Source of the DNA: Clostridiales bacterium
GTDB lineage: Bacteria > Bacillota > Clostridia > Christensenellales > CAG-138
DNA: 64,000 nucleotides
Direction: 5' to 3'
NCBI GenBank assembly: GCA_012517905.1
Contig: JAAYUE010000083.1
Span: 9,070-73,069, forward strand
Shown here: positions 1-64,000 of the stretch, in pieces
How the letters are laid out: each line of letters starts with the position of its first letter
How positions within the stretch are numbered: position 1 is the first letter of the stretch
The notes under the pieces: generated by a model
The model's database searches: none
The model's input: the letters and a program-made list of their open reading frames with translations, nothing else
Told to the model about the DNA's origin: nothing
Made by a program: the position numbers and the translations under genes

Positions 1-137
1 TTCACCAGCGGTTTCCCGCCGCCGGACGACGCCTCCTGCGGCTCCTGCCGCATGTTCTGTCTGTTCGGATCTTTGGGCGCACCGCAGTTCGGGCAAAAAT
101 TACCCTCAAACTGCGTGCCGCAGTTTTGACAGTACAT
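1..137 (-). CDS. Zinc-ribbon domain protein, N-terminal part only (gene continues past window start)
   Basis: Minus-strand ATG at 137-135 preceded by AGGGGGG RBS. Hand translation MYCQNCGTQFEGNFCPNCGAPKDP... gives two CxxC pairs. Frame stays open to position 1. Confidence 0.5.
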   Translation of the reverse strand, partial: MYCQNCGTQFEGNFCPNCGAPKDPNRQNMRQEPQEASSGGGKPLV

Positions 138-364
138 ATCATTCCCCCCTGTATGCTATGATCCTGATCGCCGATTCGAGCATATCACGCAAATCGGGCA
201 TTGACAACCGTTTTTCTCATGTTTTCTTCGAGATTCGTGCGATAGCCGAATGTGAATTAATCACACACTTCCAAGTTTTTTGGCTGTTTCATCACGCGTA
301 AACATGGTATGATCGTGTTGCAGGGTGCGACTTCGCGCCCCAGACTGAACAGGAGGAAAAATCG

Positions 365-1144
365 ATGAAAAAATTCCTGACGATATTTGTCTCTCTCATG
401 CTGGTCCTGACCGTCCTCACCGGCTGCGCCAGGGCGAAAGATACGGCGTCGTCCGCCGAAGACGCCATCACACAGGCGGCGCAGGGCGCATCGCAAAGCG
501 GCTCGAACTCGGATACCGCCGCCGCTTTTTACAGCGGATATATGGAGGAAAAGTCCGTCGTGCTCAACCGCATCACCGACGGGCTGAGCAGCAATCCGGA
601 CACCGTGATGTCCGCGCTGTCGTTTCTCGGCGCGTCGCTGAGCGATCTGTATCTCTTCCCCGCGCTGTATTTCGGCCTCGGTGAAACATCCGTTTCCACC
701 GCGCTCGCCGTGATGGGCGCAAAGGACGTAACCTACGACGAAAGCGGGAACCAGTATACCGTTACCTACAAGGATTCCGACGGGCACGTATCCGTGCTCA
801 CCGGCACCTATGACAACGGCAAGTCGCTCGTCTGCGTCGGCTCGATGGACGGCGTTGACAGCGTCTTCTCCGAAGTGTATCGCACGGCGTTTGGATACGT
901 CGGGCAGTTTTACGCGATCGCAAACGACGGCACCGCGTCGCTTTACCAGTTTGCTTTCAACGGCGAGGACGGCGTGGTCGGCCTCACCACCGGCGGCGAG
1001 CGCCCCGCGGCGCTGAACGGATCCGAAGCGGCGGACTTTCCGAAGACCGCCAAGGAATGGTACGCCATAGCGGGCGACACCATCACCGGCGTCAACGCCG
1101 AAGGCAAGGCGGTCAGCTTCGAATATACCCCGACCGACGACTGA
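365..1144 (+). CDS. Hypothetical secreted lipoprotein
   Basis: AGGAGG RBS 8 nt upstream. Signal peptide plus lipobox LTGC (MKKFLTIFVSLMLVLTVLTGC). No recognisable catalytic motif. Confidence 0.7.
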   Translation: MKKFLTIFVSLMLVLTVLTGCARAKDTASSAEDAITQAAQGASQSGSNSDTAAAFYSGYMEEKSVVLNRITDGLSSNPDTVMSALSFLGASLSDLYLFPALYFGLGETSVSTALAVMGAKDVTYDESGNQYTVTYKDSDGHVSVLTGTYDNGKSLVCVGSMDGVDSVFSEVYRTAFGYVGQFYAIANDGTASLYQFAFNGEDGVVGLTTGGERPAALNGSEAADFPKTAKEWYAIAGDTITGVNAEGKAVSFEYTPTDD

Positions 1145-1166
1145 GCGTCAAACAGGCGATAGAAAC

Positions 1167-1196
1167 CGCCGCGCGAAAATACGCGCGGCGTTTTCT
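1167..1196 (+). terminator. Intrinsic terminator after lipoprotein gene
   Basis: CGCCGCGCG-aaaata-CGCGCGGCG stem followed by TTTTCT. Confidence 0.7.
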
Positions 1197-1756
1197 ATTG
1201 AATTGATAGGAATGATTCGCAATCTTGAAGAAGCTGTCAAAATCCGTTTCAGAATCGTAACATACAGTTGATGCCCTGTTCATGATTCTCTGGTAGTATA
1301 TACATGCTCGGGAAAGAACGGCACCGTCGAGCAAAACCGACATCATTCTCCCTTTTTACGTGACAGATCCCTCTTCCTCCAAGGAATTGAAAAGAACCCG
1401 CCGTATCGACCCGAAAAGGACGTCCTGAGAAGGACGTCCTGTCAATTTTGGGCGTTCTTCGGCATGTCCCGAAGAACGTCCGATCAATTCCATTTTCACA
1501 ATAAAAAGAATGCTTCCCAATATGACTTACCGAAATGTATGTGATAAAATGAAGCATACTCCTTTTCAGAGCACAAGCGACGTTGTCGTCCCGTCATTTT
1601 CAGCAGAAATATCACCGTGCAGCGAAAATCTGAAAATTCCCGATTTTCTTGCGTTTCCTGATCAAATTCGGTCTCTTTGGGCAGATCGCTTCAAAGGAAT
1701 CGCAAAAATATGTGTTTTTCCCGCAAAATACTTGCATTTTTTATTGTAAAAAAGTG

Positions 1757-1785
1757 TTGACAGTAATCAGGTTTACCGCTAAACT
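1757..1785 (+). promoter_or_regulatory. Sigma-70-type promoter of ABC/GH65 operon
   Basis: TTGACA (1757-1762), 17-nt spacer, TAAACT (1780-1785), about 90 nt upstream of the binding-protein gene. Confidence 0.5.
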
Positions 1786-1806
1786 TAGGTTAAGCGTTCA
1801 ACCTAA
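1785..1806. promoter_or_regulatory. Palindromic operator candidate (LacI-type) abutting the -10
   Basis: TTAGGTT-aagcgttc-AACCTAA has perfect 7-bp inverted arms around a central CG. A LacI-family regulator is encoded at the end of the locus. Confidence 0.45.
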
Positions 1807-1873
1807 CAGCATATCTTTTCTTCATGTCCCTGCTTTGTCTGGCGAAACGCAAAAAAATATTGGAGGAATAACG

Positions 1874-3343
1874 ATGATGAAAAAGCTACTCAGTATTCTG
1901 CTTGTCGTCGCGCTTGCCATCGGCATGTTGTCGGCCTGTGCGACAAATACGAGCAGCTCAACGGATGTCGCCGCACCGGCGGAAACGTCCGCTGCCAGCA
2001 CCTCTACAACCGCCGCCCCCGAAGAAAAAGTTGTTTTGAAACTTGGCATCTATCCGGCGGACACGGATGAAGCCGCGATCGAGGCCATGGAAGGCGTCAT
2101 CACCCGCTTCAACGAGACGCATCCCAATGTGGAAGTGGAGCGCGCGTACTATAAGTATGCGACCGACAACATCGCCCCAATGGCGGAAGCCGGCACGCTG
2201 CCGACCATCTTTGAATCCTGGTTCACCGAGCCCCAGAAGCTCATCCGCGCCGGCTATGTCCGCGACATCACCGATCTGCTCGAAGCGCGTGGCTGGCTGG
2301 ATCTGATCACCCCCGCGATCCGTTCGCTGCTTTCCGATGCGGACGGTAAAGTGTACGGCATTCCGCGCGACGCGTATGCGCTGGGCTTAATGTGCAATGT
2401 CGAATTGTTTGAAGAAGCCGGCCTGACGAATCCCGACGGCACCATCCAGTATCCCAAGACCTGGGAAGAGCTCGCGCAGACCGGCAAAAAAATCAAGGAC
2501 GCCACCGGTTCCTCCGGCTTTGTCCTGTTGGCCGGCGAAGACCTGGGCGCTGACGGCTGGCATTTCAGCAACATCGCCTGGGCGTATGGCGCAAAGCTCG
2601 TCACCGACAACGGCGACGGCACCTATACCCCCAACCTGAACAGCAAAGAAGTCGTGGACGCCATGGAAATGGTCAAGTCCCTGAAATGGACCTATGATAT
2701 CCTGACCCCCGATCCCTTCTCCGAAGGCTGGGCGACCGGCTTTACGCAGATCGGCACCGGCGCCGCAGCCATGTACATCGGCGCCAACGACGCAGTCGAG
2801 CAGCCCACCGCCAACAACGGGCTGCCCGTGGACAAGCTCTCGCTGGTTCCCATTCCGGCCGGCCCGGGCGGACAATACTCGCTCTCCGGCGGCACGCCCT
2901 ACATGTTTGCCGCCAACGCCACGGACGCGGAGGTCAACGCCGCACTGGACTTCCTGGTCGCATTCGGCAAAGCGCCGGTCGTGGACGAGTCCACCGTTGA
3001 ATCCCTCCGTGCGCAGGCCGCCACCAAGCTCGAGCGCGGCGTACCGAACATCCAGCGCTTCCCCTGCTGGACTTCTCCGGAGATCCAGGCGGCCGAAGAC
3101 GCCGTGCTGGCCGAATACACCAACGTAAACGCCAACCTCTATGCGGACTACTTCGCCGCGGTCTCCACGGCGGGCAACCTGCACACCGAGGAGCCGGGCG
3201 ACACCCAGGCGATGTATAAAGAGCTGGGCAAGGTCATCCAGGCCGTGCTGCTGGACGAAAACTCCGATGTCCAGGCGCTTCTGGATACGGCGCAGGCAAA
3301 CTACATAGCGATCCTGCAGGAAGAGGGCATCCTGGGGAAGTAA
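1874..3343 (+). CDS. ABC sugar transporter, extracellular solute-binding lipoprotein
   Basis: Track ORF 1649..3343 trimmed to ATG 1874 after GGAGGA. Lipobox LSAC in MMKKLLSILLVVALAIGMLSAC. Followed by two MalFG-type permeases. Confidence 0.9.
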   Translation: MMKKLLSILLVVALAIGMLSACATNTSSSTDVAAPAETSAASTSTTAAPEEKVVLKLGIYPADTDEAAIEAMEGVITRFNETHPNVEVERAYYKYATDNIAPMAEAGTLPTIFESWFTEPQKLIRAGYVRDITDLLEARGWLDLITPAIRSLLSDADGKVYGIPRDAYALGLMCNVELFEEAGLTNPDGTIQYPKTWEELAQTGKKIKDATGSSGFVLLAGEDLGADGWHFSNIAWAYGAKLVTDNGDGTYTPNLNSKEVVDAMEMVKSLKWTYDILTPDPFSEGWATGFTQIGTGAAAMYIGANDAVEQPTANNGLPVDKLSLVPIPAGPGGQYSLSGGTPYMFAANATDAEVNAALDFLVAFGKAPVVDESTVESLRAQAATKLERGVPNIQRFPCWTSPEIQAAEDAVLAEYTNVNANLYADYFAAVSTAGNLHTEEPGDTQAMYKELGKVIQAVLLDENSDVQALLDTAQANYIAILQEEGILGK

Positions 3344-3433
3344 GCAACAAAGGGTAATCCCCTGCCTATTGCAAAGGAAGGGGCGGTGGTGCTGCCGCAC
3401 CGCCGCCCCTCTATATTCTGGAAGGAATTCCCC

Positions 3434-4378
3434 ATGGAGGTGCCCATTAAAATCAAAAACCATCGATGGAAACAGGATGTCACCGGTTGGCTGATCATGC
3501 TGCCGGCGCTGATACTCTTCGCGTTCTTTATCTGGGAGCCGTTGTTTGAGAGTGTGCGCCTTTCCCTGTTTGCCGCCAAAGGATACCACACCACGGACTT
3601 TGTGGGGCTGGATAACTATATCGGGCTCTTTGCCAACCCGGACTTTGCCATCGCATGGAAAAACACCTCGCTCTATGTGCTCTGTTCGCTGGTCATCGGG
3701 TTCGTCGTGCCCATCTTCATGGCGGCGATCATCACCGAATCCCCGTTTTTACGCGGCATTACGCGGGTTTCCGTGTATATGCCCAATATTCTGCCCGGCC
3801 TTGCCGTCGTGCTGATTTGGAAATTTCTCTTCAACGCAGGCGATACCGGCGTGCTGAATATCCTGCTGAAACCGTTGGGCGAACTCGTCGCCAAGATTTC
3901 CGGACAAGTCTACAAGCCGTTCAACTGGCTGACCGCGCCCGGCTGGGCGATCCCCCTCATCATCGTGATGCTGACCTGGAAAGCGGCAGGTTCCACCGCG
4001 CTGATCTATATGGCCGGGATTTCCGGCATCAATCCCGACATCATCGAGGCGGCGACCATCGACGGCGCCAAGCCGCTGCGCCGCTTTTTTTCCATCACCC
4101 TTCCCAATCTGGGGTCTTTGATTTCCACGATGTTTATCCTGCAGATCATATCTGTATTCCAGATATTATACGAACCCATGATGATCGGCGGCGTTCATAA
4201 CAATCAGGTTTCCGTCATGATGCTGGTATATGAATACGCCTTCGACAAACAGAACTATCCCAAGGCCGCCGCCATGAGCGTGCTCATCTGCATTGCGCTG
4301 CTGTTTCTCACTCTGATTTACTTCACCGTCAACAAACTGGTCAACCGGGACGATTCGAAAGGGAGGACAAAGGCATGA
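3434..4378 (+). CDS. ABC sugar transporter permease (MalF-like)
   Basis: Multi-TM protein with EAA loop EAATIDGAKPLRRFFSITLP. Start trimmed to MEVPIK. Confidence 0.88.
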   Translation: MEVPIKIKNHRWKQDVTGWLIMLPALILFAFFIWEPLFESVRLSLFAAKGYHTTDFVGLDNYIGLFANPDFAIAWKNTSLYVLCSLVIGFVVPIFMAAIITESPFLRGITRVSVYMPNILPGLAVVLIWKFLFNAGDTGVLNILLKPLGELVAKISGQVYKPFNWLTAPGWAIPLIIVMLTWKAAGSTALIYMAGISGINPDIIEAATIDGAKPLRRFFSITLPNLGSLISTMFILQIISVFQILYEPMMIGGVHNNQVSVMMLVYEYAFDKQNYPKAAAMSVLICIALLFLTLIYFTVNKLVNRDDSKGRTKA

Positions 4379-5322
4379 AAAACAGGAGGCGCTCCCAGTT
4401 TCTGGCCCGCCGCTACAGCAACAAGCAGGACGGCGTGCTGCGCGCCTACGACATGCGATCCCGCGGCAACCGGGCCTGGGCGATCGTCATATTCGTCGTT
4501 TGCCTCGCCATGATCGCCATCGTGCTCTTTCCTGTGATCTGGGTCATGCTGGCCGGGTTTAAGGACGTAAAGGAGTTTACCAGAAGCACCGCGATCATTC
4601 CGTCCAGCTTTTCCTTTTCCGAATATATCAAGACCTGGAACCAGCTGAAGTTTTCCCGCTATTACTTCAACTCCCTGGTGCTGATCATCGGCGCCATGAT
4701 CAGCGCGGTGGTGTTCAACGGACTTCTGGCATACGTCCTCGCCATTCTCAAGCCGAAAGGGCACAAGGTCGTCTTTGCGCTGGTGATGGCGACCATGCTC
4801 ATTCCGCCCACGACCAGCATCGTGGCGCAGTATGTGAACATCAATAACGTTTTGAACTGGGCGGCGAAGCTATTTCAGGTGGACAACTATCAAACCACCA
4901 TACTGCCCATGATCCCCCTGTGGCTGATCTATGGGGCGAACGCCTTCTGGCTGATACTGTTCAAGCAGTTCTTCGAAGGCTTGCCACGGGAGTATTTCGA
5001 GGCGGCGCGGATCGACGGCTGTTCGGATCTTGCCATCTTTACGCGCATCGTGCTGCCGCTGAGCAAGCCCATCCTGGTCGTGATCGCCATTTTCGCCGCT
5101 ACCGCCGCCTGGTCGGACTTCTTATTGCCCAATCTGGTGCTCGGAAACGGCCCTTGGAAGACCGTGATGGCGCGGTTGTTCGACTTTAAATCCACCATCA
5201 ACGTCCGGCCGACCGACATTGTCCGCGCGGTGGTCTTCTCCATCGTACCCCCCATGATCCTGTTTGCAATCTTTCAAAAACAGATCACCAAAGGGGTCGC
5301 CGGTGGCGGGATCAAGGGCTGA
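4375..5322 (+). CDS. ABC sugar transporter permease (MalG-like)
   Basis: ATGA start/stop overlap with the upstream permease. EAA loop EAARIDGCSDLAIFTRIVLP. Confidence 0.9.
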   Translation: MKNRRRSQFLARRYSNKQDGVLRAYDMRSRGNRAWAIVIFVVCLAMIAIVLFPVIWVMLAGFKDVKEFTRSTAIIPSSFSFSEYIKTWNQLKFSRYYFNSLVLIIGAMISAVVFNGLLAYVLAILKPKGHKVVFALVMATMLIPPTTSIVAQYVNINNVLNWAAKLFQVDNYQTTILPMIPLWLIYGANAFWLILFKQFFEGLPREYFEAARIDGCSDLAIFTRIVLPLSKPILVVIAIFAATAAWSDFLLPNLVLGNGPWKTVMARLFDFKSTINVRPTDIVRAVVFSIVPPMILFAIFQKQITKGVAGGGIKG

Positions 5323-5444
5323 CACAGATTCCGATCTGTGGGAACGGCCGGCACAAAGCGCCGTCAGAAAAATTCCGCTGCGTCTATCGCCGCGCTTGAT
5401 ATGAAGAAAACCACCCCACGGGGTGCAAGGAAGGTTTAACAACA

Positions 5445-7544
5445 ATGGGCAAATTTGCCGATCGGTATTTTGGACTCGATCCGTGGAAGATCACGGAGCA
5501 GGGATTTGACCCCGCCTATGGACGCGTGGGGGAAAGCGTTTTTTCGCTGGCCAACGAACATCTGGGCGTTCGCGGTTTTTTTGACGAAGGGTATTCCGGC
5601 GACAGCATGCCGGACTGCTACGTCAGCGGCGTATATGCCGTGGACGACAGCCTGCCCCGCTCCTACAAAGGCATCGTCACCAAGACCCATTTCATGGTCA
5701 ACACCCTCAACTGGCTGGCGGTCGATATCCGCTTTGCCGGTGAGCAGCTGGACCTTCACACGAGCCGGTTCTCCGATTTTTCGCGGGAACTGGACCTCGC
5801 GTCCGGCGTTTTGACCCGCTCCTTTGTCTGGCAGACGCAGGCGGGAAAGGAACTCCGCCTGCTGTTCCGCCGTTTTCTGGATATGGACGATATCCGCTTC
5901 GGCTGTCAGGAGATCTGCGTCACGCCGCTTGGCTTCGACGGCGAGCTCGTCATGACGCCGCGCCTCGACTGGGATGTGACGCACGAGCTCTACGACATGC
6001 GGTTTTGGGAGCTGGTATCCGAGGACGCGGACGGCCTGACGGTCCGCACCAGGGACCAGGGGTTTACCCTGTACGCCCGGCAGCGCTGCGAAGGGTTTGG
6101 CACCATCCCGCTCAAGAGCGGCCAGACCGCCGTCGTCCGCCGGGTCTGCGGCGTGGACACCAGGCCCATCTCTGACCCGATCCCCGCCTTTTCGGCCGTC
6201 GAGGAGCGCGCCGCCCGTTTCTGGAAAAAGGCGTGGCAAACGGCGGACGTGGTGATCGACGGCGATCCGGAAAACCAGCAGGGCATCCGGTTTGGCATCT
6301 TTCAGCTGATTCAGACATATGGCGGACGCGGCGAGGGGCACAACATCGGGGCCAAGGGCCTGACGGGCGAGTTTTATAACGGGCACGCGTTCTGGGACAC
6401 GGAAATCTGCTGCATGCCGTACTATCTGTTCACGAACCCCAAAGCGGCGCGATCGCTGCTGGATTTTCGCGTGAAAACGCTGCCGCAGGCGCGGGAACGG
6501 GCGCGCATGCTGGACTGCAAAGGCGCCTGCTATCCCGTGGCGACCCTCAACGGGGAGGAAGCCTGCACCCTCTGGCAGCACGCCAACCTGCAGCTTCAGC
6601 CCACCACCGCCGTGGCATATGCGCTCTGGCAGTACGTCGTCGTTACGGGAGACACGTCCTATCTGTATGACGTCGCCTTCGATATGCTCATGGAAATCGC
6701 CGTCTATCTCGCCTCGCGCGTGGGACAGAATCCCGAGACCGGGGAATACGGATACTACGGCGTGATGGGGCCGGACGAATTCCATCTGATGGTCAACAAC
6801 AACGCCTACACCAACTATATGGGAAAAAAGACGCTGCTCTTTGCGGCCGAAACGGCGGAGCGTGCGAACAAAGAACACGCCTACGACACCGCCCGCTGGC
6901 GCGAAATCGCGCAGCACATGATCCTGCCGCGGCACGGGGATCTGATTGAACAGCACGACGGCTTTTTCTCCCTGCCCCACAAGGAGATCCAGCGGATCCC
7001 CGCGGACGAGTTCCCGCTGTATCACCACTGGAGCTACGACCGCATCTACCGCTCCGACATGATCAAGCAGGCGGACACGCTGATGCTCTTTCTCCTCTGG
7101 GGGGGAGATTTTTCGCTGGCGGAGAAGCGCGCCAACTACGAATACTACGAATCCCGCACCATCCACGAGAGCAGCCTTTCGCCGTCGGTCCACTCGATTC
7201 TGGCGGCGGAGCTCGGCCTGCTGCCGGACGCGCTGCAGTTCTTCGGCTTTGCCACGCGGCTGGACTTGGACAACTATAACCGAAACGCGGGAGAGGGCCT
7301 GCACATCACCAGCATCGCCGCGGCCTGGCAAAACATCGTGGAGGGTTTTGCCGGCCTGCGCGTCGGCGAGGACGGCATCTCGCTCGCCCCTTATCTGCCG
7401 GACGGGTGGACCAGGCTCTCCTTCGCTCTGCTCTGGCGGGGAACCACTCTGCGCGTAACCGTGTCCGGGGAGTCCTGCGATATCCGCCGCGAAAGCGGAG
7501 ATCCAATCGCCCTGCGGCTTCATGGCAAAGAACTGACGGTATAG
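5445..7544 (+). CDS. GH65 glycoside phosphorylase-like enzyme (kojibiose/nigerose/maltose phosphorylase family), 699 aa
   Basis: N-terminal LANEHLGVRGFFDE, catalytic-acid segment MGPDEFHLMVNNNAYTN, and KQADTLML and HESSLSPS segments typical of GH65. AAGGAAGG RBS. Confidence 0.9.
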   Translation: MGKFADRYFGLDPWKITEQGFDPAYGRVGESVFSLANEHLGVRGFFDEGYSGDSMPDCYVSGVYAVDDSLPRSYKGIVTKTHFMVNTLNWLAVDIRFAGEQLDLHTSRFSDFSRELDLASGVLTRSFVWQTQAGKELRLLFRRFLDMDDIRFGCQEICVTPLGFDGELVMTPRLDWDVTHELYDMRFWELVSEDADGLTVRTRDQGFTLYARQRCEGFGTIPLKSGQTAVVRRVCGVDTRPISDPIPAFSAVEERAARFWKKAWQTADVVIDGDPENQQGIRFGIFQLIQTYGGRGEGHNIGAKGLTGEFYNGHAFWDTEICCMPYYLFTNPKAARSLLDFRVKTLPQARERARMLDCKGACYPVATLNGEEACTLWQHANLQLQPTTAVAYALWQYVVVTGDTSYLYDVAFDMLMEIAVYLASRVGQNPETGEYGYYGVMGPDEFHLMVNNNAYTNYMGKKTLLFAAETAERANKEHAYDTARWREIAQHMILPRHGDLIEQHDGFFSLPHKEIQRIPADEFPLYHHWSYDRIYRSDMIKQADTLMLFLLWGGDFSLAEKRANYEYYESRTIHESSLSPSVHSILAAELGLLPDALQFFGFATRLDLDNYNRNAGEGLHITSIAAAWQNIVEGFAGLRVGEDGISLAPYLPDGWTRLSFALLWRGTTLRVTVSGESCDIRRESGDPIALRLHGKELTV

Positions 7545-7545
7545 C

Positions 7546-9588
7546 ATGAACGTTTGGGAGCTCTCGCAGGAAGGATACGACCCGCAGAAGGCGGAGGAAA
7601 ACGGCAATCGGTTTTTTACGGGAAACGGGTTCGTCGGCGTCCGCGGCACGCTGGACGAGTTCAAAAAGGATCGGCTGGCCGCCTGGAATCTGGCCGGCGT
7701 CTACGACCGCCACGGCGACAACGCCTGGCGCGAACCGGTCAACGCCCCCAACGGCTTCTTTGCCGAGCTGGTCGGCGCCGGCCCCGTCCTGCGCCATGCG
7801 CAGCGGCTGGACCTGCGGCATGCCGTTCAAAGCCGCGAAACGGAATATGAAAATGCGCATCTTTCGATCGAGCGCTTTGCCAGTCAGGAAAACCCGCAGC
7901 TGCTCTGTCAGAAAATCACCGTTCGTCCCAAGGCGGGCGCGGTTACGCTGCGCTGCGGAATCGACGGAGACGTCTGGGACCTGAACGGTCCCCATCTGTT
8001 TGACTATCGCTGCGGCGAAGAAGACGGCGTATTGTTTGTAACATGCGAAACGGGCGAGCAAAAGCTGCCGATCGCCGTCCGCGACACGGTAAACCGCCCG
8101 CCGGACGCCGTCGAAACGACGGCTACCGGCGCGTTTCGCGTGTATTCCTTCAGCAAAGAAACCGTGCTGGAACGCCATATCACGATCAACGCAGCCCCCG
8201 TTTACGGGGATTATGCCGCGTCGCTGCGGCGGCATGCGGCCGCATGGGATGCGCTTTGGGCGGCGTCTCATGTGGAGCTGGAGGGCGACGAACAGGCGCA
8301 GCTCTATCTCAACGACAGCCTGTATCACCTCCACTGCATCGCCCCCCGCCACGCAAAAGGCGGGCGGAGCATTCCGGCGCGCGGCCTCTCCGGACAGACC
8401 TATAAGGGCGCGGTTTTTTGGGACACGGAGATTTTTCTGCTCCCGTTTTTTGCCTATACGGAGCCCGCGCTGGCGCGAAAGCTGGTTCAATACCGCATCG
8501 ATACGCTGCCCGGCGCGCTGCAAAAGGCGCAGGAATACGGCTATGAGGGCGCATTTTACGCCTGGGAAAGTCAGGAAGGCGGACGGGAAGGCTGCACGGA
8601 CTTCAACGTGACGGATGTGTTCACCGGCCGGCCGGTGCGCACCTATTTTCGCGACAAACAGATCCATATTTCCGGCGACATCGTCTATGCCCTCTGCAAC
8701 TATGCGGATATCACGGGCGACGAGTCCGTGCTGGAGGACGCGGGCGCGAAGGTCGTTTGTCAGGCGGCCCGATTCTATCTCTCGCGCGCGTTTCGCAAGA
8801 TCGACAGCGAGGTGCTGGAGTTTACGGATGTGATCGGCCCGGACGAGTACCACGACCGCGTGGACAACAACGCCTTCACCAACAAAATGGCGGCGTTTAC
8901 AATCCAGAAAGCGCGCGAACTGGAATCAACGCGGCATACCTGCCATCAGGATGCAGCAGACCTCGGCCGCTTCGACCGGCGCGTCCGCCAACCGAACGTG
9001 AAAGACGGGATCGTCGAGCAGTTTTCAGGATACTTTCGCCACGAGGATGTCACTCTCGCCGAGGTGAAAAGCCGGCTGAAGCACCCGCGCGAATACTGGG
9101 GCACGCCCGGCGGCGTGGCGTATCCGACCCAGATTATCAAGCAGGCGGACGTCATTGCGCTCATGCAGCTCTTTCCGGAAGAGTTCACCGATGCGCAGGT
9201 GCTGAAAAACTGGAACTACTACGAGCCCCGCACGGAACACGGCAGCTCGCTCTCCGCCTGCATGTATGCGCTGACGGCCTGCCGCGTGGGCAAGGCGGAG
9301 GAAGCGTATCCGCTGTTTTTGAAGTCCGCCGGGGCGGACGTGCGATGCGACAGCAAATCCTGGGCGGGGGACGTATACATCGGCGGCACGCATCCGGCGG
9401 CGGCGGCGGGCGCCTGGCAGATCGCCATATTCGGCTTTGCCGGCCTGTCCTCCCGCGGTGGAACGCTGATTGCAACGCCGCATCTGCCGTCCGGTATCAC
9501 AAAAATCAGCTTTCCCGTGACCTGCAGGGGCAGGCAATACCGCGTCACCGCCACGGCGGCGGGCGCTTCCATCATCGAAAGGGACTAA
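7546..9588 (+). CDS. Second GH65 glycoside phosphorylase-like enzyme, 680 aa
   Basis: ATG lies 1 nt after the upstream TAG. TGNGFVGVRG, IGPDEYHDRVDNNAFTN, KQADVIAL and EHGSSLSA segments. Confidence 0.9.
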   Translation: MNVWELSQEGYDPQKAEENGNRFFTGNGFVGVRGTLDEFKKDRLAAWNLAGVYDRHGDNAWREPVNAPNGFFAELVGAGPVLRHAQRLDLRHAVQSRETEYENAHLSIERFASQENPQLLCQKITVRPKAGAVTLRCGIDGDVWDLNGPHLFDYRCGEEDGVLFVTCETGEQKLPIAVRDTVNRPPDAVETTATGAFRVYSFSKETVLERHITINAAPVYGDYAASLRRHAAAWDALWAASHVELEGDEQAQLYLNDSLYHLHCIAPRHAKGGRSIPARGLSGQTYKGAVFWDTEIFLLPFFAYTEPALARKLVQYRIDTLPGALQKAQEYGYEGAFYAWESQEGGREGCTDFNVTDVFTGRPVRTYFRDKQIHISGDIVYALCNYADITGDESVLEDAGAKVVCQAARFYLSRAFRKIDSEVLEFTDVIGPDEYHDRVDNNAFTNKMAAFTIQKARELESTRHTCHQDAADLGRFDRRVRQPNVKDGIVEQFSGYFRHEDVTLAEVKSRLKHPREYWGTPGGVAYPTQIIKQADVIALMQLFPEEFTDAQVLKNWNYYEPRTEHGSSLSACMYALTACRVGKAEEAYPLFLKSAGADVRCDSKSWAGDVYIGGTHPAAAAGAWQIAIFGFAGLSSRGGTLIATPHLPSGITKISFPVTCRGRQYRVTATAAGASIIERD

Positions 9589-9594
9589 CCATAC

Positions 9595-10251
9595 ATGGCA
9601 CAAGCGAAATTTCAGGCGGCGATTTTTGATCTGGACGGCGTGCTCGCCGATACGGCCCGTTTTCACTATCTGGCATGGAAAGATCTGGCGGACAAACTGG
9701 GGTTTGCCTTCACCCCGCAGGACGGGGAGCGCATCAAGGGCGTCGCCCGGATGGAGGCGCTGGAGGTCGTGCTGCGCACGGGACATATGCAGCACCGGTT
9801 TTCCGCCGAAGAAAAGGAACGCATGGCGCGTGAGAAAAACGCGCTCTACGTTTCGCACATCACCAGAATCGACCAGAGCGCGCTGCTGCCCGGAACGCTG
9901 ACCCTGCTGCCGGAACTGCGCCGCCGCGGCGTTAAAGTCGCGCTGGGCTCCGCCAGCAAAAACGCCCGTATTATATTGGAAGCCACGGGCATCCTCCCCC
10001 TGTTCGACGCCATTGCCGACGGCACGCGCGCGAGCAAAGCGAAGCCCGATCCCGAAGTGTTTCTGCTCGCCGCCAGCGATCTTATGCTGGACCCCGGCGA
10101 CTGCGCGGTGTTCGAGGACGCCTATTCCGGCATCGAAGCAGCACACAACGGCGGGATGTACGCCGTCGGCGTAGGGTCCGCCAAACACCTGCCCAATGCG
10201 GACATGATCGTAAAAGACCTATCCCGATTCCATCCGGAAGACCTGTTTTAG
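9595..10251 (+). CDS. pgmB: Beta-phosphoglucomutase (HAD superfamily)
   Basis: FDLDGVLADT nucleophile motif, KPDPEVF and EDAYSGIEAA motifs. Located directly after the GH65 genes. Confidence 0.92.
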   Translation: MAQAKFQAAIFDLDGVLADTARFHYLAWKDLADKLGFAFTPQDGERIKGVARMEALEVVLRTGHMQHRFSAEEKERMAREKNALYVSHITRIDQSALLPGTLTLLPELRRRGVKVALGSASKNARIILEATGILPLFDAIADGTRASKAKPDPEVFLLAASDLMLDPGDCAVFEDAYSGIEAAHNGGMYAVGVGSAKHLPNADMIVKDLSRFHPEDLF

Positions 10252-10283
10252 CAATACCCGACTGAAAAAAGAGGGGAGCGCCC

Positions 10284-11777
10284 ATGAAAAAAATGTTATG
10301 GCTGATCCTGATTCTGCTCCTGCTCGCGGCGGGCACGGCCTGCTTTGCGCTTCGAGCGCGGCAAAGCGCGCAGTCCGGCAAAACCGTTTCGGAGGTCACG
10401 CTGTACGACGCGCCGTCCACGCTGTCCCCCAGTAAAACCGCGAAGCTGTTTGTCAACGGAGCGGAGAGCTTTGTCTACAGCGTCTTTGTCAATCCCGGGC
10501 GGGAAAACAAGGGCAACTATGACGTAAGCTCCGTCTCCCGCGCGCCGATGGCGTATTTCGATCTGGTCGCAGGCGCGGCCAGAATCGACATCGAACTGAC
10601 GGATCAAAGCTCCTTTCCCGAACTGACGTCGGCGACGGTATCCCCGCTTGGCAAAGGCATCGAGGTTCAGATCGAAGGGCGGCATGCGCGCTTTTCCATC
10701 GCGGAACCGGGACAGTACATCGTGCAGTTCAACGGCACCGCCAGAGAAGCGTTCCATCTGTTTGTGAACGCGCCGGAGGAAGCCCTGCCCGACAAAACCA
10801 ACCCGAACGTGCTCTGGATCGAGCCGGGCGAGTGGACCATTCCGGACGGGATTCAGCTCAAAAGCGGGCAGACGCTCTATCTCTCCCCCGGCGCGGTGGT
10901 GCATACGACCGTGTCGGCCCAGTTTGGCAGCAACATCAAAATCCGCGGCCGGGGCATGATCGACGGCGGCATCTGGGAGAGCTGGAAAGGACAGGACGCG
11001 CACATTCCGATCGATTTCCGGTATTGCTCGGACGTCTATGTGGAAGGCGTCATTCTCAACAACTCCAACGCCTGGTGCTTCAACGCCTTTGAAACGGAAC
11101 ACGCGCTGGTGGAAAACGTAAAGATCATCTCCGCGCGTCCCAACGGCGACGGCTTCACCCTGCAAAGCTGCCGCGATTTCACGGTGCAAAACAGCTTTGC
11201 CCGGACCTGGGACGACTCGCTCGTCGTGAAAAACTACGGGCAGAACACGGAGGGAATCACCTTCCGCCATATGATCCTCTGGACGGATCTGGCGCAAAGC
11301 ATGGAGGTCGGCTACGAAACCAACAAGGGACAACAGGAAAACTCCAAAATCAGCGACGTATTGTTTCAGGATATCACCGTCGTCAACGCCTTTCACAAAC
11401 CGGTTATGTCCATCCACAACGCGGACGACGCGCTGGTGGAGCACATCGTCTGGGAAACCATCGTCGTGGAAAATGCGGACCTGGGCAACGGGGACGCCAA
11501 GGACAACAAGCAGCTGATCGATCTGACCATCGCCGGCAGCGGCTGGAGCTCTACAAAAACCCGCGGCCGGATTCAGGACGTGCAATTCAAAGACATCACG
11601 GTTTTGCAGGGGCTGGAGCATCAGGAAATCCGACTGATGGGGTTTGACGAAACCCACGCCATCGACGGCGTCACCCTTCAGAACCTGACCGTCTACGGCA
11701 CGCCGGTCACCTCTTTGGAGGACCTGCAGGCGACCATCCAGTTTGCCCGAAATGTGGAAGTGAGGTGGGAAGAATGA
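10284..11777 (+). CDS. Membrane-anchored right-handed beta-helix glycosidase-like protein (GH28/GH49-like)
   Basis: N-terminal TM/signal anchor MKKMLWLILILLLLAAGTA. Beta-helix-type repeat with ARPNGDGFTLQSCRDFTVQNSFARTWDDSLVVKN (NxDG...DD pattern). Confidence 0.62.
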   Translation: MKKMLWLILILLLLAAGTACFALRARQSAQSGKTVSEVTLYDAPSTLSPSKTAKLFVNGAESFVYSVFVNPGRENKGNYDVSSVSRAPMAYFDLVAGAARIDIELTDQSSFPELTSATVSPLGKGIEVQIEGRHARFSIAEPGQYIVQFNGTAREAFHLFVNAPEEALPDKTNPNVLWIEPGEWTIPDGIQLKSGQTLYLSPGAVVHTTVSAQFGSNIKIRGRGMIDGGIWESWKGQDAHIPIDFRYCSDVYVEGVILNNSNAWCFNAFETEHALVENVKIISARPNGDGFTLQSCRDFTVQNSFARTWDDSLVVKNYGQNTEGITFRHMILWTDLAQSMEVGYETNKGQQENSKISDVLFQDITVVNAFHKPVMSIHNADDALVEHIVWETIVVENADLGNGDAKDNKQLIDLTIAGSGWSSTKTRGRIQDVQFKDITVLQGLEHQEIRLMGFDETHAIDGVTLQNLTVYGTPVTSLEDLQATIQFARNVEVRWEE

Positions 11778-12382
11778 AGCCGCTTCTGAAGATCGTATGC
11801 GTTCTGCTCGCCGCCGTCACGCTGGTAAGCGCGGGCTTTTGCATTTACTACATGCTGCATCAGCGCGATGTGGAAGAAATCGTCCATCGGATGACCGTGC
11901 CGCCGCAGCAAAGCGCCGAAACGCCGAAAGAATTCATCCCCGAGGAAATGCAGACGTTTGTCCCACCCGAAGGCGAAAATCTGGCGCCGCAGGCAAAGCT
12001 GACGGAAAGCGGGCATACGGACGTATACTTCGGCGCCAAGGCGACGGACGGCCGCAACACCACCTATTGGGAAGGGGACGGGTTCCCTTCCTCCTTGACT
12101 CTCGATTTGCAGGAGGAACACACCATTACCAAAATCGCTTTTTGCCTGCCGCCGCTCCGCGTTTGGGGCGCGCGCACCCAAACGGTTCTGATCGAAACGA
12201 GCGCCGACGGCGAAACCTATTCGCCCCTGCTGCCCGAGCAAACCCTGTCCTTCGATCCCCTGACCGGCAACGCGGTGCTGCTGACGTTTGATCCGCTTGC
12301 CGCGACCGGTCTGCGCTTTACGTTTCTGAGCAACACCGGCGCCGCCGGCGGGCAGGCGTCCGAGATCATGATCTTCGAATAA
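11774..12382 (+). CDS. Membrane-anchored F5/8 type C (discoidin/CBM32-like) domain protein
   Basis: ATGA overlap with the upstream gene. TM anchor MKPLLKIVCVLLAAVTLVSAGF. ATDGRNTTYWEGDGFPSSLTLDL...IAF...VLIETSADGETYSPL matches the discoidin-domain pattern. Confidence 0.68.
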   Translation: MKPLLKIVCVLLAAVTLVSAGFCIYYMLHQRDVEEIVHRMTVPPQQSAETPKEFIPEEMQTFVPPEGENLAPQAKLTESGHTDVYFGAKATDGRNTTYWEGDGFPSSLTLDLQEEHTITKIAFCLPPLRVWGARTQTVLIETSADGETYSPLLPEQTLSFDPLTGNAVLLTFDPLAATGLRFTFLSNTGAAGGQASEIMIFE

Positions 12383-12404
12383 AAAGACGCCCGTTGCTCC
12401 GGCG

Positions 12405-12433
12405 TTGCACGTTTTACCTGTCGGGGTTATAAT
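12405..12433 (+). promoter_or_regulatory. Promoter of LacI-family regulator gene
   Basis: TTGCAC, 17-nt spacer, TATAAT (12428-12433). Confidence 0.5.
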
Positions 12434-12464
12434 GTAACGTATCAAGAGCAAAGGACAAACCAAC

Positions 12465-13499
12465 ATGGTCACCATCGAAACCGTCGCAAGCCGCGCAAAG
12501 GTCAGCACGACCACGGTGAGCAATGTCATCAACGGCAAAACCAAGCGTGTGTCCGAAGCCACGATTCAGCGGGTGCAGGCGATCATCCGCGAAACGGGGT
12601 ACTCTCCCAATATGTCCGCCCGAGCGCTCTCCACCCGCAATTCCAAGGTGGTGGCGCTCATTTCGCACATGGACCCCGAAAAGAGCGGCGACTTCATGGA
12701 CGACCCGTTCATGACCCGCTTTATCTCCGCCGTGGAGAGCACCCTGCGCGAAAAGGGCTACTACATCATGCTCCGCACCATCGGCAGCCGGGAAGATCTG
12801 CAAAAGTTTCTGGCCAACTGGAATGTGGACGGCCTGTTTTTTACGGGCCTGTTTGAGGACGACGACCTGTATATCGCCCTGAGGGAGATGGAGAAGCCCA
12901 TCGTATTGGCGGACTCCTATCTTTCCGATTACGGCGGCATGTTCAACGTCGGCCTGGACGACGTGGAGGGCGCGCTGCTCGCCACGCGGCATCTGATTCA
13001 GAAAGGCCATGTCCGCATCGTCTTTGCCGGCCCGCCCATCCACACCGGCGGCGTTGTGGAAAAGCGGCTGGAGGGATACAGGGCGGCCCTTGCCGAAGCG
13101 GACCTGCCGTTTGATCCCGCACTGGTGCAGGAAAGCGAATTCAAGACCCGGGATACCCTCGCCCTGGGCGCCAGCATCGCCAAGATGCACGACGTCACCG
13201 CCGTATTTGCCACGGCGGACGTGATGGCGGCGGGCATCATGTCCGGCATCCGTCAGGGCGGACGCCGCGTGCCGGAGGACGTGTCCATCGTCGGCTTTGA
13301 CGACCTCAACTGGTGCCAGCTCACCAGTCCGCGCCTGACCACCATCCATCAGAACATGCGGCGCAAAGGCCAGCTCGCCGCGGACCTGATGGTCACCCTG
13401 CTTGAAGGCGGGCGCGTCAAAGAGCACAACATCATCCTTCCCGTCCACCTGGTGGAGCGGGAAAGCGTCTTCTCGCTGCAAAAGCGCAAAAAAACCTGA
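12465..13499 (+). CDS. LacI family transcriptional regulator
   Basis: N-terminal HTH VTIETVASRAKVSTTTVSNVINGK, followed by a periplasmic-binding-protein-like sugar-binding core. Confidence 0.92.
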   Translation: MVTIETVASRAKVSTTTVSNVINGKTKRVSEATIQRVQAIIRETGYSPNMSARALSTRNSKVVALISHMDPEKSGDFMDDPFMTRFISAVESTLREKGYYIMLRTIGSREDLQKFLANWNVDGLFFTGLFEDDDLYIALREMEKPIVLADSYLSDYGGMFNVGLDDVEGALLATRHLIQKGHVRIVFAGPPIHTGGVVEKRLEGYRAALAEADLPFDPALVQESEFKTRDTLALGASIAKMHDVTAVFATADVMAAGIMSGIRQGGRRVPEDVSIVGFDDLNWCQLTSPRLTTIHQNMRRKGQLAADLMVTLLEGGRVKEHNIILPVHLVERESVFSLQKRKKT

Positions 13500-13563
13500 T
13501 CGCCATCCTGTCGGACGTATATTGTACCAAATGTACCGTAAAAAAAATCGAACCGCGATCCAT

Positions 13564-13589
13564 GCCGGGAGACCTTCCCGGCTTTTTTT
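13564..13589 (+). terminator. Intrinsic terminator after LacI gene
   Basis: GCCGGGA-gacct-TCCCGGC followed by T7. Confidence 0.75.
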
Positions 13590-13611
13590 AATTTTGGGAC
13601 ATGCGCGCAAT

Positions 13612-13638
13612 AAAAAACGCCGGATACCGGCGTTTTTT
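13612..13638. terminator. Bidirectional terminator (serves the minus-strand GH65-PGM gene)
   Basis: A6-CGCCGG-ata-CCGGCG-T6. Confidence 0.75.
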
Positions 13639-13662
13639 ATTGAGAAGACATGCGGCTGCCCG

Positions 13663-16566
13663 TCATTCCAGAAAGCCTTCCAACGCAGGAAGCAACGCAC
13701 TCGTGTCGGGAAGAACGACGTCGGCGCCGCTTTGCTCGATCAGCGGACCGATCCCGATCGTCCTCATGGACAGGTCCCTTGCCCCGGCAAGGCCCGCCTC
13801 CGCATCCTCAACCATCAGGCAAAGCCTGTGATCGACATTTAGCCGCTCGGCCGCAAGCAGATATCCTTCGAAATGCGGCTTGGACTGCGCGATGTCGTTC
13901 CCGGTCACAACCGCGTCAAACACATCGGTCAGCCGAAGCTTTTGCAGAATCCGATCCGTGTTCCTGCTGACCGAAAACAGCGCGACCGGTACTCCTCTTT
14001 TGCGCAGCGCGCTCAGGCAGAAGCCGATGCCCGGCAGGATATCGTCCGGGGAAAGGGCCTCCAGTTCCTGTAAATAGTACCCGTTTTTTCGGGCGGCCCA
14101 CGTCTGCTTTTCTTCCTGCGTCATGGAGCGGCCGCCCAGTTCAAGCAGCAAGTCCATGCACGCCGCGCGGGAAACGCCCTTGAACCGTTCGTTTTTTTCC
14201 TCGTCAAACGGAATCCCCAACTCGGCGGCAATCCGGCTCCACGCCTGAAAATGATACCTTGCCGTGTCGGTCACCACACCGTCCAAATCGAAAATCACGC
14301 CGCGCACAGCCCGCTTAACGCGCGCGCTAGCTTTCGTCACCCATACACGGGTATCGAACACCGTCAGCTCGACCGGGTCCCCCTCCAAAAGCGCGAGCGT
14401 GCATCCCGCGCGGTCGGCCGAAACGCGAATCCGGCTGCCCTGCACCTTCAGCGGAAACGACAGGGTATCCCAGCCTTCCGGCAGCAGCGGAAACAGCCGG
14501 ACGCCGTCTTCCGCAATCCGATACCCGCCAAACCCATACACGACGGACAGATATGCGCCGCCCATATTGGCAATGTGCAGACCATCCCGCGTGTTGCCGC
14601 TGTGGTCCTTCATGTCGATGCCCACGGTACCCTGAAAATACCGCATCGCGCGGCCAAGGCTGCCGAGCCTCGCCGCCATGATGGCGAACACGCAGGCGGA
14701 CAGGCTTGAATCGTGCGTTGTGATTTCTTCATAGTACCGATACGTGCGCGCCATCATCAGCGGCGTTTCTTCCCGAAAGATGAAATGCGCAAGCACGGTG
14801 TCCGCCTGTTTGCAGATCTGGTGCCGGTTGATGTACAGCGGATGATAGTGCAGCAGTAGCGGAAAGTTCTGCGGCGGAATTTCGCCGATGTTCCAGCGCT
14901 TTTTGGACAGAAAGCTGTCGTCCTGCCTGCAGATGCCGCGCGCCCGATCGTATGGCAGATACATGCGCCTGCCGGCCTCTTCAAACGCGCTCAGCTCGGC
15001 CTGCGTCACGCCGATCCTGTCCGCCAGCGCATCGAACCCGCCCTGCTCCTCCAACACCAAACAGAGTTTGGCCGCTTCCAGAAACGTATACGCCGCGCCG
15101 ACGTTCGTATAATAGTTGTTATTGACGATGCAGGTATATTCGTCCGGCCCGGTCACGCCGTCAATGTGAAAGCCGTCGTCCTCCATGTGTCCCGTATCCA
15201 GAAACAAGCGGGCGGTCTCGACCAGGACTTCACAGATCGGCTGCAGATAGCCGCCGTCCAGCGTCGCATACCAATACTGGCAAAACGCATGCGCGATATC
15301 CGCGTTGATGTGATACTGCGCCGAGCCGGACGGATAATAGGCCGAACACTCCGATCCCGTGATCGTTCTCCACGGAAACAGCGCGCCGTGTCCGTGCCCC
15401 ATTTCGCGCGCATGCGCGCGCGCCCCGTCGAGATGCGAATAGCGATAGTCCAGCAATTTTTTCGCCATATCCGGCGCCGTTGCCAGAAAGAACGGAAACA
15501 CATACGTTTCACAGTCCCAGAAGTAGTGACCCTCGTATCCTTCCCCGCTGAGGCCCTTGGCAGCGACGCTGCTTCGCGCGTTCTGCCCCGCCGCGCTGAG
15601 CATTTCATACAGGCACAGGTCAAGATAGGCCTGCGTCTGTTCATCGCCCTGAATCGTCAGGCGGGATCTTGCCCAGAACGCGTCCAGAAAAGCGCGCTGT
15701 CCGTCTTCCCAGTATGCAAATCCCCGATCTTTAGCGTCTTTTGCGAGCAAGACTGCATAGGACAGCAAGTCGTCCCGATCCGGCGCGTCGGTATAAATGC
15801 AGTATTTCGTCAGCGGTATCGTTTCGCCGGGACGAATCCGGCAGCGGTATCGTGCGGTAAGCTCGTTTCCCTCTTCAAGCAGCTGCCCGTGATCCGCCGC
15901 GATTTCATTCGACACGGCGCAGCCGGCATAACGCCCGCTGCAAATGGTCTTGATCAGCAGTCCCACGCAGCCGTCTTTTGTCAGCCGCTGTTCGACGGCA
16001 AATTTCTGCTCCGTACCGGAGGCTACGCGCGGATCATCCGGGTCGCTGAAGTTATGGACGTCCCCGTTGAGCATGGAGTCCAGCACGATCTCTCCCGTAT
16101 AGTCCAGCGAGGTAACGCTGTATCGAAGCAAAAACAGTTCCCGCTGCACGAAACTCGCGATGCGGGTTACACGAATCAAAAGCGTTCCGCGCTCCGTCCG
16201 CCAAGAAAACGAACGCACAAACCGCCCCGCCGAAAGATCCAGCAACCGATGGACGTCCGCCGCGGGCGCGTCCCAGCAGGCGGCCATCCCGCCATCGATC
16301 CAAAGCCGAACGCCCTGCGCGTCCGGCAGGTTTACCATGACCTGTTTGGTCTGCGGAAACCCGTACAGCCGCTCTCCATAACAGATATCCACGTCTTCGG
16401 AAAATCCGTTGATATACGTGCCGCGTATGCTGGTTACGCCTGTCGGCGCGCCTTCCTCCAGGCACCCGCGCACGCCGAGATATCCATTCGCGCAATGAAA
16501 CATCGTTTCGTCGCGCGTCTGCGTCCTGGCACAATATCCGTCTAAAGAAAACTCCAGTTCTTTCAA
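13663..16566 (-). CDS. Fusion protein: GH65 glycoside phosphorylase-like domain plus C-terminal beta-phosphoglucomutase domain (967 aa)
   Basis: Track ORF 13663..16866 trimmed to TTG 16566, which lies 8 nt after AAGGAG and 5 nt below the upstream permease stop. CANGYLGVRG, TGPDEYTCIVNNNYYTN, KQADTVLA and THDSSLSA motifs, then FDLDGVVTDT...KPHFEGY...EDAEAGLAGA (HAD beta-PGM). Confidence 0.88.
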   Translation of the reverse strand: MKELEFSLDGYCARTQTRDETMFHCANGYLGVRGCLEEGAPTGVTSIRGTYINGFSEDVDICYGERLYGFPQTKQVMVNLPDAQGVRLWIDGGMAACWDAPAADVHRLLDLSAGRFVRSFSWRTERGTLLIRVTRIASFVQRELFLLRYSVTSLDYTGEIVLDSMLNGDVHNFSDPDDPRVASGTEQKFAVEQRLTKDGCVGLLIKTICSGRYAGCAVSNEIAADHGQLLEEGNELTARYRCRIRPGETIPLTKYCIYTDAPDRDDLLSYAVLLAKDAKDRGFAYWEDGQRAFLDAFWARSRLTIQGDEQTQAYLDLCLYEMLSAAGQNARSSVAAKGLSGEGYEGHYFWDCETYVFPFFLATAPDMAKKLLDYRYSHLDGARAHAREMGHGHGALFPWRTITGSECSAYYPSGSAQYHINADIAHAFCQYWYATLDGGYLQPICEVLVETARLFLDTGHMEDDGFHIDGVTGPDEYTCIVNNNYYTNVGAAYTFLEAAKLCLVLEEQGGFDALADRIGVTQAELSAFEEAGRRMYLPYDRARGICRQDDSFLSKKRWNIGEIPPQNFPLLLHYHPLYINRHQICKQADTVLAHFIFREETPLMMARTYRYYEEITTHDSSLSACVFAIMAARLGSLGRAMRYFQGTVGIDMKDHSGNTRDGLHIANMGGAYLSVVYGFGGYRIAEDGVRLFPLLPEGWDTLSFPLKVQGSRIRVSADRAGCTLALLEGDPVELTVFDTRVWVTKASARVKRAVRGVIFDLDGVVTDTARYHFQAWSRIAAELGIPFDEEKNERFKGVSRAACMDLLLELGGRSMTQEEKQTWAARKNGYYLQELEALSPDDILPGIGFCLSALRKRGVPVALFSVSRNTDRILQKLRLTDVFDAVVTGNDIAQSKPHFEGYLLAAERLNVDHRLCLMVEDAEAGLAGARDLSMRTIGIGPLIEQSGADVVLPDTSALLPALEGFLE

Positions 16567-16571
16567 CCCTG

Positions 16572-17402
16572 CTACTCCTTGACCGCTCCGGACACCATGC
16601 CGGACACTATTTGTTTCTGGAACAACAATACGATAATCAGCGTCGGCACCACCACCACGACCGTTGCCGCGGTGATTTCGCCCCACAAGATGGAAAACTG
16701 CGTTCTCAGCGCGTTGATCGCGACCGGAACGGTTTGGAACTCCTTGTCGGAGTTCAGCGTCAGCGTAAGCAGGTACTCGTTCCACGCGGCGATAAACGTC
16801 ATGATCGCGCAGGTAAATACGCCCGGCAGCGCGACAGGAAAGATCACCCGCCAGAGCGTCTTCCACTGGGAGCAGCCGTCGATACTCGCCGCCTCCTCCA
16901 GAGAAATCGGGATGCGTTTGAAGTGCGCAACCATGATCCAGACCGCCGCCGGCAGCGTGATGGACGAATACGCCAGCGTCACGAAATAGCTGTTGAGCAT
17001 GTCGAGCTTGTAAAACATATTGAAGATCGGCCCGACCACCACCATCTGCGGAAACATGGATACGCTCAGAATCAACCCCAGGACGAGCCCCTTCCCCTTA
17101 AACCGCACGCGCGCGAGGATATAGGCGCTCAGCGTGGCGACGCTCACGACATACAGGGTCGTCAGCGTGGCGACGATAAAGCTGTTTTTGATCGAGTTGA
17201 GAATCCCTTTGTCGATGACGGTGCGGAAGTTGTCCAGCGTCGGATTGTTGGCGATCACCTGAAACGCGGTCGCCTTGCCGAAGATCTCGCTGGACGGCTT
17301 GAAGGACGTCACGAGGATCGAGAAAAACGGAAAGACCATAATCGCCAGAAACGCGGCGATGATGATGACCGATATGGTTTTTGTCAGCATCTTTTTCTGC
17401 AT
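16572..17402 (-). CDS. ABC sugar transporter permease (MalG-like)
   Basis: Trimmed to ATG 17402 after GAGGGAGGG. EAA loop EAASIDGCSQWKTLWRVIFP. Confidence 0.9.
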   Translation of the reverse strand: MQKKMLTKTISVIIIAAFLAIMVFPFFSILVTSFKPSSEIFGKATAFQVIANNPTLDNFRTVIDKGILNSIKNSFIVATLTTLYVVSVATLSAYILARVRFKGKGLVLGLILSVSMFPQMVVVGPIFNMFYKLDMLNSYFVTLAYSSITLPAAVWIMVAHFKRIPISLEEAASIDGCSQWKTLWRVIFPVALPGVFTCAIMTFIAAWNEYLLTLTLNSDKEFQTVPVAINALRTQFSILWGEITAATVVVVVPTLIIVLLFQKQIVSGMVSGAVKE

Positions 17403-17416
17403 ACGCTCACCCTCCC

Positions 17417-18637
17417 TCAGTCGTCTTTCACGAGTTCCGCGCCGAGCACCTTGACAAACACAAACGCGATCACGCCAACGCACAGCGCCATCGCCAGGAC
17501 GACCACCGCGCCGTACCCATAGTTGTTCTGTCCGATCATGAGCTTGTAGGCATAGATCGACAGCGTCTCCGTTCCCTGCGCGCCACCGGTGAGCACCGCA
17601 ATCAGGTCGTAGACGCGGAACGCATCCAGCGTTCGAAACAGCAGCGCAACCAACAGCGAGGGCTTGAGCAGCGGCAGCGTGATGCTGAAAAACGTCCGCA
17701 CCGTCCCCGCTCCGTCGATCTTAGAGCTTTCGTACAGCCCGCGGTCGATGATCTGCAATCCGGCCAGCAGCAGCAGCGCCATATACGGCGTCGTCTTCCA
17801 GACGTCCGCAAGAATGGCCGCGGTCATCGCGCCGCCGGAGGAGAGCAGCATCAGTTCGGGGGACGCAATCAGTCCGATATCCGCAAACACCTTTGCGACG
17901 ATGCCGCTCGTGCCGTCGTACATGTAGCTCCACATCAGCGCGGAGACGGCGGTCGGAATCGCCCAGGGGATCAGCGCGGTCGTCCGGACCGCGCCGATGC
18001 CCTTGATCGCCTTGTTCATGATCAGCGCAAGCGCCATGCCGAATACGAGCTCAAGGAACACGGAGATCACCGTAAACACCGCCGTGCTTCGCAGCGAGCG
18101 CATAAAGCGCGTATCCGTCAGCAGCGAAGCGTAAGCGCTCAGGCCGGTGAAGTTGCTCTCGATCAGGCAGGAATCCATTTCGCCGAAGATCGTGCTCAGT
18201 TTGTCCGAGCCGTTATAAAACGCGATGTCCGCGTTTTTTTGATACACCGCCAGCGTGTCGGCTTTCAGCCGGGATATCGCGGACGCGATTTCATCCTTCT
18301 CACCCGCGGAAACCTTGATGACGTCCGTTTCGCTCTGATACCGGTCGGCGAGTTCGCCGGCGCTGTCCGCAATGCGCTGCAGCTCTTTCTGATCCGCATC
18401 GTCAAGCAGCGTCAGGTCGTCCTCGAGAAACCAGGCGATATATCCGCAGTCTTCCACAAAGAGAGGCGCATTAAAATTTGTGCTTGTGTAAAGCCCCGCA
18501 ACCCGCTGATCGTTCGTTCGATAATCGAAGAGCGAGTATACGGCGGACGTGACGATCGGATAGATCGCAAATACACTTAAAAGCAGAAACAGCGGCAGCA
18601 AAAACGCGGCCTGTTTTGCGGTGATCTTTTTGCGCAT
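17417..18637 (-). CDS. ABC sugar transporter permease (MalF-like) with a large extracytoplasmic insert after TM1
   Basis: 406 aa. ESSKIDGAGTVRTFFSITLP loop. About 130 non-hydrophobic residues lie between the first and second hydrophobic segments. Confidence 0.87.
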   Translation of the reverse strand: MRKKITAKQAAFLLPLFLLLSVFAIYPIVTSAVYSLFDYRTNDQRVAGLYTSTNFNAPLFVEDCGYIAWFLEDDLTLLDDADQKELQRIADSAGELADRYQSETDVIKVSAGEKDEIASAISRLKADTLAVYQKNADIAFYNGSDKLSTIFGEMDSCLIESNFTGLSAYASLLTDTRFMRSLRSTAVFTVISVFLELVFGMALALIMNKAIKGIGAVRTTALIPWAIPTAVSALMWSYMYDGTSGIVAKVFADIGLIASPELMLLSSGGAMTAAILADVWKTTPYMALLLLAGLQIIDRGLYESSKIDGAGTVRTFFSITLPLLKPSLLVALLFRTLDAFRVYDLIAVLTGGAQGTETLSIYAYKLMIGQNNYGYGAVVVLAMALCVGVIAFVFVKVLGAELVKDD

Positions 18638-18723
18638 CGGCAGCCTCCCTTTTCCGGCGTTCGGTTGATTTTCCCGATGTTAGGTCATTTTATCGATATT
18701 CGTTTGGTTTTTGTCATTCGATC

Positions 18724-18766
18724 AAGAAAAGAGGCGGCGCCCGTCGAGTCGGACGAGCGCCGCCCT
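18724..18766 (-). terminator. Intra-operon terminator/attenuator after the binding-protein gene
   Basis: On the minus strand, GGCGGCGC...GCGCCGCC stem extended by an inner CGTC/GACG pairing, followed by CTCTTTTCTT. Confidence 0.6.
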
Positions 18767-18777
18767 CAGGCCTGCTG

Positions 18778-20052
18778 TCAGTTCGCCAGCGCGGTGTTGA
18801 TCGCCTCTACCGCGGCGGAGAGTTCCATCTCGCCGGAGAGGTAGGCATGCGCGGCATTCATAATCGCGTCCGAAGTCTCGGAATAGTGCGCCGAGACCGG
18901 GCGGGAGATCGTGGTTGCCAGCGCATTCTGGAACCCGGGCATGGAGAGCATGGCGTTGGCCGCGACGACATCCGCGTCGCTGAGCATCTCGTTATAGCCG
19001 GGCAGATAGCCGCCCTGCACGGACATGATCTTCTGCCCCTGCGTCGCCACAAACTTCATGAAGTCCCAGGCGCCGTCCTTGTTGGCCGAGTTTTTGTTGA
19101 TGCCGAGCAGCCAGCCGCCGACGGTCGATCCGCCGGGCAGGGGGGCAACGTCCACAACGTCCTGCGAAATTGTGCCTTCCGAAGCGATCATGCCCCATTG
19201 ATACGGCCAGTTGCGCGCGAACACGCTCGCGCCTTTGATGAAGCTGTTGTGCGTCTCGCCTTCGGAGTAGTTGAGGATATCCACGGGGGATGCCGGGGAA
19301 TCCACCATGCTCTTGAGCGCGACAAGGCCGCCTTCCACATCCGTCCAACCAGCCGTATACTCGGTGAGATTGCAGACCAGGCCCTCATAGAGCTTTGCCT
19401 GGAAGACGATGCCGTCGGTCGTTCCGCCCTGCCCCATATAGGTTTCGGCCATCGTCTGCAGGTCCGCATAGGTATAGTCGCCGGAGACGAGCTTTGCCGC
19501 ATCCTCGGCGGAGACGATGTCCTTGCGGAAATAGAGCAGGCCGAGGTCCGGGAAGAACGGCAGCGTGTACTGCTTTGCGTTATAGTTGCCCGCGGTCATG
19601 GAGCCGGCGTTGAACTGCGAAATTTTCAGTCCGTCCGCCTGCATCATCTGATCGATCGGCTCGATATACCCCGCGGCGGCGAACTCGCCCGCCCACACGA
19701 CGTCCATCGAAAGCACGTCGTAGTCGCTTGAGCCGGCCTGCATGCTCGTCAGAATCTGCTCGCGCATCGCGCCGGAGTCGTTGGTCATGTCGATCCATTC
19801 CACCGTGTACATATCCTGCGACGCGTTGTACGCATCTACGACCGCCTGCGTCGCAGGCGTGCTGTCTGCCTGCGCGGCAAACTTGATCATGACCCGCTCT
19901 GCGGGAACGGCCTGCGTCTCCGCAGGCGCTTCCTGCGCGGGCTTGGTCGCATCGGTTGCGGCGGGCTCCGTTGCGGCAGGCGTCGATGCGCAGCCGGCAA
20001 GCAGGGCAAGCACCATTGTCAGCGCCAACAAAATACCAAGAATCTTTTTCAT
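18778..20052 (-). CDS. ABC sugar transporter, extracellular solute-binding lipoprotein
   Basis: Lipobox LLAGC in MKKILGILLALTMVLALLAGC. First gene of a binding-protein, permease, permease, GH65-PGM operon. Confidence 0.9.
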   Translation of the reverse strand: MKKILGILLALTMVLALLAGCASTPAATEPAATDATKPAQEAPAETQAVPAERVMIKFAAQADSTPATQAVVDAYNASQDMYTVEWIDMTNDSGAMREQILTSMQAGSSDYDVLSMDVVWAGEFAAAGYIEPIDQMMQADGLKISQFNAGSMTAGNYNAKQYTLPFFPDLGLLYFRKDIVSAEDAAKLVSGDYTYADLQTMAETYMGQGGTTDGIVFQAKLYEGLVCNLTEYTAGWTDVEGGLVALKSMVDSPASPVDILNYSEGETHNSFIKGASVFARNWPYQWGMIASEGTISQDVVDVAPLPGGSTVGGWLLGINKNSANKDGAWDFMKFVATQGQKIMSVQGGYLPGYNEMLSDADVVAANAMLSMPGFQNALATTISRPVSAHYSETSDAIMNAAHAYLSGEMELSAAVEAINTALAN

Positions 20053-20225
20053 CCTTCTCTTCCTCCTTGTTCAATTTTCAGCTGTTTTGGTTTCCATATA
20101 CCCGTCGAAATGTGGAGCGCGGGCTTTGACTATACTGTTATTATATTTATTCTGTTTCGTGCGAATCTATAAATATTCTCACTTTTATGTTATAATTTTC
20201 ACCATCTGGAGGAGGTGATCGGCGT

Positions 20226-21425
20226 ATGCATCCAGAAGAGCGGATACAGTTGCTGCGAATGTTTCATTACGTATCCGGCATTCCCGTCGAAATGCTCTGC
20301 GGCCTAAGCTGCGTTTATCGCCTGCCGCAGGAGATTCCCAGCGCCGCGCAGATTACCGGGGACCGTTCGCTTCTGCCCGCGCCCGGGCCGGACGACCGGA
20401 GCGTGCAATATCTCACCACCCCCGCGCTGGAAACCTATCTGCTGCTCAGCACCGGGGACGGGTTTCTGTTACGCGCAGGTCCTGTGCTGCAAAGCCCCGT
20501 AAATCCGGAGCGTCTCGCCCCGCTGATCCGCGCCGGCGTGCTGCCCTTTCGCTGCAAGCAGGCGCTCGGTGCGCACTACTCCAGCTGCCGCGTTCTGGAC
20601 GACCGAACGCTCTTCTACGCGGGCAAGATGCTAGAAACGCTGCTGCTGCGCGAGGCGCCGGCGCCGAATCTGGTCGAGGTCGTGCCGGATACCGGCGCTC
20701 CGATCGACAACAGCTTTTTCTCCCAGACGTTCGACTACCGCTCCATGCAGTTTCAGCACGCGCCATACGCCATTGAGCAGGAAGTCTGCCGCATGATCGC
20801 AAACGGCGACACCGCCAGCTCCAAGCACATCCTGCGCGACATCAACCGTATGCCGCGCGCCAAACTGGCCAATACGCCCTTTCGCTCGCTGAAAAACTCT
20901 CTGATCTGCAGCTGTACCTTCATGGCGCGCGCCGCCATCACCGGCGGCGTCAAGCCGGACGAGGCGTTTACGCTCAGCGACGCATACATCCAGCGCATCG
21001 AAGCCTCCGCGACGACGCTCGATCTCTACGGCTTCGAGGCGGAGATGATCGAAGGCTTCACCGCGCATGTGCGCGCGGTGCAGGGCGAGCGTTTCTCCGC
21101 CAAAGTCGCGCAGGCGATGCAGTACATCAATCTGCACCTGAGCGACCCGCTCACCGTCGCGACGATCGCCGGCGCCGTGTTTCACAACGCGAACTACCTC
21201 TCCCGTCTGTTCAAGCACGAAACAGGAGAGACCATTCATCAGTATATTCTGAAAAAGCGGATCGAGGAAGCCGCACATTTCGTCAAGAATACAAACGATT
21301 CCATCGCGGATATCGCCTCCTTCTACCAATTCTGTTCGCAGAGCCATTTCGTACAGTGCTTTCGAAAAGCCATGGGCGTCACGCCCGGGGAATATCGTCG
21401 CAGGACTTTTGCAGCGGGATCATAG
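20226..21425 (+). CDS. AraC family transcriptional regulator
   Basis: C-terminal double HTH: ANYLSRLFKHETGETIHQYILKKRIEEAAHFV...SQSHFVQCFRKAMGVTPGEYRR. Divergent from the ABC operon. Confidence 0.9.
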   Translation: MHPEERIQLLRMFHYVSGIPVEMLCGLSCVYRLPQEIPSAAQITGDRSLLPAPGPDDRSVQYLTTPALETYLLLSTGDGFLLRAGPVLQSPVNPERLAPLIRAGVLPFRCKQALGAHYSSCRVLDDRTLFYAGKMLETLLLREAPAPNLVEVVPDTGAPIDNSFFSQTFDYRSMQFQHAPYAIEQEVCRMIANGDTASSKHILRDINRMPRAKLANTPFRSLKNSLICSCTFMARAAITGGVKPDEAFTLSDAYIQRIEASATTLDLYGFEAEMIEGFTAHVRAVQGERFSAKVAQAMQYINLHLSDPLTVATIAGAVFHNANYLSRLFKHETGETIHQYILKKRIEEAAHFVKNTNDSIADIASFYQFCSQSHFVQCFRKAMGVTPGEYRRRTFAAGS

Positions 21426-21570
21426 GAAGAGACGGCCGAGCGAACCACGGCGCTGTTCTTTCGCCGCATCGTTTGCGCGCCATATGGCGCAGTCGGCCGA
21501 TCGCTCGTCCCTTTCCTTTCGCTCGGCAACGGGATCAGCCTGAGCGGGCGGTTTGTCCGCATTCGAAATA

Positions 21571-21580
21571 TTGAAACAAA
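21571..21580 (+). promoter_or_regulatory. TTGAAACAA motif copy 1 (candidate regulator binding site)
   Basis: TTGAAACAAA sits 18 nt upstream of the -35 of the regulator-gene promoter. The same core recurs twice upstream of the TRAP operon. Confidence 0.35.
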
Positions 21581-21597
21581 TCCGAGTATATATTTTA

Positions 21598-21626
21598 TTG
21601 ACATCAGACGTAATGGGCGATAAAGT
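21598..21626 (+). promoter_or_regulatory. Promoter of PrpR-like regulator gene
   Basis: TTGACA, 17-nt spacer, TAAAGT. Confidence 0.45.
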
Positions 21627-21670
21627 GTCATTATGAAACACGAAGCGAACGATGATTGAGGGAGCCGAAG

Positions 21671-23422
21671 ATGGAAAGAAAAAAAGTACTTGTGATTGCG
21701 CCGTATGCGGGACTGAAAGAGTTGGTGTCGTCCATCGCGGGGGAGTTCGCGAACTATGAGATACAGGCCGTTCAGGGAAACCTTGAAAACGCCTTGCCCT
21801 ATGTAAAACGCGCGGAACTCGAGGGCGTCTCTATCATTCTTTCGAGAGGCGGCACCGCAAAGCAGCTGGCGAAGCACACCTCGATCCCCGTTCTGAATAT
21901 TCCAGTCTCCGGCTACGATGTTTTGCGATCCATATCGCTTGCAAAAACATTCTACGGAAAGCGGGCGGTCGTGGGATTTGAGTCGATTACACACGGATAC
22001 CAGGCCGTCAACACGCTTTTGGACACGGACATGGAGATCGTTACGATCAACGAGGAAGACGAACTGCCGGCCGTGCTGGACTACATGAAAAGCAAAGGCG
22101 TACGGCTGATCATCGGCGACGTGGTTACCGTAGACTACGCAAAAAAGAAGAATTTTGTCGGCGTATTGGTTACGTCCGGCGAGGAGAGCGTGCGCGACGC
22201 GCTCGAACAGGTCGGATTTCTGGAAAGCCATATCGGATACTATAAAAAGCGCGCTGAATTACTCGAGCAGGCTTTGAACCGCGAACCCAATCGGGAAACG
22301 CTCATCTTTTCGGATCAGGGCGACCTTCTGTTTCAGACGGCATCCCTCGACGAAACGCTTGCCAACGCGCTGAAATCCCGGATGGCGGACCCGGGATTTC
22401 TGGCCCGCTTCCCGGATTATCTGCCCGACTCGAAGGGGCAGGTCTTCGCGGTGACGGCTCAGACCTGGCATCAAAACGGGACAACGGCTACAATATTTAC
22501 CGCACAAGAGATTCAAACCCGGTATCAGGGCATCCGGATCCGGCCCCTGTCCGAGTTTGGCACCCTGTCTTACAACCTCTTTATGAACAACGATCCGGAC
22601 AGCATGAATGCAATATCGCTTGCGGAGTCGTTGTCGAAGACCAATCGCTCGGTCTTGATTCAGGGCGAACCCGGCGTCGGGAAAGACTGGTTCGGCATTC
22701 TGATGCATCTGAACACGGCCGGCATGGAGTCCGGGCTGATGATTCTGGACTGCTCTCTGCTGACGAAAGAAGATATCGATCATCTCTTCGTGCATTACGC
22801 TCTGCCGGATTCGCACAAAAGAACGCCGGTCCTGCTCAACCATCTGGACATGCTGAGCAAACACGGGCAGGCGGAGCTTTTGTCCTATTCGAGCCGGTTT
22901 GAGCAGTTTCGGTTTGTAGCCACATCGAGAAAGAGCATCACGGCGATGGGCGAGGAAGGAAGTTTTCTGAAAGAGCTGATTTCCGCTTTCGAATTTTCCG
23001 CAATCTATCTCCCGTCCGTACGGGAACATCAGGAAAACATAGAAAACCTGTGCAGCATCGCAATCAGCAGCGCAAATGAAAGCCTTGGAAAGCAGGTGGT
23101 CGCGCTGGAAAACGATGCGATGGAGTTGTGCAAAAATTACCGCTGGCCCGGCAATTTAAAGCAGATCTGCAGCGTAATGGAGGATGCGGTCCGGGTGACC
23201 GAGGCGTCTTTTATTTCAAAATCGACGGTCCAGTCCTTTATTTCGGAGGATAAGCAGACAAAGGACACCGTGATCTACATTTCCAAAAACAAGACGCTGG
23301 ACCAGTTTGAAAAGGAAATCATCCTCTCCGTTCTGCAGGACGAGGACATGAACCAGAGCAGGGCGGCCGACAGACTGGGGATCGGGCGCAGCACAATGTG
23401 GAGAAAGCTCAACCAGATTTAG
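21671..23422 (+). CDS. PrpR-N domain / AAA+ (sigma-54-interaction-like, degenerate) / Fis-HTH transcriptional regulator
   Basis: N-terminal KKVLVIAPYAGLKELV...ILSRGGTAKQL (PrpR_N-like). Walker A GEPGVGKD. YRWPGNLKQI. C-terminal HTH NQSRAADRLGIGRSTMWRKL. No GAFTGA loop visible. Confidence 0.85.
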   Translation: MERKKVLVIAPYAGLKELVSSIAGEFANYEIQAVQGNLENALPYVKRAELEGVSIILSRGGTAKQLAKHTSIPVLNIPVSGYDVLRSISLAKTFYGKRAVVGFESITHGYQAVNTLLDTDMEIVTINEEDELPAVLDYMKSKGVRLIIGDVVTVDYAKKKNFVGVLVTSGEESVRDALEQVGFLESHIGYYKKRAELLEQALNREPNRETLIFSDQGDLLFQTASLDETLANALKSRMADPGFLARFPDYLPDSKGQVFAVTAQTWHQNGTTATIFTAQEIQTRYQGIRIRPLSEFGTLSYNLFMNNDPDSMNAISLAESLSKTNRSVLIQGEPGVGKDWFGILMHLNTAGMESGLMILDCSLLTKEDIDHLFVHYALPDSHKRTPVLLNHLDMLSKHGQAELLSYSSRFEQFRFVATSRKSITAMGEEGSFLKELISAFEFSAIYLPSVREHQENIENLCSIAISSANESLGKQVVALENDAMELCKNYRWPGNLKQICSVMEDAVRVTEASFISKSTVQSFISEDKQTKDTVIYISKNKTLDQFEKEIILSVLQDEDMNQSRAADRLGIGRSTMWRKLNQI

Positions 23423-23447
23423 GCGGTATCGTAATCTAGCGCTTTAG

Positions 23448-23459
23448 ATTGTTTCAAAA
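23448..23459 (-). promoter_or_regulatory. TTTGAAACAAT motif copy 2 (inverted orientation)
   Basis: Plus strand reads ATTGTTTCAAAA, the reverse complement of TTTTGAAACAAT. Confidence 0.35.
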
Positions 23460-23611
23460 TAATACATCAAATCTAACACATCTTGCATTTTTCCTCTTGC
23501 TTGTGCTTCATTTTGAATATATAATGATGTCGCAAGTTTGATGATTCCTTTTGGCTGCAAAAATAAGTCATATCGGTTTTTTCTCGGAATCGCAGCCTAT
23601 GATGATTCGCA

Positions 23612-23628
23612 TTTGAAACAATTTCAAA
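23612..23628. promoter_or_regulatory. TTTGAAACAAT motif copy 3 within the palindrome TTTGAAA-caa-TTTCAAA
   Basis: 7-bp perfect inverted arms, about 180 nt upstream of the dctP start. Confidence 0.4.
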
Positions 23629-23807
23629 AAGAAACAGCGGTTCTGCAGAGCTGTTGTGGACGCCCCGTCATGTTTTCGATATCAGCGGTTCATCATCGCT
23701 ACAATTGACACGGCAAGGAGGAGATGCGGCCAATAATTTTCATTTCAAGGGAGTGGGGAACAGGTTATACCCAAAATTCGATCGACAAATTAAGAGGAGG
23801 AGACCAA

Positions 23808-24872
23808 ATGAAAAAAGTGTTATCAATGTTGCTGGTGCTTGCTTTAGCCCTTTCGGTGGTCGGATGCACCGCTGCCGAAGTAAGCAGCACGGGCACGGAA
23901 TCTGCGACCGCCACAGAACCCGCCGCAACGGAAGCCGCCGCTCCAGCTGCTGATTCCGGAAAGGTGTACGATCTGAAGCTGTCCCTGGTGCAGTCCGCAA
24001 ACGAGCCGTTTGGCGAACTGGTCGAGATTCTGAAAAGCAGGATCGAAGAGTACACGAACGGTCGAGTCAAGTGCGAAGTGTACTACAACGGCGAACTGGG
24101 CGATAACGTAGACACCTGCGAGGCGATTCTCCAGGGCGCCAATATCGTTACGTTCCCGACGTTCGACTTCTATGCCCCTTACATTCTGGATGTTTCCATT
24201 CTGGACGGCCCCTTCTTCTTCCAGTCTCCGGATGAGCTGGCAAAGCTGGAAGCGTCCGACTGGTGGGCCGAGCAGGTCCAGAAGATGGAAGACATCAACC
24301 TCTGGTATGGCGGCGCAATGTACCTGGGCGCGCGCAGCCTCCTTCACAACGTGCCGGGCGCAAAGCTTCCCGAGGATTTCAAGGGTCAGGTCATGCGCTC
24401 CGCCTCCACGACCATGCGGCATGCGATGTGCGAAGCCATCACCGGCAACGTCGCGACCATTGCCTGGTCCGAAATCTACTCGGCGCTGAGCACCGGCGTC
24501 GCCGAAATGTGCGAAGCCCCGCTGGGCTCCATCGTGAGCACAAAGATCTATGAGGTCTGCCGGTATATTACCCTTGACGAGCACATCTACGCATTCCAGG
24601 CGCCCTGGATCGCCAAATCCTGGGTCGACGCATTGCCCGCGGATGTCCGCGAGGGCTTTGAGAGAGCCGTAAAAGAAACGTGCGCGGAATCGGTCGACTA
24701 CATCAATCAGAGCGAAGCGGAATACAGAGCGCTCCTGGAGAGCGAAGGCGTCACCTTTATCGAAGTGGATGATAAGGACGCCTGGGTCGAGGCGACCAAA
24801 TCCGCATACGACTCGATTCAGTGGGAAGAGCCCGATCTGTATCAGAAGTGCCAGGCGATCCTGGGCCGCTGA
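23808..24872 (+). CDS. dctP: TRAP transporter substrate-binding lipoprotein (DctP family)
   Basis: Track ORF trimmed to ATG 23808 after GAGGAGGAG. Lipobox VVGC. Followed by DctQ and DctM genes. Confidence 0.87.
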   Translation: MKKVLSMLLVLALALSVVGCTAAEVSSTGTESATATEPAATEAAAPAADSGKVYDLKLSLVQSANEPFGELVEILKSRIEEYTNGRVKCEVYYNGELGDNVDTCEAILQGANIVTFPTFDFYAPYILDVSILDGPFFFQSPDELAKLEASDWWAEQVQKMEDINLWYGGAMYLGARSLLHNVPGAKLPEDFKGQVMRSASTTMRHAMCEAITGNVATIAWSEIYSALSTGVAEMCEAPLGSIVSTKIYEVCRYITLDEHIYAFQAPWIAKSWVDALPADVREGFERAVKETCAESVDYINQSEAEYRALLESEGVTFIEVDDKDAWVEATKSAYDSIQWEEPDLYQKCQAILGR

Positions 24873-24881
24873 TGTCAACGA

Positions 24882-24974
24882 GCGGGGAAAGGCTTCCGTC
24901 GATCACGCTGCGGGAACGAAGACCATCGGAACATATTCCGCAGCGCGGTTGGAACGAGCGGAGGCCTTCCCCGC
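24882..24974 (+). other. Intercistronic nested stem-loop between dctP and dctQ
   Basis: Outer stem GCGGGGAAAGGC (24882-24893) pairs with GCCTTCCCCGC (24964-24974). Inner stem CGCTGCGG (24906-24913) pairs with CCGCAGCG (24938-24945). Confidence 0.5.
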
Positions 24975-25025
24975 CTTTCCGTACTGTGACCGGTATAGCT
25001 TTTCAATGGCTATGGAGCATGTATT

Positions 25026-25532
25026 ATGAAAGATCTTGATGCAAAGATTACGAAGGGGATCGAAACGCTGCTTTCAACCATCGGCATATTCTGCCTGATC
25101 GCAATGATTTTCTGCATTACGACAAACGTGCTGATGCGCGCCGTCTTCGGAAAATCGATTGCATGGTCGGAAGAATACGGGTACTTATTCTTCTGTTATG
25201 CCGTGTATGTCGGAACCGCCTTCTGCTACAAGCAAGGGGAGTTGATCTCCATCAACTCCGTCGTGCTGCTGCTGCCCAAAGCAGTTCAAAAGGGGATTTT
25301 CTATTTTGATCGGTTTCTGCTTACGGCAGTCAACATATATCTGTTGATTCTTTCCGTGAAATTCACGATGAACGCCGCAACGAAAATGTCGCCGCTCATG
25401 CGGATTCCTTATTCCTATATCGACGCGTGCCTTGTCGTCATGTTTACCTTTATCGTCCTCTTCTCATTCAGGGATTTAATCCGTGCCATATTGAAGCTGG
25501 ACGACATGGAAACCGAGCGCAGAGCGGAATAA
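25026..25532 (+). CDS. dctQ: TRAP transporter small permease (DctQ family)
   Basis: 168-aa protein with four hydrophobic segments, located between DctP and DctM. Confidence 0.85.
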   Translation: MKDLDAKITKGIETLLSTIGIFCLIAMIFCITTNVLMRAVFGKSIAWSEEYGYLFFCYAVYVGTAFCYKQGELISINSVVLLLPKAVQKGIFYFDRFLLTAVNIYLLILSVKFTMNAATKMSPLMRIPYSYIDACLVVMFTFIVLFSFRDLIRAILKLDDMETERRAE

Positions 25533-25550
25533 GGCGGAGGTAGTATTTTT

Positions 25551-26828
25551 ATGAATTTCTGGCCGTTAATTTTAGTGGTCGTACTGGTTTTGATCAACGT
25601 TCCCGTATCCTATGCCCTGCTGATTTCTTCCGTGTTTTATTTCAGCGCATTCGATACGGGTCTGGACGTCGCTTTGATATTCCAGCGGCTGATCGCTCAG
25701 TGTCAATCGTTCGCGCTGTTGGCCGTTCCGTTTTTCGTGACGGCGGGCGTGATCATGGAGTATGCCGGAATCGGGAGACGGTTGATGGATTTCGTCGGGC
25801 TGTTCACCGGCAGAACCCGCGGCGGTTTGGCTCATGCAAACATATTGCTCAGCACATTCATGGGCGGATGTTCCGGCTCGGCAAACGCGGACGCCGCGAT
25901 GGAAGCGAAGATGCTGATTCCGCTCATGAAAGAGAGCGGCATCGACGTCGGCTTTTCGGCCGGCGTAACGGCGACTTCGGCCTGCATTACGCCCATCATT
26001 CCGCCGGGCATCGTTCTGATCATCTACGCCACCATTTCAGGCGTATCCGTCGGAGACATGTTCCTTGCCGGATATCTTCCGGGCGCACTGATGTGCATTG
26101 CGCTGATGATTACCGTATCCATCATTGCGAGAAAGCGCGGATACCCGCCCACCCGCGACAAATGGCCCAACTTTAAGGAGATCGTCCGGATTACAGGTTC
26201 GGCGGTCTGGGCGCTCGTGGTTCCTCTGGGGATTCTCATGGGGCTGCGCATGGGCGTGTTTACCCCGACGGAAGCCGGCGCGGTCGTCGTCGTATACTGT
26301 CTGCTCGTGGGGTTGTTTATCTACAGAGATTTAAAGCCGAAAATGCTGCCGCGCCTTTTCCTGGATTCGCTGCGCACAACCGCCAGCGTCATGTTCATCG
26401 TCGCCGGTGCGGCCGCTTTCAGCTATTACCTGAGCTGGGAACGAATCCCGCAGTTCATCTCCGAGATGCTCTTAGGGGTAACGACGAATAAATACGTCTT
26501 CCTGCTGATTGTCAACGTGTTTCTGCTGATTTGCGGCATGTTTCTGGAGTGCACCGCTGCGCAGATCATGGTCATCCCGCTGCTCGTGGGTGCGGCGCAG
26601 ACGCTCGGCATCAACCTCGTGCATTTCGGCATTCTGACCAGCATCAACATCGTCATCGGCGGATGCACGCCTCCCTTTGGAACCTATATGTTCACCGTTT
26701 GCGCCGCAAGCGGCACTTCGATTCCAAGGTATACGAAGGCGACATGGCCGTTGATACTCACGCTGATCATCGTATTGTTTTTAGTTTCGTATATACCGGG
26801 TATCTCATTGCTACTGCCGGGTCAATAG
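25551..26828 (+). CDS. dctM: TRAP transporter large permease (DctM family)
   Basis: 425-aa polytopic membrane protein. GGAGG RBS. Confidence 0.9.
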   Translation: MNFWPLILVVVLVLINVPVSYALLISSVFYFSAFDTGLDVALIFQRLIAQCQSFALLAVPFFVTAGVIMEYAGIGRRLMDFVGLFTGRTRGGLAHANILLSTFMGGCSGSANADAAMEAKMLIPLMKESGIDVGFSAGVTATSACITPIIPPGIVLIIYATISGVSVGDMFLAGYLPGALMCIALMITVSIIARKRGYPPTRDKWPNFKEIVRITGSAVWALVVPLGILMGLRMGVFTPTEAGAVVVVYCLLVGLFIYRDLKPKMLPRLFLDSLRTTASVMFIVAGAAAFSYYLSWERIPQFISEMLLGVTTNKYVFLLIVNVFLLICGMFLECTAAQIMVIPLLVGAAQTLGINLVHFGILTSINIVIGGCTPPFGTYMFTVCAASGTSIPRYTKATWPLILTLIIVLFLVSYIPGISLLLPGQ

Positions 26829-26841
26829 AAAGCGAGAAACC

Positions 26842-27768
26842 ATGTCGTCTCAAAGCAGCAATCAGATTCGCGGCCTGATTAGCGACATCCAGCGGTTTTC
26901 GATTCATGACGGGCCCGGCATCAGAACTACGGTCTTTCTGAAAGGCTGCCCTCTGGCCTGCTACTGGTGCCACAATCCGGAGACCCAGGCGGCGCATCCG
27001 CAAATCATGATCCACCGCAACCTGTGTATCCGCTGCGGAAACTGCGTGAACGCGTGTCCGGTCGGATGCATCCGGCTTGACGCGGACGGCGTACGGATCG
27101 ATCGAAGCAAATGCCTGCAATGCGGAGCCTGCGCGCGCGCTTGCCCGGCCGAGGCGCTGAAGCTCGACAGCCGGTGGATGACGCCCGCCGAAACGCTCAG
27201 CGTCCTCCGGGTGGACGCCTCCTTTTATCAGCAATCGGGCGGCGGGGTGACGTTTTCCGGCGGCGAGGCGCTGACGCAGATCGACTTTCTTCAGGAAACC
27301 CTCCGCCTTTGCAAAAGCGAAGGCTACCACACGACGGTGGATACTTCGGGTTACTGCGAGCAGGCAACCCTGGAAAGGATTTTGCCGTTTACGGACCTGT
27401 TTCTTTACGACCTGAAAGCCGGCGACGACGCGACGCATGTCCGCGGAACGGGGAAACACCTGCAGACCATCCACGATAATCTGCGGTTCCTCGTGCAAAA
27501 AGGAGCGGCCATCTATATCCGCATTCCGATCATCCCCGGGTTCAACGACAACGACGAGGAAATGGGCAAGATCGCGGCGTTTCTCACCCCGATGGCGAAT
27601 GCCATAGCGCGGGTCGAACTGCTTCCCTTTCACCGGCTGGGGATCGTCAAATACGAGGCGCTGGACCGCGCATACAAAGCCGCGGATCTCGCCCCGGTTT
27701 CGCAGGAGCGCATGCGTCGGCTTGCCAGGCCGTTTTACACGGCGTTTGATCAGGTTGAGATTGGGTGA
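26842..27768 (+). CDS. Glycyl-radical enzyme activating protein (radical SAM) with two auxiliary ferredoxin-type clusters
   Basis: GPGIRTTVFLKGCPLACYWCHNPE contains the CX3CX2C motif. Auxiliary cluster motifs CIRCGNCVNACP and CLQCGACARACP. Confidence 0.92.
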   Translation: MSSQSSNQIRGLISDIQRFSIHDGPGIRTTVFLKGCPLACYWCHNPETQAAHPQIMIHRNLCIRCGNCVNACPVGCIRLDADGVRIDRSKCLQCGACARACPAEALKLDSRWMTPAETLSVLRVDASFYQQSGGGVTFSGGEALTQIDFLQETLRLCKSEGYHTTVDTSGYCEQATLERILPFTDLFLYDLKAGDDATHVRGTGKHLQTIHDNLRFLVQKGAAIYIRIPIIPGFNDNDEEMGKIAAFLTPMANAIARVELLPFHRLGIVKYEALDRAYKAADLAPVSQERMRRLARPFYTAFDQVEIG

Positions 27769-27794
27769 AAATACAAGCATAAGGAGGAGCATCT

Positions 27795-30071
27795 ATGTAT
27801 AGCAAGGTTCAGTTGCCTGTTCGTATCAAAGAACTTGAAGACGAACTGTATTCGATTCGGACGCAGACATGCTACGAGCGGGCCAAGATCATAACCGGCT
27901 CCTATCAGAAGACCGAGGGACTTCCCACGGTGTTGAGGCGCGGCCGCGCGTTTCAGGACATTTTAACGCAGATGCCCCTCTATATTCGCGAAAAGGAACT
28001 GATCGTCGGTTCGCGCAGCTCGCATCTGGGCTGGGAGACCAGCTATCCGGAGTACGATCTGGAGGACCACGACGCCTGGCCCGAGGAAGTCCGCGCATAC
28101 TGGACGGGAAAAACGATACACGACCTGAGCAATCAACTCTATCCCCCGATCGTCCCCATATCGGAAGCGGAACACGTCTCCGGGTATACCACGGGGACCA
28201 AGACCGGCATCGGGCACGGAATCGCCGCGTATGACAAGGTTCTGCGCATCGGTTTTCGGGGCATCCTTGAGGAACTGGATGCCGCGCTGCAAACGGCGGG
28301 CGACGACCAAAGCGGCGTCGATTTTCTCAATGCGGCAAAAAGCGCCTGCACCGGAATGATCGCCTGGGCAAACCGATATGCGGATTTGGCCGAGAATCTG
28401 GCAAAAACGGCGAACGCCGCGCGCGCAAAGGAACTCGCCGACATCGCCGCCGTGTGCCGGCACGTGCCGGAGCATCCCGCCCGCAGCTTCAGAGAGGCGC
28501 TTCAGAGCTTTTGGTTCGTCCATGTCGCGCTGCACATCGAGCAGAAGGGCTGGTCGATTTCCACCGGGCGGTTCGACCAGTACATGTATCCATACTATCG
28601 GGCGGACATCGAAAAAGGTTTGATCACCGACGGGGAAGCGTTTGAACTGCTCCTGAATCTCTGGGTCAAATTCATGGAGAATATCGAAGGCGAGCTGAAA
28701 AAAACGCAGTTTCAAAACCTGACGCTCGGCGGACAGGATCAGGCCGGAAACGATCTTTCGAATGCGTTTTCCCACATGTGTCTGGATGCGACGATGCTGA
28801 CGGGCTATACGCAGCCGGCGCTGTCCGTTCGCTGGCACAGCGCCGTCGACCACGACTTCTGGGCGCATGCGATGCGCACGATCGCGACCGGGGTGGGAAT
28901 GCCCGCGCTGTTCAACGACGAAATCATCATGAAAGAGCTGGAGGCGCACGGCACCTCCGCAGACGACACGTGGAATTACGCCGTTGTCGGCTGTGTGGAA
29001 CCGGCCATCCCCGGAAAACAGATGGGGATGACCGCCGGCGGACATGTAAATGTCGCAAAAGCGCTGGAGCTGGCGTTGTTCAACGGGCGCTCGCTCTTCA
29101 CGGGCGTGCAGATGGGCCCCGCCACCGGCGAAGCGGCCGCGTTTTCCTCATTTGATCAGCTCTGGGAGGCATATGAAAAGCAGTCGCGCTATCTGATGGC
29201 GGTGACGCTGCTGACGGGCAATGTGGCGGGGACGGTGCAAAAGCTGCTGGGCCATTGCCCGATGCACTCCTGCCTGCTGGACGATTGCATTGCCAGAAGG
29301 CGCGATATGGTCGACGGCGGCGTTCGATACAGCCTTTCCGGGACGGCGGTGATTGGAACGCCCGACGCCTGCGACGGGCTGCTTGCGATCAAAAAGCTGG
29401 TATTTGAAGAAAAAAGATACACCCTGCAGCAGATCTGCCGGGCGATGGAAGCCAACTTCGAGGGTTATGAGGAGATGCGGCAAATCCTGCTGCATCAACC
29501 CTGCCGCTTCGGAAACGACATTCCGGAAGCGGATGAAATGGCAAACAAGGTCAACCGCGTCCATTCGGAGTTCTGCGTCGCGCATCCGGACATGCGCGGC
29601 GGGCACTATACCTGCGGAATCTGGCCCGTCAACGATCACGTCGCCGCCGGAAAATTCACCGCCGCGCTGCCCGACGGCCGGCACAAAGGCGCGCCTCTGG
29701 CCGACGGCGTGGGCGCCTGCCACGGCGCAGACGTCAACGGCCCGACCGCGCTGCTCAAATCCGTGGCGCGGCTGAACAACGTTCGCGATTGGCAGGGCGG
29801 AAACACCTGCAACATCAAGTTTTCGAAGATGAGCATCCATTCCCCGAAGGGAATCGAAACGATGGGCGATTTGGCGGAGACTTTCATGAAGCTGGGCGGG
29901 CAGGAACTGCAGATTAACGTCGTAGACGCAGCGACGCTCCACAAGGCGCAGGAGAATCCCGAGGAGTACGCCAATCTGGTCGTTCGCGTCGCAGGGTACA
30001 GCGCGTATTTTGTCACCCTGAGCAGGAGCATACAAGACGAGGTAATCGCGCGCACGGAGCAGGCGATTTGA
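27795..30071 (+). CDS. Glycyl radical enzyme, 1,2-eliminase-type active-site signature, 758 aa, substrate unknown
   Basis: C-terminal glycyl radical motif VVRVAGYSAYF (Gly734). Thiyl loop VVGCVEPAIPG has Cys400 and Glu402 and no Cys-Cys pair. AAGGAGGAG RBS. Confidence 0.92.
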   Translation: MYSKVQLPVRIKELEDELYSIRTQTCYERAKIITGSYQKTEGLPTVLRRGRAFQDILTQMPLYIREKELIVGSRSSHLGWETSYPEYDLEDHDAWPEEVRAYWTGKTIHDLSNQLYPPIVPISEAEHVSGYTTGTKTGIGHGIAAYDKVLRIGFRGILEELDAALQTAGDDQSGVDFLNAAKSACTGMIAWANRYADLAENLAKTANAARAKELADIAAVCRHVPEHPARSFREALQSFWFVHVALHIEQKGWSISTGRFDQYMYPYYRADIEKGLITDGEAFELLLNLWVKFMENIEGELKKTQFQNLTLGGQDQAGNDLSNAFSHMCLDATMLTGYTQPALSVRWHSAVDHDFWAHAMRTIATGVGMPALFNDEIIMKELEAHGTSADDTWNYAVVGCVEPAIPGKQMGMTAGGHVNVAKALELALFNGRSLFTGVQMGPATGEAAAFSSFDQLWEAYEKQSRYLMAVTLLTGNVAGTVQKLLGHCPMHSCLLDDCIARRRDMVDGGVRYSLSGTAVIGTPDACDGLLAIKKLVFEEKRYTLQQICRAMEANFEGYEEMRQILLHQPCRFGNDIPEADEMANKVNRVHSEFCVAHPDMRGGHYTCGIWPVNDHVAAGKFTAALPDGRHKGAPLADGVGACHGADVNGPTALLKSVARLNNVRDWQGGNTCNIKFSKMSIHSPKGIETMGDLAETFMKLGGQELQINVVDAATLHKAQENPEEYANLVVRVAGYSAYFVTLSRSIQDEVIARTEQAI

Positions 30072-30127
30072 ATACATGCCGTCCATCGGCAAAATGGATC
30101 ATTGCATTTTTATGAGGGGAACAGGTT

Positions 30128-31159
30128 ATGAGAAAAGTGATCGCAATCAGCATGGGAGACCCCGCGGGAATCGGCGGCGAGATCGTCGTCAAAGCGCTCA
30201 TGCAAAAAGAAATCTATGACAAGTGCGTCCCTGTCGTCGTGGGCGACTACGAAGCCATCCGCGACGCCAACGAGTTCTGCCATGCAAATCTGAAGATCAA
30301 TCGAATTTCGGAGGTGTCCGAGGCAGTCGGGGAAGCGGGAACGATCGACTTGATCGACATGGGGTTTCTCGCCCCGAACAGCTGGAAATACAAGCAGGTG
30401 CAAAAGCTCTGCGGAGAAGCGTCTTTCCGGTATGTGGAAAAGGTCATACAACTGGCCTTGAGCAATCAGGTGGACGCCACCGTCACCGGCCCCATCAATA
30501 AGGAGGCCATCAATCTGGCGGGGCACCACTATTCCGGCCATACCGAAATCTACGCCGACCTTACCCACACCAAGGATTACGGCATGCTGCTCATCAGCGA
30601 GCATCTTCGCGTCATTCACGTCTCCACGCACGTATCCATGCGCCAGGCCTGCGATTCCATCACGACGGAACGCGTACACGCCGTCATCAAGCTGGCGGAT
30701 TCCGGCATGCGGTCCCTGGGATTCGAGCACCCGAAAATCGGCGTCTCCGGATTCAACGCGCATTGCTCGGAAAACGGGCTGTTCGGAAACGAGGAAGCCC
30801 GCGCGATCATCCCCGCCATCGAGCAGGCGAAGCGGGAGGGGATCGACTGCGACGGGCCGGTTCCTCCGGATACCGTGTTTGTCAAATGTCTGGCGGGCCA
30901 GTATGACGTCGTAGTGGCCATGTATCACGACCAGGGGCATATCCCGCTGAAGTTGGACGGATTCAAGCTGGACCTGAACACGAACAAATATACCTCCATG
31001 AGCGGCGTGAACTGCACCATCGGTCTTCCGATCATCCGGACGTCCGTGGATCACGGCACGGCGTTCGGAAAAGCCGGAGAAGGAAGAGCGAACGCGCAAT
31101 CGCTGATCGACGCGATCGACACGGCGATATTGATGGCAAATAACAAATCAAGGAGATAA
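30128..31159 (+). CDS. PdxA-family NAD(P)-dependent 4-phospho-hydroxyacid dehydrogenase (PdxA2-like)
   Basis: MGDPAGIGGEI, YSGHTEIYA and AMYHDQGHIPLK motifs. Confidence 0.88.
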   Translation: MRKVIAISMGDPAGIGGEIVVKALMQKEIYDKCVPVVVGDYEAIRDANEFCHANLKINRISEVSEAVGEAGTIDLIDMGFLAPNSWKYKQVQKLCGEASFRYVEKVIQLALSNQVDATVTGPINKEAINLAGHHYSGHTEIYADLTHTKDYGMLLISEHLRVIHVSTHVSMRQACDSITTERVHAVIKLADSGMRSLGFEHPKIGVSGFNAHCSENGLFGNEEARAIIPAIEQAKREGIDCDGPVPPDTVFVKCLAGQYDVVVAMYHDQGHIPLKLDGFKLDLNTNKYTSMSGVNCTIGLPIIRTSVDHGTAFGKAGEGRANAQSLIDAIDTAILMANNKSRR

Positions 31160-31164
31160 AAACA

Positions 31165-32226
31165 ATGGAACGGAAAACGATGAAAGGCGTCCTGAAAAGC
31201 CTGCCGCAGGAAGGCGCAGAATACCGCGAAGACCTGCCGATTCCGGAAGTGGGCCCGCGGGATATTCTGGTAAAAGTGCAGGCGGCGGCGATCTGCGGCA
31301 CCGATCAGCACATCATCAACTGGACCGAGTATGCAAAGCAGCGCCTCACGCTCCCCATGGTGTTTGGGCATGAGTTCGCGGGCGACGTGGTCGCCGTCGG
31401 AAGCGACGTACACGAGCTGAGCGTGGGCGACCGCGTTGCGGGAGAGACCCATATCCCCTGCAACCACTGCTACATGTGCAAGACAAACCGGCGGCATAAC
31501 TGCGCAAATATGAAGATCATCGGCGTGCATGCTCCCGGCGCTTTTGCCGAATACATCTCCTTTCCGGCGGACTGCGCCTACAAGCTCGACGACGATATCA
31601 GCTATGAAATCGGGGCGATGCTGGAACCGATGGGCGTCGCCGTGCACGGCGTATCCGCGGGCGAGGTGAAAGGCTGCAATGTGCTGATCTTCGGCTGCGG
31701 GCCGATCGGCTTGATGGCCGTCGGCGCCGCCAGGGCGATGGGCGCGAAAAAGATCTTCGCCGCGGACGTTTTCGACGCAAAGCTCGAAATCGCAAAGGTG
31801 ATGGGCGCGGATGCCGTGCTGAACACCCGGGCGATGAGCGCGGACGAAGCCCGCGCAAAGCTGCTGGAATACACCGACGGCATGGGCGCGGACGTCGTGA
31901 TCGACTACACGGGAAACGCCGCCGCCCTTCAGCAGGGGTTTGGCATGCTTCGGAAAAACGGAACGTTCATCATGGTCGGACTGCCGGACAAGCCGATTGC
32001 GCTGGACTTGACGGACGCCATCGTCTATAAGGAGGCGACCGTAAAGGGCGTTACCGGAAGGCTGATGTACGAAACATGGGACGAATGCATCGATATCCTG
32101 AAAAACAGCGAGTTTTCGATGGAGCCGGTCACCGGCGGCGTCTATCCGCTTTCAAACTATATGGACGCTTTCAACGCGATCTTTTCCGGCGTCCCCGGAA
32201 AAATGCTCCTGATCCCCGGAAAATAA
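31165..32226 (+). CDS. Zn-dependent alcohol dehydrogenase, L-threonine-3-dehydrogenase-like
   Basis: AAICGTDQHIINW, GHEFAGDVVAVG, structural-Zn segment CNHCYMCKTNRRHNC, and GRLMYETW as in the Tdh family. AAGGAG RBS. Confidence 0.85.
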   Translation: MERKTMKGVLKSLPQEGAEYREDLPIPEVGPRDILVKVQAAAICGTDQHIINWTEYAKQRLTLPMVFGHEFAGDVVAVGSDVHELSVGDRVAGETHIPCNHCYMCKTNRRHNCANMKIIGVHAPGAFAEYISFPADCAYKLDDDISYEIGAMLEPMGVAVHGVSAGEVKGCNVLIFGCGPIGLMAVGAARAMGAKKIFAADVFDAKLEIAKVMGADAVLNTRAMSADEARAKLLEYTDGMGADVVIDYTGNAAALQQGFGMLRKNGTFIMVGLPDKPIALDLTDAIVYKEATVKGVTGRLMYETWDECIDILKNSEFSMEPVTGGVYPLSNYMDAFNAIFSGVPGKMLLIPGK

Positions 32227-32261
32227 GGACGTTGCCGAAGCGAAGAACGAAAGGAAACTGT

Positions 32262-33290
32262 ATGAGTAATATGATGCGTACGGCAATGGTTACGAAGCCA
32301 TTCACTGTCGAGATCGTTGAAAAGCCCGTCCCCAAATACGGGCCGGACGATGTGTTGATCAAGGTAAAGGTCGCCGGCGTGTGCGGGTCCGATCTGCAGC
32401 TGTACAGGGGGACCCACCCGTTCCGGCAGCCGCCGGCGGTGTTGGGCCATGAAGTGGCGGGCGACGTGATCGCCGTGGGGAGCAACGTTACGAAGCTGCA
32501 GGTCGGCAACAGGGTCGCCGTGCTTCCGCACATCGAGTGCGGAACGTGCGAGTTCTGCCAAGCGGACATGCAGAATCTCTGCGTCAACAAAACCGTTCCC
32601 GGAACGCCCAAGTGGGAAGGCACTTTTGCGGAGTATTTCTCCGCGCCCGAAGCAAAGACCTACAAAATCGCAGACGGCGTGAGTTACGAAATGGGCGCTT
32701 TGGTGGAGCCGCTTGCCGTAGCCGTGCACGCCGTCAGCCGCGTGTTATCCGACAAAAGAGGGTCCATCGCGATCCTCGGCTGCGGCACGATCGGACTGCT
32801 GACCTTGATGGTGGCAAAAGAATTCGGATACAAGAGGATTTACTGCACCGACACCGCGCCCTTCAACAACGAAATGGCGTTGAAGTGCGGGGCGAACATG
32901 GCGCTGAATCCGCTGGAAACAGACGCGGTGGAAGCCTTCCTGAAGGACAACGGCGGCGGCATGGACGTTACATTTGTCGCGGCCGGAAGCCCCGACATCA
33001 TCAACCATGCGTCGCGGCTGACCAAGCGTCTGGGTGAAATCGTGCTGATCTCCATGATCACCAAGGATATTCCGGTCTACACCTACGGCTTTGTGTACAA
33101 CGAGCAGACCCTGCGGGGGGCGATGACCTATCGCAATGCGGACTATGAGAAGGCCATGGAGCTGATCAACGGCGGGCTGGACCTCTCCATGTTCGTAACG
33201 CAAAACCTGCCTCTCTCGGAGGCGGGGTCCGCTCTGGAGATGCTGAACAACAAAAGCGGCGACATCATCAAAATAATGATCAACATGTAG
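32262..33290 (+). CDS. Zn-dependent alcohol/polyol dehydrogenase (sorbitol-dehydrogenase-like)
   Basis: Track ORF 32076..33290 trimmed to ATG 32262. GVCGSDLQLYRG, GHEVAGDVIAVG, CGTCEFCQADMQNLC, and Rossmann segment ILGCGTIG. Confidence 0.85.
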   Translation: MSNMMRTAMVTKPFTVEIVEKPVPKYGPDDVLIKVKVAGVCGSDLQLYRGTHPFRQPPAVLGHEVAGDVIAVGSNVTKLQVGNRVAVLPHIECGTCEFCQADMQNLCVNKTVPGTPKWEGTFAEYFSAPEAKTYKIADGVSYEMGALVEPLAVAVHAVSRVLSDKRGSIAILGCGTIGLLTLMVAKEFGYKRIYCTDTAPFNNEMALKCGANMALNPLETDAVEAFLKDNGGGMDVTFVAAGSPDIINHASRLTKRLGEIVLISMITKDIPVYTYGFVYNEQTLRGAMTYRNADYEKAMELINGGLDLSMFVTQNLPLSEAGSALEMLNNKSGDIIKIMINM

Positions 33291-33304
33291 AAAGATAAAA
33301 GGAC

Positions 33305-34594
33305 ATGATAAAACTTGTTGTAATTGCAGATGACTTTACGGGGGCGCTTGATACGGCGGTTCAATTTGCCAAGCGTGGAATCAAAACGCTTGTTACGGCT
33401 GACGCGACCGTAGATTTGGCTTCTTTCGACGAAGAAATCGAGGTCCTGACAATCGATATTGAAAGTCGGCATTTGAATAGTGAAGCAGCTTACGCCCGGG
33501 TGCAAAATACGGTTGCATTCGCAATGAGTTTATCGCCTCAGTGCATCTATCTCAAGACGGATTCCACGCTGAGGGGCCCGATCGGCGCAGAGTTCGCTGC
33601 GCTGTTGGACGAGACGAAGTCCGGAGCGCTGATGTTCATTCCGGCGTTTCCCAAGAATGGGCGCACGACAAAGAACGGCATTCAGTATGTCGACGGCATT
33701 CCCCTGTCCGACACGATTTTTGCAAACGACCACATCAACCCCGTCGTTGTCAGCCGGGTCAAGGCCGTCATCTCCAGCGGAACGAACAAGAAGGTGGTCG
33801 AAGTCCCCTTTTCGGAGAAGCATACGGAGATATCCCTGGAGGGAAGCCCGGACGGCGTAATCTATGTGTTCGACGCGGAAACGGACGAGCACCTGAGCAA
33901 GATCGGCGAAAACCTGTTCCGGCAGGGAAAATGCGGCGTGCTGTCGGGCTGCGCGGGATTTGCCGAGATCCTTCCCGACATATTCGAGCTCAGACAGCAT
34001 CCCATCGAACGATCGAAGACCCCGGGCAACGTCCTCATCGTGGTCGGAAGCGCAAACCAGATCTCCCTGCAGCAGATTTCGCTCGGAGAACTGTATGGGT
34101 TCGAGCTGTATTCCCTGTCTCCCGAGGAGAAAATCGGCACGACGGAGGAATGCGACGCCAAGCGGACGGCTCTGCTGAACAAAGCGAAGGAATCCTTGAT
34201 GGACAGTGGCAAGGTCATCGTCGCAACTTTGACCAGCAAGGACGACATCGACATCACCAACACGTATGGCGAGCAGGTCGGCATTCCCGCCGACCAAATC
34301 CCGGCGCTGACCGCCAACAACATCGCCTCCATCACCAAAGAACTCATCGGCAACGTGCCGATTGACAACCTGGTGATATTTGGCGGCGACACCCTGATGG
34401 CGATCATGGACGCGATTGCCTGCAAAGGGATCATCCCCTATGAGGAAATCGCCCCGGGCGTCGTAGCATCCAAAATACTGGGCGACAAGAACAATTTCAC
34501 GCTGGTCACAAAGGCCGGCAGCTTCGGCGAAAAGGACATCATCAGCAAGATATACCATTATCTTCAGAGCAGCGAGAATCCGTATCCGGCATGA
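33305..34594 (+). CDS. Four-carbon acid-sugar kinase family protein (DUF1537; OtnK/DtnK-like)
   Basis: N-terminal VVIADDFTGALDTAVQFAKRG hallmark. 429 aa, two-domain size typical of the family. Confidence 0.85.
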   Translation: MIKLVVIADDFTGALDTAVQFAKRGIKTLVTADATVDLASFDEEIEVLTIDIESRHLNSEAAYARVQNTVAFAMSLSPQCIYLKTDSTLRGPIGAEFAALLDETKSGALMFIPAFPKNGRTTKNGIQYVDGIPLSDTIFANDHINPVVVSRVKAVISSGTNKKVVEVPFSEKHTEISLEGSPDGVIYVFDAETDEHLSKIGENLFRQGKCGVLSGCAGFAEILPDIFELRQHPIERSKTPGNVLIVVGSANQISLQQISLGELYGFELYSLSPEEKIGTTEECDAKRTALLNKAKESLMDSGKVIVATLTSKDDIDITNTYGEQVGIPADQIPALTANNIASITKELIGNVPIDNLVIFGGDTLMAIMDAIACKGIIPYEEIAPGVVASKILGDKNNFTLVTKAGSFGEKDIISKIYHYLQSSENPYPA

Positions 34595-34634
34595 GCAAGG
34601 CTCCATCCGGGGGCCCGCCCGCGGCAAAGCAACG

Positions 34635-34672
34635 AAACGACGAGACCACCCGTTCGGGTGGTCTCGTCGTTT
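34635..34672. terminator. Strong bidirectional terminator between convergent genes
   Basis: AAACGACGAGACCACCC-gttc-GGGTGGTCTCGTCGTTT, a perfect 17-bp stem. Confidence 0.85.
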
Positions 34673-34680
34673 CAGGTCGT

Positions 34681-35817
34681 CTATTTCCTCTGCCCCGTTG
34701 CCGAGAGCAATCGAAACAGGTTTTCCACGGTCAGTCGATAGTCCTTCTTGCTGCGCAATCTCGCCTCGCTGAAGGGAATGGCAAGTTGGTTGGTGCTGAA
34801 GATGGCCGTGATGCCCTCAGCATATGCCTCCTCGATGTCGTCCCCGACATCGCCCACGACCGCGAGCACGGGGATGCCGGCGCGCTTGGCCCTGCGCGCG
34901 ACGCCGATGACCACCTTGCCGCGCAGGCTCTGGCTGTCCAGCTTTCCTTCACCGGTGATCACGAGGTCCGCGTCGCTGATGCGCGCCTCGAAGCACACCG
35001 TGTCCAGCACCGCCTCGATGCCCGGCTGCAGACGCGCGCCGAAAAACGCCACCATGCCCGCGCCCATCGCGCCCGCGGCGCCCGCGCCCGGCAGGTCCGC
35101 GACCCGCAGGCCGAGTTCGCGCGAAATCGCCTCGTCCAGCGCGCGCAACTGCGCGTCCAACTCTCGCACCAGCTCCGCGTCCGCTCCTTTTTGCGGGCCG
35201 AACACATGCGCCGCGCCGCGCGGGCCGTGCATGGGATTGTCGATGTCGCACATGGCGACGACCTCGATCCCCTGCAGCAGGCGCAGCGCTTCCGAATTGT
35301 CGATACGCGCAATTCTCGAAAGCGTCCCGCCCGTCGGAACGAATTCCTTCCCGCTTTCGTCCAAAAACTTCGTCCCCATCGCCGCCGCCGCGCCGCAGCC
35401 GCCGTCGTTCGTCGCGCTGCCGCCGAGACCTAAAATAATCTTCTTCGCGCCGTGTTCCAGTGCGTGCCGGATCAGTTCGCCAACGCCATAGGTCGTCGTG
35501 CGGGCCGGGTCTTTCTCGTCCCCTACCAGCGGCAGCCCCGCCGCCGCGGCCATCTCGACGACGGCCGTGTCGCCAAACCGGCCATAAAACGAAGAGAGTC
35601 GCTCAAACAGCGGCCCCGCCGCCTCGACCTGCACCTTTTCGCCGTCCAGACACTCCAGAAAGCTATCCACCGTACCTTCCCCGCCGTCCGCAACCGGCAG
35701 GCCGACGACTTCGCAGGCCGGAAAAAACCGCCTCGCCTCCTCGGTCACGATGGCGCAGATTTCGCTCGAGGTAATCGAGCCTTTGAACGAGTCGGACACG
35801 ACGGCAATCTTCTTCAT
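34681..35817 (-). CDS. glxK: Glycerate kinase (GlxK/GarK family)
   Basis: DSFKGS, GLGGSATNDGGCG and ITGEGKLDSQSLRGKV motifs. Confidence 0.9.
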   Translation of the reverse strand: MKKIAVVSDSFKGSITSSEICAIVTEEARRFFPACEVVGLPVADGGEGTVDSFLECLDGEKVQVEAAGPLFERLSSFYGRFGDTAVVEMAAAAGLPLVGDEKDPARTTTYGVGELIRHALEHGAKKIILGLGGSATNDGGCGAAAAMGTKFLDESGKEFVPTGGTLSRIARIDNSEALRLLQGIEVVAMCDIDNPMHGPRGAAHVFGPQKGADAELVRELDAQLRALDEAISRELGLRVADLPGAGAAGAMGAGMVAFFGARLQPGIEAVLDTVCFEARISDADLVITGEGKLDSQSLRGKVVIGVARRAKRAGIPVLAVVGDVGDDIEEAYAEGITAIFSTNQLAIPFSEARLRSKKDYRLTVENLFRLLSATGQRK

Positions 35818-36049
35818 CTTTTTCCTCCCGCGGCGCGCTTGCTTCAGCCGCCTCTGGCAGGCCGCATCTTCGGCGAACCATATAATAGCATGATTGTATC
35901 AGATTTCACGCCGAAGAAAATATTCTGCCGAACAAAAATAAGCGGATTCTTGCGTGCATTGTGTTTTTTCTGCGCGCTTGCTATACTGCAAATAAGGCAT
36001 ATTTCCGCCCGATCGAACCCCGATACAAGCCGCAGAGGAGGACAACGCA

Positions 36050-37171
36050 ATGCAGGTGGTCGCAGTGCGCGGCAGACAACAGATGCGCGATTTTGTGCGC
36101 GTTCCGCAGCAAATCTTCGGCAAACATCCGTGCTATGTGCCGCCGATCTGGATGGACGAGGCGCACGCATACTCGGACAAGGCGAACCCCATCCTGAAAA
36201 ACTCGGATTTTGAACTGTTTCTCGCGCTGGACGACGCGGGCAGGCCCGTCGGGCGCACCATCGCGTATATCGACCATACGTTCAACCGCTTTTACAACGC
36301 GCGCATGGGCTTTTTCGGCGCGTTTGAGTGCATAGACGATCCGGCGGCGGCTGGGCTTCTCATCGGCGCGGCGGAGGATTGGCTCGCCGCGCGCGGCATG
36401 GACGCCGTTCGCGGCCCGATCCACCCCGTTGCGGAAAACTGGGGGTTCGTCTTCGAAGGGTACGACAGCCCGCCCGTCTACATGTCCCCTTGGAACCCGG
36501 CGTATTACCATCCGTTTTTCACCGGCGCCGGCTACGGCAAGGCAAAGGATCTGCTCGTGTACGAGGCGGATATGGCCAAGGGCTACGAAATTCCCCGGCG
36601 GTACGACGACTTCCCCGCGCGGTTTATGACGCGCTATCCGGGCGTCTCCATCCGCCGCCTCGACATGAAGCGCATCCACGACGATGCGCGCGCCATCTGG
36701 GAGATCTCCAACACCTCTCTGGCGGACAACTGGGGATACGTTCCGCTCGAACTGCCCGTCATGGAGGACATGCTCAAAAAACTCCGCATGATCGTCGATC
36801 CCGACGCGGTCTGGATGGTGGAAAACGAAGGAAAACCCGTCGGCTTCTGCCTCGGGTTTCCGGACATCAACATCCTGCTCAAGCGCATCGGCGGGCATAT
36901 GCTGCCGCTCGGCTGGGCGCGGCTGCTGCTCGGCGTGAAACAACTGCGGGACTACCGGCTCTTCGGCCTCGCCGTCACGCCGGAGTGGCACAAGCGCGCG
37001 CTCGACGCGCTCATGTACATCCACCTCTATCAGAACCTGAAGGCAAAGCGCATCCGCATGGAGGCAAACTATATTTTAGAGGACAATCTGCACATCAAAA
37101 ACGCCCTCGAGCGCCTCGGCATGCGGCACACGAAGACCTATCGCATCTACGAAAAACCGCTTGCGCAATGA
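36050..37171 (+). CDS. Uncharacterised GNAT-fold acyltransferase-like protein
   Basis: GAGGAGG RBS. Pattern FVRVPQQIF...PCYVPPIWMDE...GRTIAYID...MGFFGAFECIDD resembles a roughly 370-aa GNAT-like family that I recall only from annotation, so the assignment is tentative. Confidence 0.5.
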   Translation: MQVVAVRGRQQMRDFVRVPQQIFGKHPCYVPPIWMDEAHAYSDKANPILKNSDFELFLALDDAGRPVGRTIAYIDHTFNRFYNARMGFFGAFECIDDPAAAGLLIGAAEDWLAARGMDAVRGPIHPVAENWGFVFEGYDSPPVYMSPWNPAYYHPFFTGAGYGKAKDLLVYEADMAKGYEIPRRYDDFPARFMTRYPGVSIRRLDMKRIHDDARAIWEISNTSLADNWGYVPLELPVMEDMLKKLRMIVDPDAVWMVENEGKPVGFCLGFPDINILLKRIGGHMLPLGWARLLLGVKQLRDYRLFGLAVTPEWHKRALDALMYIHLYQNLKAKRIRMEANYILEDNLHIKNALERLGMRHTKTYRIYEKPLAQ

Positions 37172-37231
37172 ACGCTTCGGGCGGCGTCGGTCGCCCGTTT
37201 TCCGTTTGAGCGCTCCGCGCTGCAAAGGCAG

Positions 37232-39268
37232 GTGACGTCGATGGCAGGCAGCCGTCCCGCCGATTTTTCATTTACCCCCGCGCCGCTGGGCAGCGTGTTT
37301 CCGCGCGGCTGGTTCGAGCGGGAGTTTGTCGTGCAGAAAAACGGTCTGACCGGCCACATCGACGAAATCTGGGAAGACCTCGGCGCGTCCTCCGGCTGGC
37401 GCGGCGGACCGGGCGAAAACTGGGAGCGCGGGCCGTATTACCTCGACGGCCTGATCCCGCTGGCCTATGCCCTCGACGACGACGCGCTCAAACAAAAAGC
37501 GCAGCCATGGATCGAGTGGATGCTCAAAAGCCAGCGCGAAGACGGCTTTTTCGGGCCGGCGGACAACCTCGACTGGTGGCCGCGCATCGTCGCGCTCAAG
37601 GCGCTCATGCAGTATGGCGAAGCAACCGGGGACGCGCGCGTGCCCGCGCTGATGGACCGCTATTTCCGCTATCAGCTCGACCGGCTTCCCAAACAACCGC
37701 TCGCCATGTGGGCGGCGGCGCGCGGGCAAGAGCAGCTCCTGCCCATGCTCTGGCTGTATCGCAAAACGGGCGCGGACGATCTGCCCGAGCTGGCGCGCCT
37801 GCTGCGGGAGCAGACCTACCGCTGGGGCGAACGTTTCGCCCGCTTCCCCTATCAAAAGCGCACGCACGCCTATCTCAACCGCCCACTGTTCATGGCGGTC
37901 AAGCGCGCGACGCTGATTTCGGACTGGACGGCAAAGCGGCTGAAGAAATACCGCCGCGCAGCGCCAAAGCCGCAGACGAAGAAACAGATCGACAAGGCCA
38001 ACGCATCAAAGTTTCTGCACATCTACCACGAAACGCATTCGGTCAATCTTGCGATGGCGCTCAAGATGCCCGCGCTGGACGGCCTCTGGCGCGGCGCGGC
38101 GGACGGGGCGGCCGCTTCGCGCGCCGGACTCGACGCGCTGACGCGGTTTCACGGGCTGGCCAGCGGGCTCTTTTCGGGGGACGAGCACCTCAACGGCCGT
38201 TCGCCGACCGTGGGCGCGGAACTCTGCCTCTGCGCGGAGTATCTCTATTCGCTGCAGATCTTGCTCGCCGTCACCGGGGACGTCGACTACGCCGACAAAC
38301 TCGAACAGGTCGCCTGGAACGCCTGGCCGGCGATGTTTACGCCCGACATGTGCGCGCATCAGTACGTCCAGCAGGTCAACCAGATCGAGGTGTCCCGCCA
38401 AAAGCGTGACTGGTATGATGCCTACGATGAAGCGAACCTCTTCGGCCTCGCGCCAAACTTCGGCTGCTGCGCGGCCAACATGCACCAGGGCTGGCCGAAG
38501 CTGCTCGGCGCGCTGTTCATGGCGCATCCCGACGGCGTCGCCGCGCCGGTCTACGCGCCCTGTTCGGCGCGGGTGGACATACACGGCACGGCGGTGCGCT
38601 TCACCGAGACGACGAACTACCCATTCGACGGCGCAATCACGATTGCGGTCGACGAAATCGAAACCGCGGATCGAGCGATGGCGTTTACGCTGCTGCTGCG
38701 CGTGCCCGGCTGGGCGGAGACGTTCGAACTCCGGCTCAACAAAAACCCCCAGCCGCTGGAGCCGGAGAACGGCTATCTGCGTCTGAAACGCCTGTTTCGC
38801 GCGGGCGATCGGATATCGCTGCGCTTTCCCATGCCCCTGCGCCTGCATCCCGAGCCGGCAGGCGGCGTCACGCTCCGGCGCGGGCCGCTGCTGCTCGCGC
38901 TGCCCGTCGAGGCGCGGCGGCGCGTGCTGCACGGCAGGGAACCGTTTGCGGACTATGAACTGCTCCCGCGCGGCAAATGGCGCTATGCCGTCGCAAAGAC
39001 GGAGCTGCCGGACGCGCAAATCACGCTGAACGAGCCGGGCGAGCATCCCTTTGGCGGGGACACACCGCCGCTGACCGTGCAGCTGAGGCTCGCGCCCGCG
39101 CCGCAATGGCAAACGAGGCGGCACAGCGCGGGTCCTGTTCCGCCGCCGTTTTCCGCCGCGCCGGACGCGCTGGAGGAAAAAACGCTCGTGCCCTACGGCT
39201 GCACGCGCCTGCGCATCGCGCAGTTTCCCATCGCCACGATCGACTCCGCCGACAAAGAGCTCCGCTGA
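37232..39268 (+). CDS. GH127-like (DUF1680, beta-L-arabinofuranosidase-type) protein
   Basis: About 675 aa. AELCLC (Glu-x-Cys) and NFGCCAANMHQGW (Cys-Cys) are consistent with the Zn/Cys catalytic centre of GH127. Start is GTG 37232 or ATG 37241. Confidence 0.62.
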   Translation: MTSMAGSRPADFSFTPAPLGSVFPRGWFEREFVVQKNGLTGHIDEIWEDLGASSGWRGGPGENWERGPYYLDGLIPLAYALDDDALKQKAQPWIEWMLKSQREDGFFGPADNLDWWPRIVALKALMQYGEATGDARVPALMDRYFRYQLDRLPKQPLAMWAAARGQEQLLPMLWLYRKTGADDLPELARLLREQTYRWGERFARFPYQKRTHAYLNRPLFMAVKRATLISDWTAKRLKKYRRAAPKPQTKKQIDKANASKFLHIYHETHSVNLAMALKMPALDGLWRGAADGAAASRAGLDALTRFHGLASGLFSGDEHLNGRSPTVGAELCLCAEYLYSLQILLAVTGDVDYADKLEQVAWNAWPAMFTPDMCAHQYVQQVNQIEVSRQKRDWYDAYDEANLFGLAPNFGCCAANMHQGWPKLLGALFMAHPDGVAAPVYAPCSARVDIHGTAVRFTETTNYPFDGAITIAVDEIETADRAMAFTLLLRVPGWAETFELRLNKNPQPLEPENGYLRLKRLFRAGDRISLRFPMPLRLHPEPAGGVTLRRGPLLLALPVEARRRVLHGREPFADYELLPRGKWRYAVAKTELPDAQITLNEPGEHPFGGDTPPLTVQLRLAPAPQWQTRRHSAGPVPPPFSAAPDALEEKTLVPYGCTRLRIAQFPIATIDSADKELR

Positions 39269-39322
39269 CATCCGGCCATCGCCGCCGAAACGCACAGCAA
39301 TTCCAAATCAGGAGGATATCTC

Positions 39323-40609
39323 ATGACGCAACCGACAAAGACCAAACTTGGCAGAAACAACTGGATCGCCATCGTGCTGCTCGCGTTTTCCGGGCAGATC
39401 GCATGGGTGATCGAAAACTCCTGGTTCAACACGTTTGTCAACGACGTGATCTCGCCGGACCCGAAGGTGATCTCGATGATGGTGGCGCTCAGCGCCGTCA
39501 CCGCGACCATCACCACGCTCGTGATGGGCACGCTCAGCGACCGCCTCGGTAAGCGCAAGGCGATCATACTGGTCAGCTACATCCTCTGGGGCATCTCCAC
39601 CATGGTGTTTCCCGCCGCGGGCGCGGTGCATTCGGCCACGCTCGCCATCGTCGCCGTGGTCGCGCTGGACTGTCTGATGACCTTCTTCGGTTCCACCGCC
39701 AACGACGCGAGCTTCAACGCCTGGCTGACCAACATCACGGACGAAACCAACCGGGGCACCGTCAGCGGCGTGACCGAGCTCTTTCCGCTGCTGGCGATGG
39801 TGGTGACCACCATCGTCTCCGGCATGCTGATCGAATACTTCGGCTACACGCTGTTTTTCACGTCCATGGGGCTTCTGGTCGTGCTCTGCGGGCTCGTCGG
39901 CGGCCTGCTGATGGAGGAAGCGCATTTCCCGCGCGAAAAGACCGAGGGCGTCGGCTTCTGGAAGCAGGTGTTCTCCGGTTTTTCGGTTCGCAACGTGCGC
40001 GAAAACCGCATGCTCTTCTCGCTCTATTTCTGCGTGCTGCTCTTTTCCATTGCGGAGCAGATCTGCATGCCTTATCAGATCATCTATTTCACCAAGACGC
40101 TCGGCTACAGCTACGACGTCATCGGCGTCAACCTCGGCCTCATGGTGCTGCTCTCCGGCGTGGCGGGTGTGTTTTTCGGGCGGCTGGTCGACCGCGTCGG
40201 CAAGCAGAAGCTACTGCTCGTCACGCTGCTGATTTCCGCGCTTGGGTTCCTGCTCGTCTCGCTTGCGCGCGGCATGGCGTTTCTGTGCGTCGCCATCTTT
40301 GTCATGGCGTTCGGCATGGTGAGCAAGCTCATCGTCACCGGCGCGTGGATCAAGGACCTCACGCCGCCCTCCAGCGCGGGACAGTTTCAGGGCATCCGCA
40401 TGATCTTCTGGGTGCTGCTGCCCATGGTGATCGGTCCGTTCATCGGGGAGCGGATCATCAGCACGTTCGGCCAGCCCATCGTGGTGGACGGAAAGGCGGG
40501 CTTTCTGCCCACGCATCTGGTGTTCGTCGCCGCCGCGATCGCAACGCTGATCGCCATCCTGCCGGTTGTCCGCATGATCCGCGGGGCGAAACGCACGCCG
40601 GACCGATAA
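39323..40609 (+). CDS. MFS transporter (glycoside/cation symporter-like)
   Basis: About 12 hydrophobic segments. GTLSDRLGKRK loop motif. AGGAGG RBS. Confidence 0.85.
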   Translation: MTQPTKTKLGRNNWIAIVLLAFSGQIAWVIENSWFNTFVNDVISPDPKVISMMVALSAVTATITTLVMGTLSDRLGKRKAIILVSYILWGISTMVFPAAGAVHSATLAIVAVVALDCLMTFFGSTANDASFNAWLTNITDETNRGTVSGVTELFPLLAMVVTTIVSGMLIEYFGYTLFFTSMGLLVVLCGLVGGLLMEEAHFPREKTEGVGFWKQVFSGFSVRNVRENRMLFSLYFCVLLFSIAEQICMPYQIIYFTKTLGYSYDVIGVNLGLMVLLSGVAGVFFGRLVDRVGKQKLLLVTLLISALGFLLVSLARGMAFLCVAIFVMAFGMVSKLIVTGAWIKDLTPPSSAGQFQGIRMIFWVLLPMVIGPFIGERIISTFGQPIVVDGKAGFLPTHLVFVAAAIATLIAILPVVRMIRGAKRTPDR

Positions 40610-40634
40610 CCGCGGATTTGCGCGTTTGCAAAAC

Positions 40635-40659
40635 AAAAAAGGCCGTACGGCCTTTTTTT
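40635..40659. terminator. Bidirectional terminator
   Basis: A6-GGCCG-ta-CGGCC-T7, between convergent genes. Confidence 0.8.
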
Positions 40660-40669
40660 GTTGCACGCT

Positions 40670-41299
40670 CTATTTTGCGGCGACGCCGGAGCGCACCACG
40701 TCCAACAGCTGATCCACCGCGCACAGGATGCTCGCGTCGTCCCAGTCCAGCGGGATGAGCGTGTCCAGATGGTTGAGCAGCGTCTCCACGACGAACACCG
40801 TCGTCCCGGTCGAAAGATCCTGCCGAAACTCGCCGGCGGCCTTCGCGCGCTCGACCATGTCGGTCAGCAGCCCGCTGCGCATGTCGCCAAAACACGCCGT
40901 GATCTGCTCTCGAACGATCGGATCTTCCTGCAGAATGCGGCGCGAAAAGACGACATAGCGCGCGTCTTTTTTCGCAAGCAGCAGCCCGAGCAGCGCCATG
41001 TTGCGAAACTCGTCGAAGAATCCGCCGGACGTGCCCGATACGTCGTGCTCCTCAAACAGCCGTATTTTTTCCATGCCTACGCGATACAGAAGCGACAGAT
41101 ACAGCTCCATCTTATCGCGAAAGCGATAGTAAAAGCTGCCCTTGTTCATGCCCGCCGCCTTGAGGATGTCGTTGAGCGAGGCGTCCCGAAACGAGTGCTC
41201 CGAAAACGCCGTCAGCGCGGCTTCATACAGCGCGGGCGATTCGTCCAGCGGGTTTTTCCCGCCGGACGCCAGCCACTTCAGTTTCGGCGAAACACCCAT
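40670..41299 (-). CDS. TetR/AcrR family transcriptional regulator
   Basis: N-terminal HTH region FRDASLNDILKAAGMNKGSFYYRFRDKMELY. Confidence 0.88.
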   Translation of the reverse strand: MGVSPKLKWLASGGKNPLDESPALYEAALTAFSEHSFRDASLNDILKAAGMNKGSFYYRFRDKMELYLSLLYRVGMEKIRLFEEHDVSGTSGGFFDEFRNMALLGLLLAKKDARYVVFSRRILQEDPIVREQITACFGDMRSGLLTDMVERAKAAGEFRQDLSTGTTVFVVETLLNHLDTLIPLDWDDASILCAVDQLLDVVRSGVAAK

Positions 41300-41436
41300 C
41301 AGTCTTCCTCCTCCAGGCGCTCGCGCTGCGCCTTCTTCTCCCGCTGCTTTTTAAAATACTTCGGGACAAAAATGATCTTGAGCCACACGATGGCGATCAC
41401 GGCGACGGCGATCAGAGCCCACCAGTACCATGCCAT
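41299..41436 (-). CDS. 45-aa single-TM micro-protein (below the ORF-track cutoff)
   Basis: Hand translation MAWYWWALIAVAVIAIVWLKIIFVPKYFKKQREKKAQRERLEEED. AGGAGG RBS 8 nt upstream, embedded in the last codons of the permease gene. Its TGA overlaps the TetR ATG (TGATG). Confidence 0.5.
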   Translation of the reverse strand: MAWYWWALIAVAVIAIVWLKIIFVPKYFKKQREKKAQRERLEEED

Positions 41437-41442
41437 ATTCGT

Positions 41443-42438
41443 TCACCTCCTTTTGCGAAAAACCGCTTTTTTCGAAAACATCCGGACCGCCGCGGCAAAC
41501 CACGGCAAGCTGACCAGCAGCGTCAGCAGCGTAAACCACAGCGCGGGCGCGCCGCTCAAAATCGCTTCCAGCGCGCGGTATTGCCAGTACATCGGCAAAG
41601 CATAATAGAAAAACTGCCACTGCTCGGGCACAAATATCGCCGAAACCGGCAATATCATGCTGACCGGAATGAGCAGCTTGAGCACGCCGACGGCGGCCAC
41701 CTGGTTGGTCGCAAACCCGCCGACGGCGAACGTCATCATGCCGGAGACGAACACGCTCGCCACGCCCAGCAGCAGATAGTTCGGCAGCAGCGACGCTTTG
41801 CCGATGATCAGCGCAGCGGCGACTATGCCAACAAGCCCCAGTATCAGCGCTGGCGCGAGCTTCGTCGCCACATAGCCGCCAAGGCGCGTGGGACTGACCG
41901 CGACGGCGCGGATTGCGCCGCTCTCGCGCTCGTCCACAATCGACATTCCGATCGTTGCCCCGCCGACGAACAGCGTCATGAGCAGCATCGCGATCATGGA
42001 AACAGTATACGCCATTCCGCCGCGCGCCTCCACCGTTTCCACCTGATACGGCATCAGTTCGTCTCCGGCGCCGAGCGCGAGGCCGACGATCAGCCGAACG
42101 CCGCCGACAAACGCCTCGTCCTCATTGCCCTCCAGAAGGACGCGGTACCCCGCGCCGTCCTTCGAAACGCCCGCGACCGCGTCCGTCTGACGGATGCGCG
42201 CCGACATCGCGGACGCGTCGTCAAAGCGCTCGACATCCGCAACCCGTTCCAGCTTCTGCTGATCGGCCGGGGTGATCGACTGGTCCACGGCGAGCCGGAG
42301 CACCGTGCCGCTGACCGCGCCGAAGACAAGGATGAACACAAACGCGAGGATGGCTGGCGCGGCGACCATGAAGATGGAGATCCCGTTTCGAAAGATCAGC
42401 CGAAACTCCCGATCGATCGAAGAAAAAAACGCCTTCAT
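41443..42438 (-). CDS. ABC-2 type exporter permease
   Basis: Track ORF trimmed to ATG 42438 (ATGA overlap with the upstream permease). Six hydrophobic segments with a large loop after TM1. Confidence 0.75.
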   Translation of the reverse strand: MKAFFSSIDREFRLIFRNGISIFMVAAPAILAFVFILVFGAVSGTVLRLAVDQSITPADQQKLERVADVERFDDASAMSARIRQTDAVAGVSKDGAGYRVLLEGNEDEAFVGGVRLIVGLALGAGDELMPYQVETVEARGGMAYTVSMIAMLLMTLFVGGATIGMSIVDERESGAIRAVAVSPTRLGGYVATKLAPALILGLVGIVAAALIIGKASLLPNYLLLGVASVFVSGMMTFAVGGFATNQVAAVGVLKLLIPVSMILPVSAIFVPEQWQFFYYALPMYWQYRALEAILSGAPALWFTLLTLLVSLPWFAAAVRMFSKKAVFRKRR

Positions 42439-43403
42439 ACCCTCGCCCCCCTCAGATGCCTTTTGCTCACGAACCACAGCGCAAGCAGATAGGAAATCGC
42501 GGCCCACGCGGCAATGGCGACTACCGTATACCCCCAGTCGATCGAGCCGCCGAACATCGCGGCGCGGTACGCCATCAGAATCGGATAGGACGGGATCAAA
42601 CGCATCCAGAACGGCGTGAACGCAGGGGAAGTATAGCTGATCGTCGGCAGCATGTTGACGCTGAGCAGCACCACCATGGAGAAAAACCAGCTGCTCATGT
42701 CCCGAAACGGCGTGGTATACGCCAGACCAATCATCGTGAACACCGCCGTTCCACAAAACGAAAGCAGCAGAAACGCGCCCCAGTCGATCGAACCGCCGAC
42801 CGTCGGCAGACAGATCAGCGTTGCGTACAGCGTGCCGATCAGGGAAAAGAGCAGCGTCTTTGCCAGTATGTAGCGATGCGCGCCGAGCGGGGAAATGCGC
42901 AGCGCCTTCACCGTTCCGTCCTGCTTTTCGGCGAGCATCAGCGCCCCGCCGAGGATAAACCCCGTCATAAGCGCCTCAAAACAGATGAATACCGGCGTGA
43001 AGCGCAGATTGAACGGGATCTCCTTTGCCGAGGCGTCGAGCGACTCCGTTTGCACGGGCACAAAGCCTTCGCGCATGAGCTCGAGCACATATACGTTCAG
43101 GCTCTTTTCGGAATAGCCGGGGTTGACGATGGTCAGCCCGTCCTCGCCGAACAAAAACCCGATCGCGTCGCCCTGGCGGACCGCGTCGCGCAGCGCCGCC
43201 TCGCTCTCGGCCGGAACGCCGAACGCGACGTCGGCGGGCGCATTCAGCGTCAATAGCTGCGCGGACTCCAGCGCGACCTCTTTCGGCAGCGCAAGATCGA
43301 CCACCAGCACGATGACGGCGAGCGTCGCTGTCAGCACCCAGAACAGCGCGTTGGTCAGAAGGCGCTTGAAGTCCTGCGCGCAGGTAGAGAGGATGCTCTT
43401 CAC
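42435..43403 (-). CDS. ABC-2 type exporter permease
   Basis: Same architecture as its neighbour. 4-nt overlap with the ATPase gene. Confidence 0.75.
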   Translation of the reverse strand: MKSILSTCAQDFKRLLTNALFWVLTATLAVIVLVVDLALPKEVALESAQLLTLNAPADVAFGVPAESEAALRDAVRQGDAIGFLFGEDGLTIVNPGYSEKSLNVYVLELMREGFVPVQTESLDASAKEIPFNLRFTPVFICFEALMTGFILGGALMLAEKQDGTVKALRISPLGAHRYILAKTLLFSLIGTLYATLICLPTVGGSIDWGAFLLLSFCGTAVFTMIGLAYTTPFRDMSSWFFSMVVLLSVNMLPTISYTSPAFTPFWMRLIPSYPILMAYRAAMFGGSIDWGYTVVAIAAWAAISYLLALWFVSKRHLRGARV

Positions 43404-44248
43404 GCGGTCAGCTCCTTTCCGGTGACGCGCAGGAAGATCTCCTCCAGCGTCGCCTCCTGCGAGTGCAGCTTCACCACGTCCGCCGTCTTCAAAAACGCGG
43501 AGAGCCGCTCGTGGTCGTCCATCGGAATGGACGTCTCGCGCTCCTCACCGTTTTCACGGTAGACGATGCGCACGTCCCGCCTGCCGTATTCGCGCTTGAG
43601 CGCCTCGGGCGTGTCGCAGGCGGCGATTACGCCGCCGTAGAGAAACGCGACCGTATCGCTCAGCGCGTCCGCAAGCTCCATGCTGTGCGTGGTGAGAAAC
43701 ACCGCGGCCCCGCGCGCCTTCTGCTCGAGGATCAGATCGCGGATGCCGACCGCCGTCTTGGGGTCGAGCCCGCTCGTCGGCTCGTCCAGAAAGAGATAGC
43801 TCGGGCGGTTGAGCAGCGCGCGCGCGAACGTCAGCCGCTGCCGCATCCCCTTGGAATAGTGCGAAACGCGCTTGTTCGCGTCCTCGCGCAGGCCGACGCG
43901 CTCGAGCAGCTCCATCGGCTGCACGGTCGGCACGGAGAACAGCGCCGCGTAATAGCGCAGGTTTTCCAGCCCCGTCAGCGATGCATAGAGGTTGCTCTGC
44001 TCAAACGACACGCCGATTCGATTGAAAAACGCCGTCTTCAGCCCGCGCACGGACTGGTTTTCATACAGCACCTCGCCCTGCTGAATCGGCAAAAGCCCCG
44101 TCATGATGTTTTGAATCGTGGACTTTCCCGCGCCGGACGGGCCGAGAAACCCAAAGATGCTTCCGCTCTCTACCGAAAACGAAATGTCCGATACCGCAAA
44201 CTTGCCTTTTCCTTCGTAGTCGTGAAAAACCTGCTTGACCTGAATCAT
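43400..44248 (-). CDS. ABC transporter ATP-binding protein
   Basis: Trimmed to ATG 44248 after AAGGAGGGG. Walker A GPSGAGKST, signature YSKGMRQR, Walker B LFLDEPTSGLD. Confidence 0.9.
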   Translation of the reverse strand: MIQVKQVFHDYEGKGKFAVSDISFSVESGSIFGFLGPSGAGKSTIQNIMTGLLPIQQGEVLYENQSVRGLKTAFFNRIGVSFEQSNLYASLTGLENLRYYAALFSVPTVQPMELLERVGLREDANKRVSHYSKGMRQRLTFARALLNRPSYLFLDEPTSGLDPKTAVGIRDLILEQKARGAAVFLTTHSMELADALSDTVAFLYGGVIAACDTPEALKREYGRRDVRIVYRENGEERETSIPMDDHERLSAFLKTADVVKLHSQEATLEEIFLRVTGKELTA

Positions 44249-44259
44249 AACGCCCCTCC

Positions 44260-44275
44260 TTGACCACTTGGTCAA
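44260..44275. promoter_or_regulatory. Palindromic operator 1 (TetR-type), overlapping the RBS region
   Basis: TTGACCACTTGGTCAA, i.e. TTGACC-N4-GGTCAA. Confidence 0.6.
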
Positions 44276-44279
44276 ATTC

Positions 44280-44308
44280 ATCATAACACGGGTTGACCGG
44301 TTGGTCAA
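44280..44308 (-). promoter_or_regulatory. Promoter of the ABC-2 exporter operon
   Basis: Minus strand reads TTGACC (44308-44303), 17-nt spacer, TATGAT (44285-44280). Confidence 0.5.
44293..44308. promoter_or_regulatory. Palindromic operator 2 (TetR-type), overlapping the -35
   Basis: TTGACCGGTTGGTCAA. Same arms as operator 1, 33 bp away. Confidence 0.6.
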
Positions 44309-44319
44309 GATCGAGCGAC

Positions 44320-44343
44320 AAAAAAGGCCGCGCGGCCTTTTTT
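44320..44343. terminator. Bidirectional terminator after the PadR-operon membrane gene
   Basis: A6-GGCCGCGCGGCC-T6. Confidence 0.75.
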
Positions 44344-44367
44344 GTTGTGTTGTGGCGCTATGCCGCC

Positions 44368-45384
44368 CTATTTCTTTCCCGTTGCGGTCTCCACGGTTTT
44401 TTTCACGGCGGTGACGCATTCGCTCACCGAGCCGATGATGATGAGCACCGAGAGCGCGATGACGAGCACGCTCTTGCCGTCGACGCTCGGCAGCATGCCG
44501 AGCACGCCGGTATCCGAGAGAAACCCCCGAAACGCCTCGCTAAAGAGGTTCGGGCGGTTGATCAGCCAAAGGGACATCGCCATGCTCACGAGCGACTTTA
44601 CCACAACCGCGGTGCAGACAAACGGCGACCAGCGGCGGTCCCGGATCTTGGCGATGTCCATCAGGATCGCCAGCACGAGGGTGACGAGAATCACGGGCAC
44701 GCACAGCGCGAGAAAACTCTCGCTGAAGATCTGGTAAAACTGCAGGCCGTTATGGAAAATCACCATGGCAAACGGCAGCCGCCCGGCGCAGAAAAGCAGC
44801 CCGAGAATCGAAAAGATCACCGTCACGATCAGCTCCGCAATCCCCTCGGAAAGCGGGATGCTCTTTTTCTCCTGCCGTGCGTCGGGCAAATCCTCCACGC
44901 GCCAGCCGTGTTCGCCCATCTTTTCGTGCTTTGCCCCGGTGTGCTCGGCGATGACGAACCCGGCCGTCGTCCAGATCAGCGCCTGCAGCGCGGCGGAAAC
45001 GCCCATGCTGAACCCTTTGGACAGGATCTCCCCGATGACGAGCGCATAGTTCGTCGATCCTTCCCTCGCCGCGTCAAACGCGCCGACCGCGAAGCCGATG
45101 ACCATCACGACCACGCCGACAAGCGGCAGAACCCACTTGAGCACGCGGATGTATTCGTCGAAATATGCCGGCGAGATCAGATATCTCGGCTTGGAGCGAT
45201 ACTGCTCCGCCAGCGACGCGGGCGAGCCGAGCCCATAGAGCACCCGCTTCACCTCTTCGTCGCCCGCCCCCTCCGGCAGCATATCGCAGATATTCGAACG
45301 CAACTCTTTTTTCACGTCCTCCCGGTCTTTCTCCGGCAGGCGGCGCGCAACGTCGCAAACATAGCGCTCGATCAAGTCATTCAT
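44368..45384 (-). CDS. PadR-associated polytopic membrane protein (DUF1700/HAAS-like N-terminus)
   Basis: N-terminal IERYVCDVARRLPEKDREDVKKELRSNI, then multiple TM segments. 8-nt overlap with the PadR gene. Confidence 0.7.
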   Translation of the reverse strand: MNDLIERYVCDVARRLPEKDREDVKKELRSNICDMLPEGAGDEEVKRVLYGLGSPASLAEQYRSKPRYLISPAYFDEYIRVLKWVLPLVGVVVMVIGFAVGAFDAAREGSTNYALVIGEILSKGFSMGVSAALQALIWTTAGFVIAEHTGAKHEKMGEHGWRVEDLPDARQEKKSIPLSEGIAELIVTVIFSILGLLFCAGRLPFAMVIFHNGLQFYQIFSESFLALCVPVILVTLVLAILMDIAKIRDRRWSPFVCTAVVVKSLVSMAMSLWLINRPNLFSEAFRGFLSDTGVLGMLPSVDGKSVLVIALSVLIIIGSVSECVTAVKKTVETATGKK

Positions 45385-45724
45385 GATTTTCTCCCTTTCC
45401 GCAGACGGCCGATATGCTCGCCTGCATGCTCTCCCATTCCTTCAGCAGCCGCGAAAAGACCTCTTTCCCCTTGCGGCTGAGCGTGTAATATTTTCTCGGC
45501 CTGCTTTCGCTGGTGTCCCAGTCGCTGGTGAGCAATTCCTGACTCTCCAGGCGGCGCAACAGCGGATAAAGCGTATTCGCCTCGATGTCGATGTTCTGCT
45601 CCTGCAGCGTCTGCAGCAGCGCGTAGCCATATCGCGGCTGCCGGAGGCTGCCCAGCACGGCGAGCGTCAGGCTCCCGCGCCGCAACTCGGTCAGAAAATT
45701 TTGCATCGGTTCCAATTCGGGCAT
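45377..45724 (-). CDS. PadR family transcriptional regulator
   Basis: Winged-HTH segment LAVLGSLRQPRYGYALLQTL...NTLYPLLRRLESQELL...RKYYTLSRKG. Confidence 0.9.
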   Translation of the reverse strand: MPELEPMQNFLTELRRGSLTLAVLGSLRQPRYGYALLQTLQEQNIDIEANTLYPLLRRLESQELLTSDWDTSESRPRKYYTLSRKGKEVFSRLLKEWESMQASISAVCGKGENHE

Positions 45725-45743
45725 TCGGTATCACCTCGGACGC

Positions 45744-45773
45744 ATTATACTGTGTGTCGCACTATATTGTCAA
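45744..45773 (-). promoter_or_regulatory. Promoter of the PadR operon
   Basis: Minus strand reads TTGACA (45773-45768), 18-nt spacer, TATAAT (45749-45744), then a GGTGA RBS. Confidence 0.55.
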
Positions 45774-45816
45774 TATAATTTTACTAACAAAATTAAAATA
45801 TACTGAACTGAACAGC

Positions 45817-45846
45817 AAAAATAAAAAACAGCCCTTCTGGACTGCC
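45817..45846 (-). terminator. Orphan intrinsic terminator with no CDS upstream
   Basis: Minus strand reads CAGTCC-agaa-GGGCTG (one G-U pair that would be a C-A mismatch on the plus strand), followed by TTTTTTATTTTT. Confidence 0.6.
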
Positions 45847-46256
45847 TTTGACGCTGCTAAATCGCACGAGGGCGGCATCCGATACTCGCAAAGGGGTCCC
45901 GCCCTTGCACGTATACCGGATGCAGCCCTCGCGACTCGTATCGCTGCCCGACGGCCCTTTCCGTAGAGGGCGCTGATGCTGCGGCCGACGTGAGGAGAGA
46001 GTTCCCACAGCCGGGCGGCGCATACGGACGGCGAACCCTGAAAACTGCTTTGCCGATCTCCGCCGCCCGTGCGAAACGCGCGGCCAACGGATACCATCTG
46101 TATATAAGACGATCGAACCCGCGTTTCGTGACACGAGAAATTATGAACTTTTTATGAACAAAAGCGCGGCACGGACCTTCCGCCGAAAGCGGGCGCACCG
46201 CTGGCTCAAAGCGGCAAAACGTGCTATTCTGAAATCAGAAAGCGAGGCGCGACGAA

Positions 46257-46979
46257 ATGGAGATTCGAATTCACGACATCGGCGGATATATACTGCGCAA
46301 CTATGTGCTTGAGACCCCGCTGGGCTGGATCGGCGTGGATTCGGGCTATCCGGGCGGATTTTCGCGCTACCGCGCGCGCTTTGAACGGCTCGCGCCGCTG
46401 CGGGAGATGACGTTTGTGTTTCTCACGCACGCGCACAACGACCACGCGGGTTTTCTCGCCGAACTGCTGAAGGAAAGCGGCGCGCGGCTCGTGCTGAGCG
46501 AAAAGAGCCTGCCCCGCCTTGCCGCGGGAGAAAACATACTGCCGGAGGGAACGGGATTCATCTCCCGCGGCGCGCGGCTGTTTTCCTCGCTGATGAAATC
46601 CGGCGCATATCCGCCGGTCGTGCCGGACGGGTCGGCGCTGGTGCTGCGCGACGGGCGCGATCAACCGTTTCTCGATTTGGGACTGCCGATTCGCGTTGTG
46701 CATCTGCCGGGACACACGGCGGATTCCATCGCGCTGTTTCTGGAGGAAACGCGGGAGCTTCTCTGCGGCGACGCGGCCGCAAACGCCGTCATCGCCCCCG
46801 CGCGGCACGCCATATTGATCGAAGACGCCGCCGCATTCTGCCGCTCCTGGGATGACATGCTCGCGCTGAATCCGACGCGCATCTATCCTTCGCACGGCAA
46901 TCCCTTCTCGCCGGAGGACCTCGTCAAATATCGGCGGTATCTGGACGATAACGCGCTGTTTCCGCCAAAGCGGCTCTAG
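46257..46979 (+). CDS. MBL-fold metallo-hydrolase
   Basis: THAHNDHAGF contains the HxHxDH motif. Confidence 0.88.
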   Translation: MEIRIHDIGGYILRNYVLETPLGWIGVDSGYPGGFSRYRARFERLAPLREMTFVFLTHAHNDHAGFLAELLKESGARLVLSEKSLPRLAAGENILPEGTGFISRGARLFSSLMKSGAYPPVVPDGSALVLRDGRDQPFLDLGLPIRVVHLPGHTADSIALFLEETRELLCGDAAANAVIAPARHAILIEDAAAFCRSWDDMLALNPTRIYPSHGNPFSPEDLVKYRRYLDDNALFPPKRL

Positions 46980-46997
46980 ACGCGCCCAAACAAAACG

Positions 46998-47034
46998 CCG
47001 CCTCCGGCGCATGGCCGGAGGCGGTATGTTTTTA
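46998..47034. terminator. Terminator between the convergent MBL and GNAT genes
   Basis: CCGCCTCCGGC-gcatg-GCCGGAGGCGG followed by TATGTTTTT. Confidence 0.7.
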
Positions 47035-47057
47035 TATTCACTCTCAGTATTCGCTCT

Positions 47058-47540
47058 TTATTCGTTTGATTCCGTCAGGTTTTTTCGAAAGCAGATGCTT
47101 TCTTTCACGCCCTCGTACGGCGGATAGTTCGCAATGCGCTCATACCCCGACGTTTCGTAGAGGCGGATCGCCTCGGGCTGGAGAACGCCCGTTTCAACCA
47201 CGACGGCGCGATGCCCCAGCTCCCGCGCCCAGACTTCCAGTTCGGCAAGCACCGCGCGGGCGACGCCCCGCCCGCGATACGCCGCGGGCACGAATACGCG
47301 CTTGACCTCCACGACATCCTGGGAAAACGGCTTGAAGCAGCCGCATCCGGCGAGCGCGCCGTCCATGCGAGCCACCAGCGCGGTCTCCACGTCCGCAGAA
47401 TGATTATATTGGCCGAAAAACTCCATCTGCGCGCCGTATCGCGCGTCGAGGTCCTCGTCCAGCGCGGCGGTCAGCGCGCAAAAGCCCGGATCGTCCCCGC
47501 AGCAGCGGGTGAGGGAAAGCGACTGATCAGTGTTCTTCAA
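47058..47540 (-). CDS. GNAT family N-acetyltransferase
   Basis: Acetyl-CoA loop VFVPAAYRGRGVARAVL. Start is uncertain: TTG 47540 was chosen because the track's upstream extension overlaps the preceding gene. Confidence 0.78.
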   Translation of the reverse strand: MKNTDQSLSLTRCCGDDPGFCALTAALDEDLDARYGAQMEFFGQYNHSADVETALVARMDGALAGCGCFKPFSQDVVEVKRVFVPAAYRGRGVARAVLAELEVWARELGHRAVVVETGVLQPEAIRLYETSGYERIANYPPYEGVKESICFRKNLTESNE

Positions 47541-48237
47541 TATAGCGATCCAGCTCCTCGTGATATACGTCGATGCGTGTCTCCTGCACCTCGGTCGGCT
47601 CGCCAAGCACGAGATCCATCATGTGGTGCGGCGTCTTGCCGCCGATGTACATGGACTTGATGCACGAAACGCAGTAGACCGCGACATCCTGGCAGGGCAT
47701 CTGCGCGGCGCGTTTTTTCTGAAACGCGTTGACCTCCTCCACGGAGACGAGCGGGTAGAAGTTATCGCCGCAGCAGATCGACTTTGTCCCCGAAAATTCG
47801 CTTTCGATCACTTCGATGTGCATCTTGTCGAGCAGGCTCCGCACCGCGGCGTGCACCTGCGGTTTCTTTCGAAACGAGCAGGAGTCGTGCACCGAAAGCT
47901 GCAGCCCGTCGTAGGTCGGCAGCGGCAGGGCGGGGATGCCGTCGAGCACTTCCCAGACCGAGATGGTGCTGATCCCCTCGTAGAGCGAGCGGAAGCGGCG
48001 GTCGCAGCCGGCGCAGTTGTTTATGATCGTAGCGCCTTTCGGCAGGTTCGGCTCGTGTCGGCAGCAGGTGGTGTGCAGCTTTGTCGGCAGAAACCGGCGG
48101 TTGAGCAGATACAGTATCTCCTCCACCTCGTCCGGTTTATACAGCGCCATCGCGCAGCCGGGGTTGAAATAACATTTGTCGGGGTCGATGTCCTCGAGCT
48201 GAATACTTGGTATGCCGGATAACCCAGGGTCGTCCAT
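47527..48237 (-). CDS. Cysteine-rich CCG-domain (Fe-S) protein, heterodisulfide-reductase-B/LutA-like
   Basis: Track ORF 47527..48699 trimmed to ATG 48237 after GGAGGG. Second half shows C-X34-CCG-X32-CxxC (SICCGDNF...CVSC). First half shows a C...CC...CAGC pattern. Confidence 0.7.
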   Translation of the reverse strand: MDDPGLSGIPSIQLEDIDPDKCYFNPGCAMALYKPDEVEEILYLLNRRFLPTKLHTTCCRHEPNLPKGATIINNCAGCDRRFRSLYEGISTISVWEVLDGIPALPLPTYDGLQLSVHDSCSFRKKPQVHAAVRSLLDKMHIEVIESEFSGTKSICCGDNFYPLVSVEEVNAFQKKRAAQMPCQDVAVYCVSCIKSMYIGGKTPHHMMDLVLGEPTEVQETRIDVYHEELDRYIEEH

Positions 48238-48340
48238 GAAGAACCTGTCCCTCCTTCTCGTTTTAAAATTTATATCAGCAATCTTTAATCTGCCGCTCGG
48301 ATACGCCGCCGCGCATCCGAAGAGATTCGTATCAAAGTTT

Positions 48341-48904
48341 CTATCGGTAGAGCTTGATCTCCCGCTCGGACACGCCATAGCGCATCCGAAGATATTCGTA
48401 CAGGTTGGCGCAGGCCAGCGCGTCGTCCAGCGCGTTGTGGTGGTGCTCCAGCGGAATGCCCAGCCCCGCGCAGAGGTCGTTGAGCCGGTGGCTGCCGAAC
48501 GCCGTCTTCGGAATATGCCGCCGGGATTTTTCCAGCGTGCAGAGATACCGCCAGTTTTCGGCATGGATCTGCTCGCGCAGCAGCGCCTTTCGAATGACCG
48601 GCAGGTCGAAGAGCGCATTGTGCGCCACGAGCAGGCGGCCGGTGATATGCGGCTCGATCTCGGGCCAGAGTTCGGAGAGCGACGGTTCGCGCTCCACATC
48701 CTCCGGGCGGATGCCGTGGATGGCGATGTTTCCTGCGTCGAAATCGTCGCAGGGGTTCACGAGGCGGTGCAGCCGCAGCGGCTCGCCTTCCCCGTCCACG
48801 CGGACGATGCCGATGGAGCAGATCGAGCGGGAATAGCGGTTCGGCGTTTCCACGTCCACGGCGGTATAGCGATCGAATTCGCTGTCCCCGAATAAGCCCG
48901 GCAA
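48341..48904 (-). CDS. DnaQ-like 3'-5' exonuclease (DEDDh, epsilon-type)
   Basis: Exo I AVDVET, Exo II AHNALFDL, Exo III HHNALDDA. TTG start after GGGAGGG. Confidence 0.87.
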   Translation of the reverse strand: MPGLFGDSEFDRYTAVDVETPNRYSRSICSIGIVRVDGEGEPLRLHRLVNPCDDFDAGNIAIHGIRPEDVEREPSLSELWPEIEPHITGRLLVAHNALFDLPVIRKALLREQIHAENWRYLCTLEKSRRHIPKTAFGSHRLNDLCAGLGIPLEHHHNALDDALACANLYEYLRMRYGVSEREIKLYR

Positions 48905-49121
48905 CCCTTGCCCTCCCTTGCCCCGAAGCGGGGCCGATGATTCATAGAGGCTATTATATCACACCCGCATTCGAAAAAAACGCCGATTTCCAGCGATTTC
49001 ATTCCTGCGCGCGCTTCCTTGCGCTTTTCTTGCGCCCCCAAACATGGTATAACTACGAATAAGAGCGGCGTTTAGCGCCTGTGCGCGCCGAACGCCGCCA
49101 GATCAAGCAAGGCGATCATCC

Positions 49122-49778
49122 ATGAAAACACAACTCCCCATCTGTTATATCGTCTGCGCGCTGCCGCAGCAGCATGCGCTCCGTCCCGCCCCGGGCGATC
49201 TCGTCATTGCCGCGGACGGCGGATATGCGCATCTGGCGGGCGTGCACGCGGACCTTGTCGTCGGCGATTTCGACTCGCTCGGCTATGTGCCCGAGGGGGA
49301 AACCGTCGTCAGGCATCCCGCCGAAAAGGACGACACGGACACCATGCTCGCCGCGCGGCTCGGGCTCGAACGCGGATACCACGCGTTTCTGCTGCTCGGC
49401 GGCGTGGGCGGCCGGCTCGACCATACGCTGGCAAACATCCAGACGCTTGCGTTTCTGCGCGCAAACGGCGCGCGCGCCGCGCTGCAGGGAGAGACCGTGA
49501 CCGTCACGATGATTCAGAACGAAGCGCTGCGCTTTCGCGAAGGGCTGAGCGGCATCCTCTCGGCGTTTTCCTATGGCGAGCGCGCGAGCGGCGTATATGA
49601 GCGCGGGCTCGCCTACGCGCTGGACGACGCGACGCTGACGGACGCGAACCCGCTCGGCGTGAGCAACGCGTTTACGGGCGCGCCCGCAGAGCTGTCCGTG
49701 CGCAGCGGCAGGCTGCTCGTCTACTATGAAGGAACGCCCGCAGACTGCGGATTGTTCGACCGGACAAACGGCATTTGA
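49122..49778 (+). CDS. thiN: Thiamine diphosphokinase
   Basis: VGDFDS, EKDDTD and GGVGGRLDHTLANI motifs. Confidence 0.88.
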   Translation: MKTQLPICYIVCALPQQHALRPAPGDLVIAADGGYAHLAGVHADLVVGDFDSLGYVPEGETVVRHPAEKDDTDTMLAARLGLERGYHAFLLLGGVGGRLDHTLANIQTLAFLRANGARAALQGETVTVTMIQNEALRFREGLSGILSAFSYGERASGVYERGLAYALDDATLTDANPLGVSNAFTGAPAELSVRSGRLLVYYEGTPADCGLFDRTNGI

Positions 49779-49868
49779 AGAAAACTTGATGCATCTGTGC
49801 TATTTTGACAGATACCCTGTGGGTAATTTGCACCAGAACACCTTCTTTTTCAGGTTCGGGGGGATACG

Positions 49869-50546
49869 ATGTTTCACATTTTAGTCGTCGAGGACGACCG
49901 GGCGCTGCGGGAGCTCTTCTGCACGGTGCTGTCGAAAAACGGCTTCGTCTATCACGAAGCGCGGGACGGCGCGGACGCCTGGGACGTGCTGGAAAAACAG
50001 TATATCGACCTTGTGGTGACGGACATCATGATGCCGAACATGGACGGGTTCTCATTCGTAAAGAGTCTGCGCGAAAACGACCTGAACATGCCCGTGCTCA
50101 TGATCACCGCCAAGGACACCTTCGAGGACATGCAGAGCGGATTTCTCGCGGGCACGGACGACTACATGGTCAAGCCCGTGAACGTCAACGAGATGATCCT
50201 ACGCATCAACGCGCTGCTCAAGCGCGCGCAGATCGTAAACGAAAAGAAGATCCGCTTTGAAAATGCGGAGCTGAAGTATGACGACCTCACCGTCTGCATC
50301 GGCGGGGACTGCAGCGTGCTGCCGCAAAAGGAATTTTACATTCTCTACAAGCTGCTCTCCAATCCCGGCCGCGTGTTTACCAAGCAGCAGATCATGGACG
50401 AAATCTGGGGCATGGACACCGAAAGCGATCCGCATACGCTGGACGTGCACATCAGCCGCCTGCGCGAGCGCTTTAAGGACGGCGCGCAGTTTGAAATTGT
50501 CACCATCCGCGGGCTGGGGTACAAGGCGGTGAAAAGGAATGCCTAA
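49869..50546 (+). CDS. OmpR-family response regulator
   Basis: Receiver domain (ILVVEDD...DLVVTDIMMP) plus winged-helix domain (PHTLDVHISRLRERF...IRGLGYK). Confidence 0.92.
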   Translation: MFHILVVEDDRALRELFCTVLSKNGFVYHEARDGADAWDVLEKQYIDLVVTDIMMPNMDGFSFVKSLRENDLNMPVLMITAKDTFEDMQSGFLAGTDDYMVKPVNVNEMILRINALLKRAQIVNEKKIRFENAELKYDDLTVCIGGDCSVLPQKEFYILYKLLSNPGRVFTKQQIMDEIWGMDTESDPHTLDVHISRLRERFKDGAQFEIVTIRGLGYKAVKRNA

Positions 50547-51597
50547 GCTGCCCGAGATCAAAGCCCGCCCGCGCGCGGCGCAGATCTTCGCCGTGATCAT
50601 CGCGGGGATTCTCACCGCGTCCCTGCTGCTGACCTACGGCATCATCTTTGTTTTGCTCCGGCTGCGAATTGCGACGCTCACGGCGATCATCACCTCCACC
50701 ACCTACATGAGCATATTCGTGATCATCCTCGGCGTCGGCATCGCCGCATATACGTCCGCAAAGATGCTCTCCCCCATCCTGAAGATCAACGACGCGGCGA
50801 AGAAAGTCGCCCGCGGCGATTTTTCCGTGCGGCTGGAAGAAAAGAGCATCGCAAAAGAGATCGAAGAGATCGCAACGAGCTTCAACATCATGGTAAAGGA
50901 GCTCTCCAACACGGAGACGCTGCGCAGCGACTTTGTCAGCAACGTATCCCACGAATTCAAAACGCCGCTCTCCGCCATAGAAGGCTACGCCACGCTGCTG
51001 CAGGACGAGCGCCTGAGCAAGGAGGAGCAGGCGCAATACGTCTCCCGCATCCTCGAAAATACGAGCCGGCTCAGCCGCCTGACGCAGAGCATCCTCTCGC
51101 TTTCGCAGCTGGAAAACCAGGAGATCGTGCTCCAGCAGGAGAGCTTCATGCTCGACGAGCAGATCCGCCGCGTGCTGCTGAGCTACGAGCCGCTCTGGGA
51201 GGAGAAGGAGCTCAACATCGATCTCAGCCTCGAAGCCACGCTGTTTTACGGCAGCAAGTCGCTCCTGGCGCAGGTCTGGAGCAACCTCATCGACAACGCG
51301 ATCAAGTTTTCCAATCAGGGTGGCACGCTCTCCATCGGCTGCCGGGAATTCGACGGCAAGGTCTTTGTTCGCGTCGCGGACACCGGCACGGGTATGTCCG
51401 AAGAGGTGAAAAAACATGCGTTTGATAAGTTTTATCAGGGGGAGCGGTCGCATGCCGGCCAGGGCAGCGGCCTCGGCCTCGCGCTGGTGCGCCGCATCGT
51501 CACGCTCTGCGGCGGTACCATCGAGCTGATCAGCGCGGAGGGCAAGGGCACCAAAATCACGGTGATGTTCGACGCGACGCAACCGCACGCGGACTGA
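50539..51597 (+). CDS. Sensor histidine kinase
   Basis: Two TM segments, HAMP-like segment, H-box SHEFKTPL, N-box DNAIKFS, G2 GSGLGLALV. 8-nt overlap with the RR gene. Confidence 0.9.
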   Translation: MPKLPEIKARPRAAQIFAVIIAGILTASLLLTYGIIFVLLRLRIATLTAIITSTTYMSIFVIILGVGIAAYTSAKMLSPILKINDAAKKVARGDFSVRLEEKSIAKEIEEIATSFNIMVKELSNTETLRSDFVSNVSHEFKTPLSAIEGYATLLQDERLSKEEQAQYVSRILENTSRLSRLTQSILSLSQLENQEIVLQQESFMLDEQIRRVLLSYEPLWEEKELNIDLSLEATLFYGSKSLLAQVWSNLIDNAIKFSNQGGTLSIGCREFDGKVFVRVADTGTGMSEEVKKHAFDKFYQGERSHAGQGSGLGLALVRRIVTLCGGTIELISAEGKGTKITVMFDATQPHAD

Positions 51598-51626
51598 GAA
51601 AAACAGCGCTATTCCCTATACACGCC

Positions 51627-51654
51627 GGCGCCGTATCGGGCGTCGCTTTTTTTG
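51627..51654 (+). terminator. Terminator after the HK gene
   Basis: GGCGCC-gtatcg-GGCGTC (one G-U pair), then GC and T7. Confidence 0.5.
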
Positions 51655-51681
51655 TTGCAATACCGTCGATACGCGTTTGAG

Positions 51682-51720
51682 TTGAACTTTTGTTGAAGTT
51701 CTATTGAACTTCGTTTGAAG
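51682..51720 (+). promoter_or_regulatory. Four phased TTGAA(C/G) direct repeats at 11-bp spacing (candidate OmpR-type RR binding array)
   Basis: TTGAAC at 51682, TTGAAG at 51693, TTGAAC at 51704, TTGAAG at 51715. Located between the TCS and the degV genes. Confidence 0.5.
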
Positions 51721-51789
51721 GACGCCTGTTATGCTAATAACTTACTGTTATGCAGTCAAATCAAACGACAGAACAGGGAGAAACCGTTG

Positions 51790-52617
51790 ATGGACTATAC
51801 GCTTGTTGCCGACAGCTGCTGCGACCTGACGGATGAACTGAAAAAAGAGTGGAACGTCAAGACCGTTCCGCTGACGCTCACGCTCGCCGACGAATCCTAT
51901 CAGGACGACGATCAACTCGACTTGCCGGATTTCATGGCGCGCATGCACGCCTGCAAGGGCCGCGTCGGCTCCGCCGCCCCCGCGCCGGGGCTCTACGCCG
52001 AAGCGTTCGGCAAGGACGACTCGTTCGCCGTTACGCTTTCCGGCAACCTCTCCGGCTCCTACGCCAGCGCCATGGCGGGCAAGGAAATGGCCGAGGAAGC
52101 GGGCGCGAAGGTTCACGTGTTCGACTCGCGCAGCGCCGCCGCGGCGGAGGTGCTGCTCGTTCTCAAGCTCCGCAAACTGATTCAGGACGGGCTGCAAAAG
52201 TCCGAAATCATCCAGCGCGTCGATCGCTTTATCAAGGAAATGCGCACGTTTTTCGTGCTGGACAACATCGACAATCTGCTCAAAAACGGCCGGCTCAACC
52301 GCATCACGGCGACGATCATCTCTACGCTGCACATCCGCCCCATCATGGGCGCGGACGGGGACGGCAACATCTCGCTCTTTTCGCACGTGCAGGGTTGGAA
52401 GCAGGTCGTACGCAAGCTCGCGGACACCATTGAAACCGACGGGCGCGACACCGAAGGCCAAAGCCTCGTGATCACGCACTGCAACAACCCCACGCTTGCC
52501 GAAGAGCTCAAGGCCGAAATCGAGCGGCGCTACCGCTTTGCGGAGATCCTCGTGCTGCCGACGCGCGGGCTCAGCTCGCTCTACGCCAACGAAAAAGGCG
52601 TCATCATGGCGTTCTGA
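51790..52617 (+). CDS. DegV family fatty-acid-binding protein
   Basis: Trimmed to ATG 51790 after GGGAGAA. Size and pattern are DegV-like (LVADSCCDL...GSAAPAPG...LSGNLSGSY). Confidence 0.85.
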   Translation: MDYTLVADSCCDLTDELKKEWNVKTVPLTLTLADESYQDDDQLDLPDFMARMHACKGRVGSAAPAPGLYAEAFGKDDSFAVTLSGNLSGSYASAMAGKEMAEEAGAKVHVFDSRSAAAAEVLLVLKLRKLIQDGLQKSEIIQRVDRFIKEMRTFFVLDNIDNLLKNGRLNRITATIISTLHIRPIMGADGDGNISLFSHVQGWKQVVRKLADTIETDGRDTEGQSLVITHCNNPTLAEELKAEIERRYRFAEILVLPTRGLSSLYANEKGVIMAF

Positions 52618-52663
52618 TCGGCCCGGCATCCGCTTTTCAATCCTATCATTCGGGAGGAAACCC

Positions 52664-53551
52664 ATGAATCCGTATGTGCTGACCTGCTGCTCCACCGCCG
52701 ACATGCCGAAGGAATATTTCGAGCGGCGGAACATCCCCTATGTCTGCTTTCATTTCACCATAGACGGCGTGGAATATCCCGACGACCTCGGCCAGAGCAT
52801 GTCGTTTGACGAATTTTACGCGCGCATCGAGGCGGGCGCCATGCCGACCACCTCGCTGGTCAACACCGAGCAGTTTCTCGCGTTTTTCGAACCGCTTTTA
52901 AAGGACGGCAAAGACGTTCTGCACCTCTCGTTTTCCTCCGGCCTGTCCGGCACCTACGCCAGCGCCGTGCTTGCCCGGGCCGAGCTGAAGGAGCGCTATC
53001 CCGAGCGAACGATCCGGGTGATCGACTCTCTTGGCGCGTCCTCCGGATACGGCCTGATGGTGGACCGGCTTGCGGACATGCGGGACGCAGGCGCTTCTCT
53101 GGAAGAAGCCGCGTCGTGGATTGAACAGCACCGGCTCAATCTGCACCACTGGTTTTTCTCCACCGACCTGACGCACTACAAGCGCGGCGGGCGCATCTCG
53201 CCGGCGGCGTTCGCCATCGGCTCACTGCTCAACATCTATCCGCTCATGAACATGGACGAGGGCGGCCACCTGACCCCGCGCTTCAAGATCAACGGCAAGA
53301 AGCGCGTGATGCGCGAAATCGTCAAACAGATGGAGCTGCATGCCGAAAACGGACTGGCCTACGATAAAAAGTGTTTCATCTCCAACTCCGCCTGCATGGA
53401 GGACGCAAAGACCGTCGCCGCGCTCGTGGAGCAGACCTTTCCCAAGCTCGACGGCAAGGTGATGATCAACAGCGTCGGCACCGTCATCGGTTCGCATACC
53501 GGCCCCGGCACCGTGGCGCTGTTTTTCTGGGGAGACTCCAGAAAGAAATAA
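52664..53551 (+). CDS. DegV family fatty-acid-binding protein (paralog)
   Basis: Trimmed to ATG 52664 after GGGAGGAAA. Contains TSLVN...SSGLSGTY...HTGPGTVALF. Confidence 0.87.
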   Translation: MNPYVLTCCSTADMPKEYFERRNIPYVCFHFTIDGVEYPDDLGQSMSFDEFYARIEAGAMPTTSLVNTEQFLAFFEPLLKDGKDVLHLSFSSGLSGTYASAVLARAELKERYPERTIRVIDSLGASSGYGLMVDRLADMRDAGASLEEAASWIEQHRLNLHHWFFSTDLTHYKRGGRISPAAFAIGSLLNIYPLMNMDEGGHLTPRFKINGKKRVMREIVKQMELHAENGLAYDKKCFISNSACMEDAKTVAALVEQTFPKLDGKVMINSVGTVIGSHTGPGTVALFFWGDSRKK

Positions 53552-53582
53552 GCGCTTCAACGGTTGAACATGATCGATTTCT

Positions 53583-53611
53583 ATCCCGCGCCTATGCGCG
53601 GGATTTTTTTG
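53583..53611 (+). terminator. Intrinsic terminator after the degV pair
   Basis: ATCCCGCGC-ctat-GCGCGGGAT followed by T7. Confidence 0.8.
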
Positions 53612-53623
53612 TCAAAAAAGCGC

Positions 53624-53652
53624 TTGACAAACTCCTTATTATTCCATATTAT
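53624..53652 (+). promoter_or_regulatory. Promoter of the HTH gene
   Basis: TTGACA, 17-nt spacer, TATTAT. Overlapped by ATTATTCC repeats. Confidence 0.55.
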
Positions 53653-53724
53653 TCCGTTATAAGGAATTATAAGAAGTTCTATTTCGCGTTTTCAACATGA
53701 AACGGGGAATTGGGAGGAACCAAT

Positions 53725-54153
53725 ATGCAGGAGAAGTATTACACCGTGGAGCAGATTTCCGGTCTGCTGCAGATGCACCCGAAGACCGTGCAGCGCTATA
53801 TCCGCGAGGGAAAGCTCCGCGCGGTCAAGGTCGGCAAGGGCTGGCGCGTCAGCGGACACGATCTGAGCGTGTTCACCGAGAGCGTGCCGGAGAGCGGTTC
53901 CGAAAGGCCGACCGCCGTCGTCTCCTGCGTTGCGGACGTCTACGCCGCGGACAAAGAAGCCGCCATCCGCCTGATGAACACCCTCGGCGCGGGGCTCAAC
54001 AGCAAGCCCGCAGATTACGGCAGGAGCAGCATGCAGACGCAGTATATTCCCGAGGAACAAAAGCTGCGCGTCACGCTCTATGGCGGCGCGCGCATCGTCG
54101 CCGCGATGCTGGACGCCATCGCAATGCTGACGGAAGAGCCCGAAGAAGCGTAA
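53725..54153 (+). CDS. Excisionase/MerR-type HTH domain protein with an uncharacterised C-terminal domain
   Basis: YTVEQISGLLQMHPKTVQRYIREGKLRAVKVGKGWRV. GGGAGGAA RBS. Confidence 0.7.
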   Translation: MQEKYYTVEQISGLLQMHPKTVQRYIREGKLRAVKVGKGWRVSGHDLSVFTESVPESGSERPTAVVSCVADVYAADKEAAIRLMNTLGAGLNSKPADYGRSSMQTQYIPEEQKLRVTLYGGARIVAAMLDAIAMLTEEPEEA

Positions 54154-54179
54154 TCTCTCTGAAGAAAGGATAACTTGAT

Positions 54180-55010
54180 ATGAATGCCAGCGTATACAAA
54201 AGCGAGGAGAAGAAAGAGCTCTTTCGCGCGGCGTACAACGGATTTTTAAACGCGATGCCGTTTGTCAGGCGAACGGTGGACACGCCGTATGGCGAAACCT
54301 TCCTGTTGGAGGCAGGCGAGGCGGGTACCCCCGCCGTGCTGCTGCTGCACGGTTCCTGCTCCAACAGCGCGTTCTGGTTCAATGACATTCTGGCGCTTGC
54401 AGGCAGCTATCACGTCTTTGCCGCGGACATCCCCGGCGAGGCGGGCAACAGCTCGGACGTTCGCCTGAACCTCGATAACGACGACTACGCGCAGTGGCTG
54501 AGCGCGCTGCTTGACGCGCTGGACCTGCCGCGCGTCAGCCTCGCGGGCAACTCTCTCGGCGGCTGGATGGCGCTGAAGTTCGCAACGGCCTTCCCCGAGC
54601 GCGTGGAGAAGCTCATGCTCATCGCCAGCGGCGGGCTGGCGGACGTCCGGACGGAATTTTTGGATAAGGCGAATCAGGCGAAGCAGACAAACGAACCTCT
54701 TACAATGGAAGAGAGCGTCTCGGGCGGCGAATCGCTGCCAAAGGAAGTCCTCGACTTCATCAACCTCATTCTTGCAAGCTACCATCCCATCAGCGTACCG
54801 CTTCCGGTATTCTCCCCCGAGGCGCTGCGCCGCCTGACCATGCCGGTGCTCTATGTCACGGGTGGGCAGGACAACCTGCTCGACGCAGAGGCGAGCCTCG
54901 CCGCCGTCCGCGACAACATGCCGCAGGCGGAGATCCACCTGCCGCCGGACGCCGGGCATATGATTACGACCCCGTATGTATGGATGGTTCCGTTTCTGGC
55001 GAACCACTGA
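54180..55010 (+). CDS. Alpha/beta-fold hydrolase
   Basis: LLLHG oxyanion region and nucleophile elbow GNSLGG. Confidence 0.85.
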   Translation: MNASVYKSEEKKELFRAAYNGFLNAMPFVRRTVDTPYGETFLLEAGEAGTPAVLLLHGSCSNSAFWFNDILALAGSYHVFAADIPGEAGNSSDVRLNLDNDDYAQWLSALLDALDLPRVSLAGNSLGGWMALKFATAFPERVEKLMLIASGGLADVRTEFLDKANQAKQTNEPLTMEESVSGGESLPKEVLDFINLILASYHPISVPLPVFSPEALRRLTMPVLYVTGGQDNLLDAEASLAAVRDNMPQAEIHLPPDAGHMITTPYVWMVPFLANH

Positions 55011-55198
55011 CGCGATGGTCCGTCTCCCAAAGCGCCTTTCGGCGCTTTTTTTGCGCCTGTTTGCGGCGTCGCCGCCAAATCCGCAGGCACAAAAATCAAA
55101 CAAAACCTTGACCGAACTCTCGAAAACCCATCACGATTTCATCACATCTCGGCTTTATCATGAAAGCATACCAAGTAAACCACAGGAGGCACACAAAC

Positions 55199-55972
55199 AT
55201 GAAAAAGAAACTGACGATCGCCCTTGTCGCGATCCTTGCAATCTCTCTCTTACTGGCGGGCTGCGCCACCACGACAGCGACCGCCGAATCCGACACGACC
55301 GGGTATGCGCGCTACGGCAACTCGTACGCGGCGACGGATCCCGTTGAGCTCGGCGCAGGCTACCGCGGCGGAAACGCTGCCGCAGAAAGCAGCTATGGCG
55401 GCGGCTATGGCGCCGGCGACGGGTATCTGGACGGCTACGGCGCCGGAAACACCGCCGGAGGCTATAACTACAGCGACGACTGCGACCCCGTTTATGACGG
55501 AATCGCCGACCCCGACTACGCGCTGACCGAGCAGGACCAGACGCTTTCGCTCGCGGGCTACGGCTCCGAGGGCGCGCTGGACGACACGAACCTGACGCTG
55601 GCGGACATGCTCACCTACGCAGTTCAGGACGAATACCTCGCCCGCGCCGAGTATGCGCTGATCATGGACGAATACGGCAGCATCCGCCCGTTTACCAACA
55701 TCATGAAGGCGGAGGATACGCACGTTGCCGCGCTGCTGCCGCTGTTTGAAACCTACGGCATAGCAAGCCCCGCCGACGAGAGCGCGAGCCATACGGCCAG
55801 CCCGGCGAGTCTCACAAACGCCTTCGAAGCGGGCGTGAACGCCGAGGTTAACAACATCGCCATGTATGAAACGTTCCTCGATCAGGACCTGCCGTCCGAC
55901 GTGCGCGCGGTGTTTACCAGCCTCATGCGCGCTTCGGAAAACCATCTGCGCGCTTTCCAGAACCAGCTGTAA
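55199..55972 (+). CDS. DUF2202 ferritin-like lipoprotein with a Gly/Tyr-rich linker
   Basis: Trimmed to ATG 55199 after AGGAGG. Lipobox LLAGC. The two halves YAVQDEYLARAEY and EAGVNAEVNNIAMYE...SENHLRAF are ferritin-like. Confidence 0.72.
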   Translation: MKKKLTIALVAILAISLLLAGCATTTATAESDTTGYARYGNSYAATDPVELGAGYRGGNAAAESSYGGGYGAGDGYLDGYGAGNTAGGYNYSDDCDPVYDGIADPDYALTEQDQTLSLAGYGSEGALDDTNLTLADMLTYAVQDEYLARAEYALIMDEYGSIRPFTNIMKAEDTHVAALLPLFETYGIASPADESASHTASPASLTNAFEAGVNAEVNNIAMYETFLDQDLPSDVRAVFTSLMRASENHLRAFQNQL

Positions 55973-56021
55973 CGAAGCGCGCCCGATTCATCGACCAAAC
56001 GACTGACAGGAGGATTTGACC

Positions 56022-57302
56022 ATGTCCGCCACGCCCGCCACCCCGACCGGCAAGCGCGAAAAACGCCTTGCGCTCGTCTCCCGCATACTCCGCTGGGTCA
56101 CGCTCGGCAGCTTTCTCGCCTTTGTACTCGCGGCAACCGCGCTGCACACGCTGGGCTACGTCGGCCCGTCCATCCACGCGCTCTGCCCCTACGGCGGGCT
56201 GGAGTCCATGCTCTCGATCGTCGCCGTCGGCACGTTTCTGAAACGAATCGTAATCGGCACGTTCGTTCTCTTCGGCACGACCGTACTGCTCGCCGTCGTC
56301 ATGCGCCGCTCGTTCTGCGGGCAGATTTGCGCATTCGGCGCGCTGCAGGAGTTTTTCGGCAAGATCGGCGCCAAGCTCTTTAAAAAGCGCCCGACGATTC
56401 CGAAGAAGCTGGACGGCGTACTGCGTTACCTCAAGTTCGTCGTGCTCGGCGTGACCGTCGCCATGGCATGGATCACCGGAGAACTCTGGATTACGCCCTA
56501 CGACCCCTTCAACGCGCTGGGGCATCTGGCGGACTTCAACGCGCTGATCACCTCGTACCTTGTCGGGTTTATCGTGCTCGTGATCACGCTGCTGGGTTCG
56601 GTCGTATACGATCGCTTCTTCTGCAAGTATCTCTGCCCGGCGGGCGCGCTCTACGGCGCGATCGGCAAGGTCAGCCCGTATGCGGTGCGCGTGGAAGAAA
56701 GCGCCTGCATCCGCTGCGGCAAGTGCAGCCGCGCCTGTCCGATGAACATCGACGTGATGAACGCAAAAAACGGACGCGTCACGAGCATGGAGTGCATCAA
56801 CTGCAACGAATGCATCACCGTATGCCCCGTGCAGGGCGCGATTCACACCGGCTTTTCGAAGAAGGCGCGCATCCATCCGATCCTGGCCACCGTGCTTGCG
56901 CTCACGCTGTTCCTCACCCCCATCGGCATCGCCGCGGCGACGGGCAACATGCAGCTGCTGCCGAATAAATACGAAGGCTTGAGCTGGGGCGTCCCGGCGG
57001 AGGCCGAGGAAGGCGGCGGCGGTCACGAAGACGAGGCGGAAGGCGTAGAAAGCGGCGACCACGAGGGCGAAGCGACGGTCCTCGAAGACGAGGACTATGA
57101 AGCGATCAACGGCTATGCGCCGAACGATCTGCGCGGGTCGTATACGCTGGAACAGACGGCGGACCTGCTGGGCATTCCGCTTGACGAACTCTACCGCCGG
57201 CTCGGCCTTCCGGCGGACTATCCCGCCAACGCCTCGCTCAGCAACGCAGCTACGGACATGGGCATGGGCCTGAGCGACTTCAAGCACCAGCTCTTCGACT
57301 GA
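56022..57302 (+). CDS. NapH/MauN-type membrane polyferredoxin (4Fe-4S binding)
   Basis: TM segments with CPYGG, CGQICAFG and CKYLCPAG motifs. Two ferredoxin motifs, CIRCGKCSRACP and CINCNECITVCP. Acidic C-terminal tail. Confidence 0.85.
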   Translation: MSATPATPTGKREKRLALVSRILRWVTLGSFLAFVLAATALHTLGYVGPSIHALCPYGGLESMLSIVAVGTFLKRIVIGTFVLFGTTVLLAVVMRRSFCGQICAFGALQEFFGKIGAKLFKKRPTIPKKLDGVLRYLKFVVLGVTVAMAWITGELWITPYDPFNALGHLADFNALITSYLVGFIVLVITLLGSVVYDRFFCKYLCPAGALYGAIGKVSPYAVRVEESACIRCGKCSRACPMNIDVMNAKNGRVTSMECINCNECITVCPVQGAIHTGFSKKARIHPILATVLALTLFLTPIGIAAATGNMQLLPNKYEGLSWGVPAEAEEGGGGHEDEAEGVESGDHEGEATVLEDEDYEAINGYAPNDLRGSYTLEQTADLLGIPLDELYRRLGLPADYPANASLSNAATDMGMGLSDFKHQLFD

Positions 57303-57315
57303 ACAAAACAACGCA

Positions 57316-57350
57316 AACCAGGCTCCGGCTGACGCCGGAGCCTGGTTGTT
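57316..57350. terminator. Bidirectional terminator
   Basis: AACCAGGCTCCGGC-tgac-GCCGGAGCCTGGTT, a 14-bp perfect stem. Confidence 0.85.
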
Positions 57351-57361
57351 GATAGGTTCCA

Positions 57362-58699
57362 TTATTCCATCGACATCGTGTCAAACCAGAACACGGTGCG
57401 CTTTTCGTCGCTCTCGACGCCGTAGGCAACGCCGTGGCGGGTGACGATGCTCTTGACGATCGCGAGTCCCAGCCCCGTGCCGAGGCCGCCCGCCTCGCCA
57501 TGCTTCGGCGCGCGGTGATAGCGATCCCAAATCGCCGGAAGTTCCTCCGCCGGAATCGGCGAGCCGGCGTTTTCCACCGAGATGCGCATGGCGCGCCCGC
57601 TTACCCGCGCGACGACGCGGATGCGCGAACGCGGCGACGCATGCCGAACGGCGTTGTCCACAAGGTTATTCACCACCTGCGTAAACTGCCCGCGGTCGAA
57701 GCGCACATCCCCTTCGGGGCACTCCAGCTCCAGCGCGATGTCGCGCTTGCCCGCCTCCAGCTCAAACCGCCCGACGATCTCGCCAAGCGCCTCCGCGCAG
57801 GAAAAATCGACCGGGTGCAGCTCCTCCGCGCCCGCCTGCAGCTTGGAGTAATCCAATATATCGCTCACCAGCGCGCTGAGGCGCACCGATTCGTCGCTGA
57901 TTGCGTTGAGCTGCGCGGTGCGTTTTTCCTCGTTTGGCCAGGTCACGTCCCGAACGGTCTCGGCGTAGCCGCGGATGATCGTCAGCGGCGCGCGCAGTTC
58001 ATGCGAAACGTTGGCGATCAGCTCCCGCCGCAGCTCCTCCGCCTTGCCCAGCTCGTCGCCGAGTTCGTTGAGCGCCTGCGTGAGCTGGCCGATCTCGTCC
58101 CTGGCGCGCACCGGCGTTTTCACCGAATAATCGCCCGCCGCCATCTGTTTGGCGGCCCGCGTCACCTCGACGATCGGACGCGAAAACAGCCGCGAGAGCA
58201 GGATGGAGAGCAGCAGCGCCGCGGTCATCAGCACGCCGGTGATCACCCAGAGCTGGCGCAGCAGCACGCGGGACGCCTCCGCCACGTCCACCAGGGAAAA
58301 CGCGATGAGCAGCGTGCCGCCCTCGACGGAGCGACTCAAGAGCGCATAGCGCGCGTCGTCGGTCTCGGTCTGCAGATACTCCACGTCGCCGCCCGCCGCC
58401 GCGACGAGCTCCGGAATGCGGCGCACGATCTGCCCGCGCATGGGCAGCCCGTCCGACTGGTACACGACCGTGCCGTCCGTATTCACCGCCAGCAGGCTGA
58501 CGTTGAGCGCCGTCTCCAGCGCCGCGTAGTCCGTCTCCGGCGCGATCGCCGTCTGCGCGGCCGCCGCGTCGATGGTTTCGATGCGCTGGTTGAGATAGCT
58601 GTCGCTCAAAAACACCGCCTGGACGAGCCAGACGAGCGCCGCGGCGAGCGCGGCCATGCCAAGAAACGCAAGCGCGAGCTTTGTGACGATCCGCTTCAT
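57362..58699 (-). CDS. Sensor histidine kinase
   Basis: Trimmed to ATG 58699 (ATGA overlap with the RR gene). H-box SHELRAPL, DNAVRHA, GTGLGLAIV. Confidence 0.9.
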   Translation of the reverse strand: MKRIVTKLALAFLGMAALAAALVWLVQAVFLSDSYLNQRIETIDAAAAQTAIAPETDYAALETALNVSLLAVNTDGTVVYQSDGLPMRGQIVRRIPELVAAAGGDVEYLQTETDDARYALLSRSVEGGTLLIAFSLVDVAEASRVLLRQLWVITGVLMTAALLLSILLSRLFSRPIVEVTRAAKQMAAGDYSVKTPVRARDEIGQLTQALNELGDELGKAEELRRELIANVSHELRAPLTIIRGYAETVRDVTWPNEEKRTAQLNAISDESVRLSALVSDILDYSKLQAGAEELHPVDFSCAEALGEIVGRFELEAGKRDIALELECPEGDVRFDRGQFTQVVNNLVDNAVRHASPRSRIRVVARVSGRAMRISVENAGSPIPAEELPAIWDRYHRAPKHGEAGGLGTGLGLAIVKSIVTRHGVAYGVESDEKRTVFWFDTMSME

Positions 58700-59388
58700 G
58701 CCGCGCCTCCCGAAAAGCGATACCCCGTGCCCCAGACGGTCACGATGTGCTCGCGATAGGCGCCGAGCTTTTCGCGCAGGCTCTTGACATGCGTGTCCAC
58801 CGTCCGCGCGTCGCCGAAAAAGTCGTATCCCCAAACGTGGTTGAGCAGCTGGTCGCGCGTAAACGCAATCTCCGGCCGAGACACGAAAAACGCGAGCAGG
58901 TCGAATTCCTTGGGGCTGAGGTTGACGCCCTCGCCGTCCACCTGCACCGTCCGCGCGGCGGCGTCCACCCGAAGCCCGCCGAACACAAACGCCGTTTCGC
59001 TTTCCTGCGCCGCGCCGGAGCGTTTGAGCAGCGCCTTCATGCGCGCGATCAGTTCGCGCGGGCTGAAGGGCTTGCCGATGTAGTCGTCTACGCCGAGCTC
59101 AAAGCCGAGCAGGCGGTCGTATTCCTCGTTTCGCGCGGTCAAAAGAATCACGGGCACCCGGCTGCTTTTTCGAATCTGCTTGAGCGCGCCCCAGCCGTCC
59201 AGCCGCGGCATCATCACGTCCAGCACCACAAGCGCATAGTCGCCCGACGCAAACAGCGAAAGCGCTTCCTCGCCGTCCCCCGCCTCGTCAAAGCTCCAGT
59301 CCTCCGCCTGCGCGTATTCGCGCACGATCGAGCGGATGCGCATGTCGTCGTCCACCAGCAGAATCCGGATCAAGCCGCGTCCCTCCAT
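58696..59388 (-). CDS. OmpR-family response regulator
   Basis: Trimmed to MEGRGLIRILLVDDD. Winged-helix segment RTVDTHVKSLREKL...VWGTGYRF. Confidence 0.92.
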   Translation of the reverse strand: MEGRGLIRILLVDDDMRIRSIVREYAQAEDWSFDEAGDGEEALSLFASGDYALVVLDVMMPRLDGWGALKQIRKSSRVPVILLTARNEEYDRLLGFELGVDDYIGKPFSPRELIARMKALLKRSGAAQESETAFVFGGLRVDAAARTVQVDGEGVNLSPKEFDLLAFFVSRPEIAFTRDQLLNHVWGYDFFGDARTVDTHVKSLREKLGAYREHIVTVWGTGYRFSGGAA

Positions 59389-59535
59389 TTCCGCGCCGGA
59401 CCAGATCGTTCCGGCGTTTGTCCGCTTTTTTTGATCGTACCATCCTTTGCCGAAAAATGCACGAAAAAACAAAGCCGCTTTTCGGCGGCTGTCGAATTTT
59501 TTCGCTTGCGGCACAAACCGGCGGCGGCTCTGGCG

Positions 59536-60780
59536 CTACACGCGCTCCTTCCGCCAGAAGAGGACAAAGTAAATCGGAACGATCAGCAGCAGCACCGCCA
59601 CGCCGCAGGCGATGAAGCCCATGCGCGCGCCGAACCAGTTGTCCGCCGCGCCGACGAACAGATTGCCGATGGGGGTCGATCCCGCCACGATCAGCGAATA
59701 CACGCTCATTACGCGGCCGCGAAAGCGGTCCTCCGTTCGAATCTGGATATTGGAATTCGCGGTGGAAAGATAGGTGACAAACAGAAATCCCCCGATTGCA
59801 AGCGTGACGGCCGTGGTCGCGAAACGGTTCATATAACCGATCAGGATCAGCACAGCCCCGGTGATCGCCGGCAGCACAAACAGGATGAAGTGACGCGGCC
59901 CGCTCTTGCTCAGCGACGCGACGAGCAGCGCGCCGAGCAGCGCGCCCGCCCCGAGCGCCGAAAGCAGGAAGCCGTAGCCCGTCTCCGCGAGGCCCAGGAT
60001 CTGCTGCGCAAACACGGGCACGCTCACGCCGTAATTCAGCGCAAACGTGGAGATGACCGCGATGAACAGCATGGTTACAAACAGGTCCTCGTTTCGCCGG
60101 ATATACCGAAGGCCCTCTTTGATGCTCTCCATCATGCTCTGTTTCACCGGCTCTTCCGGCAGGGCGCATACCTTCGGATGGATGAAAAACAGGCTGATGA
60201 GCACCGCGGCGAAGCTGATGGAGTTGATCAGAAAGCAGGCGGACACGCCGAACGCCCCCATCACGAGGCCCGCGACGGAGGGGCCGACCATACGCGCGGC
60301 GTTGAATACAAGCGAATTGAGCGCGATGGCGTTCATGAGGTCCTCATGGCCGACCATCTCGACGACGAACGACTGGCGCAGCGGCATATCGAGCGTGTTG
60401 ACCACGCCCATCAGGCTCGCCGTGACGAGCAGATGCCAGTAGCGGATGCCGCCCGAGCGCGAGAGCAGCCAGAGCGCGAATGTGATGACCAGAAACAGCG
60501 ACTGCGTGATCACGAGCATGCTCTTCTTCGGCATGCGGTCGATCAGCACGCCCGCAAAGAGCGAAAACAGCAGCGACGGCAGAAACTGCAGCGCGCTGAC
60601 CACGCTGAGCAGCAGCGCGGAATTCGTCAGCGAATACGCCAGCCAGGGCTGTGCAGTGTTCTGCATCCACGTGCCGATGGTGGAGACGCACATTCCGAAG
60701 AAATAGTAGCGAAAATTTGCATGCTTGAGCGAAATGAACGGATTGTTCAGGCCGGATTTCGCAGGTTGATTTACAGACAA
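59536..60780 (-). CDS. MFS transporter (EntS/enterobactin-exporter-like)
   Basis: About 12 TM segments. AGVLIDRMPKK loop. TTG start; the next ATG would delete TM1. Confidence 0.83.
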   Translation of the reverse strand: MSVNQPAKSGLNNPFISLKHANFRYYFFGMCVSTIGTWMQNTAQPWLAYSLTNSALLLSVVSALQFLPSLLFSLFAGVLIDRMPKKSMLVITQSLFLVITFALWLLSRSGGIRYWHLLVTASLMGVVNTLDMPLRQSFVVEMVGHEDLMNAIALNSLVFNAARMVGPSVAGLVMGAFGVSACFLINSISFAAVLISLFFIHPKVCALPEEPVKQSMMESIKEGLRYIRRNEDLFVTMLFIAVISTFALNYGVSVPVFAQQILGLAETGYGFLLSALGAGALLGALLVASLSKSGPRHFILFVLPAITGAVLILIGYMNRFATTAVTLAIGGFLFVTYLSTANSNIQIRTEDRFRGRVMSVYSLIVAGSTPIGNLFVGAADNWFGARMGFIACGVAVLLLIVPIYFVLFWRKERV

Positions 60781-61047
60781 AACGATGCCTCTGCCGCTCC
60801 GAAAAGTTTCGCGCGCCGATGCGCGCGTCGAAGTATGTATGATTATAACACTAAGACACCTGTTTTAATACGGTGCCGGTAAAAAAAACAGTTGCATCGA
60901 TTACTCTGCGCCGCGGGAGGGCATTCTTCTGCATAAAATGTTACAAAATTGCAATACTCTTGCCTCTGTATGCCATTAGACTGATATAATGTATGGCAGA
61001 AACCGCGTATCGCGGATTATGAAAATCGTAAGAGGTAATCAGCTTTG

Positions 61048-61977
61048 ATGCAGCAAGTGCAGGAGATCGTCAACCAGGTACGAAAAGTCGTCGTCGGCAA
61101 GGACCCCGTGATCGGCAGCATCCTCATGGCGATGCTCGCGCAGGGACACGTACTGCTCGAGGACGTGCCCGGCGTCGGCAAGACCACGCTGGCGCTGGCC
61201 TTCTCGAGAACGATGGATCTCTCCTATAAACGCATGCAGTTCACGCCGGACGTCATGCCCTCGGACATCACGGGCTACACCACGCTGCAGACCGGCGGCG
61301 CGGCGGGCGCCTATGTGCCCGGCGCAGCGATGTGCAACCTGTTTCTCGCGGACGAGATCAACCGCGCGTCGAGCAAGACCCAGTCCGCCCTGCTCGAGGT
61401 CATGGAGGAAAACAGCATCACGGTCGACGGCGTGACGCGCCCCGTTCCGCAGCCGTTCCTCGTGATCGCAACACAGAACCCGGCGGGCTCTTCCGGCACG
61501 CAGCCGCTGCCGGAGTCCCAGCTCGACCGGTTCATGGTCCGGCTCTCGATGGGATATCCCGACCGCCGCAGCGAGGTGGAGATGCTTCGCCGCCATCAGA
61601 ACGCGGTCTCGCTCGACTCCGTCAGCCGCGTGATCTCTCCGCAGGACCTCACGGTCATGCAGCGCGAGGTGGAGGGCATCTATGTCTCCGACGCGCTGTT
61701 TGCCTACATCACCGAACTGACCGCATGGACGCGCACGCAGCCCGCCATCCGCATCGGCGTCAGCCCTCGCGGCACCATCGCGCTGCTTCGCATGTCCAAG
61801 GCGGCGGCGTACCTCTCCGGACGGGATTATTTGATTCCGCAGGATGTGCAGGCGGTCTTTGAAAGCGTCTCGGCGCACCGCATCCAGCTCAGCCCCCGTG
61901 CGCTCGTCAGCGGCGTGAGCGAGCAGCAGCTCGCCAAGCGCGCGCTGACGCAGGTGCAGGCGCCCGTCGCGGTATAA
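61048..61977 (+). CDS. MoxR-family AAA+ ATPase
   Basis: Walker A DVPGVGKT and Walker B LFLADEINRA. Start is ATG 61048 or TTG 61045. Confidence 0.92.
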   Translation: MQQVQEIVNQVRKVVVGKDPVIGSILMAMLAQGHVLLEDVPGVGKTTLALAFSRTMDLSYKRMQFTPDVMPSDITGYTTLQTGGAAGAYVPGAAMCNLFLADEINRASSKTQSALLEVMEENSITVDGVTRPVPQPFLVIATQNPAGSSGTQPLPESQLDRFMVRLSMGYPDRRSEVEMLRRHQNAVSLDSVSRVISPQDLTVMQREVEGIYVSDALFAYITELTAWTRTQPAIRIGVSPRGTIALLRMSKAAAYLSGRDYLIPQDVQAVFESVSAHRIQLSPRALVSGVSEQQLAKRALTQVQAPVAV

Positions 61978-61981
61978 TCCC

Positions 61982-63196
61982 ATGGCCGGAAATCGGATTC
62001 TGTACGGTTACGCGCTGTTTTTTTCGTTCATTCTGTTTGTGCTGTTCGATCTGTATCTGTTTCATCTGCTGCTGATCTTTCTGTTGATCCTGCCGCCCGT
62101 TTCGCTGCTGGCGGCGCTTCCCGTGCGCCAAAAACTGCGCTACGCGCTGGAGATCGAAGACGACATCGTGCCCAAGGGCATGTGCGGCATCCGCCTCTCG
62201 GCGCGCAACGACAGCATGCTGCCCTGCGCGGGCGTGCGCTTTACGCTCGAGCGGCATAACGCTCTGGGCCGGCTCGGCGAGCGGTATATCGAAACGTCCG
62301 AAGACATCGTCCAGTTTCCGCTCGGCCCGCGGAGTTCCTATTCTATGGAGCCCGCGGTCAGGATGGCGCACTGCGGCCGGGTGGACCTCGCCGTCCGCCG
62401 TGTATCCGTTATCGACATGATGGGATTGTTTGCGCTGCCTGTCCCGCCGAAAAGCCGTTCCGCCGGCATGGGCAGCGTCTATGTGCTGCCGGAGCTGCAG
62501 GTTCGCAGCATCCAGACGGAGGAGGCGGCGGACCTCGGGATGGACAGCGCCACCTATTCCACCGAAAAAGCGGGCGGCGATCCTTCGGAGATCTTCCAGC
62601 TGCGGGACTACCGCGAAGGCGACGCGCGCCACAGCGTGCACTGGAAGCTCAGCAGCCGCATGAATCGGCTGATCGTCCGGGAATTCGGCCTGCCGCTCAA
62701 CCCGTCGCTGCACTTTCTGCTCGAACTGCGCGAGGATGCGAACCCCGCCGCCGCGGAGGCCATGCTCGGCACCATGCTCGCGTTTTCGGAGCATCTCATG
62801 GCGCGGGACGTCACCCATTCCATCAGCTGGATCGGGGAAGAGGGCGGCCTGCGCACCATGCCCGTGACCGGACCGGAGGCACTCGCCTCCGTGCTGCACG
62901 AACTGCTCGCGCTGCCCGGCCAGAGGCGCTGGAGCACGCTGGAGCGGTTCGCCGCGAGCGGCGCGGCAAAATCCGACACGCATCTTGTCTACCTCGTCGC
63001 GGGGAACATCTGGAACGCGGCGGGGGATGAAAACGCCGCGCGCCTGCTCGGCAGCCTGGTCGACCTCGGCATCTGCCGCCGCATGACAATCATGCCGGAA
63101 AGATGCCCGCCGGATACGGCGCAGACGCTGCTGGAGCTCGGCTGCGAGGTGCAGCTGCTCGACGGAAGCATCCCGGGCGCGGAGGCGGAATCATGA
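61982..63196 (+). CDS. DUF58 domain protein (MoxR partner)
   Basis: N-terminal TM segments plus the hallmark LRDYREGDARHSVHWKLSSR. Confidence 0.88.
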   Translation: MAGNRILYGYALFFSFILFVLFDLYLFHLLLIFLLILPPVSLLAALPVRQKLRYALEIEDDIVPKGMCGIRLSARNDSMLPCAGVRFTLERHNALGRLGERYIETSEDIVQFPLGPRSSYSMEPAVRMAHCGRVDLAVRRVSVIDMMGLFALPVPPKSRSAGMGSVYVLPELQVRSIQTEEAADLGMDSATYSTEKAGGDPSEIFQLRDYREGDARHSVHWKLSSRMNRLIVREFGLPLNPSLHFLLELREDANPAAAEAMLGTMLAFSEHLMARDVTHSISWIGEEGGLRTMPVTGPEALASVLHELLALPGQRRWSTLERFAASGAAKSDTHLVYLVAGNIWNAAGDENAARLLGSLVDLGICRRMTIMPERCPPDTAQTLLELGCEVQLLDGSIPGAEAES

Positions 63197-64000
63197 GCGC
63201 GCGCAGACGGCGGCCGAACACGGCCGCGCCGGCGCAGGCATCCGCATCGGAACGCTGGCCGCTTAGATTGTTGCAGCAGGCCGTCGTGCTGCTGCTCGCC
63301 GTGCTCGGATTCCTCTTTTGCCTGCTCTCGAGCTATCAGCTCGACCTGCCCGTTTCAACGCTGGTCCTGACGGCGCTCGCCTTTTCCCTGCTGGCGCTGG
63401 GCGTGTTTTCCTTCCGCCGATACGGCATCCTCGCGCTCGTATGCCTGCTGGCCGCGGGCGCCTGGGTCTGGGTTCACGCATCCGAACTTCAGCAGGGGTT
63501 TCTGCTACTCATCGAGCAGGCGATCACGCCGCTTTCGCTGCGCCTGCCGGAGTCGCTCGGCCAGCTGCTGCAGCCCGTCGGCGAGGACTACGCCCTGCGG
63601 CTCATGACGCAGGCGCTGCAGCTTGCGCTCTTCCTCGTTTCGTTTGCCGCGGGGTATTTCACCGTCTGCCATGCCAGCGTGCCGGGGCTTGCGCTCTCCA
63701 CGCTGCCGCTGCTGCTGCCCGCGCCGTTCTACCTGCTCGCGCCCGGCGTCGTGCCGTTCTTTGCGCTCCTGACCGCGCATCTGATGGTGTTTGCGTTCAA
63801 CAACGGCCGGCGCGCGCCGACCACGCTCCGCGCGGGGGCTTATGTCCCGCAGACCCGCCGCAAGGCCGAGCTCTCCGCCCGGCGCACCGCGCAGCAGACG
63901 CTTTCGCTCCTTGCGCTCCCGCTCATCGCGCTCGCTGCGCTGCTCTCGAGCGTCACCCTGCCACAGGAGGGGTATACGCGCCCCGAAGCGATTGAAGCGC
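63193..64000 (+). CDS. Polytopic membrane protein, probably the N-terminus of a transglutaminase-like protein (partial, runs off the window)
   Basis: ATGA overlap with the DUF58 stop. Hand translation MSARRRRPNTAAPAQASASERWPLRLLQQAVVLLLAVLGFLFCLL... stays open to 64000. It is absent from the track because it has no stop. It occupies the position of the third gene of MoxR/DUF58 triads. Confidence 0.6.
   Translation, partial: MSARRRRPNTAAPAQASASERWPLRLLQQAVVLLLAVLGFLFCLLSSYQLDLPVSTLVLTALAFSLLALGVFSFRRYGILALVCLLAAGAWVWVHASELQQGFLLLIEQAITPLSLRLPESLGQLLQPVGEDYALRLMTQALQLALFLVSFAAGYFTVCHASVPGLALSTLPLLLPAPFYLLAPGVVPFFALLTAHLMVFAFNNGRRAPTTLRAGAYVPQTRRKAELSARRTAQQTLSLLALPLIALAALLSSVTLPQEGYTRPEAIEA

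Follow-up and report, generated by a model that had tools for sequence, protein, structure and literature searches.

Ten genes on one strand occupy about 13 kb of the window, by which we mean the whole 64,000-nt stretch of DNA analysed here, and encode, in order, a regulator, the three subunits of a TRAP importer (DctP, DctQ and DctM), a glycyl-radical enzyme (GRE) activase, the GRE itself, a PdxA2-type dehydrogenase, two Zn-dehydrogenases (ADH1 and ADH2) and a DUF1537 kinase (Table 1). All ten had been recognised and correctly typed in the initial annotation, with domain content as given by Pfam and NCBIfam, and the intergenic gaps computed from the gene coordinates (385, 153, 18, 13, 26, 56, 5, 44 and 14 nt) agree with the tight, operon-like packing it described. 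The start of the regulator ORF, previously placed at 21571, is corrected: the ORF opens with the TTG codon and the ATG is the likely start, with a promoter-like site at 21598-21626 ahead of the gene. No terminator was found by the scan inside the ten-gene unit, which is closed by a bidirectional hairpin common to the operon and the convergent glycerate kinase gene. A plus-strand ORF at 34591-35433 was considered as an eleventh gene and rejected, as it has no Pfam match and overlaps the strong glycerate-kinase ORF in antisense. We see an even chance that these 13 kb form a single operon-like unit built from two evolutionarily independent modules, referred to below as A and B.

Table 1. Genes and signals of the ten-gene unit and its downstream border
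Feature	Position	Strand	Evidence or remark
Regulator	21656 (TTG) or 21671 (ATG)-23422	+	PrpR_N, AAA+ lid, HTH_8 (Pfam, NCBIfam)
DctP, TRAP solute-binding lipoprotein	23808..24872	+	PF03480, E = 1.4e-47
dctP-dctQ spacer hairpin	24882..24974	+	-66.3 kcal/mol, z = -3.69 vs shuffles
DctQ, TRAP small membrane subunit	25026..25532	+	PF04290
DctM, TRAP large membrane subunit	25551..26828	+	PF06808, E = 1.8e-108; TIGR00786 above cut-off
GRE activase, radical SAM	26842..27768	+	TIGR02494, 341 bits vs 174-bit cut-off
GRE, 758 aa	27795..30071	+	PFL-like and Gly_radical domains (Pfam)
PdxA2-type NAD-dependent oxidative decarboxylase	30128..31159	+	PF04166
ADH1, Tdh-like medium-chain Zn-dehydrogenase	31165..32226	+	358.8 bits vs NF003808 (cut-off 380)
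ADH2, second medium-chain Zn-dehydrogenase	32271..33290	+	ADH_N and ADH_zinc_N; true start ~32271
DUF1537 (four-carbon acid-sugar) kinase	33305..34594	+	SBD_N and NBD_C domains
Bidirectional terminator hairpin, 19-bp stem	34633..34674	.	Terminator scan; closes the ten-gene unit
Glycerate kinase gene, convergent with operon	34681-35817	-	Pfam; shares the terminator

The regulator combines a PrpR_N sensor with a degenerate AAA+ domain and a Fis-type HTH; the translated AAA+ domain shows a Walker A motif and no GAFTGA loop, and a search for a -24/-12 promoter upstream of dctP found none. DctP carries the lipobox LSVVGC, is preceded by the RBS AAGAGGAGG and has TRAP binding proteins as its best solved relatives. 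The long hairpin in the 153-nt dctP-dctQ spacer has no U-tract; it likely stabilises the mRNA or acts as a partial attenuator, and would so set the ratio of the binding protein to the membrane subunits.

The best solved relatives of the window PdxA, with E values near 1e-90, are PdxA2 (2hi1) and a D-threonate 4-phosphate dehydrogenase (6e85), and the kinase scores highest against the NCBIfam model for D-threonate kinase, at 214 bits where the cut-off is 450; both enzymes score below their equivalog cut-offs. Metagenomic loci were recovered with the Tdh-like ADH1 (83 loci, 81 of them distinct, 0.85 Mb), and PdxA, ADH1 and the kinase are the core of a cassette found in 34 of the 81 distinct loci. 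ADH2 is an accessory member: five distinct cassette loci have it (L086, L088, L089, L090 and L129), and most others do not. The gene order of the window recurs in L086 (regulator, PdxA, ADH1, ADH2, kinase), which is GRE-free, and in L088 (PdxA, ADH1, ADH2, kinase), and the window proteins are 76-79% (PdxA), 66-71% (ADH1), 61-64% (ADH2) and 45-46% (kinase) identical to their orthologues in these two loci; the catalytic and structural Zn ligands of ADH1 are invariant in alignment A2. A PrpR-type regulator also lies beside the cassette in L086, L089, L090, L104, L108, L110, L122, L132, L156 and others, and the window regulator is a member of the conserved cassette. Elsewhere, the core is accompanied by TRAP, TctAB (TTT) or ABC importers and by GntR or PrpR regulators. 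In L090, also GRE-free, the regulator, PdxA, kinase, ADH2, ADH1 and a URO-D-like gene are followed by DctPQM, to which the window proteins DctP, DctQ and DctM are 56%, 44% and 68% identical, respectively; by this orthology, the window importer belongs to the acid-sugar cassette and not to the GRE. In L090 the URO-D-like gene, and in L107 Fe-ADH and EtfBA, occupy the slot between the importer genes and the core. No GRE match at E <= 1e-3 was found in the 83 loci.

This part of the locus is of the acid-sugar type, and TRAP systems or other carboxylate importers supply such cassettes, as had been suggested initially and as the solved relatives and cassette loci bear out. In the DtnK-PdxA2 route and the Ltn2D/OtnI/3OtnK/3OtnC and 2OtnK/2OtnC tetronate routes, which reportedly end in DHAP, a DUF1537 kinase likewise adjoins a PdxA2-type dehydrogenase. 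The likeness extends to carboxylate importers and to the HIBADH-like and xylose-isomerase-like TIM-barrel genes that neighbour the core in other genomes, reportedly the families of Ltn2D and OtnI (Zhang et al. 2016). However, the constant partner of the window cassette is a Tdh-like Zn-dehydrogenase, often with a second one, and neither is part of the described routes, in which Ltn2D is of the HIBADH type and Ltn3D is an SDR; the window kinase and PdxA also differ in their sub-cut-off scores.

In the activase, a CPLACYWC (CX3CX2C) motif is accompanied by two ferredoxin-type cluster motifs, and the protein is 44-48% identical to the activases directly upstream of GREs of the clade described below in six loci (L002, L004, L008, L169, L170 and L171). 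The GRE has the motifs GCVEP and RVAGYS and the key residues Gly734, Cys400, Glu402 and His141, and its AlphaFold2 model has a pLDDT of 91.4. By sequence, it is placed outside every characterised clade, in an uncharacterised CXE (eliminase-type) clade, of which it is a long-branch member with a nearest relative 60% identical; it shares the invariant pocket signature of this clade (alignment A1). The clade-specific residues are Trp253, Thr413-Ala-Gly-Gly-His417, Trp610 and His615. Directly after His141, the residues Gly142, Ala144 and Ala145 are found only in the window GRE among 40 clade members and could mark a substrate change. The GC3 of the activase/GRE pair (0.745) matches that of the neighbouring genes, and no insertion scars were seen around it. 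A functionally integrated gene would look alike in its mid-operon position, its gaps of 13, 26 and 56 nt, its matching GC3 and its scar-free borders.

In the 14 other loci with a GRE of this clade, a thin sample with no close relative of the source organism in any collection (best matches across collections 60% identical for the GRE and 46% for the kinase), no PdxA, DUF1537 or TRAP gene lies within 10 kb of the GRE; one of them, L170, has a distant Zn-ADH (28-30% identity) ~7 kb away. The activase adjoins the GRE in seven of the 14, five have an aldo-keto reductase or Fe-ADH gene no more than ~6.5 kb from the GRE, and the pair forms a small island in unrelated neighbourhoods. Many of these loci sit among glycoside hydrolase genes, which indicates a sugar-derived substrate. 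The CXE GREs YbiW and PflD, isomerases of 1,5-anhydrohexitol-6-phosphate, likewise act on carbohydrate-derived substrates in sugar-utilisation loci. However, the window GRE is only ~30-32% identical to them, no PTS or aldolase partners were seen and there is no sign of a phosphate-binding site.

The initial annotation had proposed that the GRE acts in one pathway with the kinase and PdxA, an integrated route that we consider unlikely, although it has points in its favour. In such a route the GRE would act on the TRAP-imported acid or a pathway intermediate, for example on a polyhydroxy acid that is larger or substituted, which it would dehydrate by radical chemistry or cleave at another C-X bond; the Zn-dehydrogenases, the kinase and PdxA would then turn the product into a triose phosphate. 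The GRE pair indeed lies inside a terminator-free operon with short gaps and has a composition without sign of recent arrival, the GRE belongs to no characterised clade and has its unique residues beside the catalytic-site His, and other accessory enzymes occupy the same slot in L107 and L090. However, the co-occurrence that this pathway calls for is seen in none of the 14 GRE-clade loci and none of the 81 distinct ADH1 loci, L086 and L090 have the whole cassette and no GRE, L090 together with the orthologous TRAP, and the window GRE retains the invariant pocket of a clade found in non-acid-sugar contexts. At the positions that anchor the sulfonate anion in HpsG, a conserved Arg or Lys is missing, K136 being variable across the clade and G608 invariant, and the products of radical dehydration of a tetronate would be unfit for a terminal-hydroxyl kinase and PdxA. 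In everything sampled, this is the only genome in which the GRE pair accompanies pdxA and the kinase gene, an outcome that had been named beforehand as one that would refute the pathway and point to accidental juxtaposition.

It is less probable still that the GRE is a B12-independent 1,2-propanediol, glycerol or ethylene-glycol dehydratase that serves with a reductase as an NADH sink, its operon position being accidental. The best sequence and Foldseek matches are PD (Roseburia, 5I2A/5I2G), GRM3 PDH (9RCO) and GD (C. butyricum, 1R8W), which have the same fold (TM 0.94-0.95), and the glycine radical motif, the Cys-x-Glu loop, the equivalent of GD His164 (His141) and a dedicated activase with two extra clusters are common features; Phe306 and Val612, which align with GD Tyr339 and Ser642, are the residues found in PD, and the reductase genes near five of the 14 clade GREs would suit this role. 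However, identity is only 34-37%, the window GRE is shorter (~760 versus 787-843 aa), and no NCBIfam equivalog or subfamily cut-off is reached, TIGR01774 included. GD Asp447, His281 and Tyr640 are replaced by Ala, Trp and Trp, and the Thr-Ala-Gly-Gly-His loop and His615 are invariant in the clade. Neither microcompartment genes nor a 1,3-propanediol dehydrogenase context is present, and the glycoside hydrolase surroundings of many clade loci point to a sugar-derived substrate. The GRE is unlike the characterised eliminase clades, in keeping with the initial reading, and none of their microcompartment, sulfite-reduction or P5C-reductase partners was found among the ~45 window ORFs, again as described. 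The import of a sulfonate (isethionate or DHPS) for a GRE acting as a C-S lyase, also put forward initially, is rejected as barely credible. While IslA/IseG and HpsG/HpfG systems of other anaerobes are fed by TRAP importers, as the TRAP genes beside the window GRE and activase might suggest, and HpsG is a moderately strong match to the GRE, the Arg/Gln/Arg triad that binds the sulfonate in HpsG, IseG and IslA corresponds in the window GRE to Lys136, His141 and Gly608, the window has no sulfite reductase or sulfite exporter, and its TRAP is orthologous to that of the GRE-free cassette in L090.

The explanation we favour, with confidence about evenly divided between acceptance and doubt, is a composite operon in which a conserved acid-sugar cassette has been joined by an unrelated GRE pair with the reaction of its own clade. 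Module A consists of the regulator, DctPQM, the PdxA2-like dehydrogenase, both Zn-dehydrogenases and the DUF1537 kinase; with it, the cell would take up and break down a tetronate-type four-carbon acid or a polyhydroxy acid closely related to it. Judging from C4 acid-sugar routes, of which DHAP is the expected end product (PMC12994016), and from PdxA2 in organic-acid catabolism (PMC9997740), the acid would be imported by the TRAP system and oxidised or epimerised via a keto intermediate by one or both Zn-dehydrogenases. Its terminal hydroxyl would then be phosphorylated by the kinase, and the phosphate ester converted to DHAP through oxidative decarboxylation by the PdxA2-type enzyme. Module B (activase and 758-aa GRE) is a self-contained pair nearest to B12-independent propanediol and glycerol dehydratases, and the GRE most likely keeps a diol/polyol-dehydratase-like reaction of its clade. 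By analogy with CXE eliminases (PMC13450708), a thiyl radical would abstract hydrogen beside a hydroxyl, a neighbouring leaving group would be lost with the aid of Glu402 and His141, and the aldehyde or ketone released would be reduced by a reductase. From the loci compared, the GRE pair is neither conserved in the acid-sugar route nor obligatory for it, and would at most provide a co-expressed side activity or redox sink. Module B is probably co-transcribed with module A in this MAG, because it lies between dctM and pdxA with gaps of 13-56 nt and no terminator, and a functional tie between the GRE and the cassette is hence conceivable in this genome. Since other accessory redox genes fill the same slot in L107 and L090, the core may accept variable feeder enzymes.

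Ten co-directional genes lie on the plus strand between 21.6 and 34.6 kb of the window, and their number and domain content, as proposed in the initial annotation, were confirmed by ORF calls, Pfam and NCBIfam. The intergenic gaps measure, in gene order, 385, 153, 18, 13, 26, 56, 5, 44 and 14 nt. A terminator scan inside the unit gave no convincing candidate, and the glycyl radical enzyme (GRE) and its activase are probably co-transcribed with the surrounding genes. Folding predicts a long hairpin in the dctP-dctQ spacer (z = -3.7). DctP (23808-24872) is a lipoprotein, with a ribosome-binding site and a lipobox visible in the sequence, and the TRAP transporter is complete, comprising the binding protein (PF03480), the small and large membrane subunits (PF04290 and PF06808) and a TIGR00786 match above cut-off. 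One more plus-strand ORF, which gives no Pfam match and runs antisense to part of the glycerate kinase gene, was rejected as a member of the operon. In the PrpR-type regulator a Walker A motif, GEPGVGKD, is present, and the Sigma54_activat match is confined to residues 312-374 (26 bits). Since the translated protein is devoid of a GAFTGA loop and no -24/-12 element (TGGCA-N6-TTGCW) was found upstream of dctP at 23423-23807, sigma-54 control was rejected, and the regulator probably acts independently of this factor. Unlike the window protein, the regulator homologues of loci L086 and L087 have a full Sigma54_activat match.

The operon neighbours are plant-polysaccharide genes, namely GH28-like, GH65-HAD fusion and GH127-like genes together with ABC and MFS sugar transporters. 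The fusion protein is a complete GH65 glycoside phosphorylase (N-terminal, central and C-terminal domains) extended by a C-terminal HAD-family domain, which may be a beta-phosphoglucomutase-like partner. Neither of two long ORFs that overlap on opposite strands has a Pfam match. The convergent glycerate kinase gene was rejected as a member of the system and is taken to be an unrelated neighbour, since no glycerate-kinase match was present in any of the 83 recovered loci described below.

Features of the ten-gene unit and its surroundings (window coordinates)
Feature	Position	Strand	Remark
GH65-HAD fusion	13663-16866	-	1067 aa
Ten-gene unit	21.6-34.6 kb	+	Genes in the order of the next ten rows
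PrpR_N/AAA+/HTH_8 regulator	21671-23422	+	
DctP		+	
DctQ		+	
DctM		+	
GRE activase	26842-27768	+	
GRE	27795-30071	+	758 aa
PdxA-family dehydrogenase	30128-31159	+	
Tdh-like Zn-dehydrogenase (ADH1)	31165-32226	+	
Second Zn-dehydrogenase (ADH2)	32271-33290	+	Actual start at about 32271
DUF1537 kinase	33305-34594	+	
GRE residues 141-145	28215-28229	+	
Rejected ORF	34591-35433	+	
Strong bidirectional terminator hairpin	34633-34674		End of the ten-gene unit, opposite the convergent glycerate kinase gene
Glycerate kinase	34681-35817	-	Convergent on the operon, terminator hairpin in common
Overlapping ORFs	35981-37171	+ and -	373 aa (+) and 347 aa (-), between glycerate kinase and GH127-like gene

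The GRE contains the barrel and radical domains of its superfamily (PF02901, E = 2.4e-172; PF01228, E = 1.2e-25), and Gly734 in its glycine-radical motif, VRVAGYS, is invariant across the clade. The activase gene ends 26 nt upstream; its product scores 341 bits against TIGR02494 (cut-off 174) and has the motif CPLACYWC (CX3CX2C) as well as two ferredoxin-type motifs. Cys400 and Glu402 of the GCVEP motif are invariant in all 40 clade members compared, which assigns the enzyme to the Cys-x-Glu (CXE) class of eliminases and isomerases (PMC13450708). According to the same June 2026 review, the characterised CXE GREs are glycerol dehydratase (GD), propanediol dehydratase (PD), HpfG, HypD, HpyG, HpzG, CutC, IslA/IseG, HpsG, HplG, YbiW and PflD, and whole clades of the class are still unassigned (PMC13450708). 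Judged by sequence, the window GRE is none of these enzymes, in keeping with the orphan status that had been proposed for it. It stays below every NCBIfam equivalog cut-off and even below that of the PFL2/GD subfamily (TIGR01774, 605.6 versus 678.2 bits), while its scores against the HpsG (526 versus 1000), HypD (486 versus 1100), CutC (438 versus 1050), HpfG, PflD and decarboxylase models all fall far short. The closest characterised enzymes by sequence and fold are the Roseburia PD, the GRM3 PD (9RCO; PMC12756279) and the Clostridium butyricum GD, at 34-37% identity. The encoded protein is identical to GX417_13290, encoded on an 83-kb contig of a Clostridiales MAG, and its AF2 model has a pLDDT of 91.

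The substrate-contact set of GD and PD comprises His164, Ser282 and Asp447 together with Tyr339 and Tyr640 of GD, and according to the alignment it is not fully present in the window GRE. Equivalents of GD His164 and Ser282 are retained, whereas Ala414 stands in for Asp447, Trp610 for Tyr640, Trp253 for His281, Phe306 for Tyr339 and Val612 for Ser642. The clade to which the enzyme belongs is coherent (about 755-765 aa, 50-60% identity, more than 120 sequence clusters), and its invariant pocket comprises His141, Trp253-Ser254, Gln307, Cys400-Val-Glu402, Thr413, Gly415-Gly416-His417, Trp610-Pro-Val612 and His615; Phe306 and Ala414 are nearly invariant. The window GRE has the sequence His-Gly-Ile-Ala-Ala at residues 141-145, against His-Val-Ile-Val-Asp in the clade; among the 40 members Gly142 occurs once, Ala144 twice and Ala145 once, the other 39 having Asp at position 145, which in the structural model may merely cap a helix. 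In the C-S lyases IslA, IseG and HpsG, the sulfonate is held by an Arg/Gln/Arg triad (PMC13450708). In the window GRE, the positions of HpsG Arg183, Gln187 and Arg672 are taken by Lys136, His141 and Gly608. With this triad missing and no sulfite genes present in the window, the reading as a sulfonate lyase was rejected; of the two substrate types named in the initial annotation, carboxylate or sulfonate, the latter falls with it. A microcompartment-type PD or choline system was likewise discarded, as shell and aldehyde-dehydrogenase genes are absent among the approximately 45 window ORFs.

Members of the GRE clade were located at 14 other loci (L001-L005, the P0018 locus, L006-L010 and L169-L171), of which L006-L010 come from a genome-collection scan that yielded at least five clade members. 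Each locus was searched by tblastn with all eleven window proteins within a 10-kb radius, the P0018 locus being judged by its gene list. PdxA, DUF1537 and TRAP genes were found within 10 kb at none of the 14; a distant Zn-dehydrogenase (28-30% identity) lies about 7 kb from the clade GRE in L170. The neighbourhoods are heterogeneous, with glycoside hydrolases, ribosomal and RNase genes, GGDEF proteins, beta-lactamase-fold genes and shikimate genes, and only two partners recur: the activase, which lies next to the GRE at 7 of the 14 loci, and a carbonyl reductase, which is an aldo-keto reductase in L001, L002, L003 and L006 and an iron-dependent alcohol dehydrogenase (Fe-ADH) in L170. The activase-GRE pair thus behaves as a self-contained two-gene unit. 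In L001 (12828-17314), the genes after the clade GRE encode a fucose-isomerase-like protein, an FGGY kinase and a protein that contains an Apiosidase (GH140-like) domain, and the locus could serve the utilisation of a branched or rare sugar of the apiose type. A gene of the URO-D (uroporphyrinogen-decarboxylase-like) family, at 506-1495 of L009, lies three genes upstream of the clade GRE in a Poribacteria MAG. Some 70 loci, L016-L085, from Blautia, Lachnospiraceae, Oscillospiraceae and Christensenellaceae contain another GRE family, whose members have about 830 aa and are 35-37% identical to the window GRE, and in most of these loci a medium-chain Zn-dehydrogenase lies 4-7 kb from the GRE.

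The remaining genes form an acid-sugar cassette. In four-carbon acid-sugar catabolism, DUF1537 kinases together with PdxA2 or OtnC-type enzymes generate DHAP (PMC12994016, PMC9997740). The window kinase has the SBD_N plus NBD_C architecture (PF07005, E = 1.2e-48; PF17042, E = 5.9e-20) and scores below the D-threonate kinase (DtnK; 214 versus 450 bits) and 3-oxo-tetronate kinase (123 versus 350) equivalogs. For the PdxA-family protein, the top solved relatives are 2hi1 (PdxA2) and 6e85 (D-threonate-4-phosphate dehydrogenase) at E of about 1e-90, compared with about 1e-50 for PdxA proper, which places it closer to PdxA2 than to biosynthetic PdxA; it is below the equivalog NF002891 (350 versus 583 bits) and above the older TIGR00557 pdxA model (329.5 versus 290). 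ADH1 retains the Zn ligands and falls below both L-threonine 3-dehydrogenase equivalogs (NF003808, 358.8 versus 380; TIGR00692, 349 versus 458).

The nearest relatives of the kinase (45-46% identity) belong to L086, with the order PrpR-type regulator, PdxA, two Zn-dehydrogenases and kinase, and to L088, which has the same order from PdxA onwards; the order is that of the window, and identities are 76-79% for PdxA, 66-71% for ADH1 and 61-64% for ADH2. Neither locus contains a TRAP transporter or a GRE. A metagenome scan with the Tdh-like dehydrogenase yielded 80 loci, or 83 with L086-L088 (81 distinct, 0.85 Mb), and in 36 (34 distinct) of the 52 that span at least 6 kb ADH1 occurs with PdxA and/or the kinase. 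A GRE was found at none of the 83 loci, even at E <= 1e-3. TRAP genes are present in L090, L092, L107, L120, L129, L134, L139 and L168, and those of L090 are 56% (DctP), 44% (DctQ) and 68% (DctM) identical to the window proteins; with orthologues next to a cassette, the window TRAP transporter is therefore assigned to the cassette. In L090, the closest TRAP-bearing cassette, a URO-D-family gene (11058-12131) lies between ADH1 and dctP. In L107, an Fe-ADH-like gene, EtfB and EtfA (5694-8613) lie between dctM and pdxA, the slot held by activase and GRE in the window, which suggests that the cassette accretes differing accessory redox modules at this position. Other partners are PrpR-type or GntR regulators, TctAB or ABC importers, and HIBADH-like and xylose-isomerase-like TIM-barrel genes. 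Two tetronate enzymes of Zhang et al. (2016) reportedly belong to these families, Ltn2D to the HIBADH-like and OtnI to the xylose-isomerase-like one. The cassette differs from the published tetronate routes in its constant Tdh-like medium-chain dehydrogenase, which is missing from those routes (Ltn3D is an SDR), and is a variant of known four-carbon acid-sugar catabolic systems.

We read the region, at roughly even chances, as a composite of two modules. From what is known of the families, the cassette would import an acid through the TRAP transporter, oxidise or epimerise it by means of its dehydrogenases, phosphorylate the product at its terminal position and then oxidatively decarboxylate it to DHAP. 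The activase-GRE pair would be a unit of a PD/GD-like clade that now sits between dctM and pdxA, and not a conserved step of the acid-sugar route; the GRE most likely keeps the reaction of its clade, in which a diol, a polyol or an alcohol derived from a sugar would undergo radical 1,2-elimination to a carbonyl compound. No sign of a recent mobile insertion of the pair was seen, as flanking repeats and anomalies in GC or GC3 are absent.

The initial annotation was right about the two modules and the orphan GRE; its proposal that they form a single pathway is not supported, and we consider it less likely than the composite reading. Co-occurrence in this genome alone had been named in the initial annotation as refuting evidence, and the two modules were together at none of the 14 GRE-clade loci and at none of the 81 distinct loci obtained with ADH1. 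Among the loci sampled, the juxtaposition of GRE pair and cassette has so far been seen once, in this genome, and the literature search returned no paper linking a GRE to DUF1537, PdxA, TRAP or tetronate genes. Joint function would agree with the position of the pair in mid-operon with short gaps, with a GC3 that cannot be distinguished from that of its neighbours and no insertion scars, and with the rare Gly142, Ala144 and Ala145 directly after His141. The accessory genes of L107 and L090 point the same way, as the core may take varied feeder enzymes, and the GRE side of the comparison comprises just 14 loci, with no close relative of the source organism in any collection searched. It is conceivable, though less likely, that the GRE was recruited as a feeder that cleaves a C-O (or C-X) bond of an imported polyhydroxy acid by oxygen-sensitive radical chemistry, upstream of the Zn-dehydrogenases, the DUF1537 kinase and the PdxA2-type decarboxylating dehydrogenase that would lead to a triose phosphate. 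If true, no GRE with an acid sugar as substrate would have preceded it, and the finding would add acid sugars to the GRE substrates and define an anaerobic route that has no described counterpart.

New here are the unassigned GRE clade, the cassette variant with a medium-chain dehydrogenase, and the juxtaposition of both, which illustrates that tight operon packing by itself over-predicts pathway membership. The core of Tdh-like Zn-dehydrogenase, PdxA2 and DUF1537 kinase is conserved in anaerobe metagenomes, including those of the human gut, and is not a published tetronate route. The clade of approximately 760-aa CXE GREs is widespread, often found among glycoside hydrolase genes, and has an invariant pocket unlike that of any characterised dehydratase.

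Follow-up and report, generated by a model that had tools for sequence, protein, structure and literature searches.

Gene content of the locus

A glycyl radical enzyme (GRE) and its activase are encoded within an operon on the forward strand of the window (the whole stretch of 64,000 nucleotides that was analysed). The following features were assigned there:

21671–23422, + strand: regulator of the PrpR_N type with a degenerate sigma-54 AAA+ domain and HTH_8 (Pfam)
23808–24872, + strand: TRAP solute-binding protein of the DctP family, a lipoprotein (Pfam DctP, E = 1.4e-47)
25026–25532, + strand: TRAP small permease DctQ (Pfam DctQ, E = 1.1e-19)
25551–26828, + strand: TRAP large permease DctM (Pfam DctM, E = 1.8e-108; TIGR00786, 421 vs 268 bits)
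26842–27768, + strand: GRE-activating radical SAM enzyme (Pfam Radical_SAM and two Fer4; TIGR02494)
27795–30071, + strand: GRE of a compact CXE clade (758 aa, stop-free translation)
30128–31159, + strand: PdxA2-type oxidative decarboxylase, similar to D-threonate/D-erythronate 4-phosphate dehydrogenase (PDB matches, NCBIfam)
31165–32226, + strand: Zn-dependent dehydrogenase ADH1, similar to threonine 3-dehydrogenase (NF003808, 359 vs 380 bits)
32262–33290, + strand: second Zn-dependent dehydrogenase, ADH2 (Pfam ADH_N, ADH_zinc_N)
33305–34594, + strand: DUF1537 four-carbon acid-sugar kinase (Pfam SBD_N, NBD_C)
34633–34674: bidirectional intrinsic terminator with a 19-bp stem

The PrpR_N-type protein is likely the regulator of the operon, and its architecture is repeated upstream of orthologous modules in loci L126, L128, and L130. 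A search for sigma-54 −24/−12 sites found none upstream of dctP, with a window-wide count below chance. The start codon and ribosome-binding site (RBS) of DctP were verified, and the protein carries the signal sequence MKKVLSMLLVLALALSVVGC. Its best solved relatives are DctP-family binders deposited without a named ligand (best E = 7.9e-29), whereas the matches at 1e-16 to 1e-14 are to proteins that we take to be binders of DHPS or isethionate, the ligands of these TRAP structures being presumed here. From dctQ to the kinase gene, the intergenic gaps measure 5–56 nt, and there is no terminator-like site between the GRE gene and pdxA2. No terminator precedes the strong one at 34633–34674, which closes the operon and is shared with a convergent glycerate kinase gene.

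PdxA2 is matched in the PDB by 2hi1 (PdxA2, E = 1.7e-90) and 6e85 (D-threonate-4-P dehydrogenase, E = 1.7e-87), with true PdxA at ~1e-50. ADH1 is matched by 3gfb (E = 9.6e-78), and the model nearest to the kinase is that of D-threonate kinase (NF047819 DtnK, 214 bits vs a cut-off of 450). Genes of the GH127 and GH28 families are also present within the window.

The activase gene ends 26 nt upstream of the GRE gene, and its product scores 341 bits with TIGR02494 (cut-off 174). Besides the radical SAM motif C36-x3-C40-x2-C43, it contains two CX2CX2CX3C ferredoxin-type motifs, CIRCGNCVNACP and CLQCGACARACP, which together with the two Pfam Fer4 domains bear out the two extra clusters ascribed to it in the preliminary description.

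Motifs and fold of the GRE

The features assigned within the GRE gene are listed below, with glycerol dehydratase abbreviated as GD and propanediol dehydratase as PD:

28056–28082, + strand: site of a clade-specific deletion of ~21 residues (alignment with PflD, YbiW, PD-like, and other GREs)
28200–28229, + strand: β1 segment K136-T-G-I-G-H141-G-I-A-A145 (alignment)
28551–28556, + strand: W253-S254 of the clade motif GWS(I/V)S (alignment)
28680–28706, + strand: shortened β2–β3 connector, ~9 residues below other GREs (alignment)
28983–29003, + strand: Cys loop V-V-G-C400-V-E402-P with the thiyl Cys and the catalytic Glu
29031–29045, + strand: T413-A414-G-G-H417, replacing H446-D447-S-A-F450 of GD (alignment)
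29616–29639, + strand: β8 strand G608-I-W610-P-V612-N-D-H615 (alignment)
29985–30002, + strand: glycyl radical motif R-V-A-G734-Y-S (residues 731–736, Pfam Gly_radical)

The ATG of the GRE gene is preceded by the RBS GGAGG. The VVGCVEP sequence comprises residues 397–403, with Cys400 encoded by TGT (28992–28994) and Glu402 by GAA (28998–29000), and the Gly734 codon is GGG (29994–29996). Thus, the 758-residue frame, the VVGC400VE402P and RVAG734YS motifs, and the Cys400-to-Gly734 spacing of 334 residues, all described previously, were reproduced from the translation. These motifs are not due to chance, because the protein matches both the PFL-like domain (PF02901, E = 2.4e-172) and Gly_radical (PF01228, E = 1.2e-25). 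The AF2 model (pLDDT 87.6, pTM 0.89) superimposes on GRE structures with TM ~0.9, its pLDDT being lowest in the loops of the pocket (~70 for residues 131–140, ~68 for 411–420, and 57–81 for 601–670). The RVxG[FYW] motif within a Gly_radical domain, the PFL-like barrel, and the cognate radical SAM activase place the protein in the GRE superfamily, with no NCBIfam equivalog cut-off reached. The gene is intact, and its product is predicted from the sequence to be a functional dehydratase-type radical enzyme that is sensitive to oxygen.

The enzyme had been described as compact owing to a shorter N terminus. It is indeed compact, but its N terminus appears complete, with residue 14 aligned to residue 16 of GD and residue 9 to residue 13 of PD. 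As judged from the alignments, the compactness is due to two clade-specific internal deletions of ~21 and ~9 residues. Of the 29 residues by which the protein falls short of GD, 20 are absent in one gap after residue ~88, and seven map around residues 294–305. At the site of the larger deletion, which forms the same gap against GD and PD, other GREs have a W-L-x-x-E-L-D...F-x-I-S-E-E segment. Near the smaller one, Glu300 occupies the position of Phe333 in GD, Phe338 in PD, and Ser334 in HypD, a position that is variable in the clade and lies in a gapped, uncertain part of the alignment. A compact GRE with a CXE loop is not unprecedented, since Escherichia coli PflD, also of the CXE type, has 765 residues.

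Residues of the active site

Some of the residue roles in GD and PD used in this section are ones that we presume. Cys400 and Glu402 align exactly with Cys433/Glu435 of GD, Cys438/Glu440 of PD, Cys462/Glu464 of HpsG, and the Cys/Glu pair of CutC, the catalytic roles of which are given in a 2026 review. The enzyme therefore has the single Cys with a Glu at +2, aligned with the pair of the solved members, that defines the CXE class. As proposed earlier, the CXE loop is genuine, with Glu402 superimposed in sequence on the catalytic Glu of characterised enzymes.

In the β1 site facing the substrate, the C–O dehydratases have a His (His164 in GD and His160 in HypD), whereas CutC has Asp216, and IslA and HpsG have Gln193 and Gln187, respectively (2026 review). 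The corresponding residue of the window enzyme, aligned with GD His164, HpsG Gln187, and the CutC Asp, is His141, that is, the residue of the C–O dehydratases, and it is a His in 120 of the 120 clade members. The pair W253-S254 replaces H-S of GD (H281-S282), PD, and a second PD structure (9rco). After the Cys loop, the Asp conserved in GD and PD (Asp447 in GD) is lost, and Cys+17, where CutC has Tyr506, is now a clade-invariant His417. In strand β8, residues Gly608, Trp610, and Val612 correspond to Gly638, Tyr640, and Ser642 in GD and to Arg672, Val674, and Ile676 in HpsG. The rest of the pocket (Trp253, Phe306, Trp610, Val612, and Ala414) is rather hydrophobic and Arg-free. The alignment reveals no residue-for-residue match of this pocket to that of any characterised enzyme, so that neither of the outcomes named as refuting the preliminary description was observed.

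Comparison with characterised GREs

The best sequence match is PD (Roseburia inulinivorans, 5i2a/5i2g; also 9rco), with E = 4.6e-156, 35–37% identity, a TM of 0.93, and a common ten-stranded barrel. The window enzyme shares with PD the CXE loop, the β1 His, the Ser of the (H/W)-S pair, and Phe306 and Val612, which agree with PD, not GD, at positions Tyr339 and Ser642 of the latter; the activases are also alike in having two extra cluster motifs. In turn, the GHSIS, GWHDAAFFN, and G(L/I)YPVSANV motifs of PD are GWSIS, G(V/M)TAGGH, and G(I/V)WPVNxH in the clade, and Roseburia PD (5i2a), which does not have the two clade deletions, has 85 additional residues, 49 of which form an insert. All PD-like genome loci recovered have an adjacent activase, whereas clade members are often without one. 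GD from Clostridium butyricum (1r8w) is 34% identical (E = 6.9e-142, TM 0.93), with Cys433, Glu435, His164, Ser282, and Gly763 corresponding to Cys400, Glu402, His141, Ser254, and Gly734, and with the changes H281→W, Y339→F, D447→A, F450→H, Y640→W, and S642→V. The enzyme is set apart from GD and PD, as His281, Asp447, and Tyr640, kept in GD, PD, and 9rco, are Trp253, Ala414, and Trp610, and its TIGR01774 score of 605.6 bits is below the cut-off of 678.2.

The DHPS enzymes HpsG (6lon) and HpfG share the CXE loop, and their substrate, an anionic C3 diol, is taken up through TRAP systems. Sulfonate binding in IslA, IseG, and HpsG relies on an Arg/Gln/Arg triad (2026 review), and Arg183, Gln187, and Arg672 of HpsG correspond to Lys136, His141, and Gly608; the triad is thus absent, although Lys136 is a basic residue in the loop that holds the sulfonate-binding Arg183. 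The HpsG model NF048011 is the second-best NCBIfam match, but the score (526 vs 1000 bits) is well below its cut-off, as is that of HpfG (456 vs 1000), and the enzyme is set apart from the isethionate and DHPS sulfite-lyases; a sulfonate lyase was rejected on the missing triad. CutC is likewise distinguished by His rather than Asp at the Asp216 site and by a TIGR04394 score of 437.6 bits vs 1050.

HypD (6vxc, 29% identity) has the CXE loop and His160 at the β1 site of His141, and its carboxylate substrate is assisted by the basic Arg156 upstream of the His. Its specific residues are Asp278, Ser334, Asp339, Tyr450, and Thr645, and the window enzyme is set apart from it by score (NF043068, 485.5 bits vs 1100). 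The GRE isomerases PflD, YbiW, and HplG also carry CXE but catalyse ring opening without release of a leaving group. PflD and YbiW, which open the ring of 1,5-anhydro-hexitol-6-phosphate, resemble the window enzyme in the β1 His (GQGH in PflD and GDAH in YbiW) and its clade in the sugar-related contexts, but they keep both segments deleted in the clade, their pocket motifs are dissimilar, and the NF007437 score is 457 bits vs a cut-off of 1109. In PFL, the Cys loop has adjacent Cys residues (the reported pair Cys418/Cys419 in PflB). C–C cleavage of the PFL type, against which the preliminary description had also decided, was rejected, as the GCVE loop has a single Cys and TIGR01255 gives 115 bits vs 994.

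The compact GWS(I/V)S clade

The window enzyme is not a one-off: its sequence places it in a clade without a name, which numbers at least 120 sequences, 753–765 residues long and 51–60% identical to it, which are found in Clostridia, Chloroflexia, a delta-proteobacterium, and Poribacteria. The clade signatures GWS(I/V)S, T(A/S)GGH, and WPVxxH and the two internal deletions are all present in it, and Cys400 and Glu402 are invariant in 120/120 members. The enzyme differs at 10 of the 320 positions conserved in at least 95% of the clade, and four of these (Ile139, Gly142, Ala144, and Ala145) flank His141, around which it is the most divergent member. Lys136, found in no other of the 120 members, aligns with the anion-binding Arg loop (Arg183 in HpsG, Arg189 in IslA, and Arg156 in HypD), with an offset of one residue (His−5 rather than His−4), as the loop lengths differ. 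It is also aligned with an Arg of an unrelated TRAP-linked GRE clade.

A generic GRFDQY scan of genome contigs, dominated by PD-type microcompartment loci, yielded five clade loci out of 80, and a clade-specific DNA pattern on metagenome contigs yielded 36 loci. When the neighbours at 47 clade loci were clustered, the activase was the sole conserved partner, adjacent in ~10 of the 35 informative loci, so that no single substrate follows from guilt by association. The other 119 members are found in neutral-sugar and glycosidase contexts. Their neighbours repeatedly include genes for GH95 fucosidase-type proteins, GH78 rhamnosidase, FucU, and an FGGY kinase accompanied by a relative of fucose isomerase, as well as genes of Fe-ADH, aldo-keto reductase, and Zn-ADH; the adjoining glycoside hydrolases comprise GH95, GH78, GH35, GH31, GH38, GH2, apiosidase-like, and melibiase families, with sugar ABC transporters nearby. 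No PdxA, DUF1537, or TRAP genes are present at the other clade loci examined, and the window is the only one of these loci with a clade member inside a TRAP/PdxA2/two Zn-ADH/DUF1537-kinase operon.

Proposed reaction and substrate

From the CXE loop, the preliminary description had predicted the elimination of OH, amine, or sulfite. Its assignment to the class holds, but net elimination does not follow from the motif alone, because the isomerases HplG, YbiW, and PflD carry it as well. Nor are the three leaving groups equally likely: His141 at the β1 site and the absence of the triad argue for OH and against amine and sulfite.

Our preferred interpretation, at a probability of roughly 0.4, is that the enzyme is a radical dehydratase whose specificity has been retuned towards a small vicinal-diol carboxylate, for example a tetronate. 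The adjacent activase would place the radical on Gly734, from where it would move to Cys400, and Cys400 would abstract H from a substrate carbon that bears a hydroxyl. In GD, the Glu serves as the base and the His as the acid (2026 review). Similarly, Glu402 would deprotonate the hydroxyl on the H-abstracted carbon, His141 would protonate the vicinal oxygen leaving group, allowing its departure, and the α-keto radical would regain H from Cys400 to yield a deoxy-carbonyl product. The activase–GRE pair may have been placed into a conserved acid-sugar operon (TRAP, two Zn-ADHs, DUF1537 kinase, and PdxA2), with the strand around His141 remodelled in this copy and the unique Lys136 appearing there, and on these grounds a small vicinal-diol carboxylate would be the most likely substrate. 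It would enter through the TRAP importer and be a C4 acid sugar, for instance threonate or erythronate, or a hydroxy acid closely related to these. This reading draws on the aligned catalytic residues, including His141 and Ser254, the closeness of the fold to PD and GD, the tight gene spacing of the operon, the conservation of its module at GRE-less loci, and the copy-specific changes around His141. It is weakened by the one-residue offset of Lys136, the otherwise hydrophobic, Arg-free pocket, the neutral-sugar and glycosidase contexts of the other 119 clade members, and the low model confidence in the pocket loops.

An alternative that we regard as rather unlikely is a microcompartment-free dehydratase of small neutral diols (1,2-propanediol, glycerol, or ethylene glycol), common to the whole clade and serving, for example, the disposal of propanediol from fucose or rhamnose, with the acid-sugar operon being incidental. 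That the closest solved relatives are propanediol dehydratases, copied by Phe306 and Val612 at positions Tyr339 and Ser642 of GD, is consistent with it, as are the GH95, GH78, FucU, and fucose-isomerase-like/FGGY kinase genes near clade members and the neighbouring Fe-ADH, aldo-keto reductase, and Zn-ADH, which could reduce an aldehyde product. However, His281, Asp447, and Tyr640 of GD and PD are replaced clade-wide by Trp253, Ala414, and Trp610, segments close to the active site are lost or shortened through the two deletions, the TIGR01774 cut-off is missed, and, besides the activase, no neighbour is conserved across the clade loci; the changes near His141 and the operon are, in addition, unique to the window copy.

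Quite improbable, in our estimate, is a sugar-acting enzyme, either a C–O cleaving "isomerase" that opens rings as YbiW and PflD do, or an ether eliminase that acts on O-methylated plant sugars with loss of methanol. The sugar ring would be stacked against the two Trp residues; together with the β2–β3 deletion, the invariant Trp253/Trp610, His417, and His615 may point to a larger, sugar-type pocket, the CXE loop is common to YbiW, PflD, and HplG, and many glycoside hydrolases and sugar ABC transporters lie near clade members, with GH127 and GH28 in the window. Against this, similarity to PflD/YbiW is below that to PD/GD (NF007437, 457 vs 1109 bits), phosphosugar genes (PTS, aldolase) are not consistently nearby, and a literature search gave no precedent for methanol elimination by a GRE. 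At the level of the clade, elimination of methanol or of a ring oxygen from unusual plant-wall sugars is less likely still and would come as a considerable surprise. Equally hard to credit is a C–N or C–S lyase similar to the enzymes for choline/amino alcohols or for sulfonates. CutC, IslA, and HpsG share the CXE loop, isethionate and DHPS are imported by TRAP transporters in other systems, and the HpsG model ranks second among the NCBIfam matches, yet the β1 residue is His, not the Asp of CutC or the Gln of IslA and HpsG, the Arg/Gln/Arg triad is missing, and the HpsG, HpfG, and CutC scores reach only 526/1000, 456/1000, and 438/1050 bits. In addition, DctP is nearer to the DctP proteins without a named ligand (7.9e-29) than to the presumed DHPS/isethionate binders (1e-16 to 1e-14), and, unlike the loci of HpsG/HpfG, that of the window has no sulfur-metabolism neighbours, the ~20-kb gene map around the GRE being free of genes for sulfite reduction or export and for the handling of amines.

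The retuned dehydratase acting on a small vicinal-diol carboxylate would form a radical deoxygenation branch beside the kinase/PdxA2 route to triose phosphate. To our knowledge, GRE eliminases always leave a deoxy carbon; because of this carbon, the product cannot directly feed kinase/PdxA2, and a direct supply of the route to DHAP was rejected on chemical grounds. Since GRE-less modules have both ADHs as well, no additional reductase would be dedicated to the side branch. In the literature, sulfonate systems were the only relevant result of a search for GREs associated with tetronates, apiose, tetritols, O-methyl sugars, or TRAP. The more specific proposal of a first sugar-acid GRE, which deoxygenates a TRAP-imported C4 acid sugar and was recruited into the PdxA2/DUF1537 module, is unlikely as it stands; if true, it would add to the fermentation of strict anaerobes a new branch that consumes tetronates derived from ascorbate or plants.

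GRE eliminases are involved in the anaerobic formation of TMA, H2S, and propanol and in the use of hydroxyproline, reactions of relevance to health and industry. Entire GRE clades are still without an assignment (2026 review), and the clade described here combines presence in several phyla with a distinctive pocket and two structural deletions. The window copy is unusually informative as the sole clade member in a defined acid-sugar operon and with changes beside the catalytic His, which therefore give a short, testable list of substrates for this GRE.

Related modules without a GRE

Orthologs of the regulator (29% identity) and of PdxA2, ADH1, ADH2, and the kinase (46–76%) are found at GRE-less loci. 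PdxA2 and ADH2 are 76% and 61% identical to their orthologs in L126, and the ADH1 orthologs in equivalent modules elsewhere are 63–71% identical. At a GRE-less locus of the Desulfotomaculum nigrificans type, the module also includes a TRAP transporter, which thus belongs to the module, and joint arrival of the transporter with the GRE was rejected. These comparisons flag a module conserved in Firmicutes, in which a PrpR-type regulator accompanies PdxA2, two Zn-ADHs, and a DUF1537 kinase, and a TRAP transporter may be present or absent; annotations as "threonine dehydrogenase" in this module are probably wrong.

Gene, Motifs, and Reaction Class

The window GRE is the clean translation (758 aa) of the ORF at 27795–30071 (+), with a GGAGG site upstream of its ATG. 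Its Pfam matches (PFL-like, E = 2.4e-172; Gly_radical, E = 1.2e-25) identify it as a real gene and not as a chance motif. Its two signature motifs, with a Cys–Gly spacing of 334 residues, and the gene of its activase are as follows.

26842–27768 (+), GRE activase, upstream of the GRE; TIGR02494, 341 bits vs cut-off 174
Residues 397–403 (+), VVGCVEP Cys loop, translated frame; Cys400 = TGT at 28992, Glu402 = GAA at 28998
Residues 731–736 (+), RVAGYS glycyl radical motif, translated frame; Gly734 = GGG at 29994

The activase contains C36x3C40x2C43 followed by two CX2CX2CX3C motifs, in agreement with the two extra ferredoxin-type clusters ascribed to it in the preliminary description; the eliminase-type Cys-x-Glu (CXE) loop in a compact 758-aa ORF, also claimed there, is borne out by translation, motifs, and Pfam.

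HMMER alignments to solved structures place C400/E402 exactly on C433/E435 of B12-independent glycerol dehydratase (GD, 1r8w), C438/E440 of glycyl-radical propanediol dehydratase (PD, 5i2a/5i2g), C462/E464 of HpsG, and the CutC pair, with Glu402 superimposed in sequence on the catalytic Glu in each of them. PFL chemistry, and with it C–C cleavage of that type, is ruled out, as had been predicted, by the single Cys in the loop and by the TIGR01255 score (115 bits vs 994). All characterised eliminases retain CXE, with the Glu hydrogen-bonded to the substrate (Imrich et al. 2026 review), and the GRE isomerases HplG, YbiW, and PflD retain it as well (Imrich et al. 2026 review). Since CXE is common to both groups, it predicts hydroxyl-assisted heterolytic cleavage beside the radical carbon, not necessarily release of a leaving group; the earlier prediction of leaving-group elimination was right about eliminase-type chemistry and overlooked the isomerase option.

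Compact Clade and Fold

The sequence is identical to that of a hypothetical protein from a Clostridiales MAG, and its 119 best relatives (51–62% identity, mostly 753–765 aa) bear no functional name. This compact clade, found in Clostridia, Chloroflexia, a delta-proteobacterium, and Poribacteria, shares the motifs GWS(I/V)S, T(A/S)GGH, and WPVxxH.

The small size had been attributed to a shorter N terminus, which is wrong in detail, as the alignments pair residue 14 with residue 16 of GD and residue 9 with residue 13 of PD. Relative to GD, 29 residues are missing; the alignment blocks place 20 of them in a single gap after residue ~88, and another 7 around residues 294–305. In an alignment that included E. 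coli PflD, YbiW, one PD-type enzyme, and three other GREs, two deletions (~21 residues after position 90 and ~9 after position 297) are exclusive to the compact clade; PflD, although it also has CXE and only 765 aa, retains both segments. The second deletion shortens the β2–β3 connector, the element that contributes F333 in GD, F338 in PD, F389 in CutC, and S334 in HypD to the active site. The AF2 model has good overall confidence (pLDDT 87.6, pTM 0.89), with its lowest values in the pocket loops, and propanediol dehydratases (9rco, 5i2g) and GD rank at the top of its Foldseek matches (TM 0.93, 34–37% identity).

Active Site

The pocket is new relative to characterised enzymes, as judged by alignment. 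The preliminary description had asked whether it reproduces a known enzyme residue for residue, and it does not, because several GD pocket residues are changed.

Pocket residues of GD and their counterparts in the window GRE (alignment)
GD H281: W253
GD S282: S254, retained
GD Y339: F306, same as PD
GD D447: A414
GD F450: H417; CutC Y506 position
GD Y640: W610
GD S642: V612, same as PD

Residues H615, C607, C642, and C672 are clade-specific and near-invariant within the compact clade; the GD counterparts of the three cysteines (29613–29615, 29718–29720, and 29808–29810, respectively) are Pro, Pro, and Phe.

A common site on strand β1 is occupied by Gln193 in IslA, Asp216 in CutC, and His160 in HypD, and its residue in GD, His164, is the proposed acid (Imrich et al. 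2026 review). By alignment, this site in the window GRE is His141, invariant in 120/120 relatives, which favours an oxygen leaving group. Thus, of the OH, amine, and sulfite groups proposed earlier, the first is favoured and the other two less so. The sulfonate triad of HpsG (R183/Q187/R672) aligns opposite K136/H141/G608. None of the NCBIfam equivalog cut-offs is approached (HpsG, 526/1000; HypD, 485/1100; PflD, 457/1109; HpfG, 456/1000; CutC, 438/1050), and the broad TIGR01774 subfamily is missed at 606 vs 678.

At 10 of the 320 positions that are at least 95% conserved in the other 119 members, the window GRE deviates (clade median 2.5), and four of these deviations (I139, G142, A144, and A145) flank H141, giving GIGHGIAAY in place of the consensus GFGHVIVDY; by a rough estimate, the probability of such clustering by chance is ~1–2%. 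K136 is found in no other clade member, where A, D, S, G, or N takes its place. It is located in the loop that carries IslA R189, HpsG R183, and HypD R156, residues that contact or stabilise the anionic group of the substrate, with the alignment uncertain by one residue. The remodelled strand and K136 may be regarded as signs of retuning.

The K136 column holds Arg in a second, unrelated GRE clade (~790–806 aa, uncharacterised; L009:10001–12358 and L013:3207–5564), five residues before the β1 His. Its members carry the motifs GLAES, GWTNAAMFN, and RGGxYRPGLYP, have genes for an activase, a Zn-ADH, and TRAP DctM/DctP as neighbours, and reach no NCBIfam equivalog cut-off.

Operon and Gene Neighbourhoods

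The operon runs in the order PrpR_N-type regulator, DctP, DctQ, DctM, activase, GRE, PdxA-like protein, two Zn-ADHs, and DUF1537 kinase, with gaps of 5–56 nt from dctQ onward and no terminator-like site found within it. It ends at:

34633–34674, bidirectional terminator with a 19-bp stem

The terminator also serves a glycerate kinase gene, 34681–35817 (−), that runs toward the operon and is missing from the orthologous modules at other loci. The sigma-54 interaction domain of the regulator (21671–23422) is faint to weak, while its L126 and L130 orthologs score normally; a search upstream of dctP gave no −24/−12 promoter.

The PdxA-like protein is of the PdxA2 type (2hi1, 1.7e-90; D-threonate-4-phosphate dehydrogenase 6e85, 1.7e-87; true PdxA, ~1e-50), D-threonate kinase is the nearest model to the DUF1537 kinase, and ADH1 resembles threonine 3-dehydrogenase. 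Orthologs of ADH1 (63–71% identity) occur at other loci in the same module, which there always lacks a GRE.

Orthologous modules, all without GRE
L126: regulator-PdxA-ADH-ADH-kinase
L128: version with CUT2 ABC transporter
L130: Desulfotomaculum nigrificans-type locus, TRAP transporter present

Identity to the L126 orthologs is 76% for PdxA, 71% for ADH1, 61% for ADH2, and 46% for the kinase. As L130 includes the TRAP transporter but no GRE, the transporter is part of the acid-sugar module and the activase–GRE pair is the sole addition. The module (PrpR_N-type regulator, PdxA2-like protein, Tdh-like Zn-ADH, second Zn-ADH, and DUF1537 kinase; window 21671–23422 and 30128–34594) is conserved in Firmicutes, where its transporter may be of the TRAP or the CUT2 ABC type or may be absent altogether, and it appears uncharacterised. 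On account of their place in it, proteins annotated as 'L-threonine 3-dehydrogenase' (e.g., in Desulfotomaculum nigrificans) are probably mis-named.

The operon context of the window GRE is unique among the compact-clade loci examined. In a survey of 47 loci, 11 of them long and 36 from metagenomes, the activase adjoins the GRE in only ~10 of 35 informative cases, and no other conserved neighbour was found. Aldo-keto reductases, Fe-ADHs, Zn-ADHs, and GFO-family oxidoreductases recur, as do sugar ABC transporters and glycoside hydrolases (GH95 twice, GH78, GH35, GH31, GH38, GH2, apiosidase-like, and melibiase), which fits a sugar-derived clade substrate, with the substrate or product handled by a dehydrogenase. 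In three loci (L089:6658–8054, L110:3254–4650, and L115:2187–3739), URO-D-family and TrmO_N-domain genes lie directly downstream of the GRE.

Proposed Reaction and Substrate

In a dehydratase-type cycle, the Gly734 radical would generate a thiyl radical on Cys400, which would abstract hydrogen from the carbinol carbon; Glu402 would act as the base toward the hydroxyl on the radical carbon and His141 as the acid on the departing vicinal oxygen, after which the product radical would regain hydrogen from Cys400. The window context yields a concrete, testable hypothesis for the substrate, which is predicted most likely to be a small, TRAP-imported vicinal-diol carboxylate, with threonate, erythronate, glycerate, and dihydroxybutanoates as candidates. 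Because GRE eliminases leave a deoxy carbon, the product would be barred from the direct kinase/PdxA2 route to DHAP; rather than feeding it, the GRE would open a deoxygenating branch parallel to it, which may serve as a redox sink by analogy with glycerol or DHPS fermentation. The known C4 acid-sugar routes (Ltn2D/DenD, OtnI, OtnK, and OtnC) include no radical enzyme, and a literature search for a GRE tied to such pathways found none.

The nearest structures, the residues F306 and V612, and neighbours with a fucose or rhamnose flavour suggest a microcompartment-free dehydratase of the propanediol or glycerol type, a reading that is possible but rather unlikely, as H281, D447, and Y640 of GD are lost and two segments are deleted. 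An enzyme that opens sugar rings or eliminates ethers would suit the glycosidase contexts and a pocket that is rich in Trp and His and probably enlarged; for the window GRE this is a doubtful assignment. Highly improbable is a C–N or C–S lyase, against which stand the β1 His, the residues opposite the HpsG triad, and the unmet HpsG and CutC cut-offs.

Surroundings in the Window

Pfam gives no match for three long ORFs, 5436–7547 (−, 703 aa), 36050–37171 (+, 373 aa), and 58789–60882 (+, 697 aa); the second, flanked by the genes for glycerate kinase and GH127, has none in an NCBIfam scan either. The neighbourhood is saccharolytic (7546–9588 (+), 10284–11777 (+), 13663–16503 (−), and 37232–39268 (+)), with two GH65 phosphorylase-type genes, one of them fused to a HAD, β-phosphoglucomutase-like domain (946 aa), as well as GH28-like and GH127 genes; several sugar ABC systems and LacI and AraC regulators are also nearby.
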